18,256 bases of DNA from a virus. The notes under the pieces were generated by a model. The model had not been told where the DNA came from, did not search any database, and saw nothing but the letters and a program-made list of their open reading frames with translations. Below are positions 1 through 18,256 of this stretch, one piece after another. Location of the stretch: the UHGV virus genome UHGV-0117054, one strand, 5' to 3'. Both the position numbers and the translations under genes were made by a program. Positions within the stretch are counted from its first letter, which is position 1. The number at the start of each line of letters is the position of its first letter.

Positions 1-159
1 GAGTACGCGCTGGCCGACGCCGGTGATTACCTGCTGATTGGTGAATCCACTGAAGCCGACCCGGTTGCTGCTGGCGCTGACGAGGTGCGGCAGGTCATCC
101 GCTATGCCGACACGTTCGAGCGAGTGGCGGATGATTTCGCCATCCTGACGGGGGTGTAG
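1..159 (+). CDS. 3' end of an upstream phage structural gene, possibly head-tail adaptor/connector; 5' end lies outside the window
   Basis: Open frame 1 runs from the window start to TAG at 157-159 (…RYADTFERVADDFAILTGV*), 2 bp before the next gene. Function is guessed from position only. Confidence 0.3.
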   Translation, partial: EYALADAGDYLLIGESTEADPVAAGADEVRQVIRYADTFERVADDFAILTGV

Positions 160-161
160 CT

Positions 162-602
162 ATGGGCATCAAAGTGAAGGGCATCAGCCAGGCGAAAAAG
201 CATCTGAATGACATCATTAACGACGTTCAGGGCCGGAAAGCAGTCCGCGCCATCCAGTCAGCGTTGATTCTTATTGGTGCCCGGGCTGCTTATTACACCC
301 CCATCGATACCTCTACGCTGGTGAACAGCCAGTTCCGGGAAATTGATGCGAGTGGCGTGATTATTACCGGGCGCGTCGGCTATTCGGCCAACTATGCGGC
401 GTATGTGCACGAGGCGTCCGGCAAGTTGAAAGGCCAGCCGCGTGCGCACTTCGGCACCACTCGATCAGGGCAGGAGTTTGGCGGCGGCACCGGGACGGGG
501 AACTACTGGGATCCGCACGGTGAACCTCAGTTCCTGACCAAAGGAGCAAACGAAGAGCGCGATGCTATCGATGCAGTGATGCGCAAGGAGCTTTCGCTAT
601 GA
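162..602 (+). CDS. Head-tail joining / tail completion protein, HK97 gp10-like
   Basis: 146-aa ORF with ATG start, tightly packed upstream of the major tail gene. The motif YTPIDTSTLVNSQF resembles the P-x-DTG-L-x-S signature I recall for the HK97 gp10 family. Size and position fit. Confidence 0.55.
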   Translation: MGIKVKGISQAKKHLNDIINDVQGRKAVRAIQSALILIGARAAYYTPIDTSTLVNSQFREIDASGVIITGRVGYSANYAAYVHEASGKLKGQPRAHFGTTRSGQEFGGGTGTGNYWDPHGEPQFLTKGANEERDAIDAVMRKELSL

Positions 603-982
603 CACCCATGATGCATGAGCGGGTGCGCAACATGTTCGGTGATGCTGGCCTGACAGCCGGATTTACGGTGCAAAAGTTGATGTACGACGACCCGGAGGAT
701 TTGACCCAGGCCGTGATGGTATTCCGGCCAAACGGTGGTTCGAACATCCGTCACGACCTTGGATCTGAACATCACGTCCTCGTTGATGTGATCGGTGCGA
801 AGGATAAGCGCGGCGACGCCGCCGATGCCGTGCAGCGCATCGTCGATTACGTCCAGGCCAACCCTATGGCTGATGAGTGTGTCGGCTACATCCAGAACAT
901 GGGCGCAATCCCTGCGCCGGTGCTCACGGCAGAAGGTCGGATAGTCTTTCGCCTCCAGTTCGCCTGCACCTACGGCGAATAG
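599..982 (+). CDS. Tail terminator / tail completion protein (gpU-like position)
   Basis: 127-aa ORF whose ATG overlaps the upstream stop (ATGA coupling). It sits immediately before the major tail protein gene. Assignment is by synteny and size. Confidence 0.45.
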   Translation: MTPMMHERVRNMFGDAGLTAGFTVQKLMYDDPEDLTQAVMVFRPNGGSNIRHDLGSEHHVLVDVIGAKDKRGDAADAVQRIVDYVQANPMADECVGYIQNMGAIPAPVLTAEGRIVFRLQFACTYGE

Positions 983-999
983 CCATACCAACCAAATAG

Positions 1000-1027
1000 A
1001 CCCGCTCCGGCGGGTTTTCTTTTTTAT
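1000..1027 (+). terminator. Intrinsic terminator/attenuator hairpin upstream of the major tail gene
   Basis: acccgc-tccg-gcgggt stem-loop followed by ttttcttttttat. It lies between the stop at 982 and the SD (aagagga) of the major tail gene. Confidence 0.5.
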
Positions 1028-1047
1028 ACGTCAAAGAGGAAGTTTCT

Positions 1048-1791
1048 ATGGCTAATTGCCAGAACTCGAACGAACGCCTGTTCGGTGGTGCAGTCGTACT
1101 GGAAGTCGCCGATGGTTGCCCGGACGTCAAACCACTCGAAGCTGAGTGGAAGGCGCTGGCGGCCGGTACGTCGAAAGGCTTCGACTTTAACCCGAACTCG
1201 GTAACCTCAGATGCGGATGACGGCGGTGGCTATGTCGAAACCATCATCACCAACAGTGATTTTACCCTGAGCTTCGAGGGTGAGGTCCGCAAGAAGGATA
1301 AGCTGGATCAGTACGGTGTTGGCAAATTCATCAAGTATTTCGCTGACGAGCTGAAGGCCAAGCGCCAGCCCGGTATCTGGGTGCGTATGGACTACGGCCC
1401 GGTAGAATTTATCGGCTACATGAACATCACGGCGCTGAGTTCTGACGGCGGTACCAACGATATCGTCACGTTCTCTACCGAGTTCAAAGTGGGCGATGCC
1501 AGCACCATCGAGGTTAACGAAGTGACAGCGGTGGCGGTGACCGGCGTAACGGTAACCCCTGCTACCAGCACCGGCGCGGCAGGCGGTACCAGCACCTTTA
1601 CGGTGAATATCGCCCCGACTGGCGCAACCAACAAAGACTTCACCGTAGCATCAACCGATCCAACCAAAGCCACTGCCACTGCCTCCGGTACCACCGTCAC
1701 GGTGAACCGCGTCGCCGCCGGCAGCGCGCAGATCATCATCAACACCGAAGATGGAAACTTTGTGGCCGTGCATACGGTTACCGTTACCTAA
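1048..1791 (+). CDS. Major tail protein with C-terminal Ig-like (Big_2-type) domain
   Basis: 247 aa with SD aagagga upstream. The C-terminal ~90 aa is a Thr/Val/Ala-rich beta-sandwich-like region (VTGVTVTPATSTGAAGGTSTFTVNIAPTGATNKDFTVASTD…) typical of Ig-like decorations on lambda gpV-like tail tube proteins. Position is between tail terminator and chaperone. Confidence 0.8.
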   Translation: MANCQNSNERLFGGAVVLEVADGCPDVKPLEAEWKALAAGTSKGFDFNPNSVTSDADDGGGYVETIITNSDFTLSFEGEVRKKDKLDQYGVGKFIKYFADELKAKRQPGIWVRMDYGPVEFIGYMNITALSSDGGTNDIVTFSTEFKVGDASTIEVNEVTAVAVTGVTVTPATSTGAAGGTSTFTVNIAPTGATNKDFTVASTDPTKATATASGTTVTVNRVAAGSAQIIINTEDGNFVAVHTVTVT

Positions 1792-1851
1792 CGGACATTC
1801 CAAAGGGTGGCCTCGGCTGCCCTTGATAATGCTCGTTACCCGGGAAGGAAA

Positions 1852-2526
1852 ATGAATGCACTAATCGACATTGGCGAGTTTTCTGTCAGTGATGGCCGTG
1901 AAGGAGGAAAAGACTACCTGCTGAGACCATCACTGATGGCTATGACGCGGATCGGCAATCCAGCGGAGATTGTTCAGGCGTATGCCACGGTGCACGGTAG
2001 CGATGTTGCTGCCGTCATCCAGTTCTGTACTGATACGCTTGGCCGCTTTCCGGACTGGCTGTCGCCATCCATGAATCGCATCGCAGAACGGCTGCTATCG
2101 CTGAGTATGCACATCATGCAGGCCTGCTGTGATGACGATCTTACCCCGATGATAGGTGAGTGGAAAGGGTGGAGCCGGTACGTTGTTTACCGGCCCGGGC
2201 AGATGCCGAGAAACGACATCATCGTGCTGGCTCAGCACCTTATGCAGCATGGCGTCGTAGGTAAGGCCAGTGTGCGCCGCCTGCAGCGGCATGAGTCAGG
2301 TGAAACGACGAACGAGTTTAAGGTCTTCGACTACATCAGCGCGGCGCGTAGCCACTTCGGCATGAGCCGGGAAGAGGCTGCGGCGCTGACAATGACTGAG
2401 TTTCAGCTGATGCTGGCGCAGAAATACCCCGATCAGAAGGGCTTCACCCGCGAAGAGTACGACGCGGTTGCTGATGACTACCTGAAAAAGCAGGCGGCAC
2501 GCCGGGCGCAGGCGAATCAGAAGTAA
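1852..2526 (+). CDS. Putative tail assembly chaperone (assigned by position); alternative GTG start at 1807
   Basis: ORF follows the major tail gene and precedes the tape measure region. ATG at 1852 has gggaagga upstream; GTG at 1807 has no good SD. No canonical G/GT frameshift partner was found. Confidence 0.35.
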   Translation: MNALIDIGEFSVSDGREGGKDYLLRPSLMAMTRIGNPAEIVQAYATVHGSDVAAVIQFCTDTLGRFPDWLSPSMNRIAERLLSLSMHIMQACCDDDLTPMIGEWKGWSRYVVYRPGQMPRNDIIVLAQHLMQHGVVGKASVRRLQRHESGETTNEFKVFDYISAARSHFGMSREEAAALTMTEFQLMLAQKYPDQKGFTREEYDAVADDYLKKQAARRAQANQK

Positions 2527-2635
2527 TCGGCATTCACTCCGGGCACCTCTTGAGATCAATAAATCAGCAGTTGCCGTTGCGCCTGTGCTATTCCTGGGTA
2601 GGATGTTTCCATTTTTACCAATCGGGAATAGGGAT

Positions 2636-2974
2636 ATGAAGAAGTTAGCTTTGGCATTGCTTGCAGTGGTTTCTTTGGGGGCTTCTGCGTCAAATACGTA
2701 CACAAAAGAACAACTCAACTCAATGGCTGCATCTGGGAGTTACCCAGAACAGGAATCGCCAGTTACTAAGAGCGTTGAGTCAGTGTCATTTGAGAGGTGT
2801 AAGCAAGACACCTACGGCGTTTATAACCAAGTAGCTGGCAATTATCCGGCACAAGAAGTTGTCAACACCGGCATCCTTTACATTGTTAAAATTTGGACCA
2901 ATGACGGCGTGATCATGGTTTCATGTTCAGGGCCTGATGGTAAAAAACTTGTCACTCAATCCTCCTACAAGTAA
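2636..2974 (+). CDS. Secreted/periplasmic hypothetical protein with cleavable signal peptide (moron)
   Basis: N-terminus MKKLALALLAVVSLGASA|SN is a classic Sec signal peptide with an AxA site. The mature part has two Cys. The segment is AT-rich compared with flanking tail genes. Confidence 0.55.
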   Translation: MKKLALALLAVVSLGASASNTYTKEQLNSMAASGSYPEQESPVTKSVESVSFERCKQDTYGVYNQVAGNYPAQEVVNTGILYIVKIWTNDGVIMVSCSGPDGKKLVTQSSYK

Positions 2975-2984
2975 GGGAATATCT

Positions 2985-3317
2985 ATGAGCGAACAAGAGC
3001 AACTGCAGAGTTTGAGTGAAGAGGTGGCCAGAGCATACCTGCGCCACCTGGAAGCAACCACTGGCGGAAATACGGTTACTTACGATGGTGTGACAAGATC
3101 AATTACTCTCGAAGAACTAGTTTTTGGCCTAATAGGGGTCGCACATTTCAATGCTAAAAACCACCCAAACGACGAGATACTAAAAGACCCATATAAACAT
3201 CTCTCGCACATGATTGATATTTTATCAAAGCCATATGTGATAACTGAGTTCGGTCTAAAAGTTATTGAACATATGAATGAAATTTCCATTCATAAACAGC
3301 GTGGGGTGTTGATGTGA
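2985..3317 (+). CDS. Hypothetical cytoplasmic protein (moron)
   Basis: 110-aa ORF with ATG start and SD aaggga upstream. Low GC, no signal peptide. Its 3' end overlaps the next gene (GTG/ATGTGA junction). Confidence 0.5.
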   Translation: MSEQEQLQSLSEEVARAYLRHLEATTGGNTVTYDGVTRSITLEELVFGLIGVAHFNAKNHPNDEILKDPYKHLSHMIDILSKPYVITEFGLKVIEHMNEISIHKQRGVLM

Positions 3318-3691
3318 AAACGGGTGCAATGTGCTTATCTTTGCTGTTTTTAATTTCTGGTTGCGATGATGGCGGAAAAGGAAGTGTAGCTAACGGGGCC
3401 GATACAGCTATAACAATGTTCAAATCATCTATGAGTGAGGGTGATCATCCACCCTTCGAATATCAGCGCCTCGTATTCAAACCAGATCAGCAAAACTCAA
3501 GCAAGGTAATAAGTGGATGGGTTTGCGGAGATGGAAGCATGAAGCGTGATGATAAGACCTTTAACTTTAAAGTTAGAGGTCATGTTATTAAGTCAGAAGA
3601 TATTTCATATGTTGGTGACATAGCCGCACTGCTTTCTGATACTGAAATGGTCAAATACGACATTCTTTACAATAAGAATTGCAAAGAATAA
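3314..3691 (+). CDS. Lipoprotein with predicted inner-membrane retention (moron); start GTG 3314 or ATG 3329
   Basis: N-terminus MKTGAMCLSLLFLISGC carries a lipobox (ISGC). The residue after the lipid-modified Cys is Asp (CDD), the +2 Asp Lol-avoidance signal known in E. coli. Low GC. Confidence 0.6.
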   Translation: MKTGAMCLSLLFLISGCDDGGKGSVANGADTAITMFKSSMSEGDHPPFEYQRLVFKPDQQNSSKVISGWVCGDGSMKRDDKTFNFKVRGHVIKSEDISYVGDIAALLSDTEMVKYDILYNKNCKE

Positions 3692-3711
3692 GCAGGAAGA
3701 AATCTTAACAA

Positions 3712-3737
3712 ACCTCGCCTCGGCGGGGTTTTTTATT
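3712..3737 (+). terminator. Intrinsic terminator ending the moron cluster, just upstream of the tape measure gene
   Basis: cctcgcc-tc-ggcgggg hairpin followed by ttttttatt. The tape measure SD (ggag) follows immediately. Confidence 0.55.
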
Positions 3738-3751
3738 GCCCGGAGATAGCA

Positions 3752-6688
3752 ATGGCAAAAGAACAAAATGCTGGCAGCGTCGTCTATACGGTAAGCGCTG
3801 AGATCGAGCCCCTACTGATTGCTGGTAAGCAGGCCATTGATGTTCTGGATAAGCTGGATGCAGCCGCTCAACAATCTGGCAAGGGAATGGATAGCCTGGA
3901 CCAGAGTACATCCCATACTGGATCGGCGTTCAACGAACTGGCTGGATATGCCAATTCAATGGATAACCAACTGCGTAAACTGAACACCAATGTAAGCGGC
4001 ATAGCTCGCGCCATGGAAGAAGCTCGCAGCGGTACCGGGGGAGCAAACAGCGAATTCAATCGCGCTGAATCTATCATTGAGGCATTGGGTAACCAGTTGG
4101 CAATACTGGACGAGGCGCAGGAGAATGGTGCTCGCAGCGCTGCAGTGCTGGCAGCCCAGTTGCGCGCTGGCTCTAAAGCCACCGACGAAGAGAAGCAGAA
4201 GATCGGCGAGCTTACTGGTCGCTTATATGACATGAAGACTGGCGTTGAAAATGGCGCAAAAGGCACTGGCAGCTGGAAGTCCAGCATGCAGCAGGCTGGT
4301 TACCAGGTTCAGGACTTCATTATTCAGGTGCAGGGAGGTCAATCTGCGCTGGTGGCTTTCGCTCAGCAGGGCTCTCAGCTTGCTGGCGCATTCGGTCCGG
4401 GCGGTGCGATTGTCGGTTCTATCATTGCGCTGAGCTCGGTTATCGCTGGTGTGCTGATTACTTCGCTCAATGGCGGAAAGAACGCCATGGATGCTCTTAA
4501 GAGCGCTGCTGAAACCATGGATAAGGTTATTACCATTTCACAAAATGGTGTGGCCGCCCTCTCTGATAAATATGCCGCTCTGGCACAGACAAATATTGCT
4601 GTGGCAACCTTGATGAAAAAGCAGGCCGAGCTGGAATTGCAGGCTGCTCTATCAAACGTCTCAAAAGAAGTACAAAAGGCATCGAGTGACTTCATTAGCT
4701 TTGGTGATTCATTGATGTCTTCGCTGGGCGGTGGATATGCCAGCGTAAAATTATTTAATGACTATTTGTCCACGCTAAATATAACCACTAACGATTTCAG
4801 TGAGGCATGGAAGCAGGCAGCTGCCAGCGGGCAGGATGGTCAGTCAACGATGAACTCTATGGTGGCAACTGTTGCGGCCCTGTCTACCAAGTTCGATATT
4901 AGCGATCAGAAAGCTTTTGAGTTTGCTAAGCAACTTTCTGACATAGCGAAAACACCAACTGATGAAAAACTTAAGGCATTGGTTGTGACTCTGCAGGATG
5001 TCGGGAATGGGCAATCTTCTGGCGCGGCTAAGGCCCGGGAATATGCCAAAAGTCTCTTAACCATCATGGAGACAAGCACAGACGCTACTTCACGCCTTAA
5101 GGCTCTGAAAGAGATGACTGATAGCCTGACTTCCAGCCAGGATAAGGCGCTAAAAATCGCTCAGCAGGAGCTGTTTATTGCGCGGCAAACTGGTGAGGCT
5201 CAAATGAAAGCCAAGGCTTGGCGAGATGCCGAAACGCAGGGGCTGAAAGAGGGGACGGAAGCATTCAGGAAATACTACAACGTCAAGCTGGCAACCTATA
5301 AACAGGATGCGGCTAACGCTAACAGCAAGAAGGGAGCCAGTAGCGCTGCGTCAGAAGCTAAGAAGTTAGCCAATCAGCAAGAAACGGTGGCGCAAAAGCT
5401 TGAGAATTTGAGGCAGCAATCAGAGCTGACAGCCAAGTCGACGCAGCAACTCAGCCGCGAGCAGGCCATCCTCACTGCCCAGCAATCCTTGGGTGCAGCA
5501 GCAACTCAAAAAGACCTCGATCTTGCCGGACAGTATGCCGCTGCAAAATGGGATACGGCCAATGCGCTCAAAGCGCAGGCCGCCGCCGAGAAGCTCCTGC
5601 CGGAAGCGCGCGAAAACGCCAGCTATAAGCAGGATGTTGAGGATCTGAATACTGCCCTGACCGCGAAGAAAATCAGCCAGGAACAATACAACGAGACCGC
5701 AGAGCGCCTGGAGGCAACGCACCAGAACAACCTCGCCAAAATCCGTGCGCAGCAGGCAGTAACACCGCAGCAGGAGGCCGCTGGCGGCGTCGACCCGGTG
5801 CAGCAGCTGGCGAATGAGAACGCGCGTAAGCTGGCGCTCATTCAGCAGTACGAGCAGCAGGGCGTATTAACCCACCAGAATGCTTTGGCGCTGCGAGCTG
5901 CTGCTGATACAGAGTACGAGCAGGCGCGCATCGCTGCACAGTGGGAGATTTACCGTAATCAGAGCACTGGCAATGAACTGCTGGCCACCTCGCTGGAAGG
6001 CCTGCAGAGCGGGGCAACCAATGCCCTCACTGGATTAATCAACGGCACCCAGAGCCTGCAGGAGGCAATGGCTAACGTTGGCTCGACCATCATCAACAGC
6101 GTGATCGGCAGCCTCGTAGAAATGGGCATGCAGTGGGTTAAAAATCAGGTGATGGGGCAGGCAGCGGCGGCAGCCTCTCTGGCATCTACCATGGCGCAGG
6201 CAACTGCTGCAGCATCAGCTTGGGCGCCGGCAGCAATGAGTGCGTCGATCGCCACGTACGGCAGCGCCGCTGCTGTTGGTCAATCGGCTTATGCAGCCTC
6301 TCTTCTGTCAGCCAAGGGGTTAGCTGTCGCCGGTGCCCGCGAACACGGCGGGCCGGTCTCGGCCAGCTCCATGTACCGTGTGGGCGAAGGTGGCAAACCT
6401 GAGATTTTCAAAGCCAGCAATGGCAGCCAGTACATGATCCCCGGCGATAACGGTCGCGTCATCAGTAACCGCGATATTGGCGGTAGTGGCGGGGGGGCGT
6501 TCAATTACAGCCCGGTCATTCAGGTTAACGGGGATCCGACTGAGCAGCAGTTGGCCATGCTCGAGGCCGCGGTCAAGCGCGGCGCGCAGCAGGGCTATGC
6601 CATGGCCGTCAGCGACGTCGCCAGCGGCAAAGGAAAACTCTCCAACGCTCTGACCAACAACTTCAACACCAGTCAACGCCTCACATAA
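3752..6688 (+). CDS. Tail tape measure protein
   Basis: 978 aa, Ala/Gln/Glu-rich with long predicted coiled-coil stretches. It has an internal hydrophobic Gly-rich segment (…AFAQQGSQLAGAFGPGGAIVGSIIALSSVIAGVLITSL…). The C-terminal region (…YRVGEGGKPEIF…) resembles the lambda gpH C-terminus as I recall it. Confidence 0.9.
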   Translation: MAKEQNAGSVVYTVSAEIEPLLIAGKQAIDVLDKLDAAAQQSGKGMDSLDQSTSHTGSAFNELAGYANSMDNQLRKLNTNVSGIARAMEEARSGTGGANSEFNRAESIIEALGNQLAILDEAQENGARSAAVLAAQLRAGSKATDEEKQKIGELTGRLYDMKTGVENGAKGTGSWKSSMQQAGYQVQDFIIQVQGGQSALVAFAQQGSQLAGAFGPGGAIVGSIIALSSVIAGVLITSLNGGKNAMDALKSAAETMDKVITISQNGVAALSDKYAALAQTNIAVATLMKKQAELELQAALSNVSKEVQKASSDFISFGDSLMSSLGGGYASVKLFNDYLSTLNITTNDFSEAWKQAAASGQDGQSTMNSMVATVAALSTKFDISDQKAFEFAKQLSDIAKTPTDEKLKALVVTLQDVGNGQSSGAAKAREYAKSLLTIMETSTDATSRLKALKEMTDSLTSSQDKALKIAQQELFIARQTGEAQMKAKAWRDAETQGLKEGTEAFRKYYNVKLATYKQDAANANSKKGASSAASEAKKLANQQETVAQKLENLRQQSELTAKSTQQLSREQAILTAQQSLGAAATQKDLDLAGQYAAAKWDTANALKAQAAAEKLLPEARENASYKQDVEDLNTALTAKKISQEQYNETAERLEATHQNNLAKIRAQQAVTPQQEAAGGVDPVQQLANENARKLALIQQYEQQGVLTHQNALALRAAADTEYEQARIAAQWEIYRNQSTGNELLATSLEGLQSGATNALTGLINGTQSLQEAMANVGSTIINSVIGSLVEMGMQWVKNQVMGQAAAAASLASTMAQATAAASAWAPAAMSASIATYGSAAAVGQSAYAASLLSAKGLAVAGAREHGGPVSASSMYRVGEGGKPEIFKASNGSQYMIPGDNGRVISNRDIGGSGGGAFNYSPVIQVNGDPTEQQLAMLEAAVKRGAQQGYAMAVSDVASGKGKLSNALTNNFNTSQRLT

Positions 6689-6697
6689 GGAGTTCCC

Positions 6698-7168
6698 ATG
6701 GGGATCAGCAGCACCATTGATTTCCCGCACCAGTACCTGCCAATGCCTCAGCGTTCCGGGCATGGATTCACTCCGGTAAGCCCTCTCCAGCGTTCCACTA
6801 TGACATCCGGCCGCACGCGGCAGCGCCGCAAATACACCTCGGTTCCAACTGAGGCGGGTGTTTCATGGGTATTTAATGATGCCCAAGCGCAGCTGTTTGA
6901 GGTGTGGTTCAGAGACGTGATAACGGACGGCGCAGCGTGGTTCAACATGCGCATGCGCACGCCAATGGGCGTCGGTGACTACGTCTGCCGGTTCAAGGAT
7001 ATCTACGACGGGCCGGTGCTGTTCGGGTTAGGGTTCTGGAAATTCACGGCAACACTGGAGCTTTGGGAGCGTCCAATCCTGCCAGCTGGCTGGGGTAATT
7101 TCCCTGAGTTCATCGTGGGGCAGAGCATTATCGATTACGCGCTCAACAAGGAGTGGCCTGAAGCATGA
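6698..7168 (+). CDS. Minor tail protein (distal tail / gpM-like position)
   Basis: 156-aa ORF directly after the tape measure gene, with SD aaggag 6 nt upstream of ATG. Its stop overlaps the next gene's start. Assigned by synteny. Confidence 0.55.
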   Translation: MGISSTIDFPHQYLPMPQRSGHGFTPVSPLQRSTMTSGRTRQRRKYTSVPTEAGVSWVFNDAQAQLFEVWFRDVITDGAAWFNMRMRTPMGVGDYVCRFKDIYDGPVLFGLGFWKFTATLELWERPILPAGWGNFPEFIVGQSIIDYALNKEWPEA

Positions 7169-7653
7169 CCAGTCCAACCCTGAACAGGCTTTACGCCAGT
7201 GGCGGCAGCGAGGCGCTACTGAATACGCTGCAGATTACCGTCGGTGGGCAGGATTACTGGCTGGTCGAGAACTTCGAAGATATCACCGCTGTTACAGAGG
7301 CGGGGGCGACAGTGACATTCCAGGCGGCTGCCATGGCCGTCGCGCTGCCAGCCAGGAACAAAGACGGCACGCAGGATCTGCAGTTCGCCATCAGCAACAT
7401 TGACGGCATCGTTTCTACTGCGATACGCAACGCCCTGGCTAACCTGAACAACGGTACTCTGGTAATGCGGCAGTACATATCGACCGACCTTGGCTACCCG
7501 GCGGCACCACCTATCGTTCTGCAGATTAAGGACGGGTACTGGAAGGCGACCGAGGTGCAAATTACTGCCGGATTCCTGAATATCCTGAAAACCGCATGGC
7601 CGCGCTATCGTTACACGCTTCCTGTCTTCCCGGGGCTGCGTTATTTAACTTGA
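7165..7653 (+). CDS. Minor tail protein (gpL-like position)
   Basis: 162-aa ORF, ATG overlapping the upstream stop (translational coupling). Backbone GC. Assigned by synteny. Confidence 0.55.
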   Translation: MTSPTLNRLYASGGSEALLNTLQITVGGQDYWLVENFEDITAVTEAGATVTFQAAAMAVALPARNKDGTQDLQFAISNIDGIVSTAIRNALANLNNGTLVMRQYISTDLGYPAAPPIVLQIKDGYWKATEVQITAGFLNILKTAWPRYRYTLPVFPGLRYLT

Positions 7654-7708
7654 TGCTTGACCCTCCCAGAGTTCAATATTTCTCCTCACCTTAAGTGAAG
7701 GAGGATTT

Positions 7709-8263
7709 ATGCTCGGCTCTCTCAGGGAAATTGTCTTCTCCGTTGCAAAGCATGAAGTTGGACACTGGCTCGCATGGCATTGCTATGGCGGATCTTCGTC
7801 TGGCATCGAAGTAAAAATTCTATCGATTAATGGGCGACACACAGGTGCTTTTATCCCTGATATGGAGTGGGAAGTATCTACTCTGGATGAAGCCTGTAAA
7901 TATGTAAAAGCCAGGCTGCTGTGCCTACACGCTGGTATTTATGCGGAATCTTTCCTCGGTGATATTTATGACGCAGAGCGCATAAGCCGTGAGTTTAACC
8001 ACCTCGGCGCAGCAGCATCTGACTTTCACCGTAGTATTGAGCTTGCCTGGGCTTACTGCAACCTGACAGGCCGCTCAGATCAATACAGCGCGGTTTGTAG
8101 CGAAATAGACCAGGAGGCAGCCAGTCTGGTGGCGGATAATTTTGAATTTATTAAGCACGCAGCGAAGGCGATATCAGACATGGCGGCTTACGAAGGTCAG
8201 CTTATTAAGCTTCCTGACTATGAACTGCAATCCATGTATGAAAAATTTAAACGTCAGAGGTGA
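7709..8263 (+). CDS. Standalone FtsH-like (M41 family) zinc metallopeptidase domain protein, no AAA+ or membrane module
   Basis: HEVGH (HExxH) at residues 15-19. Downstream blocks line up with the E. coli FtsH protease domain as I recall it: EVKILSINGRHTGAF vs KVTIIPRGRALGVTF; LHAGIYAESFLG vs LYGGRLAEEIIYG; LGAAASDF vs STGASNDI; IDQEAASLVADNFEFIKHAAKAISDMAAYEGQL vs [34 protein letters not shown]. Strong SD (gaaggagga), lower GC than flanking tail genes. Confidence 0.65.
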   Translation: MLGSLREIVFSVAKHEVGHWLAWHCYGGSSSGIEVKILSINGRHTGAFIPDMEWEVSTLDEACKYVKARLLCLHAGIYAESFLGDIYDAERISREFNHLGAAASDFHRSIELAWAYCNLTGRSDQYSAVCSEIDQEAASLVADNFEFIKHAAKAISDMAAYEGQLIKLPDYELQSMYEKFKRQR

Positions 8264-8266
8264 TGA

Positions 8267-8437
8267 ATGGAAAAATTAACGCTTTCGGTAAAAGTTGATA
8301 CCACATCATTAGATGAGGCTATCGAGAAGGTCAGGACCTTAAAAAAAGAATTAAGGGAGCTTGGCCTGCCTTACTTCACCGGCAATCCTCTGGCTGGATA
8401 CCAGCCACAACAAGAAGAAAAAGCCACCAACCAATAA
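8267..8437 (+). CDS. Small hypothetical protein (56 aa) co-located with the M41 peptidase gene
   Basis: ATG 4 nt after the peptidase stop, SD-like gagg upstream. Translation MEKLTLSVKVDTTSLDEAIEKVRTLKKELRELGLPYFTGNPLAGYQPQQEEKATNQ. It ends at the terminator hairpin. Not in the supplied ORF track because it is under 60 aa. Confidence 0.3.
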   Translation: MEKLTLSVKVDTTSLDEAIEKVRTLKKELRELGLPYFTGNPLAGYQPQQEEKATNQ

Positions 8438-8460
8438 GCCGCTTGAAGCGGCTTTTTTTA
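8436..8460 (+). terminator. Intrinsic terminator closing the peptidase moron
   Basis: aagccgc-ttgaa-gcggctt hairpin followed by a run of seven T. It sits between the small ORF stop and the NlpC/P60 gene start. Confidence 0.5.
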
Positions 8461-8470
8461 TGAGGCGCCC

Positions 8471-8851
8471 ATGTTCAATCCCGATAAATACCGTTCTGTC
8501 GAGTGGCAGAAGGGCGGACGCGCTTACCCCGCGCTGGACTGCTTTGGCATCGTCAATGAAATCAGGCGTGACCTTGGCCTGGCTCCGTGGCCTGATTTTG
8601 CCGGGGTTACGAAGGATGATAACGGCCTCGACCGGGAGGCGCGCGGACTGATGGCTGGCCTGACGCGATGTGAGCCTGCCCCGGGCGCGGGTATCGCCTG
8701 TTATTCAGGCTCTGTGGTGACGCACGTTGCCATCGTTGTTGAGATTGATGGCCAGCTTCGCGCCGCGGAGTGCAATCCCCGCACTAACGTAACCTTCCTG
8801 CCGCTGGCGCGGTTTGCGCGCCGCTTTGTTCGCGTGGAGTATTACCAGTGA
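8471..8851 (+). CDS. NlpC/P60-family tail-associated peptidase (lambda gpK C-terminal-domain-like)
   Basis: 126 aa. ALDCFGIV supplies a candidate catalytic Cys and VTHVAIVV a candidate His, spaced as in NlpC/P60 papain-like folds. It sits immediately upstream of the J-like gene with a GTGA stop/start overlap. Confidence 0.65.
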   Translation: MFNPDKYRSVEWQKGGRAYPALDCFGIVNEIRRDLGLAPWPDFAGVTKDDNGLDREARGLMAGLTRCEPAPGAGIACYSGSVVTHVAIVVEIDGQLRAAECNPRTNVTFLPLARFARRFVRVEYYQ

Positions 8852-11800
8852 CGATCCGAATCTATCCCTCACGCCTGCCCGGCGAGCCGCTGGAAAAGCA
8901 CGAACACGAAACGATGACCCTCAGCGCCTGGTTTGCGCGGAACGTGAAGGACTGGGCACCGGATCAGCAGCATCCGGTTGCGGTTGAAATCGACTGTGTC
9001 CCCGTCCCGGCGTCAGAGTGGCCACTGTGCGTTATCAAACGCGAAACCGACGTCAGGATGTATCCGGTGCCGTACGGTACCGGCGCAGAAATCGCGATCT
9101 GGGTTGCCGTCAGCGTAGCCGTTGCCTCTGCTGCGTACAGCATCTACATGATGAGCACAATGTCTCAGGCTGGCGGCGGCGGTGCCCAGGCGGCCAGCGG
9201 CGACCAGATTGACCTCAACCCGGCAAAAGCGAACGCGGCGAAGCTGGGAGACCCCATCCGTGAAATCTTTGGAAAATATCGCGTCTGGCCTGATTACGTC
9301 GTGCAGCCGGTAAGCCGGTTCGTGAACGAGACCAGCATGGAAACCAGCATGTTCCTGTGCGTGGGTGTCGGCGACATGGTGATTAACCAGTCAGATATCC
9401 GGATCGGTAATACGCCGATCTCCGCGTTTGGTACCGACGTGCGTTACACCCTCTACCCGCCTGGCGCCACGGTATCCGGCGATACGCGCACTGAAAACTG
9501 GTTCAATTCACCAGAGGTCGGGAATACCGGTTCCGGTACTGCCGGGCTGGACCTTGGCTCAAGCGGACCGGAGACGGTCAGCATTATCGCTGATGCGCTG
9601 GTCGTGTCAGGGAACTCCATCACGCTGGTTGACGTATCGTCGTCTGGCGATGAGGAGATCCCGCCGTCGTGGACCGTCGGAACGGTGATCACCGTACTGG
9701 CCCCAAATTCGTATACGGTCGTGTCGTCCGGCGGTTACAGCATGATTTATGGCGGGATAGAGGAACTTGCACCTTATGTAGGCATGCCGGTGACGCTGAA
9801 CTATAACGGCAATGACTACGATCTGGTGATTGCCAGCTATGCCCCGGGCGTTCCGGCAGTGCCGGGGGTGGGTGGGAGTGCCGCAACCATAACTGCCAGC
9901 GCCGCGCCGACCACCTACGACTTTAGCACCGCGCCTGTGACGTTCAGCATCAGCTGGCAGGGCACGACTTACCCGGTATCACTGGTCACCAACTACGTCA
10001 CCATGTCAGGCCTGGTTTCCTCGATCACCTCCCAGCTCGCAGGCTCTGGCCTGGTAGCGCGCGATAACAGTGGGCGGCTTGAAATCGGCGAGGCCAGTAG
10101 CCCATATGCTGGCGGGTCCATCACCAACAGCCCGTTACCCGTTGCTGTTTTCGGTGATGCTCCGGTTAATACGGCAGGCGTGAAATCAACGGGCGGCACG
10201 ACGGAGGTCAGGGCGCACATTACCCTGGCTTACAACAGCGCCACCGGTACGCCATTCACAGGGCTGCCAGAGGGAATTCAGCGCTTTTCTCTGGGGCTTG
10301 CCGGCAATCAGTTCCGGATCACCGATGTGGACAGCCAGACCATCACCGTAGAGCGGTTGACTGTCACCACAGGTCCTGGCGGCGAGACGATCACGACGCC
10401 GGATCCATCGTGGCCTGGCTTCACCGAGCGTACGCTGCTGGATGCGACCGTGACGGGTGTCAGTGACGATTACGAATGGGTTGGCCCGTTCCTGGCCTGC
10501 CCGGACGGCGAAACGCTGGACGCATTCGAGGTGAACATCAACTTCCAGAGCGGCCTGGTGCGTTATACCGATAAAGGTAACAAGCGCTCAATGCCCGTTC
10601 GCCTGGTGATCCAGTATCGCAAAGTTGGAACCACCGCCTGGCAGCAGCAGTCCCCGTTCTATTCCCGCAGTACTGAAAACCAGATCGGCTTTACACATCG
10701 CTACAGCGTGTCGCCTGGTCAGTATGAGATCCGGATGCGCAGAACCGAACCGGTTAAGGGCGGCAGCACGCGTGACCAGGTTTTCTGGCAGGCGCTGCGC
10801 TCCCGGCTGAGCAAGCGACCCACTAAGTACGACGGTGTCACTACCATGGCGCTGACCGTGCGCACTGGTAACCGCCTGGCAGCCATGTCCGATCGCCGTA
10901 TAAGCGTCACGCCAACCCGGCTTTACAGCGGCGGCAGAACTGCACGGAGCATCAGCGGCGCGCTTTACCATGTACTCGAGTCGCTTGGGTTCACGACCAG
11001 CCAGATTGACACAGCGGCGATTGATGCTCTGGAGCAAACATACTGGACGCCCCGCGGTGAGAAATTCGACTGGGCGAGCGGCGAGAGCAAGTCCGCACTC
11101 GAGGTGCTGCAGAAAATCACTAACGCAGGGATGGGGTATTTCCTGCTGTCTGATGGACTGGCGTCTGCCGGCAGGGAAGGCATTAAACCCTGGGTAGGCA
11201 TGATTACCCCGCAGGAAACCACCGAGGAGCTGCAGACTGCCTTTAAAGCCCCATCGCAGGACGATTACGACGGTGTGGACGTGACCTATATCAACGGCAC
11301 CACCTGGGCAGAAGAAACCGTGCAGTGTCGCCTGTCTGGCAACCCAACGCCGTTGAAAATCGAGAGCTACACGCTGGATGGTGTTCTGAATGAAGACCGC
11401 GCCTACCGCATCGGCATGCGCCGGTTGCTGGGCTACCAGTTGCAGCGCCTGCAGCACACCACCTCGACCGAGATGGATGCGCTCTGTTATGAGTTCATGG
11501 ATCGTATTGTGCTGGCAGATGATATCCCCGGCAGCGAGACGCTGAGTTGCCTGATTACCGATATGACGTATGACAGCAGCAAAATCACCATGACGCTTAG
11601 TGAGGCCCCGGACTGGTCGTTCCAAAGCCCGCGCGTGATTATCCGCCATCAGGATGGCAGGGCATCAGCCATGCTGGTACCGACACGCATTGACGACTTC
11701 ACCATCTCGGTGCCGTACAGCGCCGTGTTGGAGCCGGAATTGTGGGCTATGAACGACGCGTACATTGAACCACCGCGCCTGCTGTTCTGCTCATCTGTTC

Positions 11801-11931
11801 GGGTGCCGTATGACGCTCTGGTCGGCGAAATATCACCGGGTAACGATGGGATAAGCCAGGTTACGGCTATTCAGTATCACCCAGGAAAGTACGCCTACGA
11901 CGACGCCACATACCCCGGCGACGCCGCTTAA
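8848..11931 (+). CDS. Host specificity / central tail fiber protein (lambda gpJ-like) with an N-terminal gpI-like region
   Basis: 1027 aa with GTG start. The central region (…SPGQYEIRMRRTEPVKGGSTRDQVFWQALRSRL…) resembles the NIRMRRMTP block of lambda J as I recall it. The first ~170 aa have a small domain, then a hydrophobic helix (AEIAIWVAVSVAVASAAYSIYMM) and a Gly-rich linker, like lambda gpI. Confidence 0.85.
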   Translation: MTIRIYPSRLPGEPLEKHEHETMTLSAWFARNVKDWAPDQQHPVAVEIDCVPVPASEWPLCVIKRETDVRMYPVPYGTGAEIAIWVAVSVAVASAAYSIYMMSTMSQAGGGGAQAASGDQIDLNPAKANAAKLGDPIREIFGKYRVWPDYVVQPVSRFVNETSMETSMFLCVGVGDMVINQSDIRIGNTPISAFGTDVRYTLYPPGATVSGDTRTENWFNSPEVGNTGSGTAGLDLGSSGPETVSIIADALVVSGNSITLVDVSSSGDEEIPPSWTVGTVITVLAPNSYTVVSSGGYSMIYGGIEELAPYVGMPVTLNYNGNDYDLVIASYAPGVPAVPGVGGSAATITASAAPTTYDFSTAPVTFSISWQGTTYPVSLVTNYVTMSGLVSSITSQLAGSGLVARDNSGRLEIGEASSPYAGGSITNSPLPVAVFGDAPVNTAGVKSTGGTTEVRAHITLAYNSATGTPFTGLPEGIQRFSLGLAGNQFRITDVDSQTITVERLTVTTGPGGETITTPDPSWPGFTERTLLDATVTGVSDDYEWVGPFLACPDGETLDAFEVNINFQSGLVRYTDKGNKRSMPVRLVIQYRKVGTTAWQQQSPFYSRSTENQIGFTHRYSVSPGQYEIRMRRTEPVKGGSTRDQVFWQALRSRLSKRPTKYDGVTTMALTVRTGNRLAAMSDRRISVTPTRLYSGGRTARSISGALYHVLESLGFTTSQIDTAAIDALEQTYWTPRGEKFDWASGESKSALEVLQKITNAGMGYFLLSDGLASAGREGIKPWVGMITPQETTEELQTAFKAPSQDDYDGVDVTYINGTTWAEETVQCRLSGNPTPLKIESYTLDGVLNEDRAYRIGMRRLLGYQLQRLQHTTSTEMDALCYEFMDRIVLADDIPGSETLSCLITDMTYDSSKITMTLSEAPDWSFQSPRVIIRHQDGRASAMLVPTRIDDFTISVPYSAVLEPELWAMNDAYIEPPRLLFCSSVRVPYDALVGEISPGNDGISQVTAIQYHPGKYAYDDATYPGDAA

Positions 11932-11950
11932 CCCAAATCAAAATTATCTG

Positions 11951-11973
11951 ACCCGCTTCGGCGGGTTTTTTTA
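11951..11973 (+). terminator. Intrinsic terminator between J-like gene and tailspike gene
   Basis: acccgc-ttcg-gcgggt hairpin followed by tttttttat. The tailspike SD (ggag) follows directly. Confidence 0.55.
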
Positions 11974-11987
11974 TGCCCGGAGCTAGC

Positions 11988-14432
11988 ATGACCACATATG
12001 CCACGAATAACCCGATAGGGTCCATGGATCCGAAGGACCTTTTCGATAACGCCCAGAATCTGGACTTTGCGGTAAACGATATTACCAAAGCCATCTGGAA
12101 GGACCGTTTTGGGAGGGACAGAAAAACATACTGGGGCATGGAGCAGGCCTTTTCAGCTCAACTTCTAAGCCAGAAGCAGATTGGAGAAGCGCAACTTCAG
12201 AACCAAAAGGAAGAGCTGGATGCGCAGTTACTGTCGCAAGAGCAGCGGTTCAGTTATTTCATTATGAACTCTGGCTACAAATTTGTTGGAGAATACACAG
12301 ATGGGCCTCTAACCGTTACTGACTATAACCAGTTGATTCGCTATCAGAATGAGCTTTATAAGTTAAAGGCCGACACAGCGGTTCCATTTACGACAACCGG
12401 CAAGAATGCCACCTCATGGGTCAATGATTTCGCTCATTTTATCAACGTTGCCGATGCGGCATTAAGGCAGCAAATTGGGGATCCTTACGGGGCTGAAAAA
12501 TACCCAGAACTTCAATTGGCACGTTGGCGTGATGAGGGGGACGTTCGTGGCTGGGGAGCCATTGGTGATGGGTTGAATGATGACACTGATGCCATTTTAT
12601 TATGCTTTGCTGATGCTAAATTACGAGGAGGCCGGACAAAAATCAAGTTCCAGCATGGAACCTACCTTGTTCGAGGAACAAGCCTAATAATCGACTTTCC
12701 AAACGTCTTATTAGAGGGAAATTGGGCAAAACTTAGATTGGTCGACAGTCCGACAGTAATTCAGGGGCCAGTTCTAAAGGTTGCGCAATATGGCAACACG
12801 TCTGTTCGAGGCACGGTAGAAAATGTAACCATCAAAAACCTTGAAATTGATGGCAACAAGCTGAACCAGGTCCAAACCATGAACACGGGAGGGGATGCGA
12901 ACAATCCAGGCTTTGTATCAGAAGACGTGGTGAATCTGCATGTAGAAAATGTTATCTCCCGTAACTGTGACGGATACGGATTTCTCTTCGCTGGCTCTAA
13001 TCTTCCACACCGTAAAGGCGCTTACTTCAAAAACTGCTGGGCACACGGCAACAACGTCGACGGTTTTGACATCAAGGCTGGTTTCAATCATGTCACCCTA
13101 GATAGCTGTCGTTCATGGGATAATGGCTATGCGCCGATGGTTGAACTTCGCTCCGGCATGGGTATCGACATTCGCGGCAAGAACGTCACTCTCCTGAACT
13201 GTGTGGCAGGTGACGAAGGTAGTAATTACGCAGGTAACTTCCGTATCCGTGAAAATGCTCAGGCTGGCATCTCGCTGTTTGGTTGCCACAGCCACAATAG
13301 CCCGGATGGTACTTATGGTTTTATGTGCATTGGTGGTGGTAATACAAATATTTCCTTAGTTAGCTGCACATCCACCAACGATGGCACGTCACTGAAGCAT
13401 GAGCGTGGACATGTCACAGCAGTGGGATTCCGGTCATGGAAACCTCGGCTATTAAGTGTGCTGCAATACCCTTCTCAATTTGTGTTGAGCACACTGACGG
13501 CAGCAGCCACGTTTACTGCCTTTGGTGTATCAGTAACCATTCTCCCGAGCGATTATCTTAGTGCAACCGTGGGGTCTGAAATCAAGATCCCTACTAACAC
13601 CGGTACGATTTACCTACTGGTGAACGAGGCAGTTTCATCGACGCTGGTGTGCACGGTGCTGCGCGGAAATCTGGGGACGGCTGCGGTGGGCGCAAGCATC
13701 ACCACGGTATCGACAGGCAGCCTGACCATAGATGGCGGTATTTCTTATCAGTCTGCCAGCGACGCCATGCAGTTTGCCTCTACGTTACAGACTCTGACGG
13801 ACAGCTCGATGCCAGTAACCATAAATGGCTTTATCATAGAGGCACCAATCCGCTACGGGGTGAACTTCCAGGGTGGTGATGTGAGTTTCTTTGGCGGCGC
13901 AATTCGTAACTGTGGCAAAGGGTCATCCTCCCCTGGATTTTTCGTCGGCAATGCGGCTACTGCTGAATCAACATTCCGGTTGGACAGCGTATTCATGGGG
14001 AATGATGACAAATCATTCACGCAGTCAGCCGGCCTTCAGTTCCAGTCAACAAGCCTGGCGAAAGGGAGCGTTAGAGCGTGTAAATTCGCCGATAATGCCA
14101 ACTCGCCAGTCATTGGCTCGCCATCTTCTGGTGTGCGGTTTGCAGACAATATCGGCTACACCAACGAGGGTACATTCTCTACAACAATTGATGTGACAAC
14201 TGTTGGGGTGAAAACATTCTCAATTCCGCATGGGCTAAGCAAAGCACCTTCTGGTAAAGATGTGCAACTGACCATCCAGCGGTCTGGGGCGGCGAATGAC
14301 TACGTTCTCTCCACTCCGATGATTACCGGAGCAAGCTCTACAATTATTTCTGGAAGGGTGTCCGTACTCACGGCTAGCGCAACCACAGGTGAAGCCGCAA
14401 CAGTAAACGCATTCATCAGCGCCAACCCATAG
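11988..14432 (+). CDS. Tailspike / receptor-binding protein with pectate-lyase-like parallel beta-helix (putative polysaccharide depolymerase); start ATG 11988 preferred over 11973
   Basis: GDVRGWGAIGDGLNDDTDAI matches the GAxGDGxTDDTxAI signature that opens the beta-helix in phage depolymerases. Asn/Gly-rich beta-helix rungs follow (NCDGYGFLFAGSN, NCWAHGNNVDGFDIKAGFN, GKNVTLLNCVAGDEGSNYAGNF, CTSTNDGT). ggag lies 6 nt upstream of ATG 11988. GC is intermediate. Confidence 0.8.
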   Translation: MTTYATNNPIGSMDPKDLFDNAQNLDFAVNDITKAIWKDRFGRDRKTYWGMEQAFSAQLLSQKQIGEAQLQNQKEELDAQLLSQEQRFSYFIMNSGYKFVGEYTDGPLTVTDYNQLIRYQNELYKLKADTAVPFTTTGKNATSWVNDFAHFINVADAALRQQIGDPYGAEKYPELQLARWRDEGDVRGWGAIGDGLNDDTDAILLCFADAKLRGGRTKIKFQHGTYLVRGTSLIIDFPNVLLEGNWAKLRLVDSPTVIQGPVLKVAQYGNTSVRGTVENVTIKNLEIDGNKLNQVQTMNTGGDANNPGFVSEDVVNLHVENVISRNCDGYGFLFAGSNLPHRKGAYFKNCWAHGNNVDGFDIKAGFNHVTLDSCRSWDNGYAPMVELRSGMGIDIRGKNVTLLNCVAGDEGSNYAGNFRIRENAQAGISLFGCHSHNSPDGTYGFMCIGGGNTNISLVSCTSTNDGTSLKHERGHVTAVGFRSWKPRLLSVLQYPSQFVLSTLTAAATFTAFGVSVTILPSDYLSATVGSEIKIPTNTGTIYLLVNEAVSSTLVCTVLRGNLGTAAVGASITTVSTGSLTIDGGISYQSASDAMQFASTLQTLTDSSMPVTINGFIIEAPIRYGVNFQGGDVSFFGGAIRNCGKGSSSPGFFVGNAATAESTFRLDSVFMGNDDKSFTQSAGLQFQSTSLAKGSVRACKFADNANSPVIGSPSSGVRFADNIGYTNEGTFSTTIDVTTVGVKTFSIPHGLSKAPSGKDVQLTIQRSGAANDYVLSTPMITGASSTIISGRVSVLTASATTGEAATVNAFISANP

Positions 14433-14539
14433 GGCTCAGGAGGAAGTGGAACGAGATCGAACCAGCGCAGGAAAAGCTGGTAGCTGATTCATATGTTGTG
14501 GGTGAAAAATACGGAATCAGATGCAAGGAGGCTTTAGTG

Positions 14540-14632
14540 ATGGAGGCTACTCTTCATCGCCGTAATCATCAAAGGTTACTGTCGCAGTTTGAGGCTCTGG
14601 CTGAACGAGTGGGAAATCTAGAAGCAAAGTAG
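14540..14632 (+). CDS. Possible 30-aa small ORF with strong RBS (may be a remnant)
   Basis: aaggagg sits 8 nt upstream of the ATG. Translation MEATLHRRNHQRLLSQFEALAERVGNLEAK. No other support. Confidence 0.2.
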   Translation: MEATLHRRNHQRLLSQFEALAERVGNLEAK

Positions 14633-14796
14633 CTTTCTGATGCACTAATCGTCAATCCTACCCAAACAGAGAGGGTGCTTTCGCTACGTCATATTCGCAT
14701 CTTTTGGTGGCGCAAGAGCACCCTCAATCCTGCATTTGTAAAATTCACTACTGATATCAAAATTAGTGGTTAGACCCCAAAACCACACACAAATCA

Positions 14797-14825
14797 TTGA
14801 CCCGTCCCAGCAAGTATTGCACAAT
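14797..14825 (+). promoter_or_regulatory. Candidate sigma70 promoter for the AsnB-like cargo gene
   Basis: TTGACC, a 17-nt spacer, then CACAAT, about 70 nt upstream of the ATG at 14898, in an AT-rich intergenic region. Confidence 0.3.
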
Positions 14826-14897
14826 CTTGGTTGTTTACTCTGTTAACCAAATAGTTATCAACTTTAAATATTGCCAATTATCTTGCGCGGGAATTAA

Positions 14898-16727
14898 ATG
14901 ATAAACTTTATTGTTTTAAATGGAAAAAGCGAGTCTGTTAAGAAATTATACGAGACAGCGCAGCAGGCCCTAAAAAGGAACTTAACATTTAAGCCAGTAG
15001 AGGTGGCTAATAAAATATCTGGTAGCGGAGCTTGGGCATATACAGCATGTGGCAATGCGGAAGGCGAAATATCAAAAAGAATAACATCTAAGCAAAGCGG
15101 CGTATGCCTGATAAATGGCCCTGTTTTAAGGATGTGTGATAGCTATGATGTCTCAGATGCCGCACTTGATGCCTCCACCAAAAACGATGCGGAATACATG
15201 TTTGACAATATTTCCGGGTCTTACAACTTCGTTTCAATAACCTCTAAGAATGGCCTCCTTGCTTTCGGCGATTTCTCAGGCACCTGTCCTATTTATTACA
15301 CAATAATTGATGGCGTAACTTGCGTAAGTAACCGGGCATCTGCATTGCATGAACTGCGCGGGAATAGTAAATATAATATTTCTTCTTTGAGCTGGTTAAT
15401 TGGGCATGCCAATATATTTGGCAATGAGTCACCTTTTGAATGCGTGTATTCAATTACAGCTGGTAGCTATTTAAAGTCACCACTTGGTTCAACAACAGTA
15501 AACATCAATAAATTTAAGAATCAGATATGGCCTTCAAATGACGATGCTCAGTATCTGAACGACCTCTCAGGTGATGATTGGGATTTGATAGTAGATGAGT
15601 TGGTGAAAAACTTTAAGGCTGCAAGTGAAAACATTCCCGGCGAACTCCGTTTATCACTCACCGGTGGTAAGGACTCTCGCCTTGTCCTTGCGCTGGCATT
15701 GGGTGCAGGATTCAAAGACAGGATCACCACATTTACGAACGGCCCGGAAGGCAGCCCAGAGATAAGCTGTGCACAGAACATCGCCAACAAAATCGGCGTT
15801 AAGCACGTCGCTAACGTTAAGGCTCCACAAGTTAAAGCTCAGGATTTTGCTAATTCATGGGAAAAACTTAACTGGCATTCCTACAGAATGGAAAGTTATA
15901 TTTGCCCATGGGATGGAGCAACAGCTGAACGCACCATCAAAAATATAACGTCCGATATGACTGGCTTTGGCGGCGAGCTATATCGCGGACCCGGCGGACA
16001 CGCCAAGCAGTTTAAAAACCTGTCCTTTATGGACAATAAAGATGCAATTCTTTCTAAGTTCATAAACTACCATCAGAAGATGGATCCATTAAACATTCTC
16101 TCCAGTTTGTATAAAAACGCTCAAATAGGTTGGTTCTACGGCTGGCTTGAGGAGAATATTAAATCTGTAAGGTTTGATGTTTTACCTGAGAAGTTCTTCG
16201 TAGAAAACCGTCTTTCCAATTGGAACGGCCCTCTTGCTCAGAACGTCACAGGCAGAATTAAACTGATGCCACTTCTCTCTCCTAAAGTTGCGCGTTTGGT
16301 ATTCAAGCTCAGCCCGGAGGCCAGGAACAAAGAATTGTTCCACTACAGCGTCATGGCAAAGCTGGCTCCTGAATTAGTTTCTCTGCCATTTTTGAATGCG
16401 ACATGGGATAAATCATTGCAGGGTAGATTTGGCCTTGATATCGCAGATGCTCCTTATGATAGCGGGGTTAAATTCACGCCAAGGTCTGTGCAAGCATGGC
16501 AGGCTCAATTTGTCGAAGGTCAGCGAGAAGAAATCGTGCACTTGCTTGAAAGAGCCGCCGAATATACAAACATCAGAGAGATATTTGACGTCGATAAATT
16601 ATGCGAGTACGTCCGGGAAAAGGAAGGGATGAACACCATAGAAATCAAAACTATCCTCTCCTCAATTGCTGTTGCCATTACCTTGCTGAATGATCAGGAA
16701 AGCGTAGAGGACCTTGGCCAGGTGTAA
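14898..16727 (+). CDS. Asparagine synthetase (AsnB) family amidoligase-like protein; N-terminal domain lacks the Cys nucleophile
   Basis: 609 aa. PP-loop SLTGGKDS at residues ~254-260 (AsnB has SGGLDS near 234-239). TGFGGELYRG matches the AsnB GEGxDExFGGY block and GRIKLMPLLSP the E-x-R-x-PFLD block. FGDFSGTCPIYY matches the RDxxGxKPLYY motif of the N-terminal domain. It starts MINF…, not MC…. GC is about 38-40%. Confidence 0.75.
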   Translation: MINFIVLNGKSESVKKLYETAQQALKRNLTFKPVEVANKISGSGAWAYTACGNAEGEISKRITSKQSGVCLINGPVLRMCDSYDVSDAALDASTKNDAEYMFDNISGSYNFVSITSKNGLLAFGDFSGTCPIYYTIIDGVTCVSNRASALHELRGNSKYNISSLSWLIGHANIFGNESPFECVYSITAGSYLKSPLGSTTVNINKFKNQIWPSNDDAQYLNDLSGDDWDLIVDELVKNFKAASENIPGELRLSLTGGKDSRLVLALALGAGFKDRITTFTNGPEGSPEISCAQNIANKIGVKHVANVKAPQVKAQDFANSWEKLNWHSYRMESYICPWDGATAERTIKNITSDMTGFGGELYRGPGGHAKQFKNLSFMDNKDAILSKFINYHQKMDPLNILSSLYKNAQIGWFYGWLEENIKSVRFDVLPEKFFVENRLSNWNGPLAQNVTGRIKLMPLLSPKVARLVFKLSPEARNKELFHYSVMAKLAPELVSLPFLNATWDKSLQGRFGLDIADAPYDSGVKFTPRSVQAWQAQFVEGQREEIVHLLERAAEYTNIREIFDVDKLCEYVREKEGMNTIEIKTILSSIAVAITLLNDQESVEDLGQV

Positions 16728-16761
16728 CGCCAGCCGGGATTATTGATAGGTATCGCCTCAT

Positions 16762-16819
16762 TGATCTGCACCTCCTTTAAAACTACTGTATATAAAAACA
16801 GTAAAAGGAGTGCAGATCA
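16762..16819. repeat. Inverted repeat bracketing the SOS box and the start of the downstream ORF
   Basis: tgatctgcac at 16762-16771 and its reverse complement gtgcagatca at 16810-16819, extended by tcc/gga with a one-base bulge. The arms flank the LexA box, and the right arm overlaps the GTG at 16810. Confidence 0.4.
16784..16803. promoter_or_regulatory. LexA operator (SOS box) in an AT-rich promoter region
   Basis: TACTGTATATAAAAACAGTA is a perfect CTGT-N8-ACAG palindrome with an AT-only spacer. From memory it matches the strong E. coli umuDC operator. It lies directly upstream of the 16810 and 17058 ORFs. Confidence 0.7.
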
Positions 16820-17058
16820 TACCCCGCCAATCAGACATTCACAGCGCATTTGTCGCTGCAGTACAGCAAAACCCAAAGGGTTATCAGTGCCTTCATACGA
16901 ACGACTTCATCCGTGAGTTGCGCGCGAGAAACTGGCATTTCAGCCAGGTCGACGCCAACGAGTGGATCCAGCGCTATCAAGAGTTCTTTGTCGACAAGAC
17001 GCCTGACCACAGTGAAAACCGTCTCTGGATGCTACGTAACATGGGGAGGGTTCTGTAA
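16810..17058 (+). CDS. Hypothetical 82-aa protein, first ORF downstream of the SOS box (start uncertain)
   Basis: GTG start with the SD too close (aaaaggag immediately before it). Its stop overlaps the ATG of the UmuD'-like gene (TAATG). No recognisable motifs. Confidence 0.3.
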   Translation: MQIIPRQSDIHSAFVAAVQQNPKGYQCLHTNDFIRELRARNWHFSQVDANEWIQRYQEFFVDKTPDHSENRLWMLRNMGRVL

Positions 17059-17453
17059 TGGGCTTCCCTTCGCCGGCTGGCGACTATGTAGAGCAGCGGT
17101 TAACTCCGGAGCGAATCTGCGGTGTTGGCGTCGACACTCGCATCCTGGAAACCTCATCCGGCTTTGCCGTTATCGAGCCGTGCACCAGGCTGGTACAGAA
17201 TCAGGTTCTGCTGATTTTATCTGGCGGCAGAACGCAGTTTGCCCGGGTAATGGGTAGGGCATTAATCACTGATGATGGTGAAGCGATCGAAGGGGAGGAG
17301 GCGGAGGAAGTTGAGGTGCTGGGGCGCGTGACGTTCTTCATCAACAGCGCGCTACAGGATGACAGGGTGGGTGATGGGTGGCATTACGCCACCTTTTCAT
17401 CAAGCCAGTCCGCCCACCACTGCATCATTTCTCTGCGCTTATCGAGATACTGA
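17058..17453 (+). CDS. UmuD'-like (peptidase S24-fold) protein, natively leaderless and likely catalytically degenerate
   Basis: N-terminus MGFPSPAGDYVEQR matches the UmuD segment right after the Cys24-Gly25 cleavage site (CGFPSPAADYVEQR), so the ORF begins where processed UmuD' begins. An in-frame stop lies 18 nt upstream. The SGDSM serine motif and the catalytic KK region are not recognisable. GGAGG sits 7 nt before the ATG. The last ~23 codons overlap the integrase 3' end. Confidence 0.6.
   Translation: MGFPSPAGDYVEQRLTPERICGVGVDTRILETSSGFAVIEPCTRLVQNQVLLILSGGRTQFARVMGRALITDDGEAIEGEEAEEVEVLGRVTFFINSALQDDRVGDGWHYATFSSSQSAHHCIISLRLSRY
17377..17398 (+). terminator. Hairpin plus T-tract at the convergent junction with the integrase (possible + strand terminator)
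   Basis: ggtggc-attac-gccacc stem-loop followed by tttt. It lies inside the C-terminal extension of the UmuD'-like ORF and over the integrase stop codon. Confidence 0.35.
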
Positions 17454-18256
17454 GCATGGTTGTAAATCCCGCGCACAGATCCGCCGTTGGCATGTGCCAG
17501 TTGCACTTCAATAGCATCAGCAGGCCATTCGTGCTCGTTCATAATCGTGCTGAATTCATGCCTGAATCCGTGACCGCTTTCCAGACCCTCATAGCCGATT
17601 TGTTTGATCACAAGCAATACCGCGTTCTCGCAGATTGGCTTCTTCTTATCGTTGCGCCCGGCAAAAACAAACTCTGATACTGGTTTAGTGATTGAGCTTA
17701 GCGTAGTGAGAAGTTCAACCACCTGGTCTGACATCGGGACCACATGAATTTTGCGTCCCTTCATCACACTGGCGTCGATGGTGATAATCCTGTTTTCAAA
17801 ATCGACGTTCTTCCATAGCATGGAACGAAGCTCTTTCGTTCTTAGGGCTGTGTAGCGTAAAACTTTGGTCGCAATGAGCGATACGATACTTCCTGAAAAT
17901 GTTGCCAGTGCTTTGTTGAATGCCGGGATCTGGTCTGCAGGAAGAAACGGGAAGTTCTTCTTGCGGTATCCCTTCATGGCGTCAGCAAGGTCAGGTGCCG
18001 GGTTATATTTAGCCCTTCCGGTGACAATAGCGTAACGGAAAACCTCGCCGCATCTTCTGCGTGCTTTGTTGGCTCGCTCCATTGCACCGCGATCTTCAAA
18101 TCTGCGGATTACTTCCAGCAGTTGCATCGGCTCAATATCCTGAATCTCAAGGCCGCCGATGATGGGTAAAATGTCGTCATCAAACATTTTTGCAAGTTCA
18201 GTTGCATAGCCTACTGACCAGACTTGCTTCTTGTGCTCGTACCATTCCTTGTAAAT
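17384..18256 (-). CDS. int: Tyrosine recombinase / phage integrase (P4-type), N-terminus beyond the window edge
   Basis: The reverse frame stays open to the window end (…IYKEWYEHKKQVWSVGYATELAKMFDDD…). The C-terminal catalytic region has HGFRHEFST (HxxR) and VRGIYNHAQYLD (catalytic Tyr), ending …QWWADWLDEKVA. Confidence 0.9.
   Translation of the reverse strand: MYKEWYEHKKQVWSVGYATELAKMFDDDILPIIGGLEIQDIEPMQLLEVIRRFEDRGAMERANKARRRCGEVFRYAIVTGRAKYNPAPDLADAMKGYRKKNFPFLPADQIPAFNKALATFSGSIVSLIATKVLRYTALRTKELRSMLWKNVDFENRIITIDASVMKGRKIHVVPMSDQVVELLTTLSSITKPVSEFVFAGRNDKKKPICENAVLLVIKQIGYEGLESGHGFRHEFSTIMNEHEWPADAIEVQLAHANGGSVRGIYNHAQYLDKRREMMQWWADWLDEKVA

Follow-up and report, generated by a model that had tools for sequence, protein, structure and literature searches.

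The tape measure gene (TMP) of UHGV virus genome UHGV-0117054 is preceded by a composite accessory array at a classic moron site, and two of the three genes in this array, A and C, probably encode superinfection exclusion factors, a reading to which we give a probability of roughly 55%. The array is located in a window of 18,256 nucleotides, the whole stretch of DNA that was analyzed, which originates from a temperate phage, as it includes an integrase gene at 17384-18187 on the minus strand. We propose that the array consists of independently mobile pieces joined via short conserved linkers: a cassette with gene A and a B-C bicistron, with C also being mobile without B. In the lysogen, a dedicated promoter of the extended -10 type would drive transcription of the array as far as its own terminator, while antiterminated late transcription would read through the array into TMP. 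When an incoming siphovirus injects its genome, A and C may interfere, in the manner of the HK97 gp15 moron, with the periplasm/inner-membrane stage, for which the ejected tape measure protein is responsible. B would be a cytoplasmic partner that may be linked to TMP. The initial annotation had described a three-gene, low-GC cluster at 2527-3737, and all of the features it described are present there. The insertion type is well known, this being the archetypal moron site; A, B, and C themselves are new, uncharacterized members.

The insert (2527-3737, approximately 1.2 kb) is bordered exactly by the stop codon of a DUF6246 gene on one side and the TMP ribosome-binding site on the other, and the cluster has the orientation of the surrounding late tail operon. 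On the left, it is bounded by the gene for the 224-amino-acid DUF6246 protein (1852-2526, plus strand; Pfam PF19759, E = 2.6e-72; phrog_791), and on the right by the gene for the 978-amino-acid tape measure protein (3738-6688, plus strand; phrog_1538, E = 4e-183), whose ATG at 3752 is preceded by the Shine-Dalgarno (SD) region CCGGAGA. The left neighbor had been labeled a tail chaperone. A gene is indeed found there and occupies a chaperone-type position, after the tail tube gene and before TMP, but its product is a DUF6246 protein that matched nothing in the PDB or among tail assembly chaperone (TAC) families, and a chaperone role is suggested by gene position only. The GC content of 2527-3737 is 0.425 versus 0.571 in positions 1-2526 and 0.547 in the TMP gene, and GC at third codon positions is 0.35 to 0.45 in the A, B, and C open reading frames versus 0.59 to 0.69 in the tube, DUF6246, and TMP genes. 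By this composition, the insert appears to be foreign, horizontally acquired DNA. A search for repeats across the insert region returned nothing meaningful, and an Rfam scan of 2300-3900 returned only sub-threshold matches caused by the terminator described below.

All three reading frames are under purifying selection and constitute real genes, as differences in 11 pairwise comparisons of codon positions amounted to 0.36 to 0.68 at third positions versus 0.05 to 0.31 at second positions, and conserved homologs support the same conclusion. Gene A (2636-2974, plus strand) encodes a 112-amino-acid precursor. Its N terminus, MKKLALALLAVVSLGASA followed by SN, is a canonical Sec signal with predicted cleavage between ASA and S after residue 18. 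The mature protein of 94 amino acids has two conserved cysteines and is predicted from the Sec signal to be soluble in the periplasm. Gene C (3314-3691, plus strand, GTG start) encodes a 125-amino-acid prolipoprotein with the N terminus MKTGAMCLSLLFLISG followed by CDD, in which the lipobox I14-S15-G16-C17, which conforms to the pattern [LVI][ASTVI][GAS]C, directly precedes D18-D19. The lipobox cysteine is invariant in 13/13 aligned homologs, as are two further cysteines, and position +2 is Asp in 11 and Asn in 2 of the 13. In Escherichia coli, the rule for Lol avoidance and retention in the inner membrane calls for Asp at +2 and a permissive residue at +3. Based on the lipobox and the Asp-Asp pair, C is predicted to be a lipoprotein anchored on the periplasmic face of the inner membrane, and the conserved cysteine pair is as expected for a disulfide that would be formed in the periplasm. 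The signal-peptide protein and the lipoprotein with +2 Asp of the initial annotation, which placed a small cytoplasmic protein between them, are therefore confirmed at the sequence level through the Sec signal, the lipobox, and the Asp residue. The mature domain of C comprises 109 amino acids, and an AF2 model of the protein (pLDDT of 82.3) has a helix packed on a four-stranded sheet (cystatin/NTF2-like). Comparing this model to the PDB (Foldseek) and BFVD gave nothing at E <= 0.001, only cystatin/NTF2/EagT6-like topologies.

Gene B (2985-3317, plus strand; phrog_19131) is an orphan of 110 amino acids for which neither a signal peptide nor a transmembrane segment was found, and the protein is predicted to be cytoplasmic. 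The B family consists of 14 clusters, with only 18 representatives obtained from a profile search of 1.84 billion proteins; the two long matches among these 18 were rejected as spurious, being low-complexity repeat proteins with unrelated Pfam content. The last codon and stop of B (ATG TGA) contain the GTG start of C, coupling the two genes through a 4-nucleotide overlap. The terminal Met of B is invariant among homologs, and the junction GGGG-N5-ATGTGA is invariant before at least six different downstream exported proteins.

The contents of the site between the DUF6246 gene and TMP vary among relatives. For example, the site is empty in E. coli 30EVA1 (L006), where the DUF6246 stop codon is followed by CCGGAGAATGAC and then by the TMP ATG, so that the CCGGAGA-ATG known from the right boundary of the insert there directly succeeds the stop. 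L027 has B and C without A behind an identical head, and C also occurs without B, being alone in L009, L061, L062, L064, and L067; the tube proteins of L061 and L062 are 99 to 100% identical. Slot contents differ among L005, L007, L009, L027, L061, and others, and the same slot of relatives can contain unrelated cargo such as arc/mnt/ant immI-like genes, which sit upstream of A, or KilA-N, RelE/HTH, and DUF4065 genes. The cluster is dispensable and accessory rather than structural, since one relative has an empty site and others carry B and C, C alone, or unrelated cargo. These comparisons revise two earlier assumptions, as the three genes do not form one unit but instead two or three independently mobile cassettes, and the slot ahead of TMP, which was thought normally to be closed with TMP directly behind the chaperone gene, is usually occupied in this phage lineage.

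A conserved structural or assembly function of A, B, and C in the tail had been named as the outcome in homologous phages that would refute the moron reading, and the comparison with such phages did not bear it out. Their position between tail genes would suit such a function, as would the fairly conserved homologs of A, which share 60 to 83% identity and are spread over several genera. However, presence of the three genes varies among near-identical tail modules, the empty-site relative lacks them, and their composition is foreign. Export signals are also incompatible with virion assembly in the cytoplasm. A homologs also occur on viral contigs where about 6 kb of neighboring sequence gave no match to DUF6246 or TMP, and C homologs are found outside tail operons, downstream of pri in integrase/alpA/primase islands, where islands with the C and B' families (B' being a subfamily of B) contain a full TMP as the sole tail gene detected. 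We therefore give the structural explanation next to no credence.

The array is equipped with its own putative expression signals. The cassette head (2577-2635, plus strand) consists of a promoter-like -35 element, TTGCGC (2577-2582), a 16-nucleotide spacer, a -10 element, TAGGAT (2599-2604), and a leader. TAGGAT is located at -37 from the ATG of A, and the leader with GGGAATAGGGAT (2624-2635) abuts that ATG. A common pattern, TGnTAnnnT-N~25-GGGGATAGGGAT-ATG, is found upstream of many unrelated and mostly exported genes, with 135 distinct upstream regions showing the same head architecture. Of these heads, 126/135 contain TAnnnT, which peaks at -37, compared to 59 +/- 5 in shuffles, and 91/135 contain the TG of an extended -10 element. 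A generic sigma-70 scan did not call a promoter upstream of A, with the window's copy having only TTGCGC-16-TAGGAT, and we refer to the head as a putative promoter based on comparative conservation only. At the other end, an intrinsic terminator (3710-3737, plus strand) with a 9-bp GC-rich stem, a 4-nucleotide loop, and a U-run closes the insert, in agreement with the earlier claim that the cluster has a terminator of its own. The stem at 3710-3731 with the U-run to 3737 has a folding energy of -14.8 kcal/mol (z = -3.26 versus shuffles), and 3709-3746, comprising the terminator and SD, is 97% identical to the region behind cor in HK022, HK544, HK75, and mEp phages. Three linkers can be distinguished: the promoter/leader head, which ends in GGG(G/A)ATAGGGAT-ATG; the junction ATGTGA, where the stop of B meets the start of the next gene; and the terminator with its CCGGAGA tail that is shared with the cor moron. 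The interpretation as a moron, in the Juhala/Hendrix sense of an accessory unit with autonomous transcription in a phage operon, is strongly supported by foreign composition, the empty site, alternative cargo, the promoter-like head, the terminator, and the correspondence to the site of the original moron, HK97 gene 15.

The cluster shares the orientation of the late tail operon in which it lies, and antiterminated late read-through is expected for morons so placed (PMC3594210). The proteins could be produced mainly in lytic growth from the late operon and would then prevent injection by progeny virions into the lysing cell or debris from it, the role of Llp in T5, with lysogens not being the target. 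The conserved promoter-like head and strong terminator argue instead for expression independent of the late operon, and C with its inner-membrane retention signal would not mask an outer-membrane receptor. Such late-phase self-protection is very unlikely as the main function, although it overlaps mechanistically with exclusion by the lysogen and the two are not mutually exclusive.

Family searches did not assign a function to any of the three proteins. A, B, and C matched no family in Pfam or NCBIfam and zero families in PADLOC-DB 2.0 at E <= 1. PHROGs matched A and B only to families of unknown function and did not match C, and profiles of all three proteins and of B' retrieved nothing in PDB sequence searches. 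No match to C was found by tblastn against 50,697 phage records (E <= 1), and hhalign of C with the LP157 lipoprotein family gave a probability of 52% with a match that is mostly signal peptide. Direct comparison of A, B, and C to HK97 gp13, gp15, and Cor (BLASTP, hhalign) detected no homology beyond the signal peptide of C and Cor, and none of the three is homologous to Llp-type proteins or any other annotated family. As there is no family match, we infer exclusion at the DNA-injection step and do not present it as a result.

HK97 gene 15 lies at the same site as the insert, between the gene in the chaperone position and TMP, as accessory DNA of different composition, and its own terminator 13 nucleotides before TMP resembles the terminator-then-TMP layout of the insert. 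Its product is an inner-membrane exclusion protein that blocks genome injection in a manner dependent on the incoming tail (PMC3594210). Targeting to the inner membrane/periplasm interface is shared by gp15 and the predicted A and C proteins. However, gp15 is a single 62-amino-acid YebO-like protein with an N-terminal transmembrane helix, whereas the insert contains three genes in exchangeable cassettes, and A, B, and C have no sequence relationship to gp15/YebO (BLASTP, hhalign; no Pfam match). Cor (HK022, phi80, N15, mEp) and T5 Llp are, like C, small lipoproteins from tail clusters, with genes that adjoin that of the virion protein acting at the blocked step. Both are outer-membrane lipoproteins and are reported to block the receptor FhuA. 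The mature domain of Cor is unrelated to that of C, as the hhalign similarity is that of the signal peptide (residues 1 to 21), and Cor and Llp act at the outer membrane, whereas the Asp-Asp at +2/+3 predicts retention of C in the inner membrane. Since C has this retention signal and A is predicted to be soluble in the periplasm, masking of an outer-membrane receptor, as by Llp and Cor, is the less probable form of exclusion, and a block at the periplasm/inner-membrane step of injection, as by HK97 gp15 or T4 Imm/Sp, would fit better. T4 stops injection with periplasmic Sp (Spackle) and inner-membrane Imm, which is the same compartment pair as predicted for A and C. Immunity/exclusion genes are also found within the late structural operon of P22 (immI/sieA), and immI-like genes are found in the same slot of relatives of the window phage. 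SieA and Imm are polytopic membrane proteins, whereas C is a lipoprotein, and A, B, and C are without homology to annotated families. In mEpimmI coliphages, phage exclusion was shown experimentally for the lipobox proteins Lpp021 and Lpp010, which are encoded in the structural cluster (PMC11893012). These belong to several unrelated sequence types from another phage group, and C had no match among the 50,697 phage records (tblastn, E <= 1).

Envelope proteins are frequent beside TMP. The gene directly upstream of TMP encodes a Sec-exported protein or a lipoprotein in 57/108 distinct upstream architectures, and at least 13 unrelated families are represented among the TMP-adjacent envelope genes, a turnover that is expected of an arms-race locus. 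The region downstream of pri, where C homologs are also found, has been reported as an immunity hot spot of PICIs (PMC11364771). The site and layout of gp15, the cor terminator, the turnover of envelope genes, the satellite hot spot, and the coliphage lipoproteins all point to exclusion as the probable function. We did not observe any covariation of envelope-gene family with any TMP segment, and a TMP-type-specific pairing with the exclusion gene is therefore unsupported.

Morons that encode lipoproteins or periplasmic proteins can have functions other than exclusion, Bor of lambda being an example. A and C could be lysogenic-conversion factors without a role in phage defense that change envelope physiology as lambda Bor and Lom do, through stress or serum resistance, adhesion, or protection from colicins or antibiotics, and the neighborhood of TMP would be merely a permissive recombination site. 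Several observations are compatible with this explanation: the head putatively drives many different exported proteins, with 38/81 sampled heads having no TMP match within 6 kb; envelope-gene family and TMP type do not covary; PADLOC matches are missing; and the predicted folds of the exported proteins A and C are generic periplasmic alpha/beta domains. But exclusion genes are the precedents for both the exact site (HK97 gp15) and the exact terminator (cor), the neighboring cargo of relatives is of the immunity type (immI, toxin-antitoxin pairs), and C is also present in the satellite region for which an immunity hot spot was described. Lysogenic conversion without defense is thus unlikely in our assessment, and exclusion by A and C remains the preferred reading.

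The position of B relative to TMP deserves separate consideration. The B' subfamily is 39% identical to B (E = 2e-17) and was directly upstream of a full-length TMP in 43/43 satellite-type loci examined, as well as in L010-L015 and L117; in primase/integrase satellites, an envelope gene is usually just upstream of B'. Islands of this kind in Klebsiella or Enterobacter can have the gene order int-alpA-pri-ssb-perC-X-B'-TMP. B, and possibly the whole B-C unit, could therefore belong to tape-measure biology and be expressed late together with TMP, with B binding the tape measure protein as a TAC-like factor or as a counter-defense that protects it from Tab-/Rta-type blockers of tail assembly. In Vibrio, PLE satellites build chimeric tails with a TAC and a TMP of their own (bioRxiv 10.1101/2025.01.29.635557), and TMP-targeting defenses with linked counter-defenses are known (PMC10884400). 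The Vibrio PLEs and mycobacterial EPIPs resemble the C/B' islands with their own TMP, not the complete phage tail module of the window, and B' is not demonstrably a TAC. Furthermore, B is missing from L061, L062, L009, L006, and others despite closely related tail modules and TMPs, and is thus not needed for this tail, and in phages a gene for an exported protein and a terminator separate B from TMP. A lambda G/GT-type chaperone was also rejected for B, which has no Pfam TAC match, no similarity to the HK97 TAC gp13 or to DUF6246, and no -1 frameshift extension, as the overlapping -1 frame is the lipoprotein gene C with its own GTG start and signal. We consider a primary role of B in tape-measure biology rather improbable.

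A broader reading, which we put forward tentatively, treats the cluster as an allele of a cassette-exchange locus that has not been described before and that would guard the genome-injection step. The head and terminator tail would serve at once as expression signals and recombination linkers, with the invariant leader doubling as linker and translational operator, and dozens of unrelated periplasmic and lipoprotein genes would be shuffled to just upstream of TMP. Such a locus would be common to temperate Enterobacterales siphoviruses and to integrase/primase satellites that have TMP and a B-like partner, and these satellites may build chimeric tails that escape the same exclusion proteins.

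In Gram-negative siphoviruses, little is understood of superinfection exclusion that acts at the injection step, and HK97 gp15 is almost the sole studied case at the TMP-adjacent site. The locus described here offers three conserved uncharacterized proteins, two of them with confident structure models, and together with the at least 13 alternative envelope families, they constitute a panel for studying the ways in which DNA entry mediated by the tape measure protein is stopped by factors of the periplasm and inner membrane. As sequence handles, the shared head and cor-type terminator permit a systematic search for such morons in Enterobacterales prophages. Satellites with their own TMP would extend a phenomenon that was reported very recently, for Vibrio PLEs and mycobacterial EPIPs, to islands of Klebsiella and Enterobacter and to related elements from the viral-contig collection.

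We read the insert at window positions 2527-3737, between the gene for a DUF6246 protein and the gene for the tape measure protein (TMP), as a moron array with an anti-phage exclusion function, and we give this combined reading a probability of roughly 0.55. The window (18.3 kb) comes from a temperate siphovirus prophage, of which it forms the right arm. Genes for a tail terminator (599-982), a tail tube protein with a Big_2 domain (1048-1791), and the DUF6246 protein (1852-2526) precede the insert. The 978-aa TMP (3752-6688) follows it, with a distal tail protein, DUF1833, a CHAP/NlpC-like protein, a TipJ-like protein, and a beta-helix tailspike farther downstream and a UmuD-like gene and an integrase on the minus strand at the end of the window. 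The nearest relatives are E. coli prophages with 93-95% nucleotide identity, and IMG/VR contains several further close contigs. Among complete E. coli genomes, of which 5,426 were searched, only 2 cover 80% or more of the window's first 8 kb.

The initial annotation described a low-GC cluster of a signal-peptide protein, a cytoplasmic protein, and a +2 Asp lipoprotein closed by its own terminator, and this description, coordinates included, is accurate. The GC content of the insert is 0.425, versus 0.571 to its left and 0.547 in the TMP gene, and GC3 is 0.35-0.45 versus 0.59-0.69. Its three ORFs lie on the same strand: gene A (2636-2974; Sec-exported, N terminus MKKLALALLAVVSLGASA followed by SNTY), gene B (2985-3317; without a hydrophobic stretch of transmembrane-helix length), and gene C (3314-3691; lipoprotein, N terminus MKTGAMCLSLLFLISG followed by CDDGG), which starts at the GTG inside the ATGTGA ending gene B. 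Upstream of the TMP ATG at 3752 stands a strong terminator, a GC-rich hairpin of 9 bp with a U-run behind it (3710-3737; -14.8 kcal/mol, z = -3.3). Differences between A, B, and C and their homologues are concentrated at third codon positions, which identifies all three as real genes under purifying selection.

Comparison with related phage genomes, proposed in the initial annotation, revealed both an empty site and variable filling. The left flank in E. coli 30EVA1 is 83% identical to the window up to the end of the DUF6246 gene, the stop codon of which is followed by CCGGAGAATGAC and then by the ATG of a TMP with a homologous N terminus (MAGEKDAGSIVYTVSA versus MAKEQNAGSVVYTVSA in the window). 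Because the CCGGAGA-ATG of 30EVA1 comes after the terminator in the window, the insert is bounded at exactly 2527-3737. The slot holds B and C without A in L027, the upstream region of which is identical to that of the window, and C alone in a Hafnia locus (L009) and in L061, L062, L064, and L067, even though the tube proteins of L061 and L062 are 99-100% identical. A occurs alongside other exported proteins in SPN3UB, Midgardsormr38, and Klebsiella phages, and other cargo in relatives includes arc/mnt/antirepressor immI-like sets, KilA-N, RelE/HTH, and DUF4065. This variability identifies the cluster as accessory and composite, not as the conserved structural genes that the initial annotation had set against a moron. 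The insert is a dispensable, horizontally acquired, multi-cassette array, and we are highly confident in calling it an accessory moron array.

The cassettes share a putative promoter/leader block, here called the head. Upstream of A (2577-2638), TTGCGC, 16 nt, TAGGAT, and about 19 nt precede GGGAATAGGGAT-ATG; more generally, the head has a TGnTAnnnT resembling an extended -10 near position -37 and an invariant GGGGATAGGGAT that abuts the ATG. In Enterobacterales phages it stands ahead of dozens of unrelated ORFs, most of them for exported proteins, in loci from L002 to L240 (e.g., L003:3930-4003, L009:5930-6003, and L013:5930-6003), and its 12-nt leader is nearly invariant ahead of unrelated ORFs in the slot, including A, B, C, a Sec protein annotated as TagO, and several other Sec, lipoprotein, transmembrane, and cytoplasmic proteins. 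Among the matches listed in a head scan of IMG/VR, 81 exact copies of the 15-mer GGGGATAGGGATATG were examined; an ORF of at least 40 aa starts at 79 of them, and 59 of these 79 ORFs have Sec, lipoprotein, or transmembrane N termini according to a crude classifier that calls A, B, and C correctly. TAnnnT lies between -52 and -28 in 126 of 135 distinct upstream regions (shuffles, 59 +/- 5), with a sharp peak at -37, and the extended -10 TG is present in 91 of the 135. Since the genes behind one identical head are A in SPN3UB, C in Hafnia, and a different Sec protein in L043, and since A is cleanly absent from L027, where B directly follows the head, the head looks like a promoter/5' untranslated region and also a recombination linker. 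Its two GGA motifs suggest that it might be a translational operator as well. Rfam gave no match to the head, and a full-text search for its motif returned no phage literature. A second linker, an invariant GGGG-N5-ATGTGA, joins B to at least six unrelated downstream exported proteins. All aligned full-length B-family proteins end in Met (window 3312-3317, L008:4289-4294, L016:5328-5333, and others), as ATGTGA supplies the last codon, the stop, and the GTG start of the next gene.

The initial annotation found no assignable motif in A, B, or C, and searches of Pfam, NCBIfam, PADLOC, and PDB sequences likewise gave no match; their function is therefore inferred from context. In PHROGs, A and B fall in families with no assigned function and C in none. 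All three families are small and confined to Enterobacterales (40, 14, and 14 clusters for A, B, and C among 5.8 billion sequences), and none of the 18 representatives of the orphan B among 1.84 billion proteins has a Pfam domain. Members of the A family retain the signal peptide and share two invariant Cys and an invariant TK..LN motif located immediately past the predicted cleavage site. Among 13 aligned C proteins, the lipobox Cys is invariant, position +2 is Asp in 11 and Asn in 2, and two further invariant Cys would be expected to form a periplasmic disulfide. In the model of C (pLDDT 82.3), a curved sheet of four strands carries a helix, a cystatin/NTF2-like arrangement for which PDB and BFVD searches returned nothing significant.

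The gene immediately before TMP encodes a Sec-exported protein (28) or lipoprotein (29) in 57 of 108 distinct upstream architectures and a transmembrane protein in 1; an export signal is absent in 50, mostly satellites. These genes represent 13 or more mutually unrelated families, while A or B is conserved where present. This pattern next to TMP marks a locus of fast turnover, probably driven by an arms race. The envelope family present does not covary with any part of TMP, which is highly mosaic, so we do not claim that each envelope protein matches its neighboring TMP.

The same layout is found in HK97, where gene 15 is followed by a terminator and, 13 nt on, by TMP. Its product, gp15, is an inner-membrane protein that blocks HK97 and HK75 genome injection in a tail-dependent manner (PMC3594210). 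The window's terminator (3709-3746) is 97% identical to that annotated directly after the superinfection-exclusion gene cor in HK544, HK022, HK75, and mEp phages, and the likeness runs on into the Shine-Dalgarno sequence of the next structural gene, which is a tail fiber gene in those lambdoid phages (L115:4693-4735) but TMP in the window. Terminator and Shine-Dalgarno sequence together appear to be a shared moron "tail" module. A, B, and C have no homology to gp15 or Cor; C resembles Cor only in its lipoprotein signal peptide.

From their export signals, A is predicted to be periplasmic and C to sit at the inner membrane, facing the periplasm. Transcription in the lysogen would start at the conserved head, and the products would exclude superinfecting siphoviruses as their DNA passes the periplasm/inner-membrane stage of entry. 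The models for this are HK97 gp15, whose gene occupies the same site, T4 Sp/Imm, and exclusion lipoproteins encoded in other structural clusters (PMC11893012). Taken singly, the proposal that A and/or C act in anti-phage exclusion has close to an even chance. With its Asp-Asp at +2/+3, C is a less likely candidate for masking an outer-membrane receptor in the manner of Cor or Llp.

In Klebsiella and Enterobacter, C homologues are part of a family of integrative islands, each some 17-20 kb long (L010-L015, L063, L065, and L117-L160; e.g., L117:1-16552). The order is integrase, alpA, Bro/Ash, primase (DUF927), SSB, PerC, a variable envelope gene (C or another), a 56-aa ORF, B' (a B-like subfamily), and TMP, followed by host genes. 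At 965-1009 aa, the island TMP is full-length and a genuine TMP homologue (phrog_1538, E = 8e-195), and no other tail gene (tube, DUF6246, or other tail-family match) was detected in the islands, which look like phage satellites bringing their own TMP. TMP-bearing satellites have only just been reported, as Vibrio PLEs (TAC and TMP, chimeric tails) and mycobacterial EPIPs. The C homologues lie downstream of pri, a region reported to be a hot spot for immunity in PICIs (PMC11364771), which supports a role of C in immunity. B' shares 39% identity with B and stands directly before TMP in all 43 further satellite loci recovered, which raises the alternative that B-type proteins are TMP partners.

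Several other features were observed. TMP is strongly mosaic (3752-6688 versus L001, L069, and L108), with residues 300-650 only 49-51% identical in relatives that share 99-100% at 1-120 and 88-98% at 650-978. A second low-GC patch (7654-8470; 0.43-0.48) between DUF1833 and the CHAP-like gene encodes 184 aa (7709-8263, phrog_36675) and 56 aa (8267-8437, phrog_17957), neither matched by PADLOC; it is missing from the closest relative, L001, where the next tail gene directly follows DUF1833, and is probably another moron. The lowest GC of the window (about 0.41-0.45) is at 14898-16727, between the tailspike and the UmuD-like/integrase genes, and encodes a 609-aa protein (phrog_16728) with a weak Asn_synthase/PP-loop-like match (E = 4e-4) and no other match, PADLOC included; its place is typical of prophage defense cargo. 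In RefSeq, the 30EVA1 TMP (L006:8554-11649) is annotated from 9325, 771 nt short of the start indicated by ORF and homology, and two names are likely wrong: a "nitrite transporter" (L001:8629-9009) is a CHAP/NlpC-like tail gene, and a "T6SS-associated TagO" (L005:3224-3721) is a Sec-exported moron protein.

The A, B, and C families are new members of a textbook kind of element. Within the searchable literature, we found no description of the shared head, the envelope slot with its 13 families, or TMP-bearing satellites of this kind. Together, the head, the slot, and the satellites make the question of how periplasmic factors stop TMP-mediated injection experimentally approachable.

What the first reader, a model, noticed from the sequence alone, without database searches (positions are those of the whole stretch)
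3712..3760. Repeated terminator-RBS junction cassette preceding the tape measure gene (first copy)
The junctions before the tape measure and tailspike genes share a near-identical arrangement: a GC hairpin, a T-tract, then gcccggag(a/c)tagca and ATG. Compare ggcggggttttttattgcccggagatagcaatg here with ggcgggtttttttatgcccggagctagcatg at 11951-11990. Such conserved linkers could tune readthrough of late transcription into large downstream genes, or serve as homologous boundary sequences for module exchange.
Basis: seen in the sequence. Interest (0 to 1): 0.4.

Follow-up and report, generated by a model that had tools for sequence, protein, structure and literature searches.

The report
Terminator-plus-ribosome-site junctions in phage tail operon
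Two short look-alike stretches before the tape measure and tailspike genes of this E. coli-type prophage are transcription stop signals joined directly to the next gene's ribosome-binding site; they belong to a very common, sharply conserved junction type in phage tail operons, which is mostly ordinary biology with one unexplained conserved motif.

Summary
J1 (3710-3754) and J2 (11950-11990) each hold a GC hairpin, a 9-nt U/A tract, GCCCGGAG, a 5-6 nt spacer and ATG. They match at 37 of 45 aligned columns, and the match extends past the hairpin and T-tract.

They are not a private repeat. It nearly always sits 3-9 nt before a start codon, mostly of tail genes (46% tape measure). The T-tract plus AT(T)GCCYGGAG box is conserved while the hairpin stem varies (52 different arms).

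J1 is the 3' terminator of a 1.2 kb low-GC insertion. Among 80 related tape-measure loci, all 31 with the cassette carry cargo, and all 42 empty sites lack it. J2 is a fixed terminator between the J-like gene and the tailspike gene, about 98% conserved per position against 62% for neighbouring third codon positions.

The closest relative prophage has a Q antiterminator. I infer that these terminators stop unmodified RNA polymerase in lysogens and are read through in lytic growth.

The module-exchange idea is partly supported for J1 and not for J2. The GCC element and the near-invariant spacer remain unexplained.

The parts
3710..3731 (+). J1 terminator hairpin: arms AAACCUCGC / GCGGGGUUU (with one conserved U.G pair), loop CUCG
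   Evidence: Fold -14.6 kcal/mol, z -4.8. Listed by the terminator scan. 97% identical over 38 nt to the annotated rho-independent terminator after cor in HK633/HK022-type phages.
3729..3737 (+). J1 U/A tract TTTTTTATT: 9 A/T bases after the last stem G
   Evidence: Sequence. In hairpin-only terminators the commonest arrangement is also 9 A/T bases followed by G (37 of 93).
3738..3745 (+). J1 box GCCCGGAG; the Shine-Dalgarno core GGAG is at 3742-3745
   Evidence: Other genes in the window use AAGGAG-type sites; only J1 and J2 use CCCGGAG.
3746..3754 (+). J1 spacer ATAGCA and the ATG of the tape measure gene
   Evidence: The same spacer and start occur before an unrelated tape measure gene in Klebsiella phage 2b (93% over 51 nt).
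2527..3739 (+). Low-GC (about 0.40-0.45) insertion with three forward ORFs (2585-2974, 2937-3317, 3314-3691). J1 is its 3' end.
   Evidence: Absent from CobraSix, where the DUF6246 stop codon is followed directly by ccggagaatgacATG. GC profile. Empty versus filled sites in 80 relatives.
3752..6688 (+). Tape measure protein gene
   Evidence: PHROG 1538, E=4e-183. PGAP annotates the relative as 'tail protein (tape measure)'.
11950..11967 (+). J2 terminator hairpin: GACCCGC / GCGGGUU, loop UUCG
   Evidence: Fold -12.2 kcal/mol, z -3.7. Terminator scan. Majority-base frequency 98.6% across 70 non-redundant relatives.
11966..11974 (+). J2 U/A tract TTTTTTTAT
11975..11982 (+). J2 box GCCCGGAG; GGAG at 11979-11982
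   Evidence: An exact box is present in 72 of 80 relatives of the J-like C-terminus.
11983..11990 (+). J2 spacer CTAGC and the ATG of the tailspike gene (true start 11988)
   Evidence: Relatives have CGAGC followed by ATGAC.
8848..11931 (+). J-like tip/host-specificity protein gene, directly upstream of J2
   Evidence: PHROG 469, E=2e-240. Pfam FNIII-A_GpJ.
11988..14432 (+). Tail fibre/tailspike gene. Its N-terminal region is shared with relatives and the rest is replaced.
   Evidence: Homology with the E. coli 1008S19 prophage continues to 12173 and 12460, then breaks.
8436..8461 (+). Third terminator (AAGCCGCTTGAAGCGGCTT + T7, no box) closing a second insertion (7644-8468)
   Evidence: The block is absent from the 1008S19 prophage. 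Low GC.
998..1026 (+). Fourth terminator before the major tail protein gene. Its hairpin is 91% identical to the J2 hairpin, with an interrupted T tract and no box.

Best explanation
J1 and J2 are canonical Rho-independent terminators fused directly to the ribosome-binding site of the next tail gene. They are two copies of a very widespread junction cassette: a 7-8 bp GC stem, a tetraloop, 9 U/A bases, GCC, YGGAG, 5-8 nt, then a start codon. J1 is the 3' terminator of a horizontally acquired, low-GC, three-gene cargo (a moron-type insertion) sitting in the known hot spot between the chaperone-position gene (DUF6246) and the tape measure gene. J2 is a fixed terminator between the J-like gene and the tailspike gene. 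The phage is lambdoid with a Q antiterminator, so I infer the following. The terminators stop unmodified RNA polymerase, meaning transcripts that start in cargo or spuriously in the lysogen. This insulates the tail genes. Q-modified polymerase reads through them in lytic growth, and the attached GGAG lets the downstream gene start translation independently. The hairpin, tract, site and start anatomy, the cargo association and the family-wide conservation are shown. Termination itself, read-through, and the role of GCC as a pause-enhancing +1 G/GC clamp are inferred.
For: - **Anatomy and stability:**
- **Ribosome-site position:** 128 of 130 cassette sites have ATG/GTG 3-9 nt after GGAG.
- **Tail-gene bias:** downstream genes are almost all tail genes; 58 of 127 are tape measure genes, and others are Stf-like fibres, post-tape-measure genes and J-like genes.
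- **Variable stem, conserved box:** stem-agnostic scans give 225 unique hairpins, mean dG -11.4 against -4.7 for shuffles, with 52 distinct 3' arms next to an invariant T-tract plus box.
- **Cargo association for J1:** 42 of 80 tape-measure relatives are empty and have no terminator. All 31 with the cassette carry 370 to over 1500 nt of low-GC forward-ORF cargo. Seven have reverse-ORF inserts and no forward terminator. CobraSix lacks window 2508-3739.
- **Family-wide GC step:** median |dGC| is 0.06 at cassettes against 0.025 at control positions (p=6e-28). The upstream side is lower in GC in 37.5% of sites and higher in 1.2%.
- **Known example:** the HK633 copy follows the cor moron and is annotated as a terminator.
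- **Antiterminator:** the closest relative prophage has a Q-family antiterminator.
- **Literature:** morons carry their own terminator, and the first moron described lies between the tail chaperone and tape measure genes (PMC3594210). [quoted passage not shown]
- **GCC is terminator-linked:** GCC after the tract occurs in 30% of hairpin-only terminators whether or not a gene follows. G:C at the upstream hybrid edge, Y at the 3' end and G downstream form the consensus pause (PMC4499132).
Against: - No experiment shows termination or read-through at these sites.
- No convincing sigma-70 promoter was found at the 5' end of the J1 cargo (and inspection), so the insertion is not shown to be an independently expressed moron.
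- J2 has no cargo upstream and its GC step runs the opposite way, so the moron-terminator logic does not cover it.
- Conservation of J2 includes the loop and the spacer between GGAG and ATG (93-100% per position). This is more than terminator plus ribosome-site function is expected to require.
- The same cassette occurs in Mu-like and other phages that may lack Q-type antitermination, where it would act differently.
Confidence: 0.72

Rival explanations
1. Partial terminators (attenuators) that set stoichiometry during lytic growth. They would lower transcription into low-copy downstream genes (tape measure, tip, spike) relative to the abundant tube protein.
For: The cassette is strongly enriched before tape measure genes (58 of 127). 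It also occurs before genes of Mu-like myovirus type that may not use Q antitermination. From my own memory, expression of the P22 tail protein gene is controlled by a terminator just upstream (Berget, Poteete and Sauer 1983); I did not retrieve this paper.
Against: The relative prophage has a Q antiterminator, so late transcription should ignore intrinsic terminators. In the tape-measure family the cassette is absent from all 42 cargo-free sites, so the gene does not need it. Both hairpin and tract look like strong rather than leaky terminators.
Confidence: 0.2
2. Portable boundary sequence. The cassette would serve as a short shared homology at which phages recombine, so that cargo and modules are exchanged at it. 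This would be an additional role, not an exclusive one.
For: J1 is 97% identical over 38 nt to HK022-type phages and 93% over 51 nt to Klebsiella phage 2b, while neither flank aligns. The insertion joins the recipient exactly at CCGGAG: empty sites read TAA-CCGGAGAATGAC-ATG and filled sites read ...TTATTGC-CCGGAGAATGAC-ATG. More than eight different cargo types share the same right end. Cassette sites are compositional joints. The concept is in the literature (PMC3029335).
Against: At J2 the homology break with the closest relative lies inside the tailspike gene, not at the cassette. Only 8 of 2415 pairs show discordance between the J-like gene and the spike gene. Cargo could equally be swapped by crossovers in the conserved flanking genes. 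Recombination alone does not explain why the sequence stays conserved. The cassette spans distant hosts (Enterobacterales, Pseudomonas, Alphaproteobacteria), where recent exchange is unlikely.
Confidence: 0.3
3. mRNA processing/stability and translation element. The hairpin would act as a 3' stabiliser of the upstream segment after cleavage in the U-rich tract, and the U-tract would act as a ribosomal protein S1 enhancer for the next gene, independent of termination.
For: The whole cassette lies within about 40 nt of the start codon, inside the ribosome's mRNA footprint. J2 is conserved at every position including the spacer, which suggests constraint on the translation start region. In a Q-read-through transcript the hairpin would persist in the mRNA.
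Against: GCC after the tract is equally common at terminators with no downstream gene. The cassette tracks forward-oriented cargo, which fits a transcription stop. Folding gives no support for a second structure around the ribosome-binding site (z -0.1 and -0.5).
Confidence: 0.2
4. Chance or generic resemblance between two ordinary terminators.
For: The CCCGC-UNCG-GCGGG hairpin and T-tract are generic. The shared TAGCA after GGAG is probably coincidental.
Against: GCCCGGAGNTAGCA occurs twice against 0.01 expected. About one in five exact ACCCGCTYCGGCGGGTTTTTT hairpins in viral contigs carries GCCYGGAG at the same offset, where chance is about 6e-5. 11 of 99 terminators with other stems also carry it.
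Confidence: 0.02

Closest known systems
Moron elements of lambdoid phages (HK97 gene 15 between the tail chaperone and tape measure genes; cor before stf in HK022/phi80-type phages)
   Same: J1 closes a low-GC insertion that related phages lack, in the same slot as HK97 gene 15 (PMC3594210). The J1 hairpin-to-GGAGA stretch is 97% identical to the terminator annotated after cor in HK633.
   Different: No promoter was detected for the cargo. The cargo has three ORFs of unknown function. J2 has no cargo at all.
Terminator and 'ant moron' slot immediately upstream of the tailspike gene in P22-like phages
   Same: J2 is a terminator directly before the tailspike gene in a Q-type late operon (PMC2629481 for the slot and for Q control). 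That the terminator controls gene 9 expression is from my own memory of Berget et al. 1983.
   Different: The phage here is a siphovirus with a J-like tip protein. There is no variable gene block between that gene and the terminator in 80 relatives. No sequence similarity to P22 was tested.
Canonical Rho-independent terminators of E. coli and its phages (for example lambda tR2)
   Same: GC stem, UNCG-type tetraloop, and an 8-of-9 U tract. A G follows the tract at the position matching the consensus pause rule (PMC4499132).
   Different: A fixed AT(T)GCC extension is followed at once by YGGAG and a start codon. This primary sequence stays conserved while the stems vary.
Short conserved boundary (linker) sequences proposed for phage mosaicism
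   Same: A short conserved island at gene boundaries, shared by phages whose flanks are unrelated (concept in PMC3029335).
   Different: Here the island has an obvious function of its own (terminator plus ribosome-binding site). At J2 the mosaic break is not at the island.

Membership tests
Rho-independent (intrinsic) terminator | Stable GC-rich hairpin on the transcribed strand | tested here: met
   dG -14.6 and -12.2 kcal/mol, z -4.8 and -3.7. Family-wide, 90% of 225 contexts fold at -8 or below, against 12% of shuffles.
Rho-independent (intrinsic) terminator | U-rich tract directly after the stem | tested here: met
   TTTTTTATT and TTTTTTTAT, 8 of 9 U
Rho-independent (intrinsic) terminator | Same orientation as the operon, located between genes | tested here: met
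   Both lie on the + strand between a stop codon and the next start codon.
Rho-independent (intrinsic) terminator | RNA 3' ends or transcript release at the tract | not testable with these tools
   Needs Term-seq or in vitro transcription.
Moron (independently expressed insertion in a phage operon) | DNA present here and absent at the same site in related phages | tested here: met
   J1: window 2508-3739 is missing in CobraSix and in 42 of 80 relatives. J2: not met, as there is no insert in 80 relatives.
Moron (independently expressed insertion in a phage operon) | [quoted passage not shown] | tested here: met
   J1 cargo is 0.39-0.46 against 0.55-0.60 in the flanks. Cargo in relatives is 0.37-0.45.
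Moron (independently expressed insertion in a phage operon) | Own terminator at the 3' end | tested here: met
   All 31 forward-cargo inserts end in the cassette, and the 7 reverse-ORF inserts do not.
Moron (independently expressed insertion in a phage operon) | Own promoter; expression from the repressed prophage | tested here: inconclusive
   No sigma-70-like site passed the scan at 2527-2640. By eye the best candidates are weak. Expression is not testable here.
Conserved boundary sequences for homologous module exchange | Short sequence shared by phages whose flanks are unrelated | tested here: met
Conserved boundary sequences for homologous module exchange | Mosaic breakpoints coincide with the sequence | tested here: inconclusive
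   Yes at J1. No at J2, where the break is inside the tailspike gene. Family-wide there is a GC step at cassettes.
Host repeated extragenic elements (REP/BIME-like) | Many copies in host intergenic regions outside prophages | tested here: not met
   J1 is found in 15 of 5426 E. coli genomes and J2 in 2. Where a feature is annotated under the match it is a tape measure or tail fibre gene; about 10 of the 15 J1 hits list no feature under the match.
Any curated RNA family (Rfam 15) | Match at the gathering score | tested here: not met
   No match anywhere in the window.

The most novel reading that the evidence does not exclude
The stretch 'U/A tract of 9, GCC, YGGAG' may be a discrete functional module conserved across phages of Proteobacteria. 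In this reading the G at +10 and the GC clamp enforce pausing and termination for unmodified polymerase, and the abutting GGAG guarantees an independent translation restart. The same 17-40 nt unit would also serve as the portable right-hand joint through which cargo genes are plugged into tail operons. Its nucleotide-level conservation (98% per position at J2, including the loop and spacer) would then reflect a sequence-specific requirement not yet described for intrinsic terminators.
Probability: 0.22. Interest if true: 0.6.

Novelty: new variant of a known kind. Interest (0 to 1): 0.38.

Why it matters
If the explanation holds, it gives a simple, searchable signature (hairpin, 9 U/A, GCCYGGAG, start codon). 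That signature marks the 3' ends of accessory cargo and the starts of tape measure and fibre genes in temperate phages of many Proteobacteria, which is useful for annotation and for finding morons.

The conserved GCC at +10 is a testable candidate for a downstream determinant of termination efficiency, of interest for terminator design.

The cargo slot before the tape measure gene holds many different unknown low-GC genes ending in the same cassette. It is a ready source of candidate lysogen-expressed exclusion or defence genes.

None of this overturns current understanding. Terminators at moron ends and before tail fibre genes are already known.

Tried and rejected
- **Second small hairpin presenting the ribosome-binding site** (ATTGC...GCAAT in J1, ATGC...GCAT in J2). 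The paired indels looked compensatory. But the folds are no better than shuffles (z -0.08 and -0.54), and relatives do not keep the pairing.
- **Pairing of the box CCGGAG with the hairpin loop CUUCGG/CUCCGG** to sequester the ribosome-binding site. It appears in the J2 minimum-energy fold. However, it follows automatically from a UNCG tetraloop closed by C-G, it fails when the box is CCTGGAG, and loop variants (UACG, CUCG) are not compensated.
- **Rfam.** No family matched.
- **Host repeat element.** Rejected.
- **Broad tape-measure alignment for an unbiased locus search.** It had no usable conserved stretch, so I used a narrower alignment.
- **MAFFT alignment of 94 cassettes.** It came out ungapped with stems out of register, so formal covariation counting was not meaningful. 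Per-sequence folding against shuffles replaced it.
- **Megablast of consensus 38-mers against named phages.** It gave almost nothing.
- **Searching papers for the printed box sequence.** Only an unrelated primer was found.
- **Cargo proteins against Pfam and PADLOC.** No hits for the window's three cargo ORFs.
Full report
**The window**

It is the tail module of a temperate siphovirus. The genes in order are:
- neck and tail-terminator genes;
- major tail protein (1048-1791);
- a DUF6246 gene in the chaperone position (1807-2526);
- three small ORFs of unknown function (2585-3691);
- tape measure protein (3752-6688);
- minor tail proteins;
- a J-like tip protein (8848-11931);
- a tail fibre/spike protein with weak beta-helix hits (11988-14432);
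- a 609-aa ORF, a UmuD-like gene and an Sf6/HK620-type integrase.

The closest annotated relative is a prophage at argW in E. coli 1008S19. It is 98% identical over window 1-4575 and 16761-18256. It is lambdoid, with CI/Cro/CII, NinH, RusA, a Q-family antiterminator and lambda-type lysis genes.

- J1 reads AAACCTCGC-CTCG-GCGGGGTTT-TTTATT-GCCCGGAG-ATAGCA-ATG (3710-3754).
- J2 reads GACCCGC-TTCG-GCGGGTT-TTTTTAT-GCCCGGAG-CTAGC-ATG (11950-11990).
- They align at 37 of 45 columns. After the T-tract it is 16 of 19.
- GCCCGGAGNTAGCA occurs twice against 0.01 expected.
- The hairpins are stable: -14.6 and -12.2 kcal/mol, z -4.8 and -3.7.
- Two further terminator-like hairpins lie on the same strand just before genes, at 998-1017 and 8436-8454. 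Neither has the box.
- All other genes in the window use AAGGAG-type ribosome-binding sites. Only J1 and J2 use CCCGGAG.

**The pair belongs to a very large family**

Hosts included Enterobacterales, many Pseudomonas, Marinobacter, Halomonadaceae, Delftia, Paraburkholderia and some Alphaproteobacteria.
- All counts below are lower bounds, and all proportions come from the first rows in database order.
- In 130 held sites, 128 have ATG or GTG 3-9 nt after GGAG.
- The downstream proteins fall into 23 clusters. 58 of 127 are tape measure proteins from several unrelated N-terminal families. Most of the rest are other tail proteins: Stf-like side fibres, the gene after the tape measure gene, Mu-type DNA-circulation-like proteins, and M-, I- and J-like proteins.
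- The upstream ORFs fall into 59 clusters. Many look like secreted or lipoproteins, or are unknown.

**What is conserved is the T-tract plus box, not the stem**

- Among exact ACCCGCTYCGGCGGGTTTTTT hairpins, roughly one in five carries GCCYGGAG at the fixed offset. Many more carry near-variants.
- Stem-agnostic scans for T6ATTGCCYGGAG and T7ATGCCYGGAG gave 240 non-redundant sites. Of these, 140 have other stems, and 138 of those 140 have a hairpin of -6 kcal/mol or better directly upstream.
- Over 225 unique contexts the mean dG is -11.4, against -4.7 for shuffles. There are 52 different 3' arms, mostly 7-8 bp stems with tetraloops.
- In a box-depleted sample of the same hairpin, GCC follows the A/T tract in 30% of cases whether or not a gene follows. 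The commonest layout is exactly 9 A/T bases and then G (37 of 93).
- GCC therefore goes with the terminator, and GGAG is appended right after it.
- My inference concerns the consensus pause. With the RNA 3' end on the last U, the last stem G sits at -10, a pyrimidine at -1 and G at +1. This is the consensus pause arrangement, in which a downstream G:C hinders translocation. A CRE-pocket mutant that loses +1G recognition lowers termination at lambda tR2 (PMC4499132). This link is not tested here.

**J1 is the terminator of inserted cargo**

- CobraSix has the DUF6246 stop codon followed at once by ccggagaatgacATG. The window carries 1.2 kb of 0.40-0.45 GC DNA in between, ending in J1.
- I took a sample chosen by protein only: 80 viral loci whose tape measure N-terminus is 84-100% identical to the window's.
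  - 42 are empty and have no terminator.
  - 31 have the cassette. All 31 carry 370 to over 1500 nt of low-GC DNA with forward ORFs of at least eight different kinds.
  - 7 carry 334- or 412-nt inserts with no forward terminator; in the 334-nt type (4 loci) the only ORF is reverse-oriented, and no ORF of at least 45 aa was found in the 412-nt type (3 loci).
- Filled and empty sites join at CCGGAG: TAA-CCGGAGAATGAC-ATG against ...TTATTGC-CCGGAGAATGAC-ATG.
- Across 253 non-redundant cassette sites, the GC step is larger than at control positions: median 0.06 against 0.025, at least 0.10 in 27% against 2%, p=6e-28. The step is one-sided, with upstream lower in 37.5% and higher in 1.2%.
- This matches the published moron architecture. 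The first moron described sits in this same slot (PMC3594210).
- The J1-type copy in HK633/HK022-type phages follows the cor moron and is annotated as a terminator.
- The window's second low-GC block (7644-8468) is likewise absent from the 1008S19 prophage. It ends in the 8436 terminator.

**J2 is different**

- In 80 loci chosen by the C-terminus of the J-like protein (74-98% identity), 76 have the terminator about 20 nt after the stop codon, with no insert. 72 have the exact box.
- Across 70 non-redundant junctions the majority-base frequencies are:

| Region | Majority-base frequency |
|---|---|
| Hairpin | 98.6% |
| 18 nt from tract end to ATG | 98.4% |
| 3' end of the J-like gene and spacer | 74-77% |
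| Tailspike coding, codon positions 1 and 2 | 89% |
| Tailspike coding, third positions | 62% |

- 39 of the 70 share one identical 40-mer.
- This is strong purifying selection on every position, including the loop and the spacer. Terminator plus ribosome-binding site explains only part of it, so I flag it as unexplained.
- Homology with the 1008S19 prophage runs through J2 to 12173 and 12460, then breaks. Here the tailspike was exchanged inside the gene, behind its N-terminal domain, and not at the cassette.

**How it most likely works**

- *Shown:* the anatomy, the position before start codons, the association with forward cargo, the GC step, the conservation, and a Q gene in the relative.
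- *Inferred:* in the lysogen, unmodified polymerase starting in cargo or at stray promoters terminates at J1 and J2, so tail genes stay silent. After induction, Q-modified polymerase reads through. GGAG then gives the tape measure and tailspike genes an independent translation start.
- An attenuator role in lytic growth is unlikely in this phage. It is possible in relatives without Q-type antitermination.
- A boundary-homology role is plausible as a by-product at J1. The evidence is the conserved island with unrelated flanks and the shared right end for many cargos. It is not supported at J2.

**Novelty**

- Terminators at moron ends and before tail fibre or spike genes are known (PMC3594210, PMC2629481; GenBank annotation of HK633).
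- I found no description of the recurrent U/A9-GCCYGGAG box. No paper in the library prints it and Rfam has no matching family.
- The finding is therefore a known kind of element, with a family-level regularity that appears undescribed and is only partly explained.

Noticed in passing
window 2527-3739: The cargo before the tape measure gene has three forward ORFs (about 112, 108 and 125 aa; PHROGs 21923 and 19131 of unknown function, the third with no family). None has a Pfam or PADLOC hit. Relatives carry at least eight other cargo types in the same slot, including signal-peptide or lipoprotein-like proteins and a NYN-domain protein.
   Followed up: partly
window 2537-2544 and 3738-3745: An inverted copy of the box (CTCCGGGC) lies 11 nt after the DUF6246 stop codon, at the left edge of the cargo. 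It is perfectly complementary to GCCCGGAG at the right edge. In close relatives the left junction starts TAA-CCGG, so the insert is also flanked by a direct CCGG. Other cargo types lack the inverted copy, so this may be chance.
   Followed up: partly
window 7644-8468: A second low-GC insertion, absent from the E. coli 1008S19 prophage. It holds a 184-aa ORF (7709-8263, PHROG 36675, unknown function) with a strong GAAGGAGGA site, and ends in a terminator at 8436-8454 placed directly before the next tail gene.
   Followed up: partly
window 2600-2638; L484, L492, L505, L536, L547 (first 70 nt after the DUF6246 stop codon): The 5' leader of the cargo is also semi-conserved across different cargo ORFs (...tccctgctactcttttggcacatttatcaaatgggatagggatATG; the window has ...gggaatagggatATG). 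Both ends of the slot therefore carry short shared sequences.
   Followed up: no
window 998-1026: The terminator before the major tail protein gene has a hairpin 91% identical over 23 nt to the J2 hairpin. Its T tract is interrupted (TTTTCTTTTTT), it has no GCCYGGAG box, and it is followed by an ordinary GAGGAAG site. It is also present in the 1008S19 prophage.
   Followed up: partly
window 14433-16760: A low-GC (0.37-0.47) block after the tailspike gene holds a 609-aa ORF (14898-16727) with only a sub-threshold asparagine-synthase-like hit. In the 1008S19 prophage this position holds an acyltransferase instead. It is likely a lysogenic-conversion slot.
   Followed up: no
window 4576-5413: An internal part of the tape measure gene has no DNA match to the otherwise 84-98% identical 1008S19 prophage. 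This is a replaced segment inside the gene, and GC dips to 0.44 there.
   Followed up: no
L004 14605-14650 (Enterobacter phage ENT1): A J2-like cassette (ACCCGCTTCGGCGGGTTTTTTAATGCCTGGAGCTTAGATG) sits after the tape measure gene, before the next tail gene. The window has no terminator at that junction. In the window's own relatives the cassette thus appears at different junctions.
   Followed up: partly
window 11973-11990: The mechanical ORF list starts the tailspike gene at ATG 11973, which lies inside the TATGCCC part of the box and is in frame with ATG 11988. It has no ribosome-binding site, so the real start is 11988. The same trap applies to many T7-ATGCC cassettes.
   Followed up: yes

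Follow-up and report, generated by a model that had tools for sequence, protein, structure and literature searches.

To our knowledge, M41 proteases have been described as being obligately partnered with an AAA+ unfoldase, and the question raised by the present locus is what a protease domain of this kind does on its own in the tail operon of a phage. The stretch of DNA analysed (the window) is the 18,256-nucleotide virus genome UHGV-0117054, which represents the late (tail) end of a temperate prophage of the siphovirus type. On its left, genes for tail completion, major tail and DUF6246 proteins are followed by the tape-measure gene (3752-6688) and a gene for a 156-aa protein. On its right, the TipJ gene (8848-11931) directly follows a CHAP/NlpC-P60-like gene and precedes a β-helix tail spike gene, a 609-aa ORF and an integrase gene on the minus strand. 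The features between these two parts are as follows.

7165..7653, plus strand: DUF1833 minor tail protein gene, the left flank (Pfam DUF1833, 2.3e-34; PHROG 396)
7647..8468, plus strand: inserted cassette (moron) of 822 bp, delimited by alignment of loci with and without the insert and by a dip in GC
7680..7705, plus strand: hairpin in the ORF A leader, in which CUCCUC is paired with the Shine-Dalgarno (SD) sequence (RNA fold)
7709..8263, plus strand: ORF A, a predicted zinc peptidase of 184 aa with an M41 fold and no ATPase
7751..7765, plus strand: HEVGH codons of ORF A (H15, E16 and H19), the predicted two zinc ligands and catalytic Glu, invariant in 63 diverged relatives and aligned to HEAGH of FtsH
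8021..8023, plus strand: D105 codon of ORF A, the predicted third zinc ligand, invariant in the family and aligned to the Asp of the FtsH TGASND block
8267..8437, plus strand: ORF B, a 56-aa soluble partner protein (PHROG 17957, 5.1e-7; pN/pS; pairing with ORF A homologues)
8436..8461, plus strand: intrinsic-terminator-like hairpin of 8 pairs (5 G-C) with its stem at 8436-8454, then TTTTTTT (scan and fold)
8471..8851, plus strand: CHAP/NlpC-P60-like minor tail gene in the gpK position, the right flank (CHAP 3.7e-4, below the cut-off; PHROG 329 and 469)

A sequence-only reading of this DNA had recognised both ORFs and the HEVGH motif within a cassette spanning 7654-8460, and had described the cassette as having its own strong SD sequence, a lower GC content and a dedicated terminator. 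All of this is essentially right. Alignment with the E. coli E3 prophage, which has 14 bp in place of the insert, puts the insertion boundaries at about 7647 and 8468, and the last two codons of the DUF1833 gene are changed by the insertion. The SD sequence of ORF A (AAGGAGG, 7698-7704) is followed 4 nt later by the ATG. ORF B starts 3 nt past the ORF A stop codon, with its own SD sequence (GAGGTGA) lying within the 3' end of ORF A. The GC content is 0.42-0.50 across 7600-8500, as opposed to 0.56-0.63 (about 0.60) on either side, and the terminator-like site ends 9 nt ahead of the CHAP/NlpC-P60-like gene. The stem of the leader hairpin is retained in relatives, Raoultella having CAG/UUG in place of CAC/GUG; the stability of the hairpin against shuffled sequences is not significant (z-score only -0.8), so that translational control at the SD sequence may be considered, as a weak suggestion. 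Scanning the window for a plus-strand sigma-70-like promoter upstream of the cassette returned none. TTGACC at 7657-7662 was rejected as a cassette promoter, having no usable -10 element and not being conserved in the ECONIH5 prophage.

We found nine matching prophages in a megablast search of complete E. coli genomes with window positions 6698-9200. Two of them match the right-hand part only. Among the seven that match both flanks, ECONIH5 alone carries the cassette, which is absent or swapped for a different small ORF in the other six. The E3, FDAARGOS_1250, MB20 and 1008S19 prophages are 88-92% identical to the window in both flanks and about 810 bp shorter, without the cassette; in LR-28 and GN25, a different 60-aa ORF occupies the slot between the DUF1833 and CHAP genes. 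An insert missing from related prophages with such similar flanks is a moron and not a core tail gene, as the sequence-only reading had supposed for this position between the minor tail and NlpC/P60 genes. Since the same junction is filled by an unrelated ORF in LR-28 and GN25, it is a recurrent insertion hot spot. DNA searches of phage genomes with the cassette sequence gave no match. In the LR-28 locus (L002, 3966-4148), the unrelated 60-aa ORF overlaps a 5'-extended CHAP gene, and likewise in GN25. RefSeq records of E. coli label the CHAP/NlpC-P60-like tail gene a 'nitrite transporter' (L001, 3966-4346; L003, 4418-4798), which looks like a propagated mis-annotation.

Morons are recognised by absence in close relatives, deviating base composition, an own terminator, and an own promoter with expression from the repressed prophage (Hendrix; PMC3594210). 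The present cassette shows optional presence, deviating GC and a terminator, the last as a consensus match only. The prototype of a tail-operon moron is HK97 gp15, a small exclusion protein of the inner membrane that has a promoter of its own (PMC3594210). The cassette shares with HK97 gp15 the optional presence in a tail operon close to the tape-measure gene, a deviating GC content and a terminator. The two differ in that gp15 is a membrane exclusion protein, whereas the cassette appears to encode a soluble protease and a partner, with no promoter found.

Copies of the cassette from ECONIH5 and from metagenomes or other genomes were compared with the window. The pN/pS ratios of 0.07-0.13 (ORF A) and 0.06-0.10 (ORF B) indicate purifying selection on both, which are therefore real genes. 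Neither protein has a hydrophobic segment, and both are thus expected to be cytoplasmic.

The identity of ORF A is not visible from the single sequence. Against Pfam, its best match reaches only E 0.27, with no PF01434 match at E<=1, and searches of NCBIfam and, by phmmer, of the PDB returned nothing at E<=1 to 10. The protein falls into PHROG 36675 (3.4e-19), a group of unknown function. A word-indexed search gave just seven close homologues, all in Enterobacteriaceae; with a profile of these close homologues only, the PDB search found no match and hhalign was insignificant. Because single-sequence and shallow-profile searches were silent, a deep family alignment was needed. An exhaustive HMMER search yielded 74 representative relatives, nearly all of them standalone proteins of 175-260 aa, and 63 of these with 17-41% identity to the window protein make up the deep alignment. 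A 1204-aa repetitive protein (P0069) was dropped as a spurious family match. Only H15, E16, H19, G76 and D105 are invariant among the 63 aligned sequences.

The resulting family profile matches E. coli FtsH with a probability of 91% (E 8.9e-7) over FtsH residues 409-579, the entire protease domain, pairing HEVGH, LHAGIYAES and GAAASD with HEAGH, LYGGRLAEE and TGASND of FtsH, respectively. In the PDB, its top sequence match is the isolated FtsH protease domain (2di4). An AlphaFold model of ORF A built on the deep alignment has a pLDDT of 97 and a pTM of 0.92, and the top 50 Foldseek matches are all of the M41 type. Thus, the earlier claim of conserved FtsH blocks is borne out by family profiles and structure and is undetectable with the single sequence (Pfam, NCBIfam, PDB phmmer). 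In the same way, kinship with M41 is recovered by the family profile and the fold search, while direct membership of PF01434 fails: 15 of the 63 relatives touch this model at E<=0.01, the best at 2.2e-6, and those checked stay under the curated threshold; with a gathering cut-off of 29.9, the closest diverged relative reaches 16.6 bits. A few relatives already carry the name 'peptidase M41' in NCBI or UniRef. The whole 184 aa of ORF A align to FtsH 409-579, so that the transmembrane anchor and AAA+ module of FtsH proper are absent; together with the family profile, the fold and the lack of a hydrophobic segment, this agrees with the standalone peptidase domain proposed in the sequence-only reading. 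ORF A therefore has the M41 fold in a distant, compact form without a motor, with all catalytic residues in place, and it fails the formal Pfam model.

It could still be asked whether the cassette is a decaying or functionless hitch-hiker and HExxH a chance motif in a helical protein. That the window protein itself is unmatched in curated family libraries would fit such a case. This explanation is contradicted by the pN/pS ratios of 0.06-0.13 for both genes, by the existence of 74 representative relatives with H, E, H, G and D invariant in the 63 aligned, and by a high-confidence model with a specific fold match, and we regard it as extremely improbable.

The comparison with known proteases shows what is new in this locus. 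FtsH (M41, PF01434; 3kds, 2ce7, 2di4 and 4ww0) has 644 aa compared to 184 aa for ORF A. ORF A lacks the AAA+ ATPase, the transmembrane helices and the periplasmic domain, is missing about 30 residues within the protease domain itself, and does not reach the Pfam cut-off; ORF A resides on mobile elements, whereas FtsH is an essential housekeeping gene. An uncharacterised protein of Vibrio cholerae (PDB 5IQJ, 134 aa) is about 50 residues shorter than ORF A and has no known ORF B partner. Thus the structure of a relative is already deposited, with no function assigned. Our literature searches on standalone or phage M41 proteases and on 5IQJ returned nothing relevant, and no published characterisation was found. 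The fold and the chemistry are already known, and what is undescribed in the literature found is an architecture without a motor, together with a conserved small partner and a mobile, tail-operon-hopping lifestyle.

The kinship with FtsH raises the possibility that ORF A acts on FtsH itself. ORF A could, as proposed in the sequence-only reading, co-assemble with or titrate host FtsH, in this case its hexamers, and thereby shift the turnover of CII/CIII-type regulators, LpxC and RpoH, with ORF B playing a CIII-like part. ORF A does match the portion of FtsH that forms the hexameric protease ring, and ORF B has a CIII-like look (about 55 aa, a central amphipathic-helix-like stretch read by eye, and a Pro/Gly-rich tail). 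λ CIII is a 54-aa inhibitor and substrate of FtsH; ORF B resembles it in size and general layout and stands beside an FtsH-type catalytic domain, which is an analogy only. In an hhalign comparison, ORF B and λ CIII show no similarity (probability 1.6%). Furthermore, the identity of ORF A to E. coli FtsH is only 22%, about 30 FtsH residues around 505-535 have no counterpart in ORF A, and the family extends to Vibrio, Rhizobiales, Aliidiomarina and Campylobacterota, hosts with differing FtsH proteins. The catalytic residues are strictly conserved, although titration does not need them. Because these residues would be dispensable and the FtsH proteins of the hosts are divergent, titration is disfavoured, and we judge interference with FtsH to be quite unlikely.

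We found that ORF A and ORF B travel together. Wherever the 184-aa gene fills the slot between the DUF1833 and CHAP genes (Escherichia, Klebsiella, Raoultella and Enterobacter), the 56-aa gene comes next. A prophage of Providencia sp. R33 has an ORF A homologue with 41% identity and then an overlapping 63-aa ORF B homologue, sited after the tape-measure gene and a cluster of other morons (HicAB, Arc and ORF6N). A Mu-like prophage of Serratia fonticola carries the pair in its myovirus tail module, as a 176-aa ORF A homologue (34%) and a 59-aa ORF B homologue flanked by the tape-measure gene and a DNA_circ_N (DNA-circulation) gene. The first 40 residues of ORF B are more conserved than ORF A in Serratia (68% and 34%, respectively). 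A terminator-like hairpin stands 3' of ORF B in all three slots as a consensus match, and the Serratia sequence differs. The recurrence of A, B and terminator in three slots indicates that the mobile unit consists of the SD sequence, the two ORFs and the terminator. The A+B pair is thus horizontally mobile in Enterobacterales, in three different tail-module slots. The suggestion that the small ORF could be a partner of the peptidase is strengthened, as the pair stays together down to 34-41% identity in ORF A. In none of the three slots was a sigma-70-like promoter found upstream of the pair, the sole Providencia candidate being no better than chance; the cassette genes may be expressed in the lysogen or may be made only late, together with the tail genes.

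The pairing is not universal. Distant ORF A relatives without ORF B include those of Klebsiella phages P18-100 and 2b LV-2017, which lie in tail modules at other positions, and ORF B is therefore not generally required. Conversely, a 90-aa paralogue of ORF B stands alone after the lysis genes of Klebsiella phages. The moron cluster in the tail module of the Providencia sp. R33 prophage (L022, 2245-5531) is made up of a DUF1902/HicA-type pair, two repressors of the Arc/Mnt type and an ORF6N protein. At the Klebsiella phage loci (L005, 5367-5708; L006, 6567-7241), the distant ORF A homologues are flanked by genes for small lipoprotein-like or signal-peptide proteins, also in tail modules, and these loci are probably multi-moron clusters. 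An Enterobacter copy of ORF B (L030, 3001-3192) is frameshifted after residue 33 and reads through the terminator region to give 63 aa; either the C-terminal tail of ORF B is dispensable or this copy is decaying.

The siting of the pair suggests a second alternative, a tail- or tape-measure-related protease that is made late and either processes a tail protein such as the tape measure or is itself packaged and ejected. The five placements observed in phages or prophages are all in tail modules, mostly beside the tape-measure gene, and no own promoter was detected. In addition, ORF B weakly matches the N-termini of some tape-measure proteins (phrog_36805, 0.0064; rV5-like phages, E ~4e-3 by tblastn), which we judged to be probable coiled-helix noise. 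ORF B shows no similarity to the tape measure of its own phage, tail modules with 88-92% identical flanks manage without the cassette, and family members occur where no tail exists (an integron-like array, a plasmid-like locus and prophage early regions). A tail-related role is therefore an unlikely explanation.

These wider family contexts are diverse, the more distant relatives being single genes in integron-like arrays, accessory parts of prophages and loci that resemble defence islands. In Vibrio diabolicus (CP063377.1; L011, 1-12591), a family gene lies within an array of single genes separated by ORFs of roughly 30 codons, with acetyltransferase, RraB, Imm40-like and glyoxalase genes as neighbours; read from its gene layout, the array looks like a chromosomal integron cassette array. 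An Aliidiomarina member is found in an accessory region. In early regions of Rhizobiales prophages, the family gene adjoins a DUF4238 gene and is a few kb from putAbiC. One family member is placed after a ParA gene in a plasmid-like locus, one distant relative is found next to a methylase/HATPase cluster with an XRE-type HTH gene immediately upstream, and relatives are also found in Campylobacterota. The family members examined (175-260 aa) have no AAA+ or membrane domain, and some have a soluble N-terminal extension. This pattern is the signature of self-sufficient accessory cargo on mobile elements. A metagenomic protein of 299 aa (P0091) has a tandem domain duplication with HExxH kept in the first copy only.

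A protease of this kind might also serve as a regulator, in the manner of ImmA/IrrE (M78, COG2856), through signal-triggered cleavage of a small regulator (ORF B, a repressor or an antitoxin) that switches the programme of the mobile element. ImmA/IrrE is likewise a mobile-element HExxH protease with a small adjacent partner, there a repressor and here the tightly coupled ORF B, and the distant relative directly downstream of the XRE-type HTH gene would suit such a role. The fold family is a different one, however: ORF A has no M78/ImmA signal by Pfam and no ImmA-type fold match, and ORF B has no DNA-binding signature, with no HTH or RHH match in Pfam. The cassette is also distant from the immunity region, and most relatives have no adjacent regulator. 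We consider this regulatory explanation improbable.

We prefer a role in conflict. ORF A encodes a soluble 184-residue protein, a homologue of the C-terminal protease domain of FtsH without AAA+ unfoldase or membrane anchor, which in the mechanism we propose is a zinc endopeptidase. ORF B encodes its translationally coupled, co-travelling 56-residue partner, and the hairpin terminator closes the unit. The cassette could then be a two-gene moron encoding an autonomous, ATP-independent endopeptidase and a small regulatory partner for use in phage-host or phage-phage conflict, a proposal that we hold tentatively, at a little under an even chance. Its parts differ in strength. ORF A is probably catalytically active and ATP-independent; having no unfoldase, it could cut only exposed or unstructured segments of a specific target. 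In our estimate, there is a chance just short of even that ORF A and ORF B are conflict cargo, for example a protease for Lit-like abortive infection or exclusion or for counter-defence, as opposed to a factor in virion assembly. ORF B may regulate ORF A as an inhibitor, adaptor or substrate, which is possible and clearly short of an even bet.

The conflict role is favoured because of the optional presence of the cassette and the mobile-element and conflict-type neighbourhoods of the family. The best functional analogy is Lit, a zinc metalloprotease encoded by the defective prophage e14, for which EF-Tu is the substrate and the Gol peptide of T4 the trigger. Lit is, like ORF A, a prophage-encoded, soluble and motor-less HExxH protease. 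The two have no kinship in sequence or family, as ORF A has no Peptidase_U49 (Lit) signal by Pfam, and abortive infection is thus an analogy only. Several points count against the conflict reading. Neither ORF matches a PADLOC-DB v2 defence model at E<=1, no promoter was found in the three slots, and the recurrent siting beside tape-measure genes could signal a tail-related role. The failure of the window protein in the Pfam M41 model and the distant relatives without ORF B point in the same direction.

In this family, the catalytic site has been kept and the motor dropped, and the genes have spread as one- or two-gene cargo on prophages, integrons and islands. Motor loss combined with such spread implies a different choice of substrates and an accessory, probably conflict-related role. 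In a bolder form, A+B would be a new mobile proteolytic module, in which a motor-free M41 protease is governed by a CIII-like mini-protein and shuttled by phages between tail operons, either defeating or providing immunity that acts on late or tail proteins, or reprogramming FtsH-dependent decisions such as lysis versus lysogeny. We think this doubtful; if true, the module would stand as the first functional FtsH-type protease without a motor. With 184 aa and 56 aa, the family is small and experimentally tractable, and the prophages with and without the cassette are natural isogenic controls. Once its target is defined, phage-host biology would gain a class of protease, and a moron that recurs in tail operons of clinical Enterobacterales would be explained.

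Two further low-GC regions were observed in the window. One block (0.41-0.47; 14500-17000) lies between the tail spike and integrase genes. It contains the 609-aa ORF (14898-16727), for which only weak matches were obtained, to PP-loop/Asn_synthase (E 3.9e-4) and to PHROG 16728, a group of unknown function (6.8e-8), and none in PADLOC. From its place at the prophage end, this ORF is a candidate cargo or defence gene. The other stretch (0.42-0.46; 2500-4000) is immediately 5' of the tape-measure gene and holds three small, overlapping ORFs (2585-2974, 2937-3317 and 3314-3691), one of which matches nothing while two match PHROGs of unknown function. These ORFs may encode chaperones or be further morons.

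Follow-up and report, generated by a model that had tools for sequence, protein, structure and literature searches.

A gpI-like module fused to a J-like tail-tip hub protein beside a JAB-less NlpC/P60 gene in virus genome UHGV-0117054

Tail-tip genes of the window

The window, the whole 18,256-nucleotide stretch of virus genome UHGV-0117054 that was analyzed, carries on its plus strand four tail-tip genes that follow the tape measure gene (TMP) in the order probable distal tail protein, DUF1833 protein, NlpC/P60-only K-like protein, and I-J protein. This order is the conserved "DUF1833-type" tail-tip cassette. The gene directly after the tape measure gene (6698–7168, 156 amino acids) encodes the probable distal tail protein in a minimal form, an assignment drawn from gene order and weak matches. 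Its product matches PHROG 384, "virion structural protein" (E = 3e-54), and the N-terminus of gp17 of Shigella phage Sf11, a distal tail protein (PDB ID 9occ), by BLASTP with E = 3e-5, phmmer giving E = 0.11 for chain 9occ_C. The next gene (7165–7653) encodes a 162-residue DUF1833 protein (Pfam DUF1833, E = 2.3e-34; PHROG 396 "minor tail protein", E = 2.8e-50) that corresponds to "baseplate hub 1" and so to hub domain I, which in lambda is the N-terminal part of gpL. Sf11 gp16, the solved baseplate hub 1, also matches DUF1833, weakly (E = 8e-4), and has the same position in its cassette. An 819-residue β-helix tailspike is encoded by a separate gene 3′ of the I-J gene, and a 184-residue inserted gene gave no match in PADLOC and PDB sequence searches. 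In public records, genes of this tail-tip cassette are labeled "kinase," "nitrite transporter," and "ArsR family regulator"; annotators should note that the labels are wrong.

The K-like gene (8471–8851, plus strand) is preceded by a GAGG Shine-Dalgarno sequence 5 nucleotides 5′ of the ORF and encodes 126 amino acids with a papain-like domain of the NlpC/P60/CHAP type. The protein matches PHROG 329, "minor tail protein" (E = 1e-10), and weakly matches Pfam CHAP (E = 3.7e-4), the score of 21.4 bits not reaching the cut-off of 26. It aligns with lambda gpK in the NlpC/P60 region, and Cys-24, His-85, and Glu-100 occupy invariant columns in an alignment of six orthologues that includes gpK. Three of these six K-type proteins, lambda gpK among them, match NLPC_P60, and the 23-bit cut-off of that model is exceeded by the orthologues from R29Z (24.6), Eho59 (27.3), and Vibrio 1.013.O (44.6). 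The conserved order of the catalytic Cys, His, and third polar residue makes the K-like protein a putative papain-like peptidase. For comparison, lambda gpK matches NLPC_P60 together with a partial Prok-JAB (E = 6e-5). Pfam found no Prok-JAB match in the K-like protein, which at 126 residues is too short to hold both a JAB/MPN and an NlpC/P60 domain, and no JAB domain in any other window ORF tested. The proposal of the earlier note that this gene has only the NlpC/P60 part of gpK is thus upheld.

The I-J gene (8848–11931, plus strand) starts with a GTG codon that overlaps the stop codon of the K-like gene (GTGA) and encodes a protein of 1027 amino acids. PHROG 469 covers the protein over its full length (E = 2e-240), which together with the TipJ and Foldseek matches places it in the tail-tip hub, "baseplate hub 2," or TipJ family. 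The canonical J core lies at residues 554–1016 (10507–11895) and consists of an FNIII-A domain (555–652) followed by the TipJ/Phage-tail_3 region. This core matches NCBIfam TipJ NF040662 with E = 1.2e-120 over residues 554–1016 (403 bits; cut-off 140) and Pfam FNIII-A_GpJ with E = 1.8e-14 (54.4 bits; cut-off 27), and BLASTP aligns it with residues 109–193 of lambda J (E = 4e-5). Pfam Phage-tail_3 (PF13550 and PF24801 being the J-type Pfam models) is matched by 43 of 47 homologues. The matches to J-type models of Pfam and NCBIfam are limited to residues 554–1016, and residues 1–200 gave no match to any model in these databases. In a Foldseek search with an AF2 model of the whole protein, the best match was the Sf11 hub (9occ_E, 5.7e-36), followed by lambda gpJ chains (~1e-22), T1 (4e-17), and T5 (4e-7). 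A counterpart of the lambda-type J N-terminus, the start of hub domain II, is placed at residues ~153–217 (9304–9498): when residues 150–260 of the family were compared with ten lambda-type J N-termini by hhalign, residues 153–217 of the window protein were aligned with lambda J 7–86 (34%, P = 4e-4). This is weak to moderate support for a canonical J N-terminus that would begin at about residue 155.

The gpI-like N-terminal module

Residues 1–77 (8848–9078) form a ThiS/MoaD-like (ubiquitin-like) β-grasp that ends in the motif PVPYG. The AF2 model of this domain has pLDDT values of 82–92 over residues 1–75 and the topology β-β-α-β-β-α-β, and its best PDB fold matches are all ThiS, MoaD, or ubiquitin. 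Among 47 diverse homologues, six match Pfam ThiS (best E = 1.8e-6) and two match Pfam Lambda_tail_I (PF06805, E = 0.034). An hhalign comparison of the β-grasp with that of gpI gave 84% probability (P = 7e-6), with P values of 0.06–0.6 in reversed and crossed controls. A conserved Gly at the C-terminal end of the β-grasp is a described feature of TAPI proteins (PMC1779556); its counterpart here, Gly-77, is retained by at least 90% of the close relatives but is not invariant, being present in 54 of 78 diverse homologues; Pro-75 is present in 63 of the 78. The β-grasp is followed at residues 80–117 (9085–9198) by a hydrophobic helix, AEIAIWVAVSVAVASAAYSIYMMSTM, and a Gly-rich stretch (GGGG). Residues 80–106 are hydrophobic, the AF2 model places the helix at residues 81–106, and its position matches that of H1/H2, the hydrophobic helices in lambda gpI (PMC11101478). 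Residues 80–117 gave no profile signal of their own in hhalign.

The third segment, residues 118–158 (9199–9321), carries a gpI-C-like motif, G118..N129..GDPIREIFG142..PDY..F158, and within the module conservation is highest here, with Asn-129 and Gly-142 present in 78 of 78 and Pro-148 in 76 of 78 diverse homologues. It is a candidate counterpart of the conserved C-terminal domain of gpI (TAPI-C), whose strands augment gpJ sheets: the pattern N..(A/G)..G..(I/V)P..(Y/F)G can be read in both, and the segment is colinear with lambda gpI 157–204 in the full-length hhalign alignment, while on its own it gives a weak signal (12%, P = 0.0025). AF2 modeling of the full-length protein as a monomer gave pLDDT values of about 80 for strands at residues 139–141 and 155–159 and low confidence for residues 75–123.

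For the full module hhalign gave 91% (P = 1e-6) in a colinear alignment of window residues 1–153 with lambda gpI 15–205, and the reversed and crossed controls showed no signal (P of 0.06–0.6). This convincing result was obtained with a profile of 78 diverse N-terminal sequences against a profile of 17 gpI sequences from ten phage loci; earlier runs with shallow alignments had given probabilities of 16% and then 64%. BLASTP of residues 1–200 found no similarity to lambda gpI, and Pfam PF06805 has no match in the window protein. With only two of 47 homologues matching PF06805, the module is therefore a distant relative of this Pfam family and not a member defined by the model. A fold search of BFVD returned J-like proteins with the same N-terminus and no stand-alone gpI. 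Homology of residues 1 to ~158 with the whole of gpI, comprising β-grasp, hydrophobic segment, and a probable C-terminal motif, is supported by these results. The gpI-type module that the earlier note had suspected ahead of the J-like core is confirmed by fold, by the Pfam matches of homologues, and by hhalign, although it ends near residue 158 (position 9321), before the position 9400 given there. HMM and structure annotation of residues 1–200 thus found gpI similarity, and a J N-domain devoid of it was not borne out.

Distribution of the fused layout and possible roles of the two proteins

The K-like gene has orthologues in 78 of 79 informative related contigs, each followed by an uninterrupted I-J ORF whose start codon, which varies among GTG, ATG, and TTG only, overlaps the K-like stop. 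A search with the module found 418 clusters at 50% identity, and among the matches listed the module sits at residue 1 of J-like proteins of ~850–1480 amino acids. The best 150 of the 418 clusters are all fused proteins or fragments, and a stand-alone gpI might sit among the weaker matches. Because the ORF is kept in 78 of 79 contigs and the module is N-terminal in 418 clusters, the fusion is not a product of chance or assembly. The family comprises at least 721 clusters at 90% identity, and the fused layout is found in phages D3/phi297, 9NA, and Sf11 and in Vibrio phages. The description of this tail-tip architecture as unusual therefore does not hold: it is the usual layout in a very large family, already known from a domain arrangement (the TAPI-TAPJ fusion) published in 2006 and from the structure of a homologue released in 2025. 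Among 11 diverse phages with a fused protein, eight have a gene of 126–151 codons for an NlpC/P60-only protein directly upstream, whereas in all six phages with a stand-alone I gene and an annotated K, the K protein has 244–280 amino acids. In this small sample, the association of fused I with JAB-less K and of stand-alone I with long K is near-perfect.

The 1027-residue ORF very probably belongs, with nothing out of the ordinary, to a large and already described family of tail-tip hubs of siphophages in which the whole gpI equivalent and J form one polypeptide. Homology with the solved lambda and Sf11 tail tips suggests that the I-J protein closes the tail tip in three copies, with the helix and strands of the module in the tip lumen. 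On opening of the tip, these parts would leave the lumen and may enter the outer membrane. The β-grasp would be either flexibly tethered or removed, and a role in assembly is most likely for the K-like protein, which would not be a virion component.

It is conceivable, although we consider it unlikely, that the K-like protein cleaves the I-J polyprotein in tail assembly, either after Gly-77, which would remove the ubiquitin-like domain (Ubl), or between I and J. Such cleavage would be consistent with the overlap of the K-like stop with the I-J start in 78 of 79 relatives, with the conserved Cys/His/Glu triad, and with the frequency of Gly-77 and Pro-75 among the diverse homologues, yet Gly-77 is far from invariant, and the proteins at the K position of 9NA and Isfahan have no aligned catalytic Cys. 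The β-grasp is unmodeled in Sf11 gp14, which is present in three copies per virion as one chain modeled over residues 81–827 (PMC12724387; PDB ID 9occ, chain E). In lambda, only the portion of gpI after the β-grasp is resolved (PMC11101478; PMC10721106), the first modeled residue differing between studies (101 or 134/135). However, the β-grasp of Sf11 is unmodeled in a phage that has the fused protein but carries no NlpC/P60 gene in the interval from gp16 to gp14, and the continuous chain excludes a separation of I from J there. No gp14 peptide coverage was found in the Sf11 supplement text. Iyer, Burroughs, and Aravind (2006, Genome Biol 7:R60; PMC1779556) proposed that the peptidase domains of K process TAPI, but they assigned the removal of the Ubl to JAB, exactly the part that is absent here. 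The lack of gpK in lambda virions, in which neither mass spectrometry nor cryo-EM detected it (PMC10721106), would also agree with cleavage during assembly. A more specific form of this idea, which we regard as improbable, is that the small papain-like K of the JAB-less lineage serves as a Ubl-specific protease that clips the β-grasp after Gly, the cut licensing closure of the tip. If true, Ubl processing would here be performed by a phage-encoded protein of the NlpC/P60 fold.

NlpC/P60 (PF00877) and CHAP (PF05257) domains are typically peptidoglycan hydrolases. The K-like protein might accordingly be a peptidoglycan endopeptidase for infection or lysis that is unrelated to the I module, its adjacency inherited from a lambda-type K-I-J arrangement, but this also appears quite unlikely. 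The orthologues in Pseudomonas phages DDSR119 and Marin are annotated "peptidoglycan hydrolase," annotations that are homology-based, and lambda entry involves peptidoglycan cleavage by an enzyme that has yet to be named (PMC11101478). Against this role, the virion results for gpK cited above are joined by the finding that the virion proteins of Sf11 include none of K type (PMC12724387), and the 126-residue K-like protein has no evident signal peptide or targeting domain.

That the apparent fusion is an artefact of two genes merged by a sequencing error or of a start placed too far upstream, or a plain J N-domain unrelated to gpI, is hardly credible: the lack of Pfam, NCBIfam, and lambda gpI BLASTP matches in residues 1–200 would fit it, but homology with gpI is supported by profiles and folds, with negative controls, the ORF is uninterrupted in 120 full-length clusters and in all complete relatives except four shorter copies, the start codon is limited to the three alternatives given above, and the Sf11 chain runs continuously from residue 81 into the J core. 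Several database proteins of 145–250 amino acids hold the module alone and were considered as stand-alone I-like genes; they were rejected as contig-end fragments, frameshifted copies or tails, and assembly chimeras or other assembly junk.

As an ordinary fused hub, the protein of the window adds one more copy to a widespread prophage tail-tip cassette and changes little. It does touch a real but general question, namely the role of the Ubl in gpI-type modules and the targets of K-type peptidases. For this question, phages with the fused protein and no JAB offer a simpler genetic system because their lineage has one peptidase domain and one substrate candidate, encoded by adjacent, translationally coupled genes.

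Comparison with known systems

Lambda has the same pieces in the same order, a papain-like K, an I module, and a J hub with FNIII-A and a TipJ core. In lambda, I is a separate gene of 223 codons whose product has two hydrophobic helices, whereas the module in the window has one helix and is not a stand-alone protein of ~190–225 amino acids between K and J, being fused in frame to J, as it is in all complete relatives. The lambda virion contains three copies of gpI, which plugs the tube and has hydrophobic helices (PMC11101478; PMC10721106). Lambda K carries a partial JAB, in contrast to the K-like protein, and lambda gpL has an extra Fe-S C-terminal domain (PMC10721106), compared with the 162 residues of the DUF1833 protein. 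The window protein contains ~350 extra residues (~200–550) ahead of FNIII-A relative to lambda J, which itself extends into the central fiber and the LamB-binding domain; in the window a separate tailspike gene is present instead.

T5 pb3 corresponds to gpL together with gpI and gpJ's N-terminal part according to the relevant passage of PMC10721106, so that the plug element that is a separate gpI in lambda lies within the hub polypeptide, as in the window, and the folds match (E = 4e-7). In T5, however, the plug is an internal insertion in hub domain II (HDII), hub domain I is fused as well, and that passage reports no ubiquitin-like domain.

The closest structure is Sf11 gp14 ("baseplate hub 2"), the best fold match, which is homologous over both the N-terminal module and the J core. 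A phmmer search of PDB sequences with the whole 1027-residue protein gave no match, and gp14 was reached by the family profile only (9occ_E, E = 3.4e-51; N-terminal module, E = 1e-15). The cassette order of Sf11 is the same as in the window, with a tailspike gene after it. The two proteins differ in length (828 amino acids in Sf11, 1027 here) and share ~14% identity in the structural alignment. Sf11 also differs by having no NlpC/P60 gene beside gp14 and by its distal tail protein, which has 457 amino acids and a tailspike adaptor compared with 156 amino acids here.

The published prophage tail operons with TAPI-TAPJ fusions and an NlpC partner without JAB (PMC1779556) have the same ubiquitin-like TAPI at the N-terminus of J and the same JAB-less NlpC/P60 K as neighbor. 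The β-strand-rich "Z" protein of these operons may be the DUF1833 protein or the 156-residue protein of the window. There is no difference of substance between these operons and the genes described here, and the window is one more instance of them.

The gpI-like module of the J-like protein

The 1027-aa J-like ORF (8848-11931) is an end-to-end fusion of a gpI-like and a J-like protein, a conclusion on which structure prediction, an exhaustive search, profile-profile comparison and the position of the J start converge. Curated J-type models (Pfam, NCBIfam) are limited to residues 554-1016, and PHROG 469 spans the full length of the ORF, indicating that the N-terminus is a family trait. Residues 1-200 gave no match to lambda gpI by BLASTP and none in Pfam and NCBIfam. 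The AlphaFold2 model of these residues shows a confident β-β-α-β-β-α-β domain at residues 1-75 (pLDDT 82-92) followed by an extended helix (residues 81-106), and its top matches among solved structures are ThiS, MoaD, and ubiquitin-like proteins. The exhaustive search with a module profile returned 418 clusters (50% identity), and in every full-length match listed (best 150 of 418) the module is positioned at residue 1 of a protein of 850-1480 aa. Pfam ThiS matches 6 of 47 diverse homologues with the module (best E = 1.8e-6) and Lambda_tail_I matches two of the 47, weakly. When a 78-sequence module profile was compared with one of 17 gpI sequences (from lambda, ten phage loci ranging from Mannheimia to Psychrobacter, and six prophage proteins), the probability was 91% (P = 1e-6), with residues 1-153 colinear with lambda gpI 15-205. 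Against the same gpI profile the beta-grasp alone gave 84% (P = 7e-6), the C-terminal motif alone a weak match (P = 0.0025), and the hydrophobic parts alone no signal; reversed and crossed controls gave P values of 0.06 to 0.6. Residues 153-217 give a weak to moderate alignment (34%, P = 4e-4) with the start of lambda-type J proteins. The ORF is accordingly comprised of a beta-grasp (residues 1-77), a hydrophobic helix with a Gly-rich stretch (80-117), a gpI-C-like motif (118-158) and the J portion from ~155 onward. Conservation within the module peaks at its C-terminal motif (N129 and G142 in 78/78, P148 in 76/78), and the Gly ending the beta-grasp is kept in 54/78 diverse homologues. The earlier note had proposed a gpI-type module at this N-terminus, and the predicted beta-grasp, its ThiS/MoaD fold matches and the colinear gpI match bear this out; it is residues 153-217, instead, that would correspond to the J-family N-domain.

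Residues ~200-550 (9450-10500) have no counterpart in lambda J, in which FNIII-A begins near residue 100, whereas here ~350 residues separate the J N-terminus from FNIII-A. They are predicted with good confidence to be beta-rich, include an acidic stretch (SSSGDEE), and probably represent a variable insertion, since the family varies in length, from 827 to 1483 aa among the matches listed.

The family profile matched one chain in the PDB, gp14 of Shigella phage Sf11 (9occ_E, E = 3.4e-51), with the N-terminal module inside the match (E = 1e-15). The same chain is the top fold match of the full-length AlphaFold2 model, ahead of lambda gpJ, T1, and T5. Sf11 gp14 is described as "baseplate hub 2", a protein of 828 residues modelled from 81 to 827 and present in three copies per virion (PMC12724387). 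Residue 81 is where the hydrophobic segment begins, ten positions past the Gly that ends the beta-grasp, so the beta-grasp is not modelled, as is also the case for lambda gpI, and the helix, conserved motif and J core form one continuous chain.

The I-J fusion is not an artefact. The long ORF runs uninterrupted in related viral contigs, where complete copies are ~1025-1031 aa with the exception of four shorter ones, and its start overlaps the stop of the K-like gene in 78 of 79 informative contigs (start codon GTG in 75, ATG in 2, TTG in 1); one more GTG copy starts clear of the K-like stop. Short database proteins that appeared to be stand-alone modules were rejected as contig-end fragments, frameshifted copies or chimeras.

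Gene context in the window

The window covers the tail half of a prophage from an enterobacterium, and a handful of E. coli chromosomes carry DNA ~90% identical to it. The gene order is tail terminator (599-982), tube protein with a Big_2 domain (1048-1791), a 978-aa ORF in the tape measure gene position (3752-6688; so named in the orthologue of an E. coli relative), a 156-aa protein (6698-7168), DUF1833 protein (7165-7653), K-like gene (8471-8851), J-like ORF, and an 819-aa beta-helix tailspike-like ORF (11973-14432). A low-GC cassette at 7709-8461 splits the operon between the DUF1833 and K-like genes. It encodes a 184-aa ORF (PHROG 36675, function unknown) in which HEVGH forms an HExxH-type motif, as well as a 56-aa ORF (8267-8437), and ends in a strong hairpin and T-run resembling a terminator (8436-8461). 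The cassette has no match in the E. coli relatives or in PADLOC and PDB sequence searches; 9 of 80 related viral contigs carry it at the same site. A 41-45% GC stretch between the tailspike gene and the integrase on the opposite strand (17384-18187) holds a 609-aa ORF (14898-16727) with weak Asn_synthase/QueC-like (PP-loop) matches under the Pfam cut-offs and no PADLOC match, which could be a lysogenic-conversion or cargo gene. The final 36 nt of the J-like gene (11896-11931) are 97% identical to the homologous gene end in Klebsiella and Escherichia phages, whose proteins are elsewhere ~50% identical to the J-like ORF, and may mark a conserved module boundary for tailspike gene exchange.

Public names of these genes vary. 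In E. coli relatives the J-like gene is annotated as "host specificity factor TipJ family phage tail protein" and the K-like gene as "CHAP domain-containing protein" or, wrongly, "nitrite transporter" (RefSeq entries H17-H25). Misleading names in ON470608.1, E. coli RefSeq and Klebsiella phages (H27/H29) include "kinase" for the J-like protein and "ArsR family transcriptional regulator" for the DUF1833 protein, and in a few Salmonella phages the first 75 residues have lent the entire hub protein the name "MoaD/ThiS family protein".

The K-like protein and its possible roles

A GAGG ribosome-binding site lies 5 nt before the ATG of the 126-aa K-like ORF. Its product matches PHROG 329 (1e-10) and, below threshold, Pfam CHAP; orthologues further removed from it do reach NLPC_P60. 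Cys24, His85, and Glu100 occupy columns that are invariant when the protein is aligned with lambda gpK and four orthologues, and these columns map to the NlpC/P60 part of gpK. No JAB/MPN signal was found with Pfam, whereas lambda gpK has NLPC_P60 at 63-176 and the C-terminal part of Prok-JAB at 10-56, and the proposal that the K-like gene holds only the NlpC/P60 part therefore stands. The lambda JAB domain itself looks N-terminally truncated relative to the 244-280-aa K proteins of other phages, as gpK covers the 114-position Prok-JAB model from 63 to 112 only; no upstream extension of lambda gene K (L002:4277-4876) is possible, since a stop codon precedes its start at 4277 with no other start in between.

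Among eleven phages and prophages with the fused protein, eight carry an NlpC/P60-only gene of 126-151 aa directly upstream of it (this window, vB_EcoS-733R5, DDSR119, Marin, phi297, Eho59, R29Z, and Vibrio 1.013.O). Salmonella phage 9NA (gp53, L097:2484-2843) and Proteus phage Isfahan (L098:2496-2867) have ~120-aa proteins at this position that align poorly (13-14% identity) and lack the aligned Cys, with DRW/DSW at that site and another Cys four positions further on; the conserved His (LHVG) is retained, as is the Asp preceding the catalytic position, and they may be inactive or divergent K-like proteins. Sf11 is the one with no protein at this position. Its cassette runs from TMP through the distal tail protein gp17, hub 1 (gp16, weakly DUF1833) and gp14 to the tailspike, and in the 10 kb of genome examined its hub 1-hub 2 interval (L016:4518-4890) contains a 58-aa reverse-strand ORF alone, with no NlpC/P60 gene next to gp14.

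An assembly role of the K-like protein, with an unspecified substrate or none, is no less probable than the processing of the I-J fusion proposed earlier. Such processing is a rather unlikely possibility: the coupling of the two genes, the intact catalytic triad and the unmodelled beta-grasp of Sf11 gp14 are in its favor, but Sf11 has no NlpC/P60 gene beside gp14, in the 9NA-type proteins the Cys is apparently absent, the Gly ending the beta-grasp is not invariant, and JAB, the domain to which Ubl removal was attributed in 2006 (PMC1779556), is exactly the one missing here. A virion-borne cell-wall hydrolase is unlikely because K is not present in lambda and Sf11 particles.

Comparison with known tail tips

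Domain content, homology and gene coupling of the I-J cassette are shown by the present analysis. By analogy with lambda and Sf11, three I-J copies and three DUF1833 subunits would close the tail beneath the hexameric distal-tail ring, with residues ~80-160 standing in for gpI, where they would line or plug the lumen and touch the tape measure C-terminus. Opening of the tip would release these residues, with the hydrophobic helix perhaps inserting into the outer membrane. By cryo-EM, lambda gpI is a three-copy virion protein visible solely after its beta-grasp, as two hydrophobic helices, a plug and strands extending the gpJ sheets (PMC11101478, PMC10721106), and gpK is absent from the virion (PMC10721106).

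Calling this architecture unusual, as the earlier note did, is not justified. The family is abundant (418 clusters at 50% identity), the structure of one homologue is already available, and the layout is known: Iyer, Burroughs and Aravind, who recognized the ubiquitin-like domain in lambda tail assembly protein I, described the TAPI-TAPJ fusion with a JAB-less NlpC partner twenty years ago, in 2006 (PMC1779556). Our small sample agrees with their statement, the annotated K of six phages with a stand-alone I gene being 244-280 aa, against 126-151 aa for the NlpC/P60-only gene in eight of the eleven with the fusion. A 2026 paper treats it as general knowledge that one to three polypeptides may make up a hub subunit, and in T5 the single hub protein pb3 corresponds to gpL, gpI and gpJ's N-terminal part taken together (PMC10721106).

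Follow-up and report, generated by a model that had tools for sequence, protein, structure and literature searches.

Phage serotype conversion is known to proceed by glucosylation, O-acetylation and polymerase swaps. Seroconversion genes lie near int-att and between tailspike and integrase, and in phage Kapi1 over-expression of each of three candidate genes, including hyp24 from an analogous slot, produced no LPS change (Kapi1 preprint). Amidation of sugar carboxylates is described for bacterial glycans, where the AsnB-type enzymes WbpS, WbqG and PGN_1234 form uronamides (PMC7468200; PMC2615507), and wbmC, wbmI and wbmZ are candidates for uronamide formation (PMC2615507). In E. coli, the K54 and K96 capsules share a GlcA-Rha backbone; amide-linked Thr/Ser on GlcA is reported as the difference exclusive to K54, whereas the two kps clusters are grouped into a single 'K54/K96' type (PMC10433991; PMC13410964). 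The K54/K96 literature does not name the amidating enzyme, and we found no literature report of an ATP-dependent carboxylate amidoligase acting as a phage serotype converter.

Here we analyse a stretch of 18,256 nucleotides from the virus genome UHGV-0117054 (hereafter the window), which carries a gene for a predicted amidoligase of this kind. A preliminary description of the sequence had proposed that the product either amidates a surface polysaccharide precursor in lysogens or serves in defence.

An intact gene in the tailspike-to-integrase slot

The position of the gene was first compared with the slot in which P22-like phages carry serotype-conversion genes. The window phage itself, a temperate E. 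coli phage, encodes a major tail protein, a tape measure protein and TipJ and is a siphovirus, not P22-like, although a 98%-identical copy of the gene does occur in a P22-like phage (L068). The gene, initially placed at 14797-16727, is an intact plus-strand ORF of 609 aa at 14898-16727. Position 14797 is not its start, being the first base of a promoter-like site (TTGACC, 17 nt, CACAAT; 14797-14825, plus strand). At 43.3% (GC3 44%), its GC content is above the ~38-40% first estimated, and compares with 59% in J and 52% over the whole window. The protein has no predicted transmembrane segment or signal peptide.

The gene order is tailspike, amidoligase gene, UmuD-like fragment, intS and argW/yfdC, which puts the gene inside the prophage, at its end, between the receptor-binding protein and int-att. 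Homology to other argW prophages starts at ~16723, at the amidoligase stop codon. The shared right-end module begins with an 82-aa ORF (16810-17058, plus strand; phrog_3893), followed by a UmuD/HumD-like fragment (17058-17453, plus strand; phrog_3469, UmuD-like), of which NF051876 matches the first 21 aa only and which is a pseudogene or 'incomplete' in relatives. An IntS-type tyrosine integrase (17384-18256, minus strand; Pfam Phage_integrase, 2e-39) runs off the window end and marks the prophage end beside the tRNA-Arg gene argW; at loci L001 and L005 a 385-aa integrase is followed by yfdC. Related argW prophages hold a hexapeptide acyltransferase or a GT2 glycosyltransferase in the same position, which bears out the view of this site as a cargo slot.

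The tailspike gene (11973-14432, plus strand) encodes 819 aa from its first ATG (814 aa in other calls), with an N-terminal anchor and a right-handed beta-helix; the Pfam matches (Beta_helix, Pect-lyase_RHGA_epim and Pel9A-like) are all under cut-off. Downstream, at 14526-14632 (plus strand), lies what is left of the 3' end of a tailspike gene of the P22 type, one with a Peptidase_S74 chaperone. The stretch similar to L068 begins at 14526 and corresponds to the last 107 nt of the L068 tailspike gene. A 30-codon ORF with a strong Shine-Dalgarno sequence (14540-14632) falls within this remnant.

The suggestion that the gene has its own promoter found no statistical support. The candidate sigma-70 site scored 9/12 in a consensus scan, which is not above shuffle expectation, although in a more distant copy (L063) its -35 to -10 block stands out as conserved from a leader that has diverged elsewhere, and the ribosome-binding site is conserved there too. 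The interval from the spike to the amidoligase gene has no predicted plus-strand terminator.

The product has a divergent AsnB fold lacking the glutaminase nucleophile

Relatedness to AsnB is weakly indicated by sequence alone. Pfam Asn_synthase (PF00733) matched only residues 254-327 (E 3.9e-4) and, at 20.6 bits, fell below its gathering score of 21, and TIGR01536 matched residues 92-327 with E 2.2e-9 and 36.9 bits against a cut-off of 267.1. A family profile searched against the PDB retrieved ASNS (1.5e-8), CarA (3e-8), AsnB (3e-5) and beta-lactam synthetase (1e-4). The AlphaFold2 model of the protein has a pLDDT of 93.3 and a pTM of 0.92, and Foldseek matched it to TsnB9, beta-lactam synthetase, ASNS, CarA and AsnB (E 1e-12 to 1e-15) in alignments of 530-675 columns that cover both domains. 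The best match was the hydroxyamidotransferase TsnB9 (PDB 7ylz; TMq 0.62-0.64, E 1e-15, 11% identity), with beta-lactam synthetase and CarA also among the best (E 1e-13 to 1e-15, 11-16% identity). The model thus firmly supports a two-domain AsnB fold, with a degenerate Ntn-like N-domain at approximately residues 1-215 and a PP-loop synthetase domain at approximately residues 225-609. Of the profile-and-structure check suggested at the outset, the Asn_synthase profile fell just short and the predicted structure agreed; the protein belongs to the AsnB superfamily, from whose other members it has diverged strongly.

The ATP pyrophosphatase motif of the PP-loop, LTGGKDSR (residues 254-261; 15657-15680, plus strand), is aligned by hhalign to SGGLDS of AsnB. 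In the form [TS]GGKDSR it is invariant among 55 family members, including G256, G257, D259, S260 and R261. A second motif, GFGGELYR (residues 356-363; 15963-15986, plus strand), is at least 90% conserved and is probably the Mg/PPi loop of the synthetase site; its exact correspondence to the AsnB counterpart (SGEGSDEVFGGY) is ambiguous in hhalign. WbpS-class amidotransferases carry an N-terminal Cys. At the position of this nucleophile, residue 2, the family has Ile in 50 of 55 sequences, Leu in three, Asn in two and Cys in none, and a Met-Cys start is absent from all 29 more distant relatives. Fold, invariant motif and residue 2 together corroborate the original call of a Cys-less AsnB-type enzyme with a PP-loop.

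Aligned to E. coli AsnB, C1 is replaced by Ile and E76 by Pro75 (50/55), and the D98 position is variable, so the glutaminase pocket is predicted to be degenerate; R61 and N73-G74 are kept (the glutamine-binding set in AsnB being R49, N74, E76 and D98). The position of AsnB K449 is variable as well, in a C-terminal half where the hhalign alignment is uncertain, which suggests an active site unlike that of characterised members.

These matches also bear on a reading that we find scarcely credible, in which the enzyme forms a lactam or macrolactam in secondary metabolism or RiPP maturation, like a lasso cyclase or a beta-lactam/carbapenam synthetase, and so provides the lysogen with a toxin or bacteriocin. 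The Cys-less AsnB homologues characterised to date all make intramolecular amides, beta-lactam synthetase and CarA stand high in the structural comparison, the macrolactam cyclase model NF033561 matches with E 1.4e-6, and a 30-codon ORF lies 5' of the gene. However, the NF033561 match reaches 27.2 bits against a cut-off of 300, and none of ~20 annotated loci has a precursor peptide, B protease or exporter gene beside the family gene. As the small upstream ORF is what remains of a tailspike gene's 3' end, we rejected the lasso-cyclase reading.

Tailspike receptor-binding part and amidoligase gene form one exchange cassette

Phage relatives of the window tailspike share only its N-terminal 170-230 aa. 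The receptor-binding part is represented by only 4 clusters in 5.8e9 proteins and has no informative relatives; its AlphaFold2 model, built from a 4-sequence alignment, has a pLDDT of 45. This part, the intergenic region and the amidoligase gene (12661-16727, plus strand; ~4.1 kb) are 99.6-100% identical at the nucleotide level in comparisons of prophages that share only 88-91% identity in J and 94.6-99.6% in the spike N-anchor; overall, the flanks stand at 88-95%. Among the matches listed, the same rare tailspike lies directly 5' of the gene in all eight E. coli places, and it does so in L063 as well. Together these copies occupy at least four chromosomal integration sites. Between L063 and the window, the spike is 80% and the amidoligase gene 82% identical, and judged from these sequences the two have co-diverged.

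The association is not universal. In L068 the gene stands behind an unrelated tailspike of 828 aa (Head_binding/S74) that shares only the S74 chaperone domain with known phages. In Aeromonas, a copy lies in a P2-like prophage between a CI-type repressor and an integrase, with no tailspike. The host labels of the prophages include E. coli, Shigella sonnei and Leclercia.

Purifying selection acts on the amidoligase gene. Its dN/dS relative to the 98%-identical copy is 0.058, and relative to the 82%-identical copy pN is 0.11 with synonymous sites saturated. We therefore consider it very unlikely that the gene is a passenger of no benefit, co-transferred by chance in tailspike recombination, or that its role lies in the lytic cycle and not in lysogeny. 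The gene has the orientation of the late tail operon, no plus-strand terminator is predicted after the spike, the promoter score is not significant, and the tailspike remnant marks the region as a recombination junction, all of which such an explanation would accommodate. It fits poorly with the strength of selection, the intact reading frame in 45 member sequences, the conservation of the promoter-like island and ribosome-binding site in L063, and an independent capture in the P2-like Aeromonas prophage.

Chromosomal homologues lie in capsule and O-polysaccharide loci

We collected 77 homologues of the window protein. With 398 representatives at E≤1e-30, each ~600 aa long, their family is a small one; it is a previously uncharacterised Cys-less AsnB-type family found in capsule loci of many phyla, and we found no literature report on it or on a phage AsnB-like converter. 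Chromosomal homologues, with 28-56% identity to the window protein, lie within capsule or O-polysaccharide loci of the ABC-transporter type, which lends independent support, from sequence comparison, to the earlier idea of polysaccharide modification. A frequent order is a large GT2/GT4 glycosyltransferase, the family gene and a hexapeptide acetyltransferase. In Burkholderia anthina (56% identity), Poly_export, ABC2_membrane, ABC_tran and a 980-aa GT2/GT4 precede the gene and Hexapep follows it. The L064 homologue (53%) is preceded by KpsD, BNR_4 and a 1186-aa GT and followed by Hexapep, rmlBDAC, ugd and KpsC/S; that of L016 follows rml genes, a 1101-aa GT and hexapep. Other homologues have a UDP-sugar dehydrogenase directly 5' in a GT-rich O-antigen locus (Pseudomonas, L017), a Wzm/Wzt-like transporter, TylF and GTs (L013 and L015), LytR_cpsA_psr (L014), a 907-aa GT2/GT4 (L066), or hexapep, sulfotransferases and GT1 (L023, L024 and L026).

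The hexapeptide acetyltransferase partner is orthologous in three lineages (52-57% identity). The phage hexapeptide acyltransferase of strain 1008S19 was considered as an orthologue of this partner and rejected. A UDP-sugar dehydrogenase is near the gene in only two of ~10 chromosomal contexts (L017 and L064). Around more distant relatives, a pooled Pfam count of 117 neighbour ORFs gave a modest glycan enrichment (Sulfotransfer_3 five times, GT2 four times), which is weakly informative given crude ORF calls, high-GC shadow ORFs and the remoteness of these homologues.

The enzyme's ATP-dependent amidation might instead be directed at an envelope target other than these polysaccharides, such as peptidoglycan (mDAP/iso-Glu, cf. 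AsnB1/LtsA), ECA ManNAcA, colanic-acid GlcA or LPS core/lipid A, altering endolysin or phage-receptor sensitivity whatever the capsule type. This would suit the host range: ECA, peptidoglycan and colanic acid are common to E. coli, Shigella sonnei and Leclercia, whereas no single K or O antigen is. Amidation of cell-wall carboxylates by AsnB homologues is also known (PMC7476776; PMC3885529). We nevertheless judge it unlikely. No mur, wec or wca gene was seen beside the chromosomal homologues, whose contexts are serotype-specific capsule and O-polysaccharide loci with ABC transporters, and a strain-specific glycan is the likelier target of a gene so tightly co-transferred with the receptor-binding part of a highly specific and very rare tailspike.

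The same contexts weigh on a role in anti-phage defence or superinfection exclusion unrelated to glycans, for example as a prophage-end moron whose PP-loop ATPase modifies a nucleotide, a tRNA or a phage protein, or depletes ATP. Cargo slots at prophage ends commonly hold defence genes, the Aeromonas copy sits between a CI-type repressor and an integrase, the protein has weak PP-loop/QueC-like matches, and its low GC marks the gene as foreign. PADLOC-DB 2.0, however, returned no family at E≤0.1, the gene stands alone with no partner, and its chromosomal homologues lie in polysaccharide loci, not in defence islands. It is also near-absent from phage collections: a tblastn search of 50,697 phage records with the window protein gave no match, and IMG/VR contains one locus with the gene. 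The defence alternative offered in the preliminary description is thus quite unlikely.

Two further searches concerned chromosomal and plasmid sources. No copy of the gene was found in 5,426 complete E. coli genomes (megablast and blastn), which rules out a kps-locus copy at ≥65% nucleotide identity in that set, and a tblastn-type search of 72,556 plasmids with the L064 homologue gave no match.

A candidate lysogenic-conversion enzyme

With moderate confidence, and on the strength of sequence and structural prediction, we propose that the gene serves in lysogenic conversion and that its product is an ATP-dependent amidoligase of the cytoplasm whose target is a carboxylate of a polysaccharide. 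The protein would be a soluble enzyme of the AsnB/beta-lactam-synthetase superfamily that has lost its glutaminase nucleophile and kept its PP-loop site. It would adenylate a carboxylate with ATP; genomic context suggests that this is most plausibly a uronic acid in a capsule or O-polysaccharide of the ABC-transporter pathway, or in its nucleotide-sugar precursor. A non-glutamine amine (free ammonia, an amino acid or an amino alcohol) may then resolve the acyl-adenylate to a neutral amide. The family has its home in bacterial capsule and O-polysaccharide loci, from which temperate enterobacterial phages probably captured a copy, placed it directly after the tailspike and passed it on as one cassette with the receptor-binding/depolymerase part. 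In a lysogen, the gene's own promoter would drive expression, and the converted surface polysaccharide would no longer be bound or cut by the phage's own tailspike or by related phages, and would be altered as an antigen.

The uronamide chemistry of WbpS, WbqG and PGN_1234 provides a precedent that we count in favour of polysaccharide amidation. Against it we count the L068 copy, which shows that pairing with one spike is not exclusive, the Aeromonas copy with no tailspike, a set of hosts with no one obvious common capsule, the rarity of UDP-sugar dehydrogenases in the chromosomal contexts, the modest glycan enrichment around more distant relatives, a promoter score within shuffle expectation, the variable K449 position, and the absence of LPS change with the Kapi1 candidates.

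A more specific version, which we regard as a long shot, would make the enzyme a sugar-carboxylate:amino-acid ligase adding Ser/Thr-type residues to capsule GlcA as in K54, and the cassette a mobile switch that turns a K96-type capsule, or a similar one that contains GlcA and is made by an ABC-transporter pathway, into a chemotype amidated with amino acids. If true, this would explain why K54 and K96 have one kps locus type, and the enzyme would be the first phage capsule converter to work by carboxyl amidation, travelling with its cognate depolymerase domain.

More broadly, if polysaccharide amidation is correct, ATP-dependent neutralization of polysaccharide carboxylates would be a new conversion chemistry, one that would alter charge, antigenicity, recognition by complement and phages, and depolymerase susceptibility. 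The locus offers a first approach to the function of a Cys-less AsnB family of ~400 clusters that had not been characterised, and a candidate class for the enzymes that place amide substituents on uronic acids of K and O antigens. It also illustrates cleanly how a receptor-binding domain can travel together with a putative receptor-modifying gene in a single 4-kb cassette. The value of these observations lies in a sharply testable hypothesis drawn from genomic and structural evidence.

Comparison with known systems

We know of no enzyme of the WbpS/WbqG/PGN_1234 type from a phage. These enzymes (TIGR03108, eps_aminotran_1) share the two-domain AsnB fold and PP-loop with the window family and are encoded in O-antigen or glycan loci, like the chromosomal homologues, whereas the window copy lies in a prophage. 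They are glutamine-dependent (PMC2615507; PMC7468200), in contrast to a family with Ile at residue 2 and a predicted degenerate glutamine pocket. TIGR03108 gave no match to the window protein at E≤0.1, and a 770-aa relative in L017 scored 28.6 against a cut-off of 816.9. By HMMs or contexts, the protein falls outside the WbpS, lasso-cyclase and beta-lactam-synthetase families that had been entertained at first.

Beta-lactam synthetase and CarA are Cys-less like the window protein, keeping the adenylating PP-loop domain beside a vestigial N-domain. They form intramolecular lactams on small molecules in antibiotic clusters, whereas the window family occurs in polysaccharide loci and prophages, and no clavam or carbapenem cluster context appeared in the loci examined. 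McjC-type lasso and macrolactam cyclases are likewise Cys-less AsnB-like adenylating enzymes of similar length to the window protein. TsnB9 is an AsnB-type enzyme of a polyketide (trichostatin) pathway that passes a nitrogen nucleophile other than ammonia to a carboxylate activated by adenylation. It keeps a working glutaminase-type domain, whereas in the window family the N-terminal Cys on which glutamine-dependent AsnB enzymes rely as nucleophile is missing.

Among phage genes, P22 gtrABC, Sf6 oac, Kapi1 hyp24 and Hf4s share the position between a receptor-binding depolymerase and int-att and are, like the window gene, low-GC morons with a candidate promoter of their own. Converters known so far are glycosyltransferases or else membrane proteins with glucosyl- or acetyltransferase activity, whereas the window gene is predicted to encode an ATP-dependent carboxylate amidoligase. 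K54 shows by example that capsule GlcA can carry amide-linked amino acids in E. coli, and the L064 locus, which is not from E. coli, combines a family member with rmlBDAC, ugd and kps, the gene content expected for a K54/K96-like polymer.

The amidoligase gene occupies a prophage cargo slot

The window corresponds to the right arm of a prophage, that of a temperate siphovirus. Genes for a tail completion protein, the major tail protein, a DUF6246 protein and the tape measure (3752-6688) come first, followed by minor tail proteins and TipJ (J; 8848-11931), the beta-helix tailspike (11973-14432), the amidoligase gene (an ORF of 609 aa, 14898-16727), an 82-aa ORF, a UmuD/HumD-like fragment and finally, on the minus strand, an IntS-type integrase. 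Locus L005, almost the same sequence at 99.9%, runs on into yfdC-mlaA-fadL, and sister prophages have the argW tRNA gene between intS and yfdC; the gene is therefore internal to the prophage and not part of a flanking host operon, a possibility raised in the preliminary description.

Homology with other argW prophages begins at about 16723, at the stop codon of the gene. The same slot holds a hexapeptide acyltransferase gene in strain 1008S19 (a TipJ-bearing siphovirus whose fibre differs), a GT2 glycosyltransferase gene in PK12 (P22-like) and small ORFs in further argW prophages. Together with the Kapi1 preprint, which sets out the same slot logic for argW coliphages, these alternative contents support the cargo slot originally proposed.

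That proposal began the gene at 14797, where the -35 hexamer of a TTGACC-17-CACAAT site starts; the ORF itself is real. Its GC content is 43.3% (GC3 44%) rather than the 38-40% claimed; J reaches 59% and the window as a whole 52%. Promoter-like sites did not exceed chance in a scan (5 found, 5.0 expected), but the -35 to -10 block, like the RBS/start region, forms a conserved island in the 75%-identical leader of L063, a locus with a diverged homologue. A promoter of the gene's own is thus at most suggested.

Elsewhere in the arm, the UmuD/HumD-like ORF (17058-17453), in which only the first 21 residues match the HumD model, runs into the 3' end of the integrase gene; annotations of sister prophages list it as an incomplete pseudogene. 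The AT-richer stretch 2501-4000 (42-46% GC) holds, just upstream of the tape measure gene, three ORFs of about 126 aa with unassigned function (2585-2974, 2937-3317 and 3314-3691). The first two overlap by 38 nt, at a position where tail-assembly-chaperone frameshift pairs are usually found. A lower-GC island in the tail module (7709-8470, 46-49%; ORFs 7709-8263 and 8361-8651) codes for a 184-aa protein (phrog_36675, function unassigned, no Pfam match) and a small ORF. Its presence in L002, L004 and L005 and absence from L001, L007 and L008, all loci with the gene or a homologue, show it to be an optional moron, the second one, lying between the genes for minor tail proteins and TipJ.

Predicted structure places the protein among AsnB-type enzymes

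Membership of the AsnB-type enzymes is barely detectable by sequence and clear from the predicted structure. Pfam Asn_synthase matched residues 254-327 at 20.6 bits, just under the cut-off of 21, while TIGR01536 (E 2e-9, residues 92-327) and a macrolactam-cyclase model (E 1e-6) scored far under theirs. Searching the PDB with a 55-sequence family profile returned human ASNS, CarA, AsnB and beta-lactam synthetase at 1e-8 to 1e-4. Both domains of the AlphaFold model (pLDDT 93.3, pTM 0.92) aligned in Foldseek with TsnB9, beta-lactam synthetase, ASNS, CarA and AsnB (E 1e-12 to 1e-15; 11-16% identity). A role in lasso or lactam biosynthesis is nevertheless hardly credible, as partner genes are lacking.

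Across the 55 aligned members, the PP-loop [TS]GGKDSR is invariant, GFGGELYR is kept in at least 90%, and residue 2 is Ile in 50 and Cys in none. When aligned with E. coli AsnB by hhalign, the family has Pro in place of E76, and the residues opposite D98 and K449 vary. Taken together, these features point to a dead glutaminase in the N-domain, as in beta-lactam synthetase and CarA, and to an adenylating site that is probably retained but remodelled. Fold and motifs thus bear out the Cys-less AsnB-type enzyme with a PP-loop that had been described. No TM segment or signal peptide was found in the 609-aa protein.

Gene and tailspike form a recombining cassette

The same 814-aa tailspike directly precedes the gene in each of the eight E. 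coli loci shown, as it does in L063 (82% identity), and the pair is found in prophages at four different chromosomal sites. The receptor-binding part of this spike is extremely rare (four clusters, all at least 80% identity, among 5.8e9 proteins), and neither complete E. coli genomes nor phage records matched the spike beyond its N-terminal anchor. Because 12661-16727 is 99.6-100% identical between prophages whose J sequences are 88-91% and spike anchors 94.6-99.6% identical, the segment is recognisable as a cassette. In L063 the two have co-diverged (spike 80%, gene 82% aa identity), with synonymous sites saturated and pN at about 0.11-0.12. Such purifying selection contradicts the reading of the gene as a neutral passenger, which is very unlikely.

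Pairing with one tailspike is not exclusive. The preliminary description had likened the position to one in P22-like phages; the window phage is a siphovirus, but L068, an IMG/VR contig, is a true P22-like phage (Inj_translocase, Head_binding). Its copy of the gene, 98% identical, follows another tailspike, one with a Peptidase_S74 chaperone at its end. Between spike and gene the window retains the final 107 nt of such an L068-type tailspike (14526-14632), a scar indicating that one tailspike replaced another ahead of the cargo gene. Scar and L068 copy together argue that the gene moved between tailspike modules by recombination, among which it appears always to land directly after a depolymerase-type spike. 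A 69% copy between the S24 repressor and integrase genes of a P2-like prophage in Aeromonas media represents a separate capture event, in a phage of unrelated type that lacks a tailspike.

A 30-codon ORF (14540-14632; MEATLHRRNHQRLLSQFEALAERVGNLEAK) with a strong AAGGAGG Shine-Dalgarno sequence is what remains of the C-terminus of a tailspike of the P22 type with an S74 chaperone, which L068 still has intact. Between scar and candidate promoter lies an imperfect inverted repeat (14671-14725; 14-nt arms GAGGGTGCTTTCGC and GCAAGAGCACCCTC, 27 nt apart), shared with L068 and in a region where L063 does not align; as no T-run follows, it is not a typical terminator.

Homologues reside in capsule and O-polysaccharide loci

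A homologue search returned 77 relatives, most of them 595-626 aa long and almost all without a name or called 'hypothetical'. Of 1.84e9 cluster representatives scanned in full with HMMER, 398 passed E<=1e-30 and 3,737 passed E<=1e-10. The 100% cluster bears the labels E. coli, Shigella sonnei, Leclercia and 'Caudoviricetes sp.'. The gene was absent from 5,426 complete E. coli genomes and 50,697 phage records, and in IMG/VR it turned up in a single contig. A 69%-identical copy on JAAYVM010000031.1, a contig of 2.7 kb assigned to an Acholeplasmataceae MAG, is probably a mis-binned proteobacterial or phage fragment.

Overall, the family is at home in ABC-transporter-type capsule or O-polysaccharide loci. 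In Burkholderia anthina (56% identity) the order is Poly_export, ABC2_membrane, ABC_tran, a 980-aa GT2/GT4, the gene and Hexapep; in L064/L065 (53%) it is KpsD, DUF8374, BNR_4, a 1186-aa GT2/GT2/GT4, the gene, Hexapep, rmlB-D-A-C and ugd, then KpsC/S. L016 has rmlCBDA, a 1101-aa GT, ALGX, GT2, hexapep and the gene, and Pseudomonas sp. 51_B has GTs and WbsX, with a UDP-sugar dehydrogenase directly upstream of the gene. Other neighbourhoods include a Wzm/Wzt-like transporter, TylF, GTs and a sulfatase (L013/L015), LytR_cpsA_psr (L014), a 907-aa GT2/GT4 (L066), and hexapep, a beta-helix protein, sulfotransferases and GT1 (L023/L024/L026). One homologue lies among IS elements, adjoining BNR_4, and pooled Pfam counts around more remote relatives gave only a mild glycan signal. 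In ABC-transporter-type pathways the polymer is finished in the cytoplasm, within reach of a soluble enzyme.

A CatB/Vat-like hexapeptide acetyltransferase (245-255 aa), orthologous in three lineages at 52-57% identity, adjoins the family gene in L010 (Burkholderia), L023 (a Paracoccus-MAG) and L064 (a metagenome capsule locus), and between L023 and L064 it is more conserved than the amidoligase. Both enzymes may target one and the same substituent; of the pair, only the amidoligase was acquired by the phages. BNR_4-domain proteins stand beside the gene in two unrelated loci, L012 (519 aa) and L064 (978 aa), and the L064 DUF8374 protein weakly matches Campylobacter O-methyl-phosphoramidate transferases.

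A candidate lysogenic-conversion enzyme

We propose that the enzyme would use ATP to adenylate a carboxylate, either on the polysaccharide or on a nucleotide sugar, and that NH3, an amino acid or an amino alcohol, but no glutamine-derived nucleophile, would then attack to form an amide. In the lysogen, the charge of the receptor glycan would be neutralised, and the amidated glycan would no longer be recognised or cleaved by the linked tailspike and similar phages. The ugd or UDP-sugar dehydrogenase gene near two homologues (Pseudomonas sp. 51_B, L064) suggests, without establishing, a uronic acid as target. Amidation of a different envelope carboxylate (ECA, peptidoglycan or colanic acid) is favoured by the mixed host labels and disfavoured by homologue contexts and spike linkage; we consider it unlikely. 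The anti-phage defence enzyme offered earlier as an alternative is quite unlikely, with no PADLOC match and no defence-island context.

In the E. coli K54 capsule, an amide bond joins Thr/Ser to GlcA. The rml, ugd and kps genes that accompany the family member in L064, which is not from E. coli, are exactly the content expected for a GlcA-Rha polymer of the K54/K96 kind. K54 and K96 differ only in the Thr/Ser on the K54 GlcA-Rha backbone and are treated as one 'K54/K96' kps cluster type (PMC10433991, PMC13410964). That the prophage gene underlies a K54-type modification is speculative.

The original observation is thus confirmed with corrections, and its interpretation partly supported and sharpened. 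From comparative genomics and predicted structure entirely, we put at about even the chance that the cassette serves lysogenic conversion through a new class of enzyme, drawn from an uncharacterised family, and a new chemistry. Precedents for the chemistry exist in WbpS/WbqG/PGN_1234 (PMC7468200) and the Bordetella wbm amidotransferase candidates (PMC2615507); unlike these, the window protein does not match their HMM and lacks their Cys. Lysogenic-conversion cassettes are already known, whereas the class of conversion enzyme and its chemistry would be new.

Follow-up and report, generated by a model that had tools for sequence, protein, structure and literature searches.

Truncated homologues of UmuD' that are regulated by LexA are known from several phages, namely HumD of P1, gp26 of N15, the phiKO2 and HK639 proteins and gp28 of HK140. 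The function of HumD is taken here from the title of McLenigan et al. (1999) (cited in PMC11541004), according to which HumD complements UmuD', and from the P1 GenBank annotation, which states that it 'functionally complements E. coli UmuD'' and marks a LexA site ahead of the gene. LexA-controlled operons that pair a homologue of an SOS accessory protein with a small antirepressor have also been documented (PMC3121763). The Gifsy dinI-gftA/gfoA, phage 186 Tum and N15 AntC systems resemble the locus described here in being small prophage operons with a LexA box that encode an SOS-accessory homologue and a small protein of their own (PMC3121763), but the accessory homologue in the present locus is UmuD'-like, not DinI-like, and no similarity to the Gifsy, Tum or AntC antirepressor proteins surfaced in general family scans. 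A sequence-only reading of this DNA had suggested that no such module had been described. This is contradicted by the HumD-type precedents: judged by profile comparison, the second gene of the locus is a diverged relative of P1 HumD and not a new kind of system. Its own family is a shorter branch of the HumD type, here termed mini-HumD, that lacks the catalytic-serine loop.

The locus lies near one end of a window of 18,256 nt from the viral genome UHGV-0117054, which is the whole stretch of DNA that was analysed, and contains the following features:

16760–16769, plus strand: −35 region ATTGATCTGC, with TTGATC at 16761–16766
16784–16789, plus strand: weak −10 element TACTGT, within the operator and separated from the −35 element by a 17-nt spacer
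16784–16803, plus strand: LexA operator (SOS box) TACTGTATATAAAAACAGTA, unique in the window and predicted from sequence
16805–16810, plus strand: Shine-Dalgarno sequence AAGGAG for ORF1, 8 nt ahead of the canonical start position
16819–17058, plus strand: ORF1, a 79-aa winged-helix protein (PHROG 3893), with ATA at the position of the canonical ATG
17043–17050, plus strand: Shine-Dalgarno sequence GGGGAGGG for ORF2, 7 nt ahead of the ORF2 ATG
17058–17372, plus strand: ORF2 core of 105 codons (mini-HumD), encoding a truncated UmuD'-like protein with a predicted S24 fold that lacks the catalytic Ser loop and Lys
17370–17453, plus strand: site of a 1-nt deletion and 26-codon read-through tail, foreign to the family and antisense to the 3' end of the integrase
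17384–18256, minus strand: 3' part of an IntS-type tyrosine integrase that runs off the window, a convergent neighbour outside the operon

The operator is the sole CTGT-N8-ACAG of the window and matches the 20-mer consensus at 18 of 20 positions, and none of 200 shuffled controls gave a match at three or fewer mismatches. All 20 positions are identical to the box of the E. coli K-12 umuDC promoter, and this identity extends through the 14-nt gap to the −35 decamer. TTGATCTGC is retained in six of the seven aligned copies of the module. A strict sigma-70 scan called no promoter at the operon because the −10 element matches at just three of six positions, and the promoter assignment is based on the identity with the umuDC promoter. 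Of the 87 related loci scanned, 84 have the LexA box at a fixed position; the offset from the ORF2 ATG is −271 to −277 nt, and −33 to −36 where ORF1 is missing, and the centre of the box varies with CTGT and ACAG retained. The operator that had been proposed ahead of a two-ORF unit is thus borne out by its uniqueness, the shuffle control and its conserved position, and the two-gene unit is predicted to be under LexA control.

ORF1 and ORF2 overlap at their stop and start codons (TAATG, 17056–17060), an arrangement that is kept in LAU1, RCIP0114 and HK140, and the ORF2 Shine-Dalgarno sequence is invariant across the seven-copy alignment. By this layout the two genes appear to be translationally coupled. 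The module is under strong purifying selection, with a median dN/dS of 0.14 for ORF1 and 0.09 for ORF2, which together with the conserved overlap indicates that the two-ORF unit is real, as had been proposed. ORF1 matches the PHROG 3893 profile over positions 2–79 of 79 (E 4.9e-42). Its product is roughly charge-neutral and found no match in Pfam, NCBIfam or PADLOC scans, the only hits being to PHROG families of unknown function; PADLOC also gave no defence-system match for ORF2 or for the upstream 609-aa protein. An analogue of DinI or ImpC was considered, by analogy with the impC and dinI genes that lie upstream in other systems, and was rejected on fold, ORF1 resembling DinI in neither sequence nor fold. 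The canonical start of ORF1 is at 16819, where the lineage of the window reads ATA instead of ATG, and in the alignment the positions homologous to the ORF1 Shine-Dalgarno sequence precede an ATG in the other module copies. An in-frame GTG at 16810, chosen as the start by the ORF finder, overlaps this Shine-Dalgarno sequence.

The predicted ORF2 protein opens with M-GFPSPAxDYVE and its M1-G2 aligns with C24-G25 of UmuD, in agreement with the earlier proposal that the second gene starts at the position of cleavage to UmuD'. The N-terminal arm that precedes cleavage and the Cys24-Gly25 cleavage site are absent. The Ser/Lys motifs, which had been read as degenerate, are indeed lost, as the Ser60 loop (DSMIDGGISDGD) is deleted (an ungapped alignment puts Ser60 at Ala37) and no Lys is invariant across the family. 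In comparison with HumD and UmuD', deletions have removed about 12 residues in the vicinity of Ser60 and others from the middle of the protein. Conservation is highest in the N-terminal arm and in the final beta strand, VxVxGxVT, whose aligned counterpart in UmuD' is LDVFGVV. The UmuD residues that contact RecA* comprise Y52, residue 54, D91 and E93 (PMC9926225). These are not kept in ORF2, where they align to I29, E31 and, depending on the alignment, G56/R58 or R58/Q60.

ORF2 is predicted to adopt the LexA/signal-peptidase (S24-like) beta fold. A Foldseek search of BFVD gave only weak CI/LexA-like matches (E > 0.02), and Pfam S24 (PF00717) did not match at E ≤ 1. The NCBIfam models for UmuD (NF007621; 16.6 bits against a cut-off of 110) and HumD (NF051876; 28.3 bits against a cut-off of 120) align with residues 2–16 and 1–21 only, respectively. 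The family is already catalogued as PHROG 3469, 'UmuD-like protein', which ORF2 matches with E 1.1e-44 over residues 1–103 of 106. Alignment of the ORF2 family profile (A7) with the HumD-type profile (A6) in hhalign gave a probability of 99.2% and E 8e-20 over 106 aligned columns (1–106 against 4–131). The assignment to the S24/UmuD fold therefore holds at the level of the predicted structure and of full-length homology to HumD, but not at the cut-offs of the Pfam S24 and NCBIfam UmuD and HumD models. The sequence and model evidence supports ORF2 as a leaderless UmuD'-like protein of the S24 fold without the catalytic dyad.

The MGFPSPAxDYVE start at Gly25 of UmuD' is shared with P1 HumD, N15 gp26, phiKO2 gp23 and HK639_28 (NCBIfam NF051876). 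The HumD type and the ORF2 family also share a LexA box directly upstream (the annotated site in P1, the N15 box and the window; binding is predicted), the absence of a phage umuC, the lack of conservation of Ser60 and Lys97, and, for most members of the ORF2 family, a C-terminal tip of acidic residues followed by Pro and a hydrophobic end, which UmuD does not have. The tip follows the pattern E-F-D-D-x-P-x-hydrophobic in the HumD type, and in the ORF2 family it reads DDxP[VAIT][IMV] in 28 of 37 full-length representatives. The two differ in size (105 aa in the ORF2 family against about 128–132 aa in the HumD type), and HumD-type proteins pass the Pfam S24 and NCBIfam HumD cut-offs whereas the ORF2 family falls below both. 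Moreover, HumD retains the RecA-pocket motif ATYF, which the ORF2 family has lost, and it is the ORF2 genes that usually follow a winged-helix gene. Compared with UmuD' and the umuDC operon of E. coli, ORF2 lacks the pre-cleavage arm, the cleavage site, the Ser/Lys dyad and an adjacent umuC; identity to UmuD' is about 20% outside the arm, and the tip is an addition of the family.

A closely similar arrangement is gp27-gp28 of HK140, annotated as 'hypothetical protein' and 'UmuD-like protein', which has the TTGATCT −35 element, the LexA box, the TAATG overlap, a 79-aa homologue of ORF1 (63% identical) and a UmuD'-like gene located between the tail fibre and the integrase. It differs in that its second gene is of the full-size HumD type (129 aa), dinI is divergently transcribed out of the shared intergenic region, and attP is annotated over the 3' end of the UmuD'-like gene. 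HumD-type genes lie between tail fibre and integrase in HK639 and pAEv1818 as well, and ahead of sopBA in N15 and of phd-doc in P1; mini-HumD genes are found ahead of a PHD antitoxin gene in a Citrobacter plasmid and of sopA in a Salmonella plasmid. Judged by these gene neighbourhoods, the two types occupy equivalent genomic slots.

Family clusters number 1057 and 821 at 90% identity and 294 at 50%, and the family is common among the prophages and phage-plasmids that Klebsiella, Enterobacter, E. coli, Leclercia, Citrobacter and Salmonella carry. A scan of genome contigs by the N-terminal motif only found at least 15 relatives, among which two loci (L113 and L114) are true umuDC loci. The module occurs with 99% nucleotide identity in a P22-like prophage and a GpJ-type siphovirus. 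A tblastn search with UmuC, for which true umuDC loci scored as positive controls, gave no match in the window and a match in only one of 87 related loci, so the reported lack of a UmuC-like partner stands. In that one locus (L049) the mini-HumD gene is joined to a host-type umuC through the TGATG overlap typical of umuD-umuC; a chimeric, umuD-derived C-terminus was considered for its ORF2 and rejected, as the tail DDDDNPVM is a normal tip of the family. Derivation of the unit from a decayed host umuDC was also rejected because related genomes have no full-length umuD-umuC at the locus, the unit is phage-borne and under purifying selection, and umuC does not adjoin it. The hybrid protein P0266, which consists of a UmuD N-terminal arm and a mini-HumD body, shows that umuD and mini-HumD genes are able to recombine.

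The state of the window copy needs to be distinguished from that of its family. The earlier description of a 131-aa product is correct in recognising a UmuD'-like gene, but the length results from a frameshift: ORF2 proteins are normally 105 aa (104–107 aa), and the TGA was lost to a 1-nt deletion within codon 105, at about 17370, canonical alleles reading GTG GTG TGA where the window and E. coli N9 read GTG GGT GAT and onwards. It is conceivable, though improbable in our estimation, that the window carries no more than a decaying unit without function, independently of what the family does elsewhere. The ATA in place of the ORF1 ATG and the exchange of the ORF2 stop and conserved C-terminus for 26 unrelated residues (pLDDT about 50–60) are in keeping with decay; the tips of the clade to which the window belongs end in DDRVV, and this free end is lost in the window copy. 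The read-through tail is present in just four of the best 120 homologue clusters listed, and PGAP flags the ORF2 of the 99%-identical N9 copy as an incomplete pseudogene. Against decay, the remainder of both reading frames is intact, the operator, both Shine-Dalgarno sequences (that of ORF2 being strong) and the TAATG coupling are undamaged, the dN/dS values of the window against the other copies are 0.08 and 0.12, and the ATA lineage recurs in three independent E. coli genomes. The window copy thus looks mildly decayed: since ORF1 starts with ATA and the ORF2 stop and tip are gone, its expression or function is probably weakened.

For the family, we place at about even odds the reading of the unit as a HumD-type 'moron' operon carried by prophages, providing a UmuD' surrogate that acts on host UmuC. 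LexA would hold the operon off in an undamaged lysogen, and DNA damage would release a ready-made surrogate, bypassing the slow RecA*-dependent conversion of UmuD to UmuD'. The surrogate might then dimerise and partner with host UmuC, as reported for P1 HumD, so as to give or alter translesion synthesis during replication of the damaged host and phage genomes. This reading draws on the full-length profile homology to HumD, the shared start and tip, the umuDC-identical promoter and the shared slots; on HK140, in which ORF1, TAATG and the LexA box are followed by a full-size HumD-type gene; and on the strong purifying selection, the wide distribution and the junction of a mini-HumD gene with umuC in L049. 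It is weakened by the scores below the Pfam S24 and NCBIfam cut-offs, the deletions around Ser60 and the loss of RecA*-contact residues, and for the window copy by the missing tip and canonical ORF1 start. Among the roles suggested previously (co-opting Pol V, poisoning Pol V or acting as an antirepressor), the HumD precedent favours co-option, although the activity of HumD cannot simply be transferred to the ORF2 family by analogy.

An opposite effect on Pol V, in which the protein would form inactive heterodimers with UmuD or UmuD' or sequester UmuC, and so lower SOS mutagenesis or impose a checkpoint like that of UmuD during prophage induction, seems unlikely to us. It would fit the preferential conservation of the N-terminal arm and last beta strand, the recombination between gene types recorded in P0266, and the heavily remodelled core devoid of RecA*-contact residues, with which full activation of Pol V is not assured. 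Homologous HumD, however, has been reported to promote mutagenesis and not to block it, and the replacement of HumD-type genes by mini-HumD genes in equal slots suggests an equivalent function. That the protein instead modulates RecA*, its non-cleavable S24 domain and post-cleavage-site arm occupying the filament groove in competition with LexA, UmuD or CI and tuning SOS in the manner of DinI, is very doubtful. UmuD residues F26 and P29 in the cleavage-site region touch RecA (PMC9926225) and are kept as F3 and P6 in ORF2, and dinI is the divergent neighbour at the equivalent promoter region in HK140, HK225 and Eeyore, which suggests that the locus collects modulators of RecA and SOS. Neither the hydrophobic UmuD pocket that receives F203 of RecA L2 (Y52, residue 54 and F94) nor the acidic patch D91/E93 (PMC9926225) is conserved: residue 54 is replaced by an invariant Glu and D91/E93 by basic or neutral residues, and F18 of the UmuD arm is missing.

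We also give little credence to an SOS-triggered antirepressor operon, in which one product would bind a non-cleavable prophage repressor and cause induction, as in Gifsy or 186 Tum; of the two candidates, the winged-helix ORF1 is more likely to do so than an S24-fold ORF2 binding the C-terminal domain of a repressor. Besides the precedent of such operons (PMC3121763), the mosaicism of ORF1, whose alleles are 35–38% identical where ORF2 is 80–88% identical, is what one would predict for a protein that follows a variable partner, and in one Klebsiella phage bearing the module the only repressor is a Cro/CI-type protein of 135 aa, which leaves no room for an S24 cleavage domain. Set against this are the operons without ORF1 in four loci (L004, L045, L086 and L104) and the HK225 ORF1 without a UmuD'-like gene, the near-identical module in both the P22-like prophage and the siphovirus, the conservation in ORF2 of features of UmuD'/HumD and not of CI dimer interfaces, and, for ORF1, the roughly neutral charge and the family scans that matched nothing but PHROG families of unknown function. 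A more speculative proposal, to which we assign a low probability, starts from the tips of mini-HumD and HumD proteins (EFDDCPVI, DDDIPIM, DDSPF), which may mimic the C-terminal tip of SSB (DDDIPF). With the co-translated winged-helix protein, the operon could form a phage-specific SOS device that couples a RecA*-independent UmuD' surrogate, already activated, to the SSB/UmuC hub of the host, or ORF1 could accompany it as a LexA-controlled antirepressor of a new class. If the SSB-tip device were real, translesion synthesis would be reprogrammed, not merely supplied, in lysogens of clinical Enterobacterales.

Returning to the surrogate reading, phage-borne UmuD' surrogates can shift the amount and timing of mutation in lysogens after DNA damage, including that caused by quinolone antibiotics. 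Reduced to the N-terminal arm, a minimal beta core and the C-terminal tip, mini-HumD would represent a natural minimal UmuD'/HumD and could reveal the parts needed for working with UmuC, and the conserved winged-helix gene that accompanies it is likewise a predicted SOS gene. The advance is incremental, given that the HumD concept is 25 years old and a 'UmuD-like' annotation already exists. The convergent integrase that adjoins the operon carries the Pfam Phage_integrase (E 3e-39) and Phage_int_M domains, and intS is annotated beside tRNA-Arg in E. coli N9, PK12 and Nord122.

The control region of the unit reproduces that of E. coli K-12 umuDC, with an identical -35 decamer, the same 14-nt spacing and 20/20 identical operator bases, and the unit therefore has a umuDC-type control region. 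LexA binds the umuDC operator tightly, and induction from it comes late. The features of the unit and its upstream neighbour are as follows.

14898-16727, plus strand: gene for a 609-aa Asn-synthase/PP-loop-like protein, between tail fibre and SOS unit
16760-16769, plus strand: -35 region, decamer ATTGATCTGC
16784-16803, plus strand: LexA operator, TACTGTATATAAAAACAGTA, predicted from sequence, 14 nt downstream of the -35 region
16805-16810, plus strand: Shine-Dalgarno sequence AAGGAG
ending at 17058, plus strand: ORF1, 79-aa winged-helix gene
starting at 17058, plus strand: ORF2, UmuD'-like gene, overlapping the ORF1 stop (TAATG), with its own Shine-Dalgarno sequence GGGGAGGG

This operator is the sole occurrence of CTGT-N8-ACAG in the 18 kb and agrees with the LexA 20-mer consensus at 18/20 positions; none of 200 shuffles contained any operator match with three or fewer mismatches. 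The scan covered 87 related loci (80 from IMG/VR and 7 retrieved individually), and 84 of them have a box at a constant distance, 271 to 277 nt upstream of the ORF2 ATG, or 33 to 36 nt in loci without ORF1, with CTGT and ACAG kept and a variable AT-rich centre. The exceptions are a truncated locus, a change of ACAG to GCAG and a lost box (one each). The LexA operator proposed in the sequence-only reading is thus upheld as a prediction. A strict sigma-70 scan called no promoter at the SOS unit because the -10 (TACTGT) is weak. The promoter spacer contains CACCTCCTTTAA, common to HK639 and the window.

The match of curated models to ORF2 is confined to its first 16-21 residues; there is no Pfam S24 hit, and the scores fall below the NCBIfam cut-offs for HumD (28 bits against 120) and UmuD (17 against 110). 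PHROGs assigns ORF2 to phrog_3469, 'UmuD-like protein' (E 1e-44), and a profile of its family, the mini family, finds UmuD and UmuD' among PDB entries (E 2e-5). Residues 2-41 align with UmuD 25-64, as anticipated for a start at the UmuD' position, and the last strand aligns weakly. In the multiple alignment the 12-residue Ser60 loop (DSMIDGGISDGD) is deleted from the mini family and no conserved lysine is found, which bears out the suggestion that the Ser/Lys catalytic motifs are degenerate.

Using tblastn with UmuD, we found that many phages encode proteins beginning at UmuD residue 25, including P1/P7/D6 (HumD), N15 (gp26), phiKO2, HK639, HK140, Hafnia phage yong1 and Aeromonas phage pAEv1818. 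Like the mini family, these full-size HumD types lack conserved Ser60/Lys97; unlike it, they pass the Pfam S24 threshold. Profile-profile comparison aligns the two groups over their whole length (99.2% probability, E 8e-20), the mini family having two deletions relative to the HumD types. The earlier suggestion that such a module might be undescribed is not supported, since P1 HumD, N15 gp26 and others were already known. The unit is a shorter new form of the known HumD kind with an uncharacterised winged-helix partner, and is not a new kind of system. We regard its anatomy, conservation, predicted fold class and HumD homology as established; the original observation is confirmed with corrections, and its interpretation is supported in part.

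The HumD-type genes of HK639 and pAEv1818 are flanked by tail fibre and integrase genes, that of N15 lies 3' of tail fibre gp25 and 5' of sopBA with a LexA box upstream, and that of P1 precedes phd-doc and has an annotated LexA site. Mini-family genes occupy the tail fibre-integrase interval or a prophage end; on a Citrobacter plasmid one precedes a PHD antitoxin, and on a Salmonella plasmid one follows an invertible tail-fibre region and precedes sopA. The two types look like interchangeable cassettes of one slot. With UmuC as query, tblastn matched one of the 87 related loci scanned and left the window, the chromosomal Leclercia copies and, among the matches listed, 13 relatives of other Enterobacterales genera without a hit; two true umuDC loci were detected in the same scan, and the reported lack of a umuC partner holds. 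In the sole exception (L049; IMGVR_UViG_2639763135_000002, 5717-7592), tail fibre, LexA box, ORF1 and ORF2 are followed directly by a host-type umuC, joined through a TGATG stop/start overlap as is typical of umuD-umuC. This umuC encodes a protein 84% identical to E. coli UmuC, carries one in-frame stop and has yedK-like and dacC-like host genes downstream. This arrangement would reflect either recombination of the prophage end into umuDC or the use of the umuD-umuC junction as an integration site by some phages.

Strong purifying selection acts on both genes of the unit (median dN/dS 0.09 for ORF2, 0.14 for ORF1). Together with the TAATG overlap this sustains the proposed two-ORF unit; the 131-aa length given for its second product is the result of a frameshift, the mini family usually having 104-107 aa. 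At codon 105 of the window and E. coli N9 copies one T is missing, converting GTG GTG TGA to GTG GGT GAT, and translation reads on through 26 further codons, on the strand opposite the 3' end of the integrase gene. Such a tail occurs in only 4 of the 120 best-listed homologue clusters, and PGAP flags the N9 ORF2 as incomplete. In place of the ATG with which ORF1 begins in nearly every locus, the window, N9 and Nord122 have ATA; a GTG at 16810 in the ORF1 frame overlaps the Shine-Dalgarno sequence. Because of the ORF2 frameshift and the ATG to ATA change, the window copy carries two small lesions, the rest being intact; that plain decay of this copy accounts for the unit is unlikely.

The literature or annotation credits HumD with complementing UmuD' and with promoting SOS mutagenesis. 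By analogy, LexA cleavage would lead to expression of the operon and deliver a pre-truncated UmuD' surrogate, which would dispense with maturation by the activated RecA filament (RecA*) and could partner host UmuC. A caution for this surrogate model comes from the UmuD contacts to the RecA filament, in which Y52 and residue 54 form a pocket for RecA F203 and D91/E93 an acidic patch (PMC9926225). The corresponding mini-family residues are I29, an invariant E31 and G/R/Q, and the family has lost these contact residues; HumD types retain ATYF at the pocket position, whereas the mini family does not. There is a small chance that the product instead antagonises Pol V, and we think it very improbable that it modulates RecA*. 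LexA-controlled antirepressor operons are known in Gifsy dinI-gftA and 186 Tum (PMC3121763), and one module-bearing Klebsiella phage has a 135-aa non-S24 repressor, in favour of an antirepressor operon of this type, although we consider that reading rather unlikely.

ORF1 belongs to PHROG 3893, a function-unknown family, with homologues in 168 clusters, nearly all of 79 aa. HK140 has an ORF1 homologue, TAATG coupling and LexA box followed by a full-size HumD-type gene, HK225 has ORF1 without a UmuD'-like gene, and several loci lack ORF1 (L004, L045, L086, L104). At least two strongly different allele types occur, about 35-38% and 60-100% identical to that of the window, as seen about 240 nt upstream of ORF2 in L011, L024, L050, L056, L057, L059, L067 and L081. 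Since ORF1 alleles of 35-38% identity adjoin ORF2 genes of 80-88%, the two genes recombine independently, and ORF1 alleles are mosaic with respect to ORF2. A dinI homologue is divergent from ORF1 across a common short intergenic region in HK140 (L117 1649-1915), HK225 (L118 1662-1949) and Eeyore (L119 1638-2120), where dinI and ORF1 make up a small cluster of SOS genes at the junction of tail fibre and integrase.

In the window, the dinI position is taken by the 609-aa gene, whose product shows weak Asn-synthase/QueC PP-loop similarity (motif SLTGGKDSR), a single, function-unknown PHROG match (E 7e-8) and no PADLOC match; this unexplained moron may encode an enzyme that modifies nucleotides or amides. 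The window comprises the end of a temperate siphovirus genome that runs from the tail genes to the integrase, in the order 1027-aa GpJ-like protein, 819-aa beta-helix fibre/spike, 609-aa protein, SOS unit and convergent IntS-type integrase. Comparison of N9 (L001 3747-7817) with window 8848-18256 shows the module and flanking integrase end to be 99% identical (778 nt compared), preceded by a P22-type tailspike in N9 and, in the window, by siphovirus tail genes of the GpJ type; a tRNA-Arg adjoins the intS next to the module in N9, PK12 and Nord122. Module and int appear to travel as a pair across phage types. About 8 nt separate the canonical ORF2 stop from the int stop, and because no terminator is present between the two genes (17373-17460), SOS-induced transcription would enter int antisense; phage LAU1, unlike the window, has a clear terminator downstream of its UmuD'-like gene.

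Searches at 90% identity gave 1057 clusters for the window protein and 821 for a Klebsiella relative, and a 50%-identity search 294 representatives; the ORF2 region of IMG/VR contig IMGVR_UViG_3300045988_007063 is 100% identical to the window. Among 5,426 complete E. coli genomes, most of the module is present in at least 30, and part of it, mostly promoter and ORF1, in 194. Plasmid copies are mainly on non-mobilizable replicons of 45-120 kb, and the two inspected look like phage-plasmids.

HumD types and the mini family have in common a C-terminal extension missing from UmuD, with the tip EFDDCPV[ILM] in the former and DDxP[VAIT][IMV] in 28 of 37 full-length mini-family representatives. Two large mini-family clades deviate, with DDRVV (E. 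coli/Leclercia) and SDSLAV (Klebsiella), and the window frameshift destroys the free C-terminal end, even of the DDRVV type. Tips such as EFDDCPVI, DDDIPIM, DDSPF and DDxPxI (HumD-type and mini-family alignments; L004 3001-3330) resemble the SSB C-terminal hexapeptide DDDIPF (PMC5872125). In HK140 (L117 2599-2745) the annotated attP covers the last 30 nt of the UmuD-like gene, and many IMG/VR prophage contigs end 0-340 nt past ORF2, right behind the stop; attP/attB junctions may lie behind part of the C-terminal variability. One 141-aa protein, P0266, has a complete UmuD N-terminal arm with its cleavage site (..LREI..LFSDSMQC|GFTSPAADYVE) fused to a degenerate mini-family-type body, and this junction suggests recombination between host umuD and a prophage gene at a conserved motif.

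Follow-up and report, generated by a model that had tools for sequence, protein, structure and literature searches.

Genes at the right end of the window

The stretch of DNA analysed here, called the window, is 18,256 nucleotides of the virus genome UHGV-0117054 (Table 1). Genes for a siphovirus-type tail are followed by a cargo ORF and by a cassette of two small genes, and the right end is occupied by part of a tyrosine integrase gene (int) on the opposite strand. The original prediction, made from the window alone, had described the tail genes, the cargo and the integrase as contiguous, and it had placed the integrase stop codon within the last 70 nucleotides or so of a UmuD′-like ORF, over a hairpin and a T-tract. 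The gene order agrees with the former statement, and the coordinates and the folding agree with the latter; the two ORFs overlap by exactly 70 nt, from 17384 to 17453.

Table 1. Features of the window and the basis on which each was placed
Feature	Position	Strand	Basis or remark
Tape measure gene	3752-6688		siphovirus-type tail
TipJ-like gene	8848-11931		siphovirus-type tail
Beta-helix fibre gene	11973-14432		tail
609-aa cargo ORF	14898-16727		between the fibre gene and the cassette
58-nt palindrome around the LexA (SOS) box	16762-16819	+	inverted repeat I2
Perfect 20-nt LexA box TACTGTATATAAAAACAGTA (CTGT-N8-ACAG)	16784-16803	+	exact match, 0 expected by chance
First cassette gene, 79 aa	16819-17058	+	PHROG 3893 at 4.9e-42
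UmuD′-like ORF as read in the window	17058-17453	+	131 codons/131 aa
Native UmuD′-like gene	17058-17374	+	105 codons in intact relatives; PHROG 3469, intact junctions
Single-T deletion	17370-17371	+	window compared base by base with L098, L100 and L003
Frameshift extension, 26 codons (..DGWHYATFSSSQSAHHCIISLRLSRY)	17375-17453	+	antisense to the last int codons
Mosaic joint, LexA/UmuD′-like cassette to IntS module	17375-17377		homology ends/starts
Hairpin GGGTGGC-ATTAC-GCCACCT, then TTTT	17376-17397	+	folding; possible weak intrinsic terminator
Integrase stop codon	17384-17386	-	ORF list
IntS-type tyrosine integrase gene, 3′ three-quarters, 290 codons + stop	17384-18256	-	Pfam, DNA identity

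The left arm of the palindrome around the LexA box contains a -35-like TTGATC, and the right arm contains both the Shine-Dalgarno sequence (AAGGAG) and the start codon that belong to the first cassette gene. As RNA, the palindrome folds at -28 kcal/mol (z = -9.2). The LexA box is conserved in the related loci L002-L005, L014-L016, L098 and L100, and the cassette is predicted to be a LexA-box-controlled gene pair with its own SOS-repressed promoter. In a transcript that comes through from the tail genes, the ribosome-binding site would be buried in the palindrome, whereas in a transcript from the LexA-controlled promoter it would not. The stop codon of the 79-aa ORF overlaps the start codon of the UmuD′-like gene (TAATG), and NCBI's PGAP annotates 240-nt CDSs for this ORF in relatives. 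Its start codon (16819-16821) is ATA in the window, in the E. coli N9 prophage, in 1008S19 and in L022/L101, but ATG in most relatives, including those with an intact junction and L102. Some relatives lack the 79-aa ORF (L004:11951-12298; L105:13192 onward), and there the LexA box and the ribosome-binding site feed the UmuD′-like gene directly. The two ORFs are fused in P0168 and at L015:3761-4240.

The 609-aa cargo ORF is weakly similar to PP-loop ATPases of the asparagine synthase/QueC type (Pfam 4e-4 and TIGR01536 2e-9, all below the cut-offs). Its slot is taken by an acyltransferase in 1008S19, and the ORF is absent from the relatives at the yciB site described below. PADLOC returned no match for this ORF or for the cassette proteins. 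To a small tail gene upstream of the TipJ-like gene (8471-8851, corresponding to L005:11629-12009), PGAP gives the name 'nitrite transporter' in several genomes, and in one further genome it gives the name 'CHAP domain-containing protein'; this naming looks like a propagated annotation error.

The integrase matches the Pfam families Phage_integrase (2.8e-39) and Phage_int_M (6e-27). At the DNA level, positions 17377-18256 show 96-98% identity with int from N7, HK620, IME10, Sf6, CUS-3 and HK633, and the same range of identity extends to the intS genes of about 2500 E. coli genomes. The int start codon should fall outside the window, near 18541; in N9 and 1008S19, the intS gene has a length of 1158 nt. 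Judged by this identity, the integrase belongs to the IntS/TorI recombination module of KplE1 (CPS-53), HK620 and Sf6, and the KplE1 IntS module is known to be shared by HK620, Sf6 and CUS-3 (PMC2951348). In the window, the module is joined to a siphovirus-type prophage with tape measure and TipJ genes and not to a P22-like podovirus.

Origin of the 70-nt overlap

Is the overlap an original property of the two genes? In intact relatives, the joint reads ...AGG GTG GTG TGA TGGGTGGCATTAC..., the UmuD′-like gene has 104-105 codons, and 9 nt separate its stop codon from that of int. The window has lost a single T, by which GGTGGTGTGA is turned into GGTGGGTGA, shifting the frame just ahead of the native stop codon of the UmuD′-like gene. 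Thus, the native TGA at 17372-17374 is out of frame, the ORF runs on for 26 extra codons, and the 70-nt overlap results. The intact joint is present in E. coli 19KM1803 and EC102 and in eight IMG/VR contigs, and the loci L098, L100 and L105-L110 have an intact junction that differs from the window by one T. The T-less allele (GGTGGGTGA) is found in the window, in N9, in 1008S19 and in two IMG/VR contigs, a string search of IMG/VR having returned the intact junction in 8 contigs and the frameshifted one in 2. The overlap, as read from these alignments, is a by-product of two closely spaced stop codons rather than a designed feature. For annotation, the 131-codon ORF is better read as a frameshifted 105-codon gene; PGAP tags the UmuD′-like gene as a pseudogene in both N9 and 1008S19.

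A missing base may also be an assembly or sequencing error, in which case the true genes would be separate and would not overlap. The difference is indeed a single base within a G/T-rich stretch. However, the same deletion is found in N9, in 1008S19, in the two IMG/VR contigs and in four database proteins from different sources, and its site is outside any long homopolymer, so that an error is extremely unlikely.

Losses of a stop codon were also seen at related loci. EC102 has a mirror accident (L100:1211-1234), in which the int stop codon TAA is changed to GAA, IntS is longer by 11 residues, and the extended int overlaps the intact UmuD′-like gene by 24 nt. At locus L028, a 129-aa HumD-like gene is likewise without its stop codon and now encodes 149 aa. 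In several E. coli genomes (H34-H36), an IS1 element is inserted in the UmuD′-like gene beside intS, and the match resumes at window position 17176.

The hairpin over the integrase stop codon pairs 17376-17382 with 17388-17394 and is followed by TTTT at 17394-17397, and the int stop codon is found, as its complement, in the loop (17383-17387, ATTAC). If the stem is extended outward by 5 bp, the folding energy is -18.0 kcal/mol on the + strand (z = -3.0; 2/200 shuffles were as good), and the same hairpin has -14.4 kcal/mol (z = -3.5) on the - strand. A simple terminator consensus scan of the window did not list the hairpin at 17376-17397. Of 42 distinct IntS 3′ ends, the majority have an equivalent stop-codon hairpin; in a sizeable minority it is degraded. 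Covariation was sought in this hairpin, and one compensated pair (C:G versus A:T) and many stem-breaking variants were found, which gives no firm signal. The usual 3′ flank of IntS genes, about 80 nt, consists of the stop-codon hairpin and then a long terminator hairpin; the window keeps only the first, and the UmuD′-like cassette takes the place of the rest, directly after the stop-codon hairpin. The hairpin and its T-tract may end the SOS-induced cassette transcript ahead of an antisense run into int.

It might be supposed that the overlap is functional: the 26-residue tail could add a property to the protein, or translation through the hairpin could let SOS transcription run antisense into int and so tune excision. 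Ribosomes that read through a terminator hairpin do suppress termination, and the frameshift allele is found in several independent assemblies, with cassettes down to 84% identical in protein sequence. Since the cassettes that carry the allele are just 84-92% identical at the protein level, it is no very recent private mutation, and it could be tolerated or even useful. Nevertheless, nearly all homologues are of normal length: among the best 120 of 1057, they have 104-107 aa except P0001-P0004, P0066 and P0082, and the 26-residue extension itself occurs only in P0001-P0004. The sequence of the tail is, moreover, dictated by the int codons on the other strand. The ATA start codon of the upstream gene in the same lineage and the pseudogene tag also point away from a function. 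The window's lineage thus seems to carry two weakening changes in the cassette, the ATA start codon and the frameshift, which together look like decay. A function of the overlap is improbable, and the extension would be a tolerated or degenerative change.

The module joint and the attachment site

The joint of the cassette and the integrase gene is also a joint of two homologies. Prophages at the yciA/yciB site match the window from the tail genes to 17374-17375 and not beyond, and the int-module matches of N7, HK620 and IME10 start at 17377. A module junction had been predicted somewhere within 16728-17460; a junction does exist there, as a mosaic joint at 17375-17377, but it is neither an attachment site nor the boundary of an element. 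By these matches it is ordinary mosaicism between two exchangeable phage modules arranged tail to tail. A crossover with an arrangement of a 129-aa HumD-like gene and IntS (GTGATGTAGGTGGC) was considered as the origin of the joint and dropped, as the intact joints differ from the window by a single T.

The sister prophages FDAARGOS_1250 and MDK9L1 (E. coli, yciA/yciB site) share the tail genes and the LexA-box cassette with the window, at about 90% identity as far as position 17375, but carry a different tyrosine integrase at the opposite end of the prophage. Their UmuD′-like gene is the last gene and is intact at 105 aa. Right after its stop codon the attP arm starts, and the core TCTTCCTG(C/A)GGCAT lies 142 nt past the stop codon, inside the end of yciB, as seen by comparison with the empty K-12 site. 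A strong hairpin after the UmuD′-like gene of these prophages was first taken for the host yciB terminator; the empty K-12 site shows that it is phage DNA of the attP arm. In the lineage of the window, the whole yciB-type att/int module has been replaced by an IntS module in the opposite orientation. One and the same cassette is followed by an attP arm in the yciB-site prophages and by the 3′ end of an inverted int in the window's lineage, a clean example of an integration-module swap at a gene boundary.

Where is the attachment site of the window's element? For KplE1, a 16-nt core, CTGCAGGGGACACCAT, has been studied experimentally, and the intS promoter overlaps attL (Panis et al., PMC2951348). 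In this module, int is the terminal gene, placed downstream of a tRNA gene and on the same strand, and the recombination directionality factor gene (TorI/HkaC) is at the opposite end (PMC2951348). The 16-nt core is the 3′ end of the tRNA gene argW. I found it about 160 nt upstream of int in N9, 1008S19, HK620, Sf6, N7 and HK633; the HK620 and Sf6 records give a distance of 161 nt from the attP core to the int start codon downstream of it. Two of these carry the window's own joint. E. coli N9 has a P22-like prophage with an identical cassette and an identical cassette-int joint, and E. coli 1008S19, the closest full-length relative, contains a prophage that agrees with the window in tail genes, cassette and joint. 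The order in both is cassette, intS, tRNA-Arg (argW) and yfdC, and 162 nt separate intS from the tRNA gene upstream of it. The core, ATGGTGTCCCCTGCAG, occurs twice in 1008S19, at argW and beside torI, 41.3 kb apart. The close relatives of the window therefore share with the argW-integrating phages the core, the spacing between int and argW, an int gene that stands last and points away from the tRNA gene, and a torI gene at the far end of the prophage. Placed from these relatives, the attachment core of the window's element is expected at about 18702-18717, some 446 nt to the right of the last position of the window. Because the core lies upstream of the int start codon and past the window end, the region 17377-17460 would lie inside the element, whether integrated or circular.

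It had been proposed that attP lies near the 3′ end of int, as in lambda or P22; the hairpin and overlap region, or a site just downstream of int, would then be the recombination site with core and arms. The resemblance is real: cargo genes stand between the tail genes and a leftward-transcribed int whose 3′ end faces the cargo, and in the yciA/yciB sister prophages an attP arm does start right after the UmuD′-like stop codon. A lambda-like layout therefore exists among the relatives, but not in this element. In lambda, attP is beyond the 3′ end of int, whereas here it is beyond the 5′ end, so that integration never splits the joint of cargo and int. A search of the window for a copy of the core, tRNA genes, tmRNA genes, Rfam families and att-like direct repeats returned none, and no core with arms lies between the int stop codon and the cargo gene; the two core copies of the 1008S19 prophage are at argW and beside torI. 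In addition, phages with the same int have unrelated sequences past the int stop codon, which an arm-bearing attP would not allow. With the att sites mapped elsewhere in close relatives and this region internal in them, which is the outcome that the original prediction had itself named as its refutation, an attP at the int 3′ end has next to no chance of being correct.

A second proposal was that the integrase belongs to an adjacent element; this might be a tandem or remnant prophage, with its boundary at 17375-17377. The homology does break abruptly there, and the same cassette ends the yciB-site prophages, whose integrase sits at the other end. On the other hand, everything in the 1008S19 prophage from torI through the early and late genes to the cassette and intS lies between a single pair of cores, and this stretch contains no second integrase. 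The identical cassette-int joint also occurs in the P22-like N9 prophage and in 10 IMG/VR contigs, indicating that cassette and integrase gene travel as a unit. Separate elements are thus very unlikely, and for annotation the prophage boundary should be set at argW beyond int, not at the joint of cargo and int.

The reading that very probably holds for the locus as a whole, on the comparisons above, is a tail-to-tail module joint with the IntS attachment core beyond the int 5′ end and with an overlap produced by a one-T frameshift. The left module is a cargo cassette with a predicted SOS-repressed promoter, the 79-aa ORF and a 105-aa UmuD′-like protein without catalytic residues. The right module, on the opposite strand, is an IntS-type integration module, with int as the last prophage gene, transcribed away from the argW core. 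At the ancestral joint, the stop codons are 9 nt apart, and the loop of a short hairpin contains that of int; in the window's lineage, one T was lost before the UmuD′-like TGA, and translation runs 26 codons on, antisense to the end of int. The module boundaries, the position of the attachment site in the relatives and the T deletion are directly supported. The locus adds one more case of this well-known integration module, joined here to a widespread cargo cassette that is uncharacterised.

Two minor observations concern other att-like sequences. The HK633 record (L006:1320-1400) has an 'attP' labelled between stf and int that is similar to the ykgJ-yagV spacer; HK633 also has the Sf6/HK620-type 16-nt core (L006:2814-2829), upstream of its IntS-type int, and the labelled 'attP' may be a leftover of an earlier integration module. 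The int coding sequence of the window contains GGGTAAAAT (18164-18172, + strand), a copy of the HK620 'attP' repeat (repeat_region 829-839), about 530 nt from the expected attachment core.

The UmuD′-like protein

The UmuD′-like protein matches PHROG 3469 at 1e-44, over positions 1-103 of the 106-position profile. Its N-terminus, MGFPSPAGDYVEQ (residues 1-13), is the sequence that follows the UmuD cleavage site and corresponds to the post-cleavage GFPSPAADYVEQ arm, and M1, G2, F3, S5 and P6 are nearly invariant in the family alignment. The HumD and UmuD models match residues 1-21; the NCBIfam HumD model gives 28 bits against a cut-off of 120, below the family threshold and over the first 21 residues or so only. 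No match was found in Pfam, including S24. The family profile matches UmuD in the PDB (8gmt) with E = 1e-12. In an AlphaFold model (pLDDT 78.8), the top Foldseek matches in the PDB are the UmuD′ structures 1umu and 1ay9, with a TM-score of about 0.6 and an E-value of only about 4e-3, followed by LexA C-terminal domains. The protein is predicted from this model to have the beta fold of the LexA/UmuD C-terminal domain. The catalytic dyad is missing: when the family profile is aligned with UmuD, the positions of Ser60 and Lys97 are taken by an aromatic residue (F36) and by Ala62, respectively, and 11 residues after the Ser motif are deleted.

UmuD′ is the processed accessory subunit of DNA polymerase V. 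P1 HumD, a subject of McLenigan and colleagues in 1999, is reportedly a functional homologue of UmuD′. The window's protein resembles P1 HumD and host UmuD′ in starting at the residue of the UmuD cleavage site (MGFPSPAxDYVEQ), in its predicted fold and in the LexA box ahead of its gene, but it has 105 aa in contrast to about 115-129 for the latter. By analogy, the cassette may act in the SOS response as a source or a mimic of UmuD′; in the proposed scheme, a UmuD′-like factor would be provided at that time. It is also conceivable, though rather doubtful, that the cassette encodes a phage effector timed by the SOS response, in place of a plain HumD-style aid to polymerase V. Such an effector could be a decoy binding to UmuD/UmuD′, UmuC or the RecA filament, or it could pair with a phage repressor through the repressor's S24-type C-terminal domain. 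Under the effector reading, the frameshift allele could alter the read-through into int.

Is the position of the UmuD′-like gene next to int common? In 8 of 80 IntS loci from IMG/VR, a UmuD′-like gene is convergent on int, with gaps between the genes from -70 to +73 nt. These genes belong either to the 105-aa family or to a 129-aa HumD-like family, and the recurrence of two families convergent to IntS hints at a selected position next to int. A search of genome contigs with the UmuD′-like protein gave 6 loci, most of which have host-like genes right after the cassette; one of the six has an integrase gene on the same strand. A literature search found no published study of the LexA/79-aa/UmuD′-like cassette. 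The SOS-controlled UmuD′-like cassette is widespread and uncharacterised (about 1000 sequence clusters, Enterobacteriaceae), and it is the sole part of the locus with research potential.

HumD-like proteins of 128-129 aa (MGFPSPAxDYVEQRISLD...DDCPVM) are encoded convergent on the IntS 3′ end at L029, L090, L084, L059 and L028. At L029 and L090, the HumD-like stop codon is followed at once by a GGTGGC..GCCACC hairpin and TTTT.
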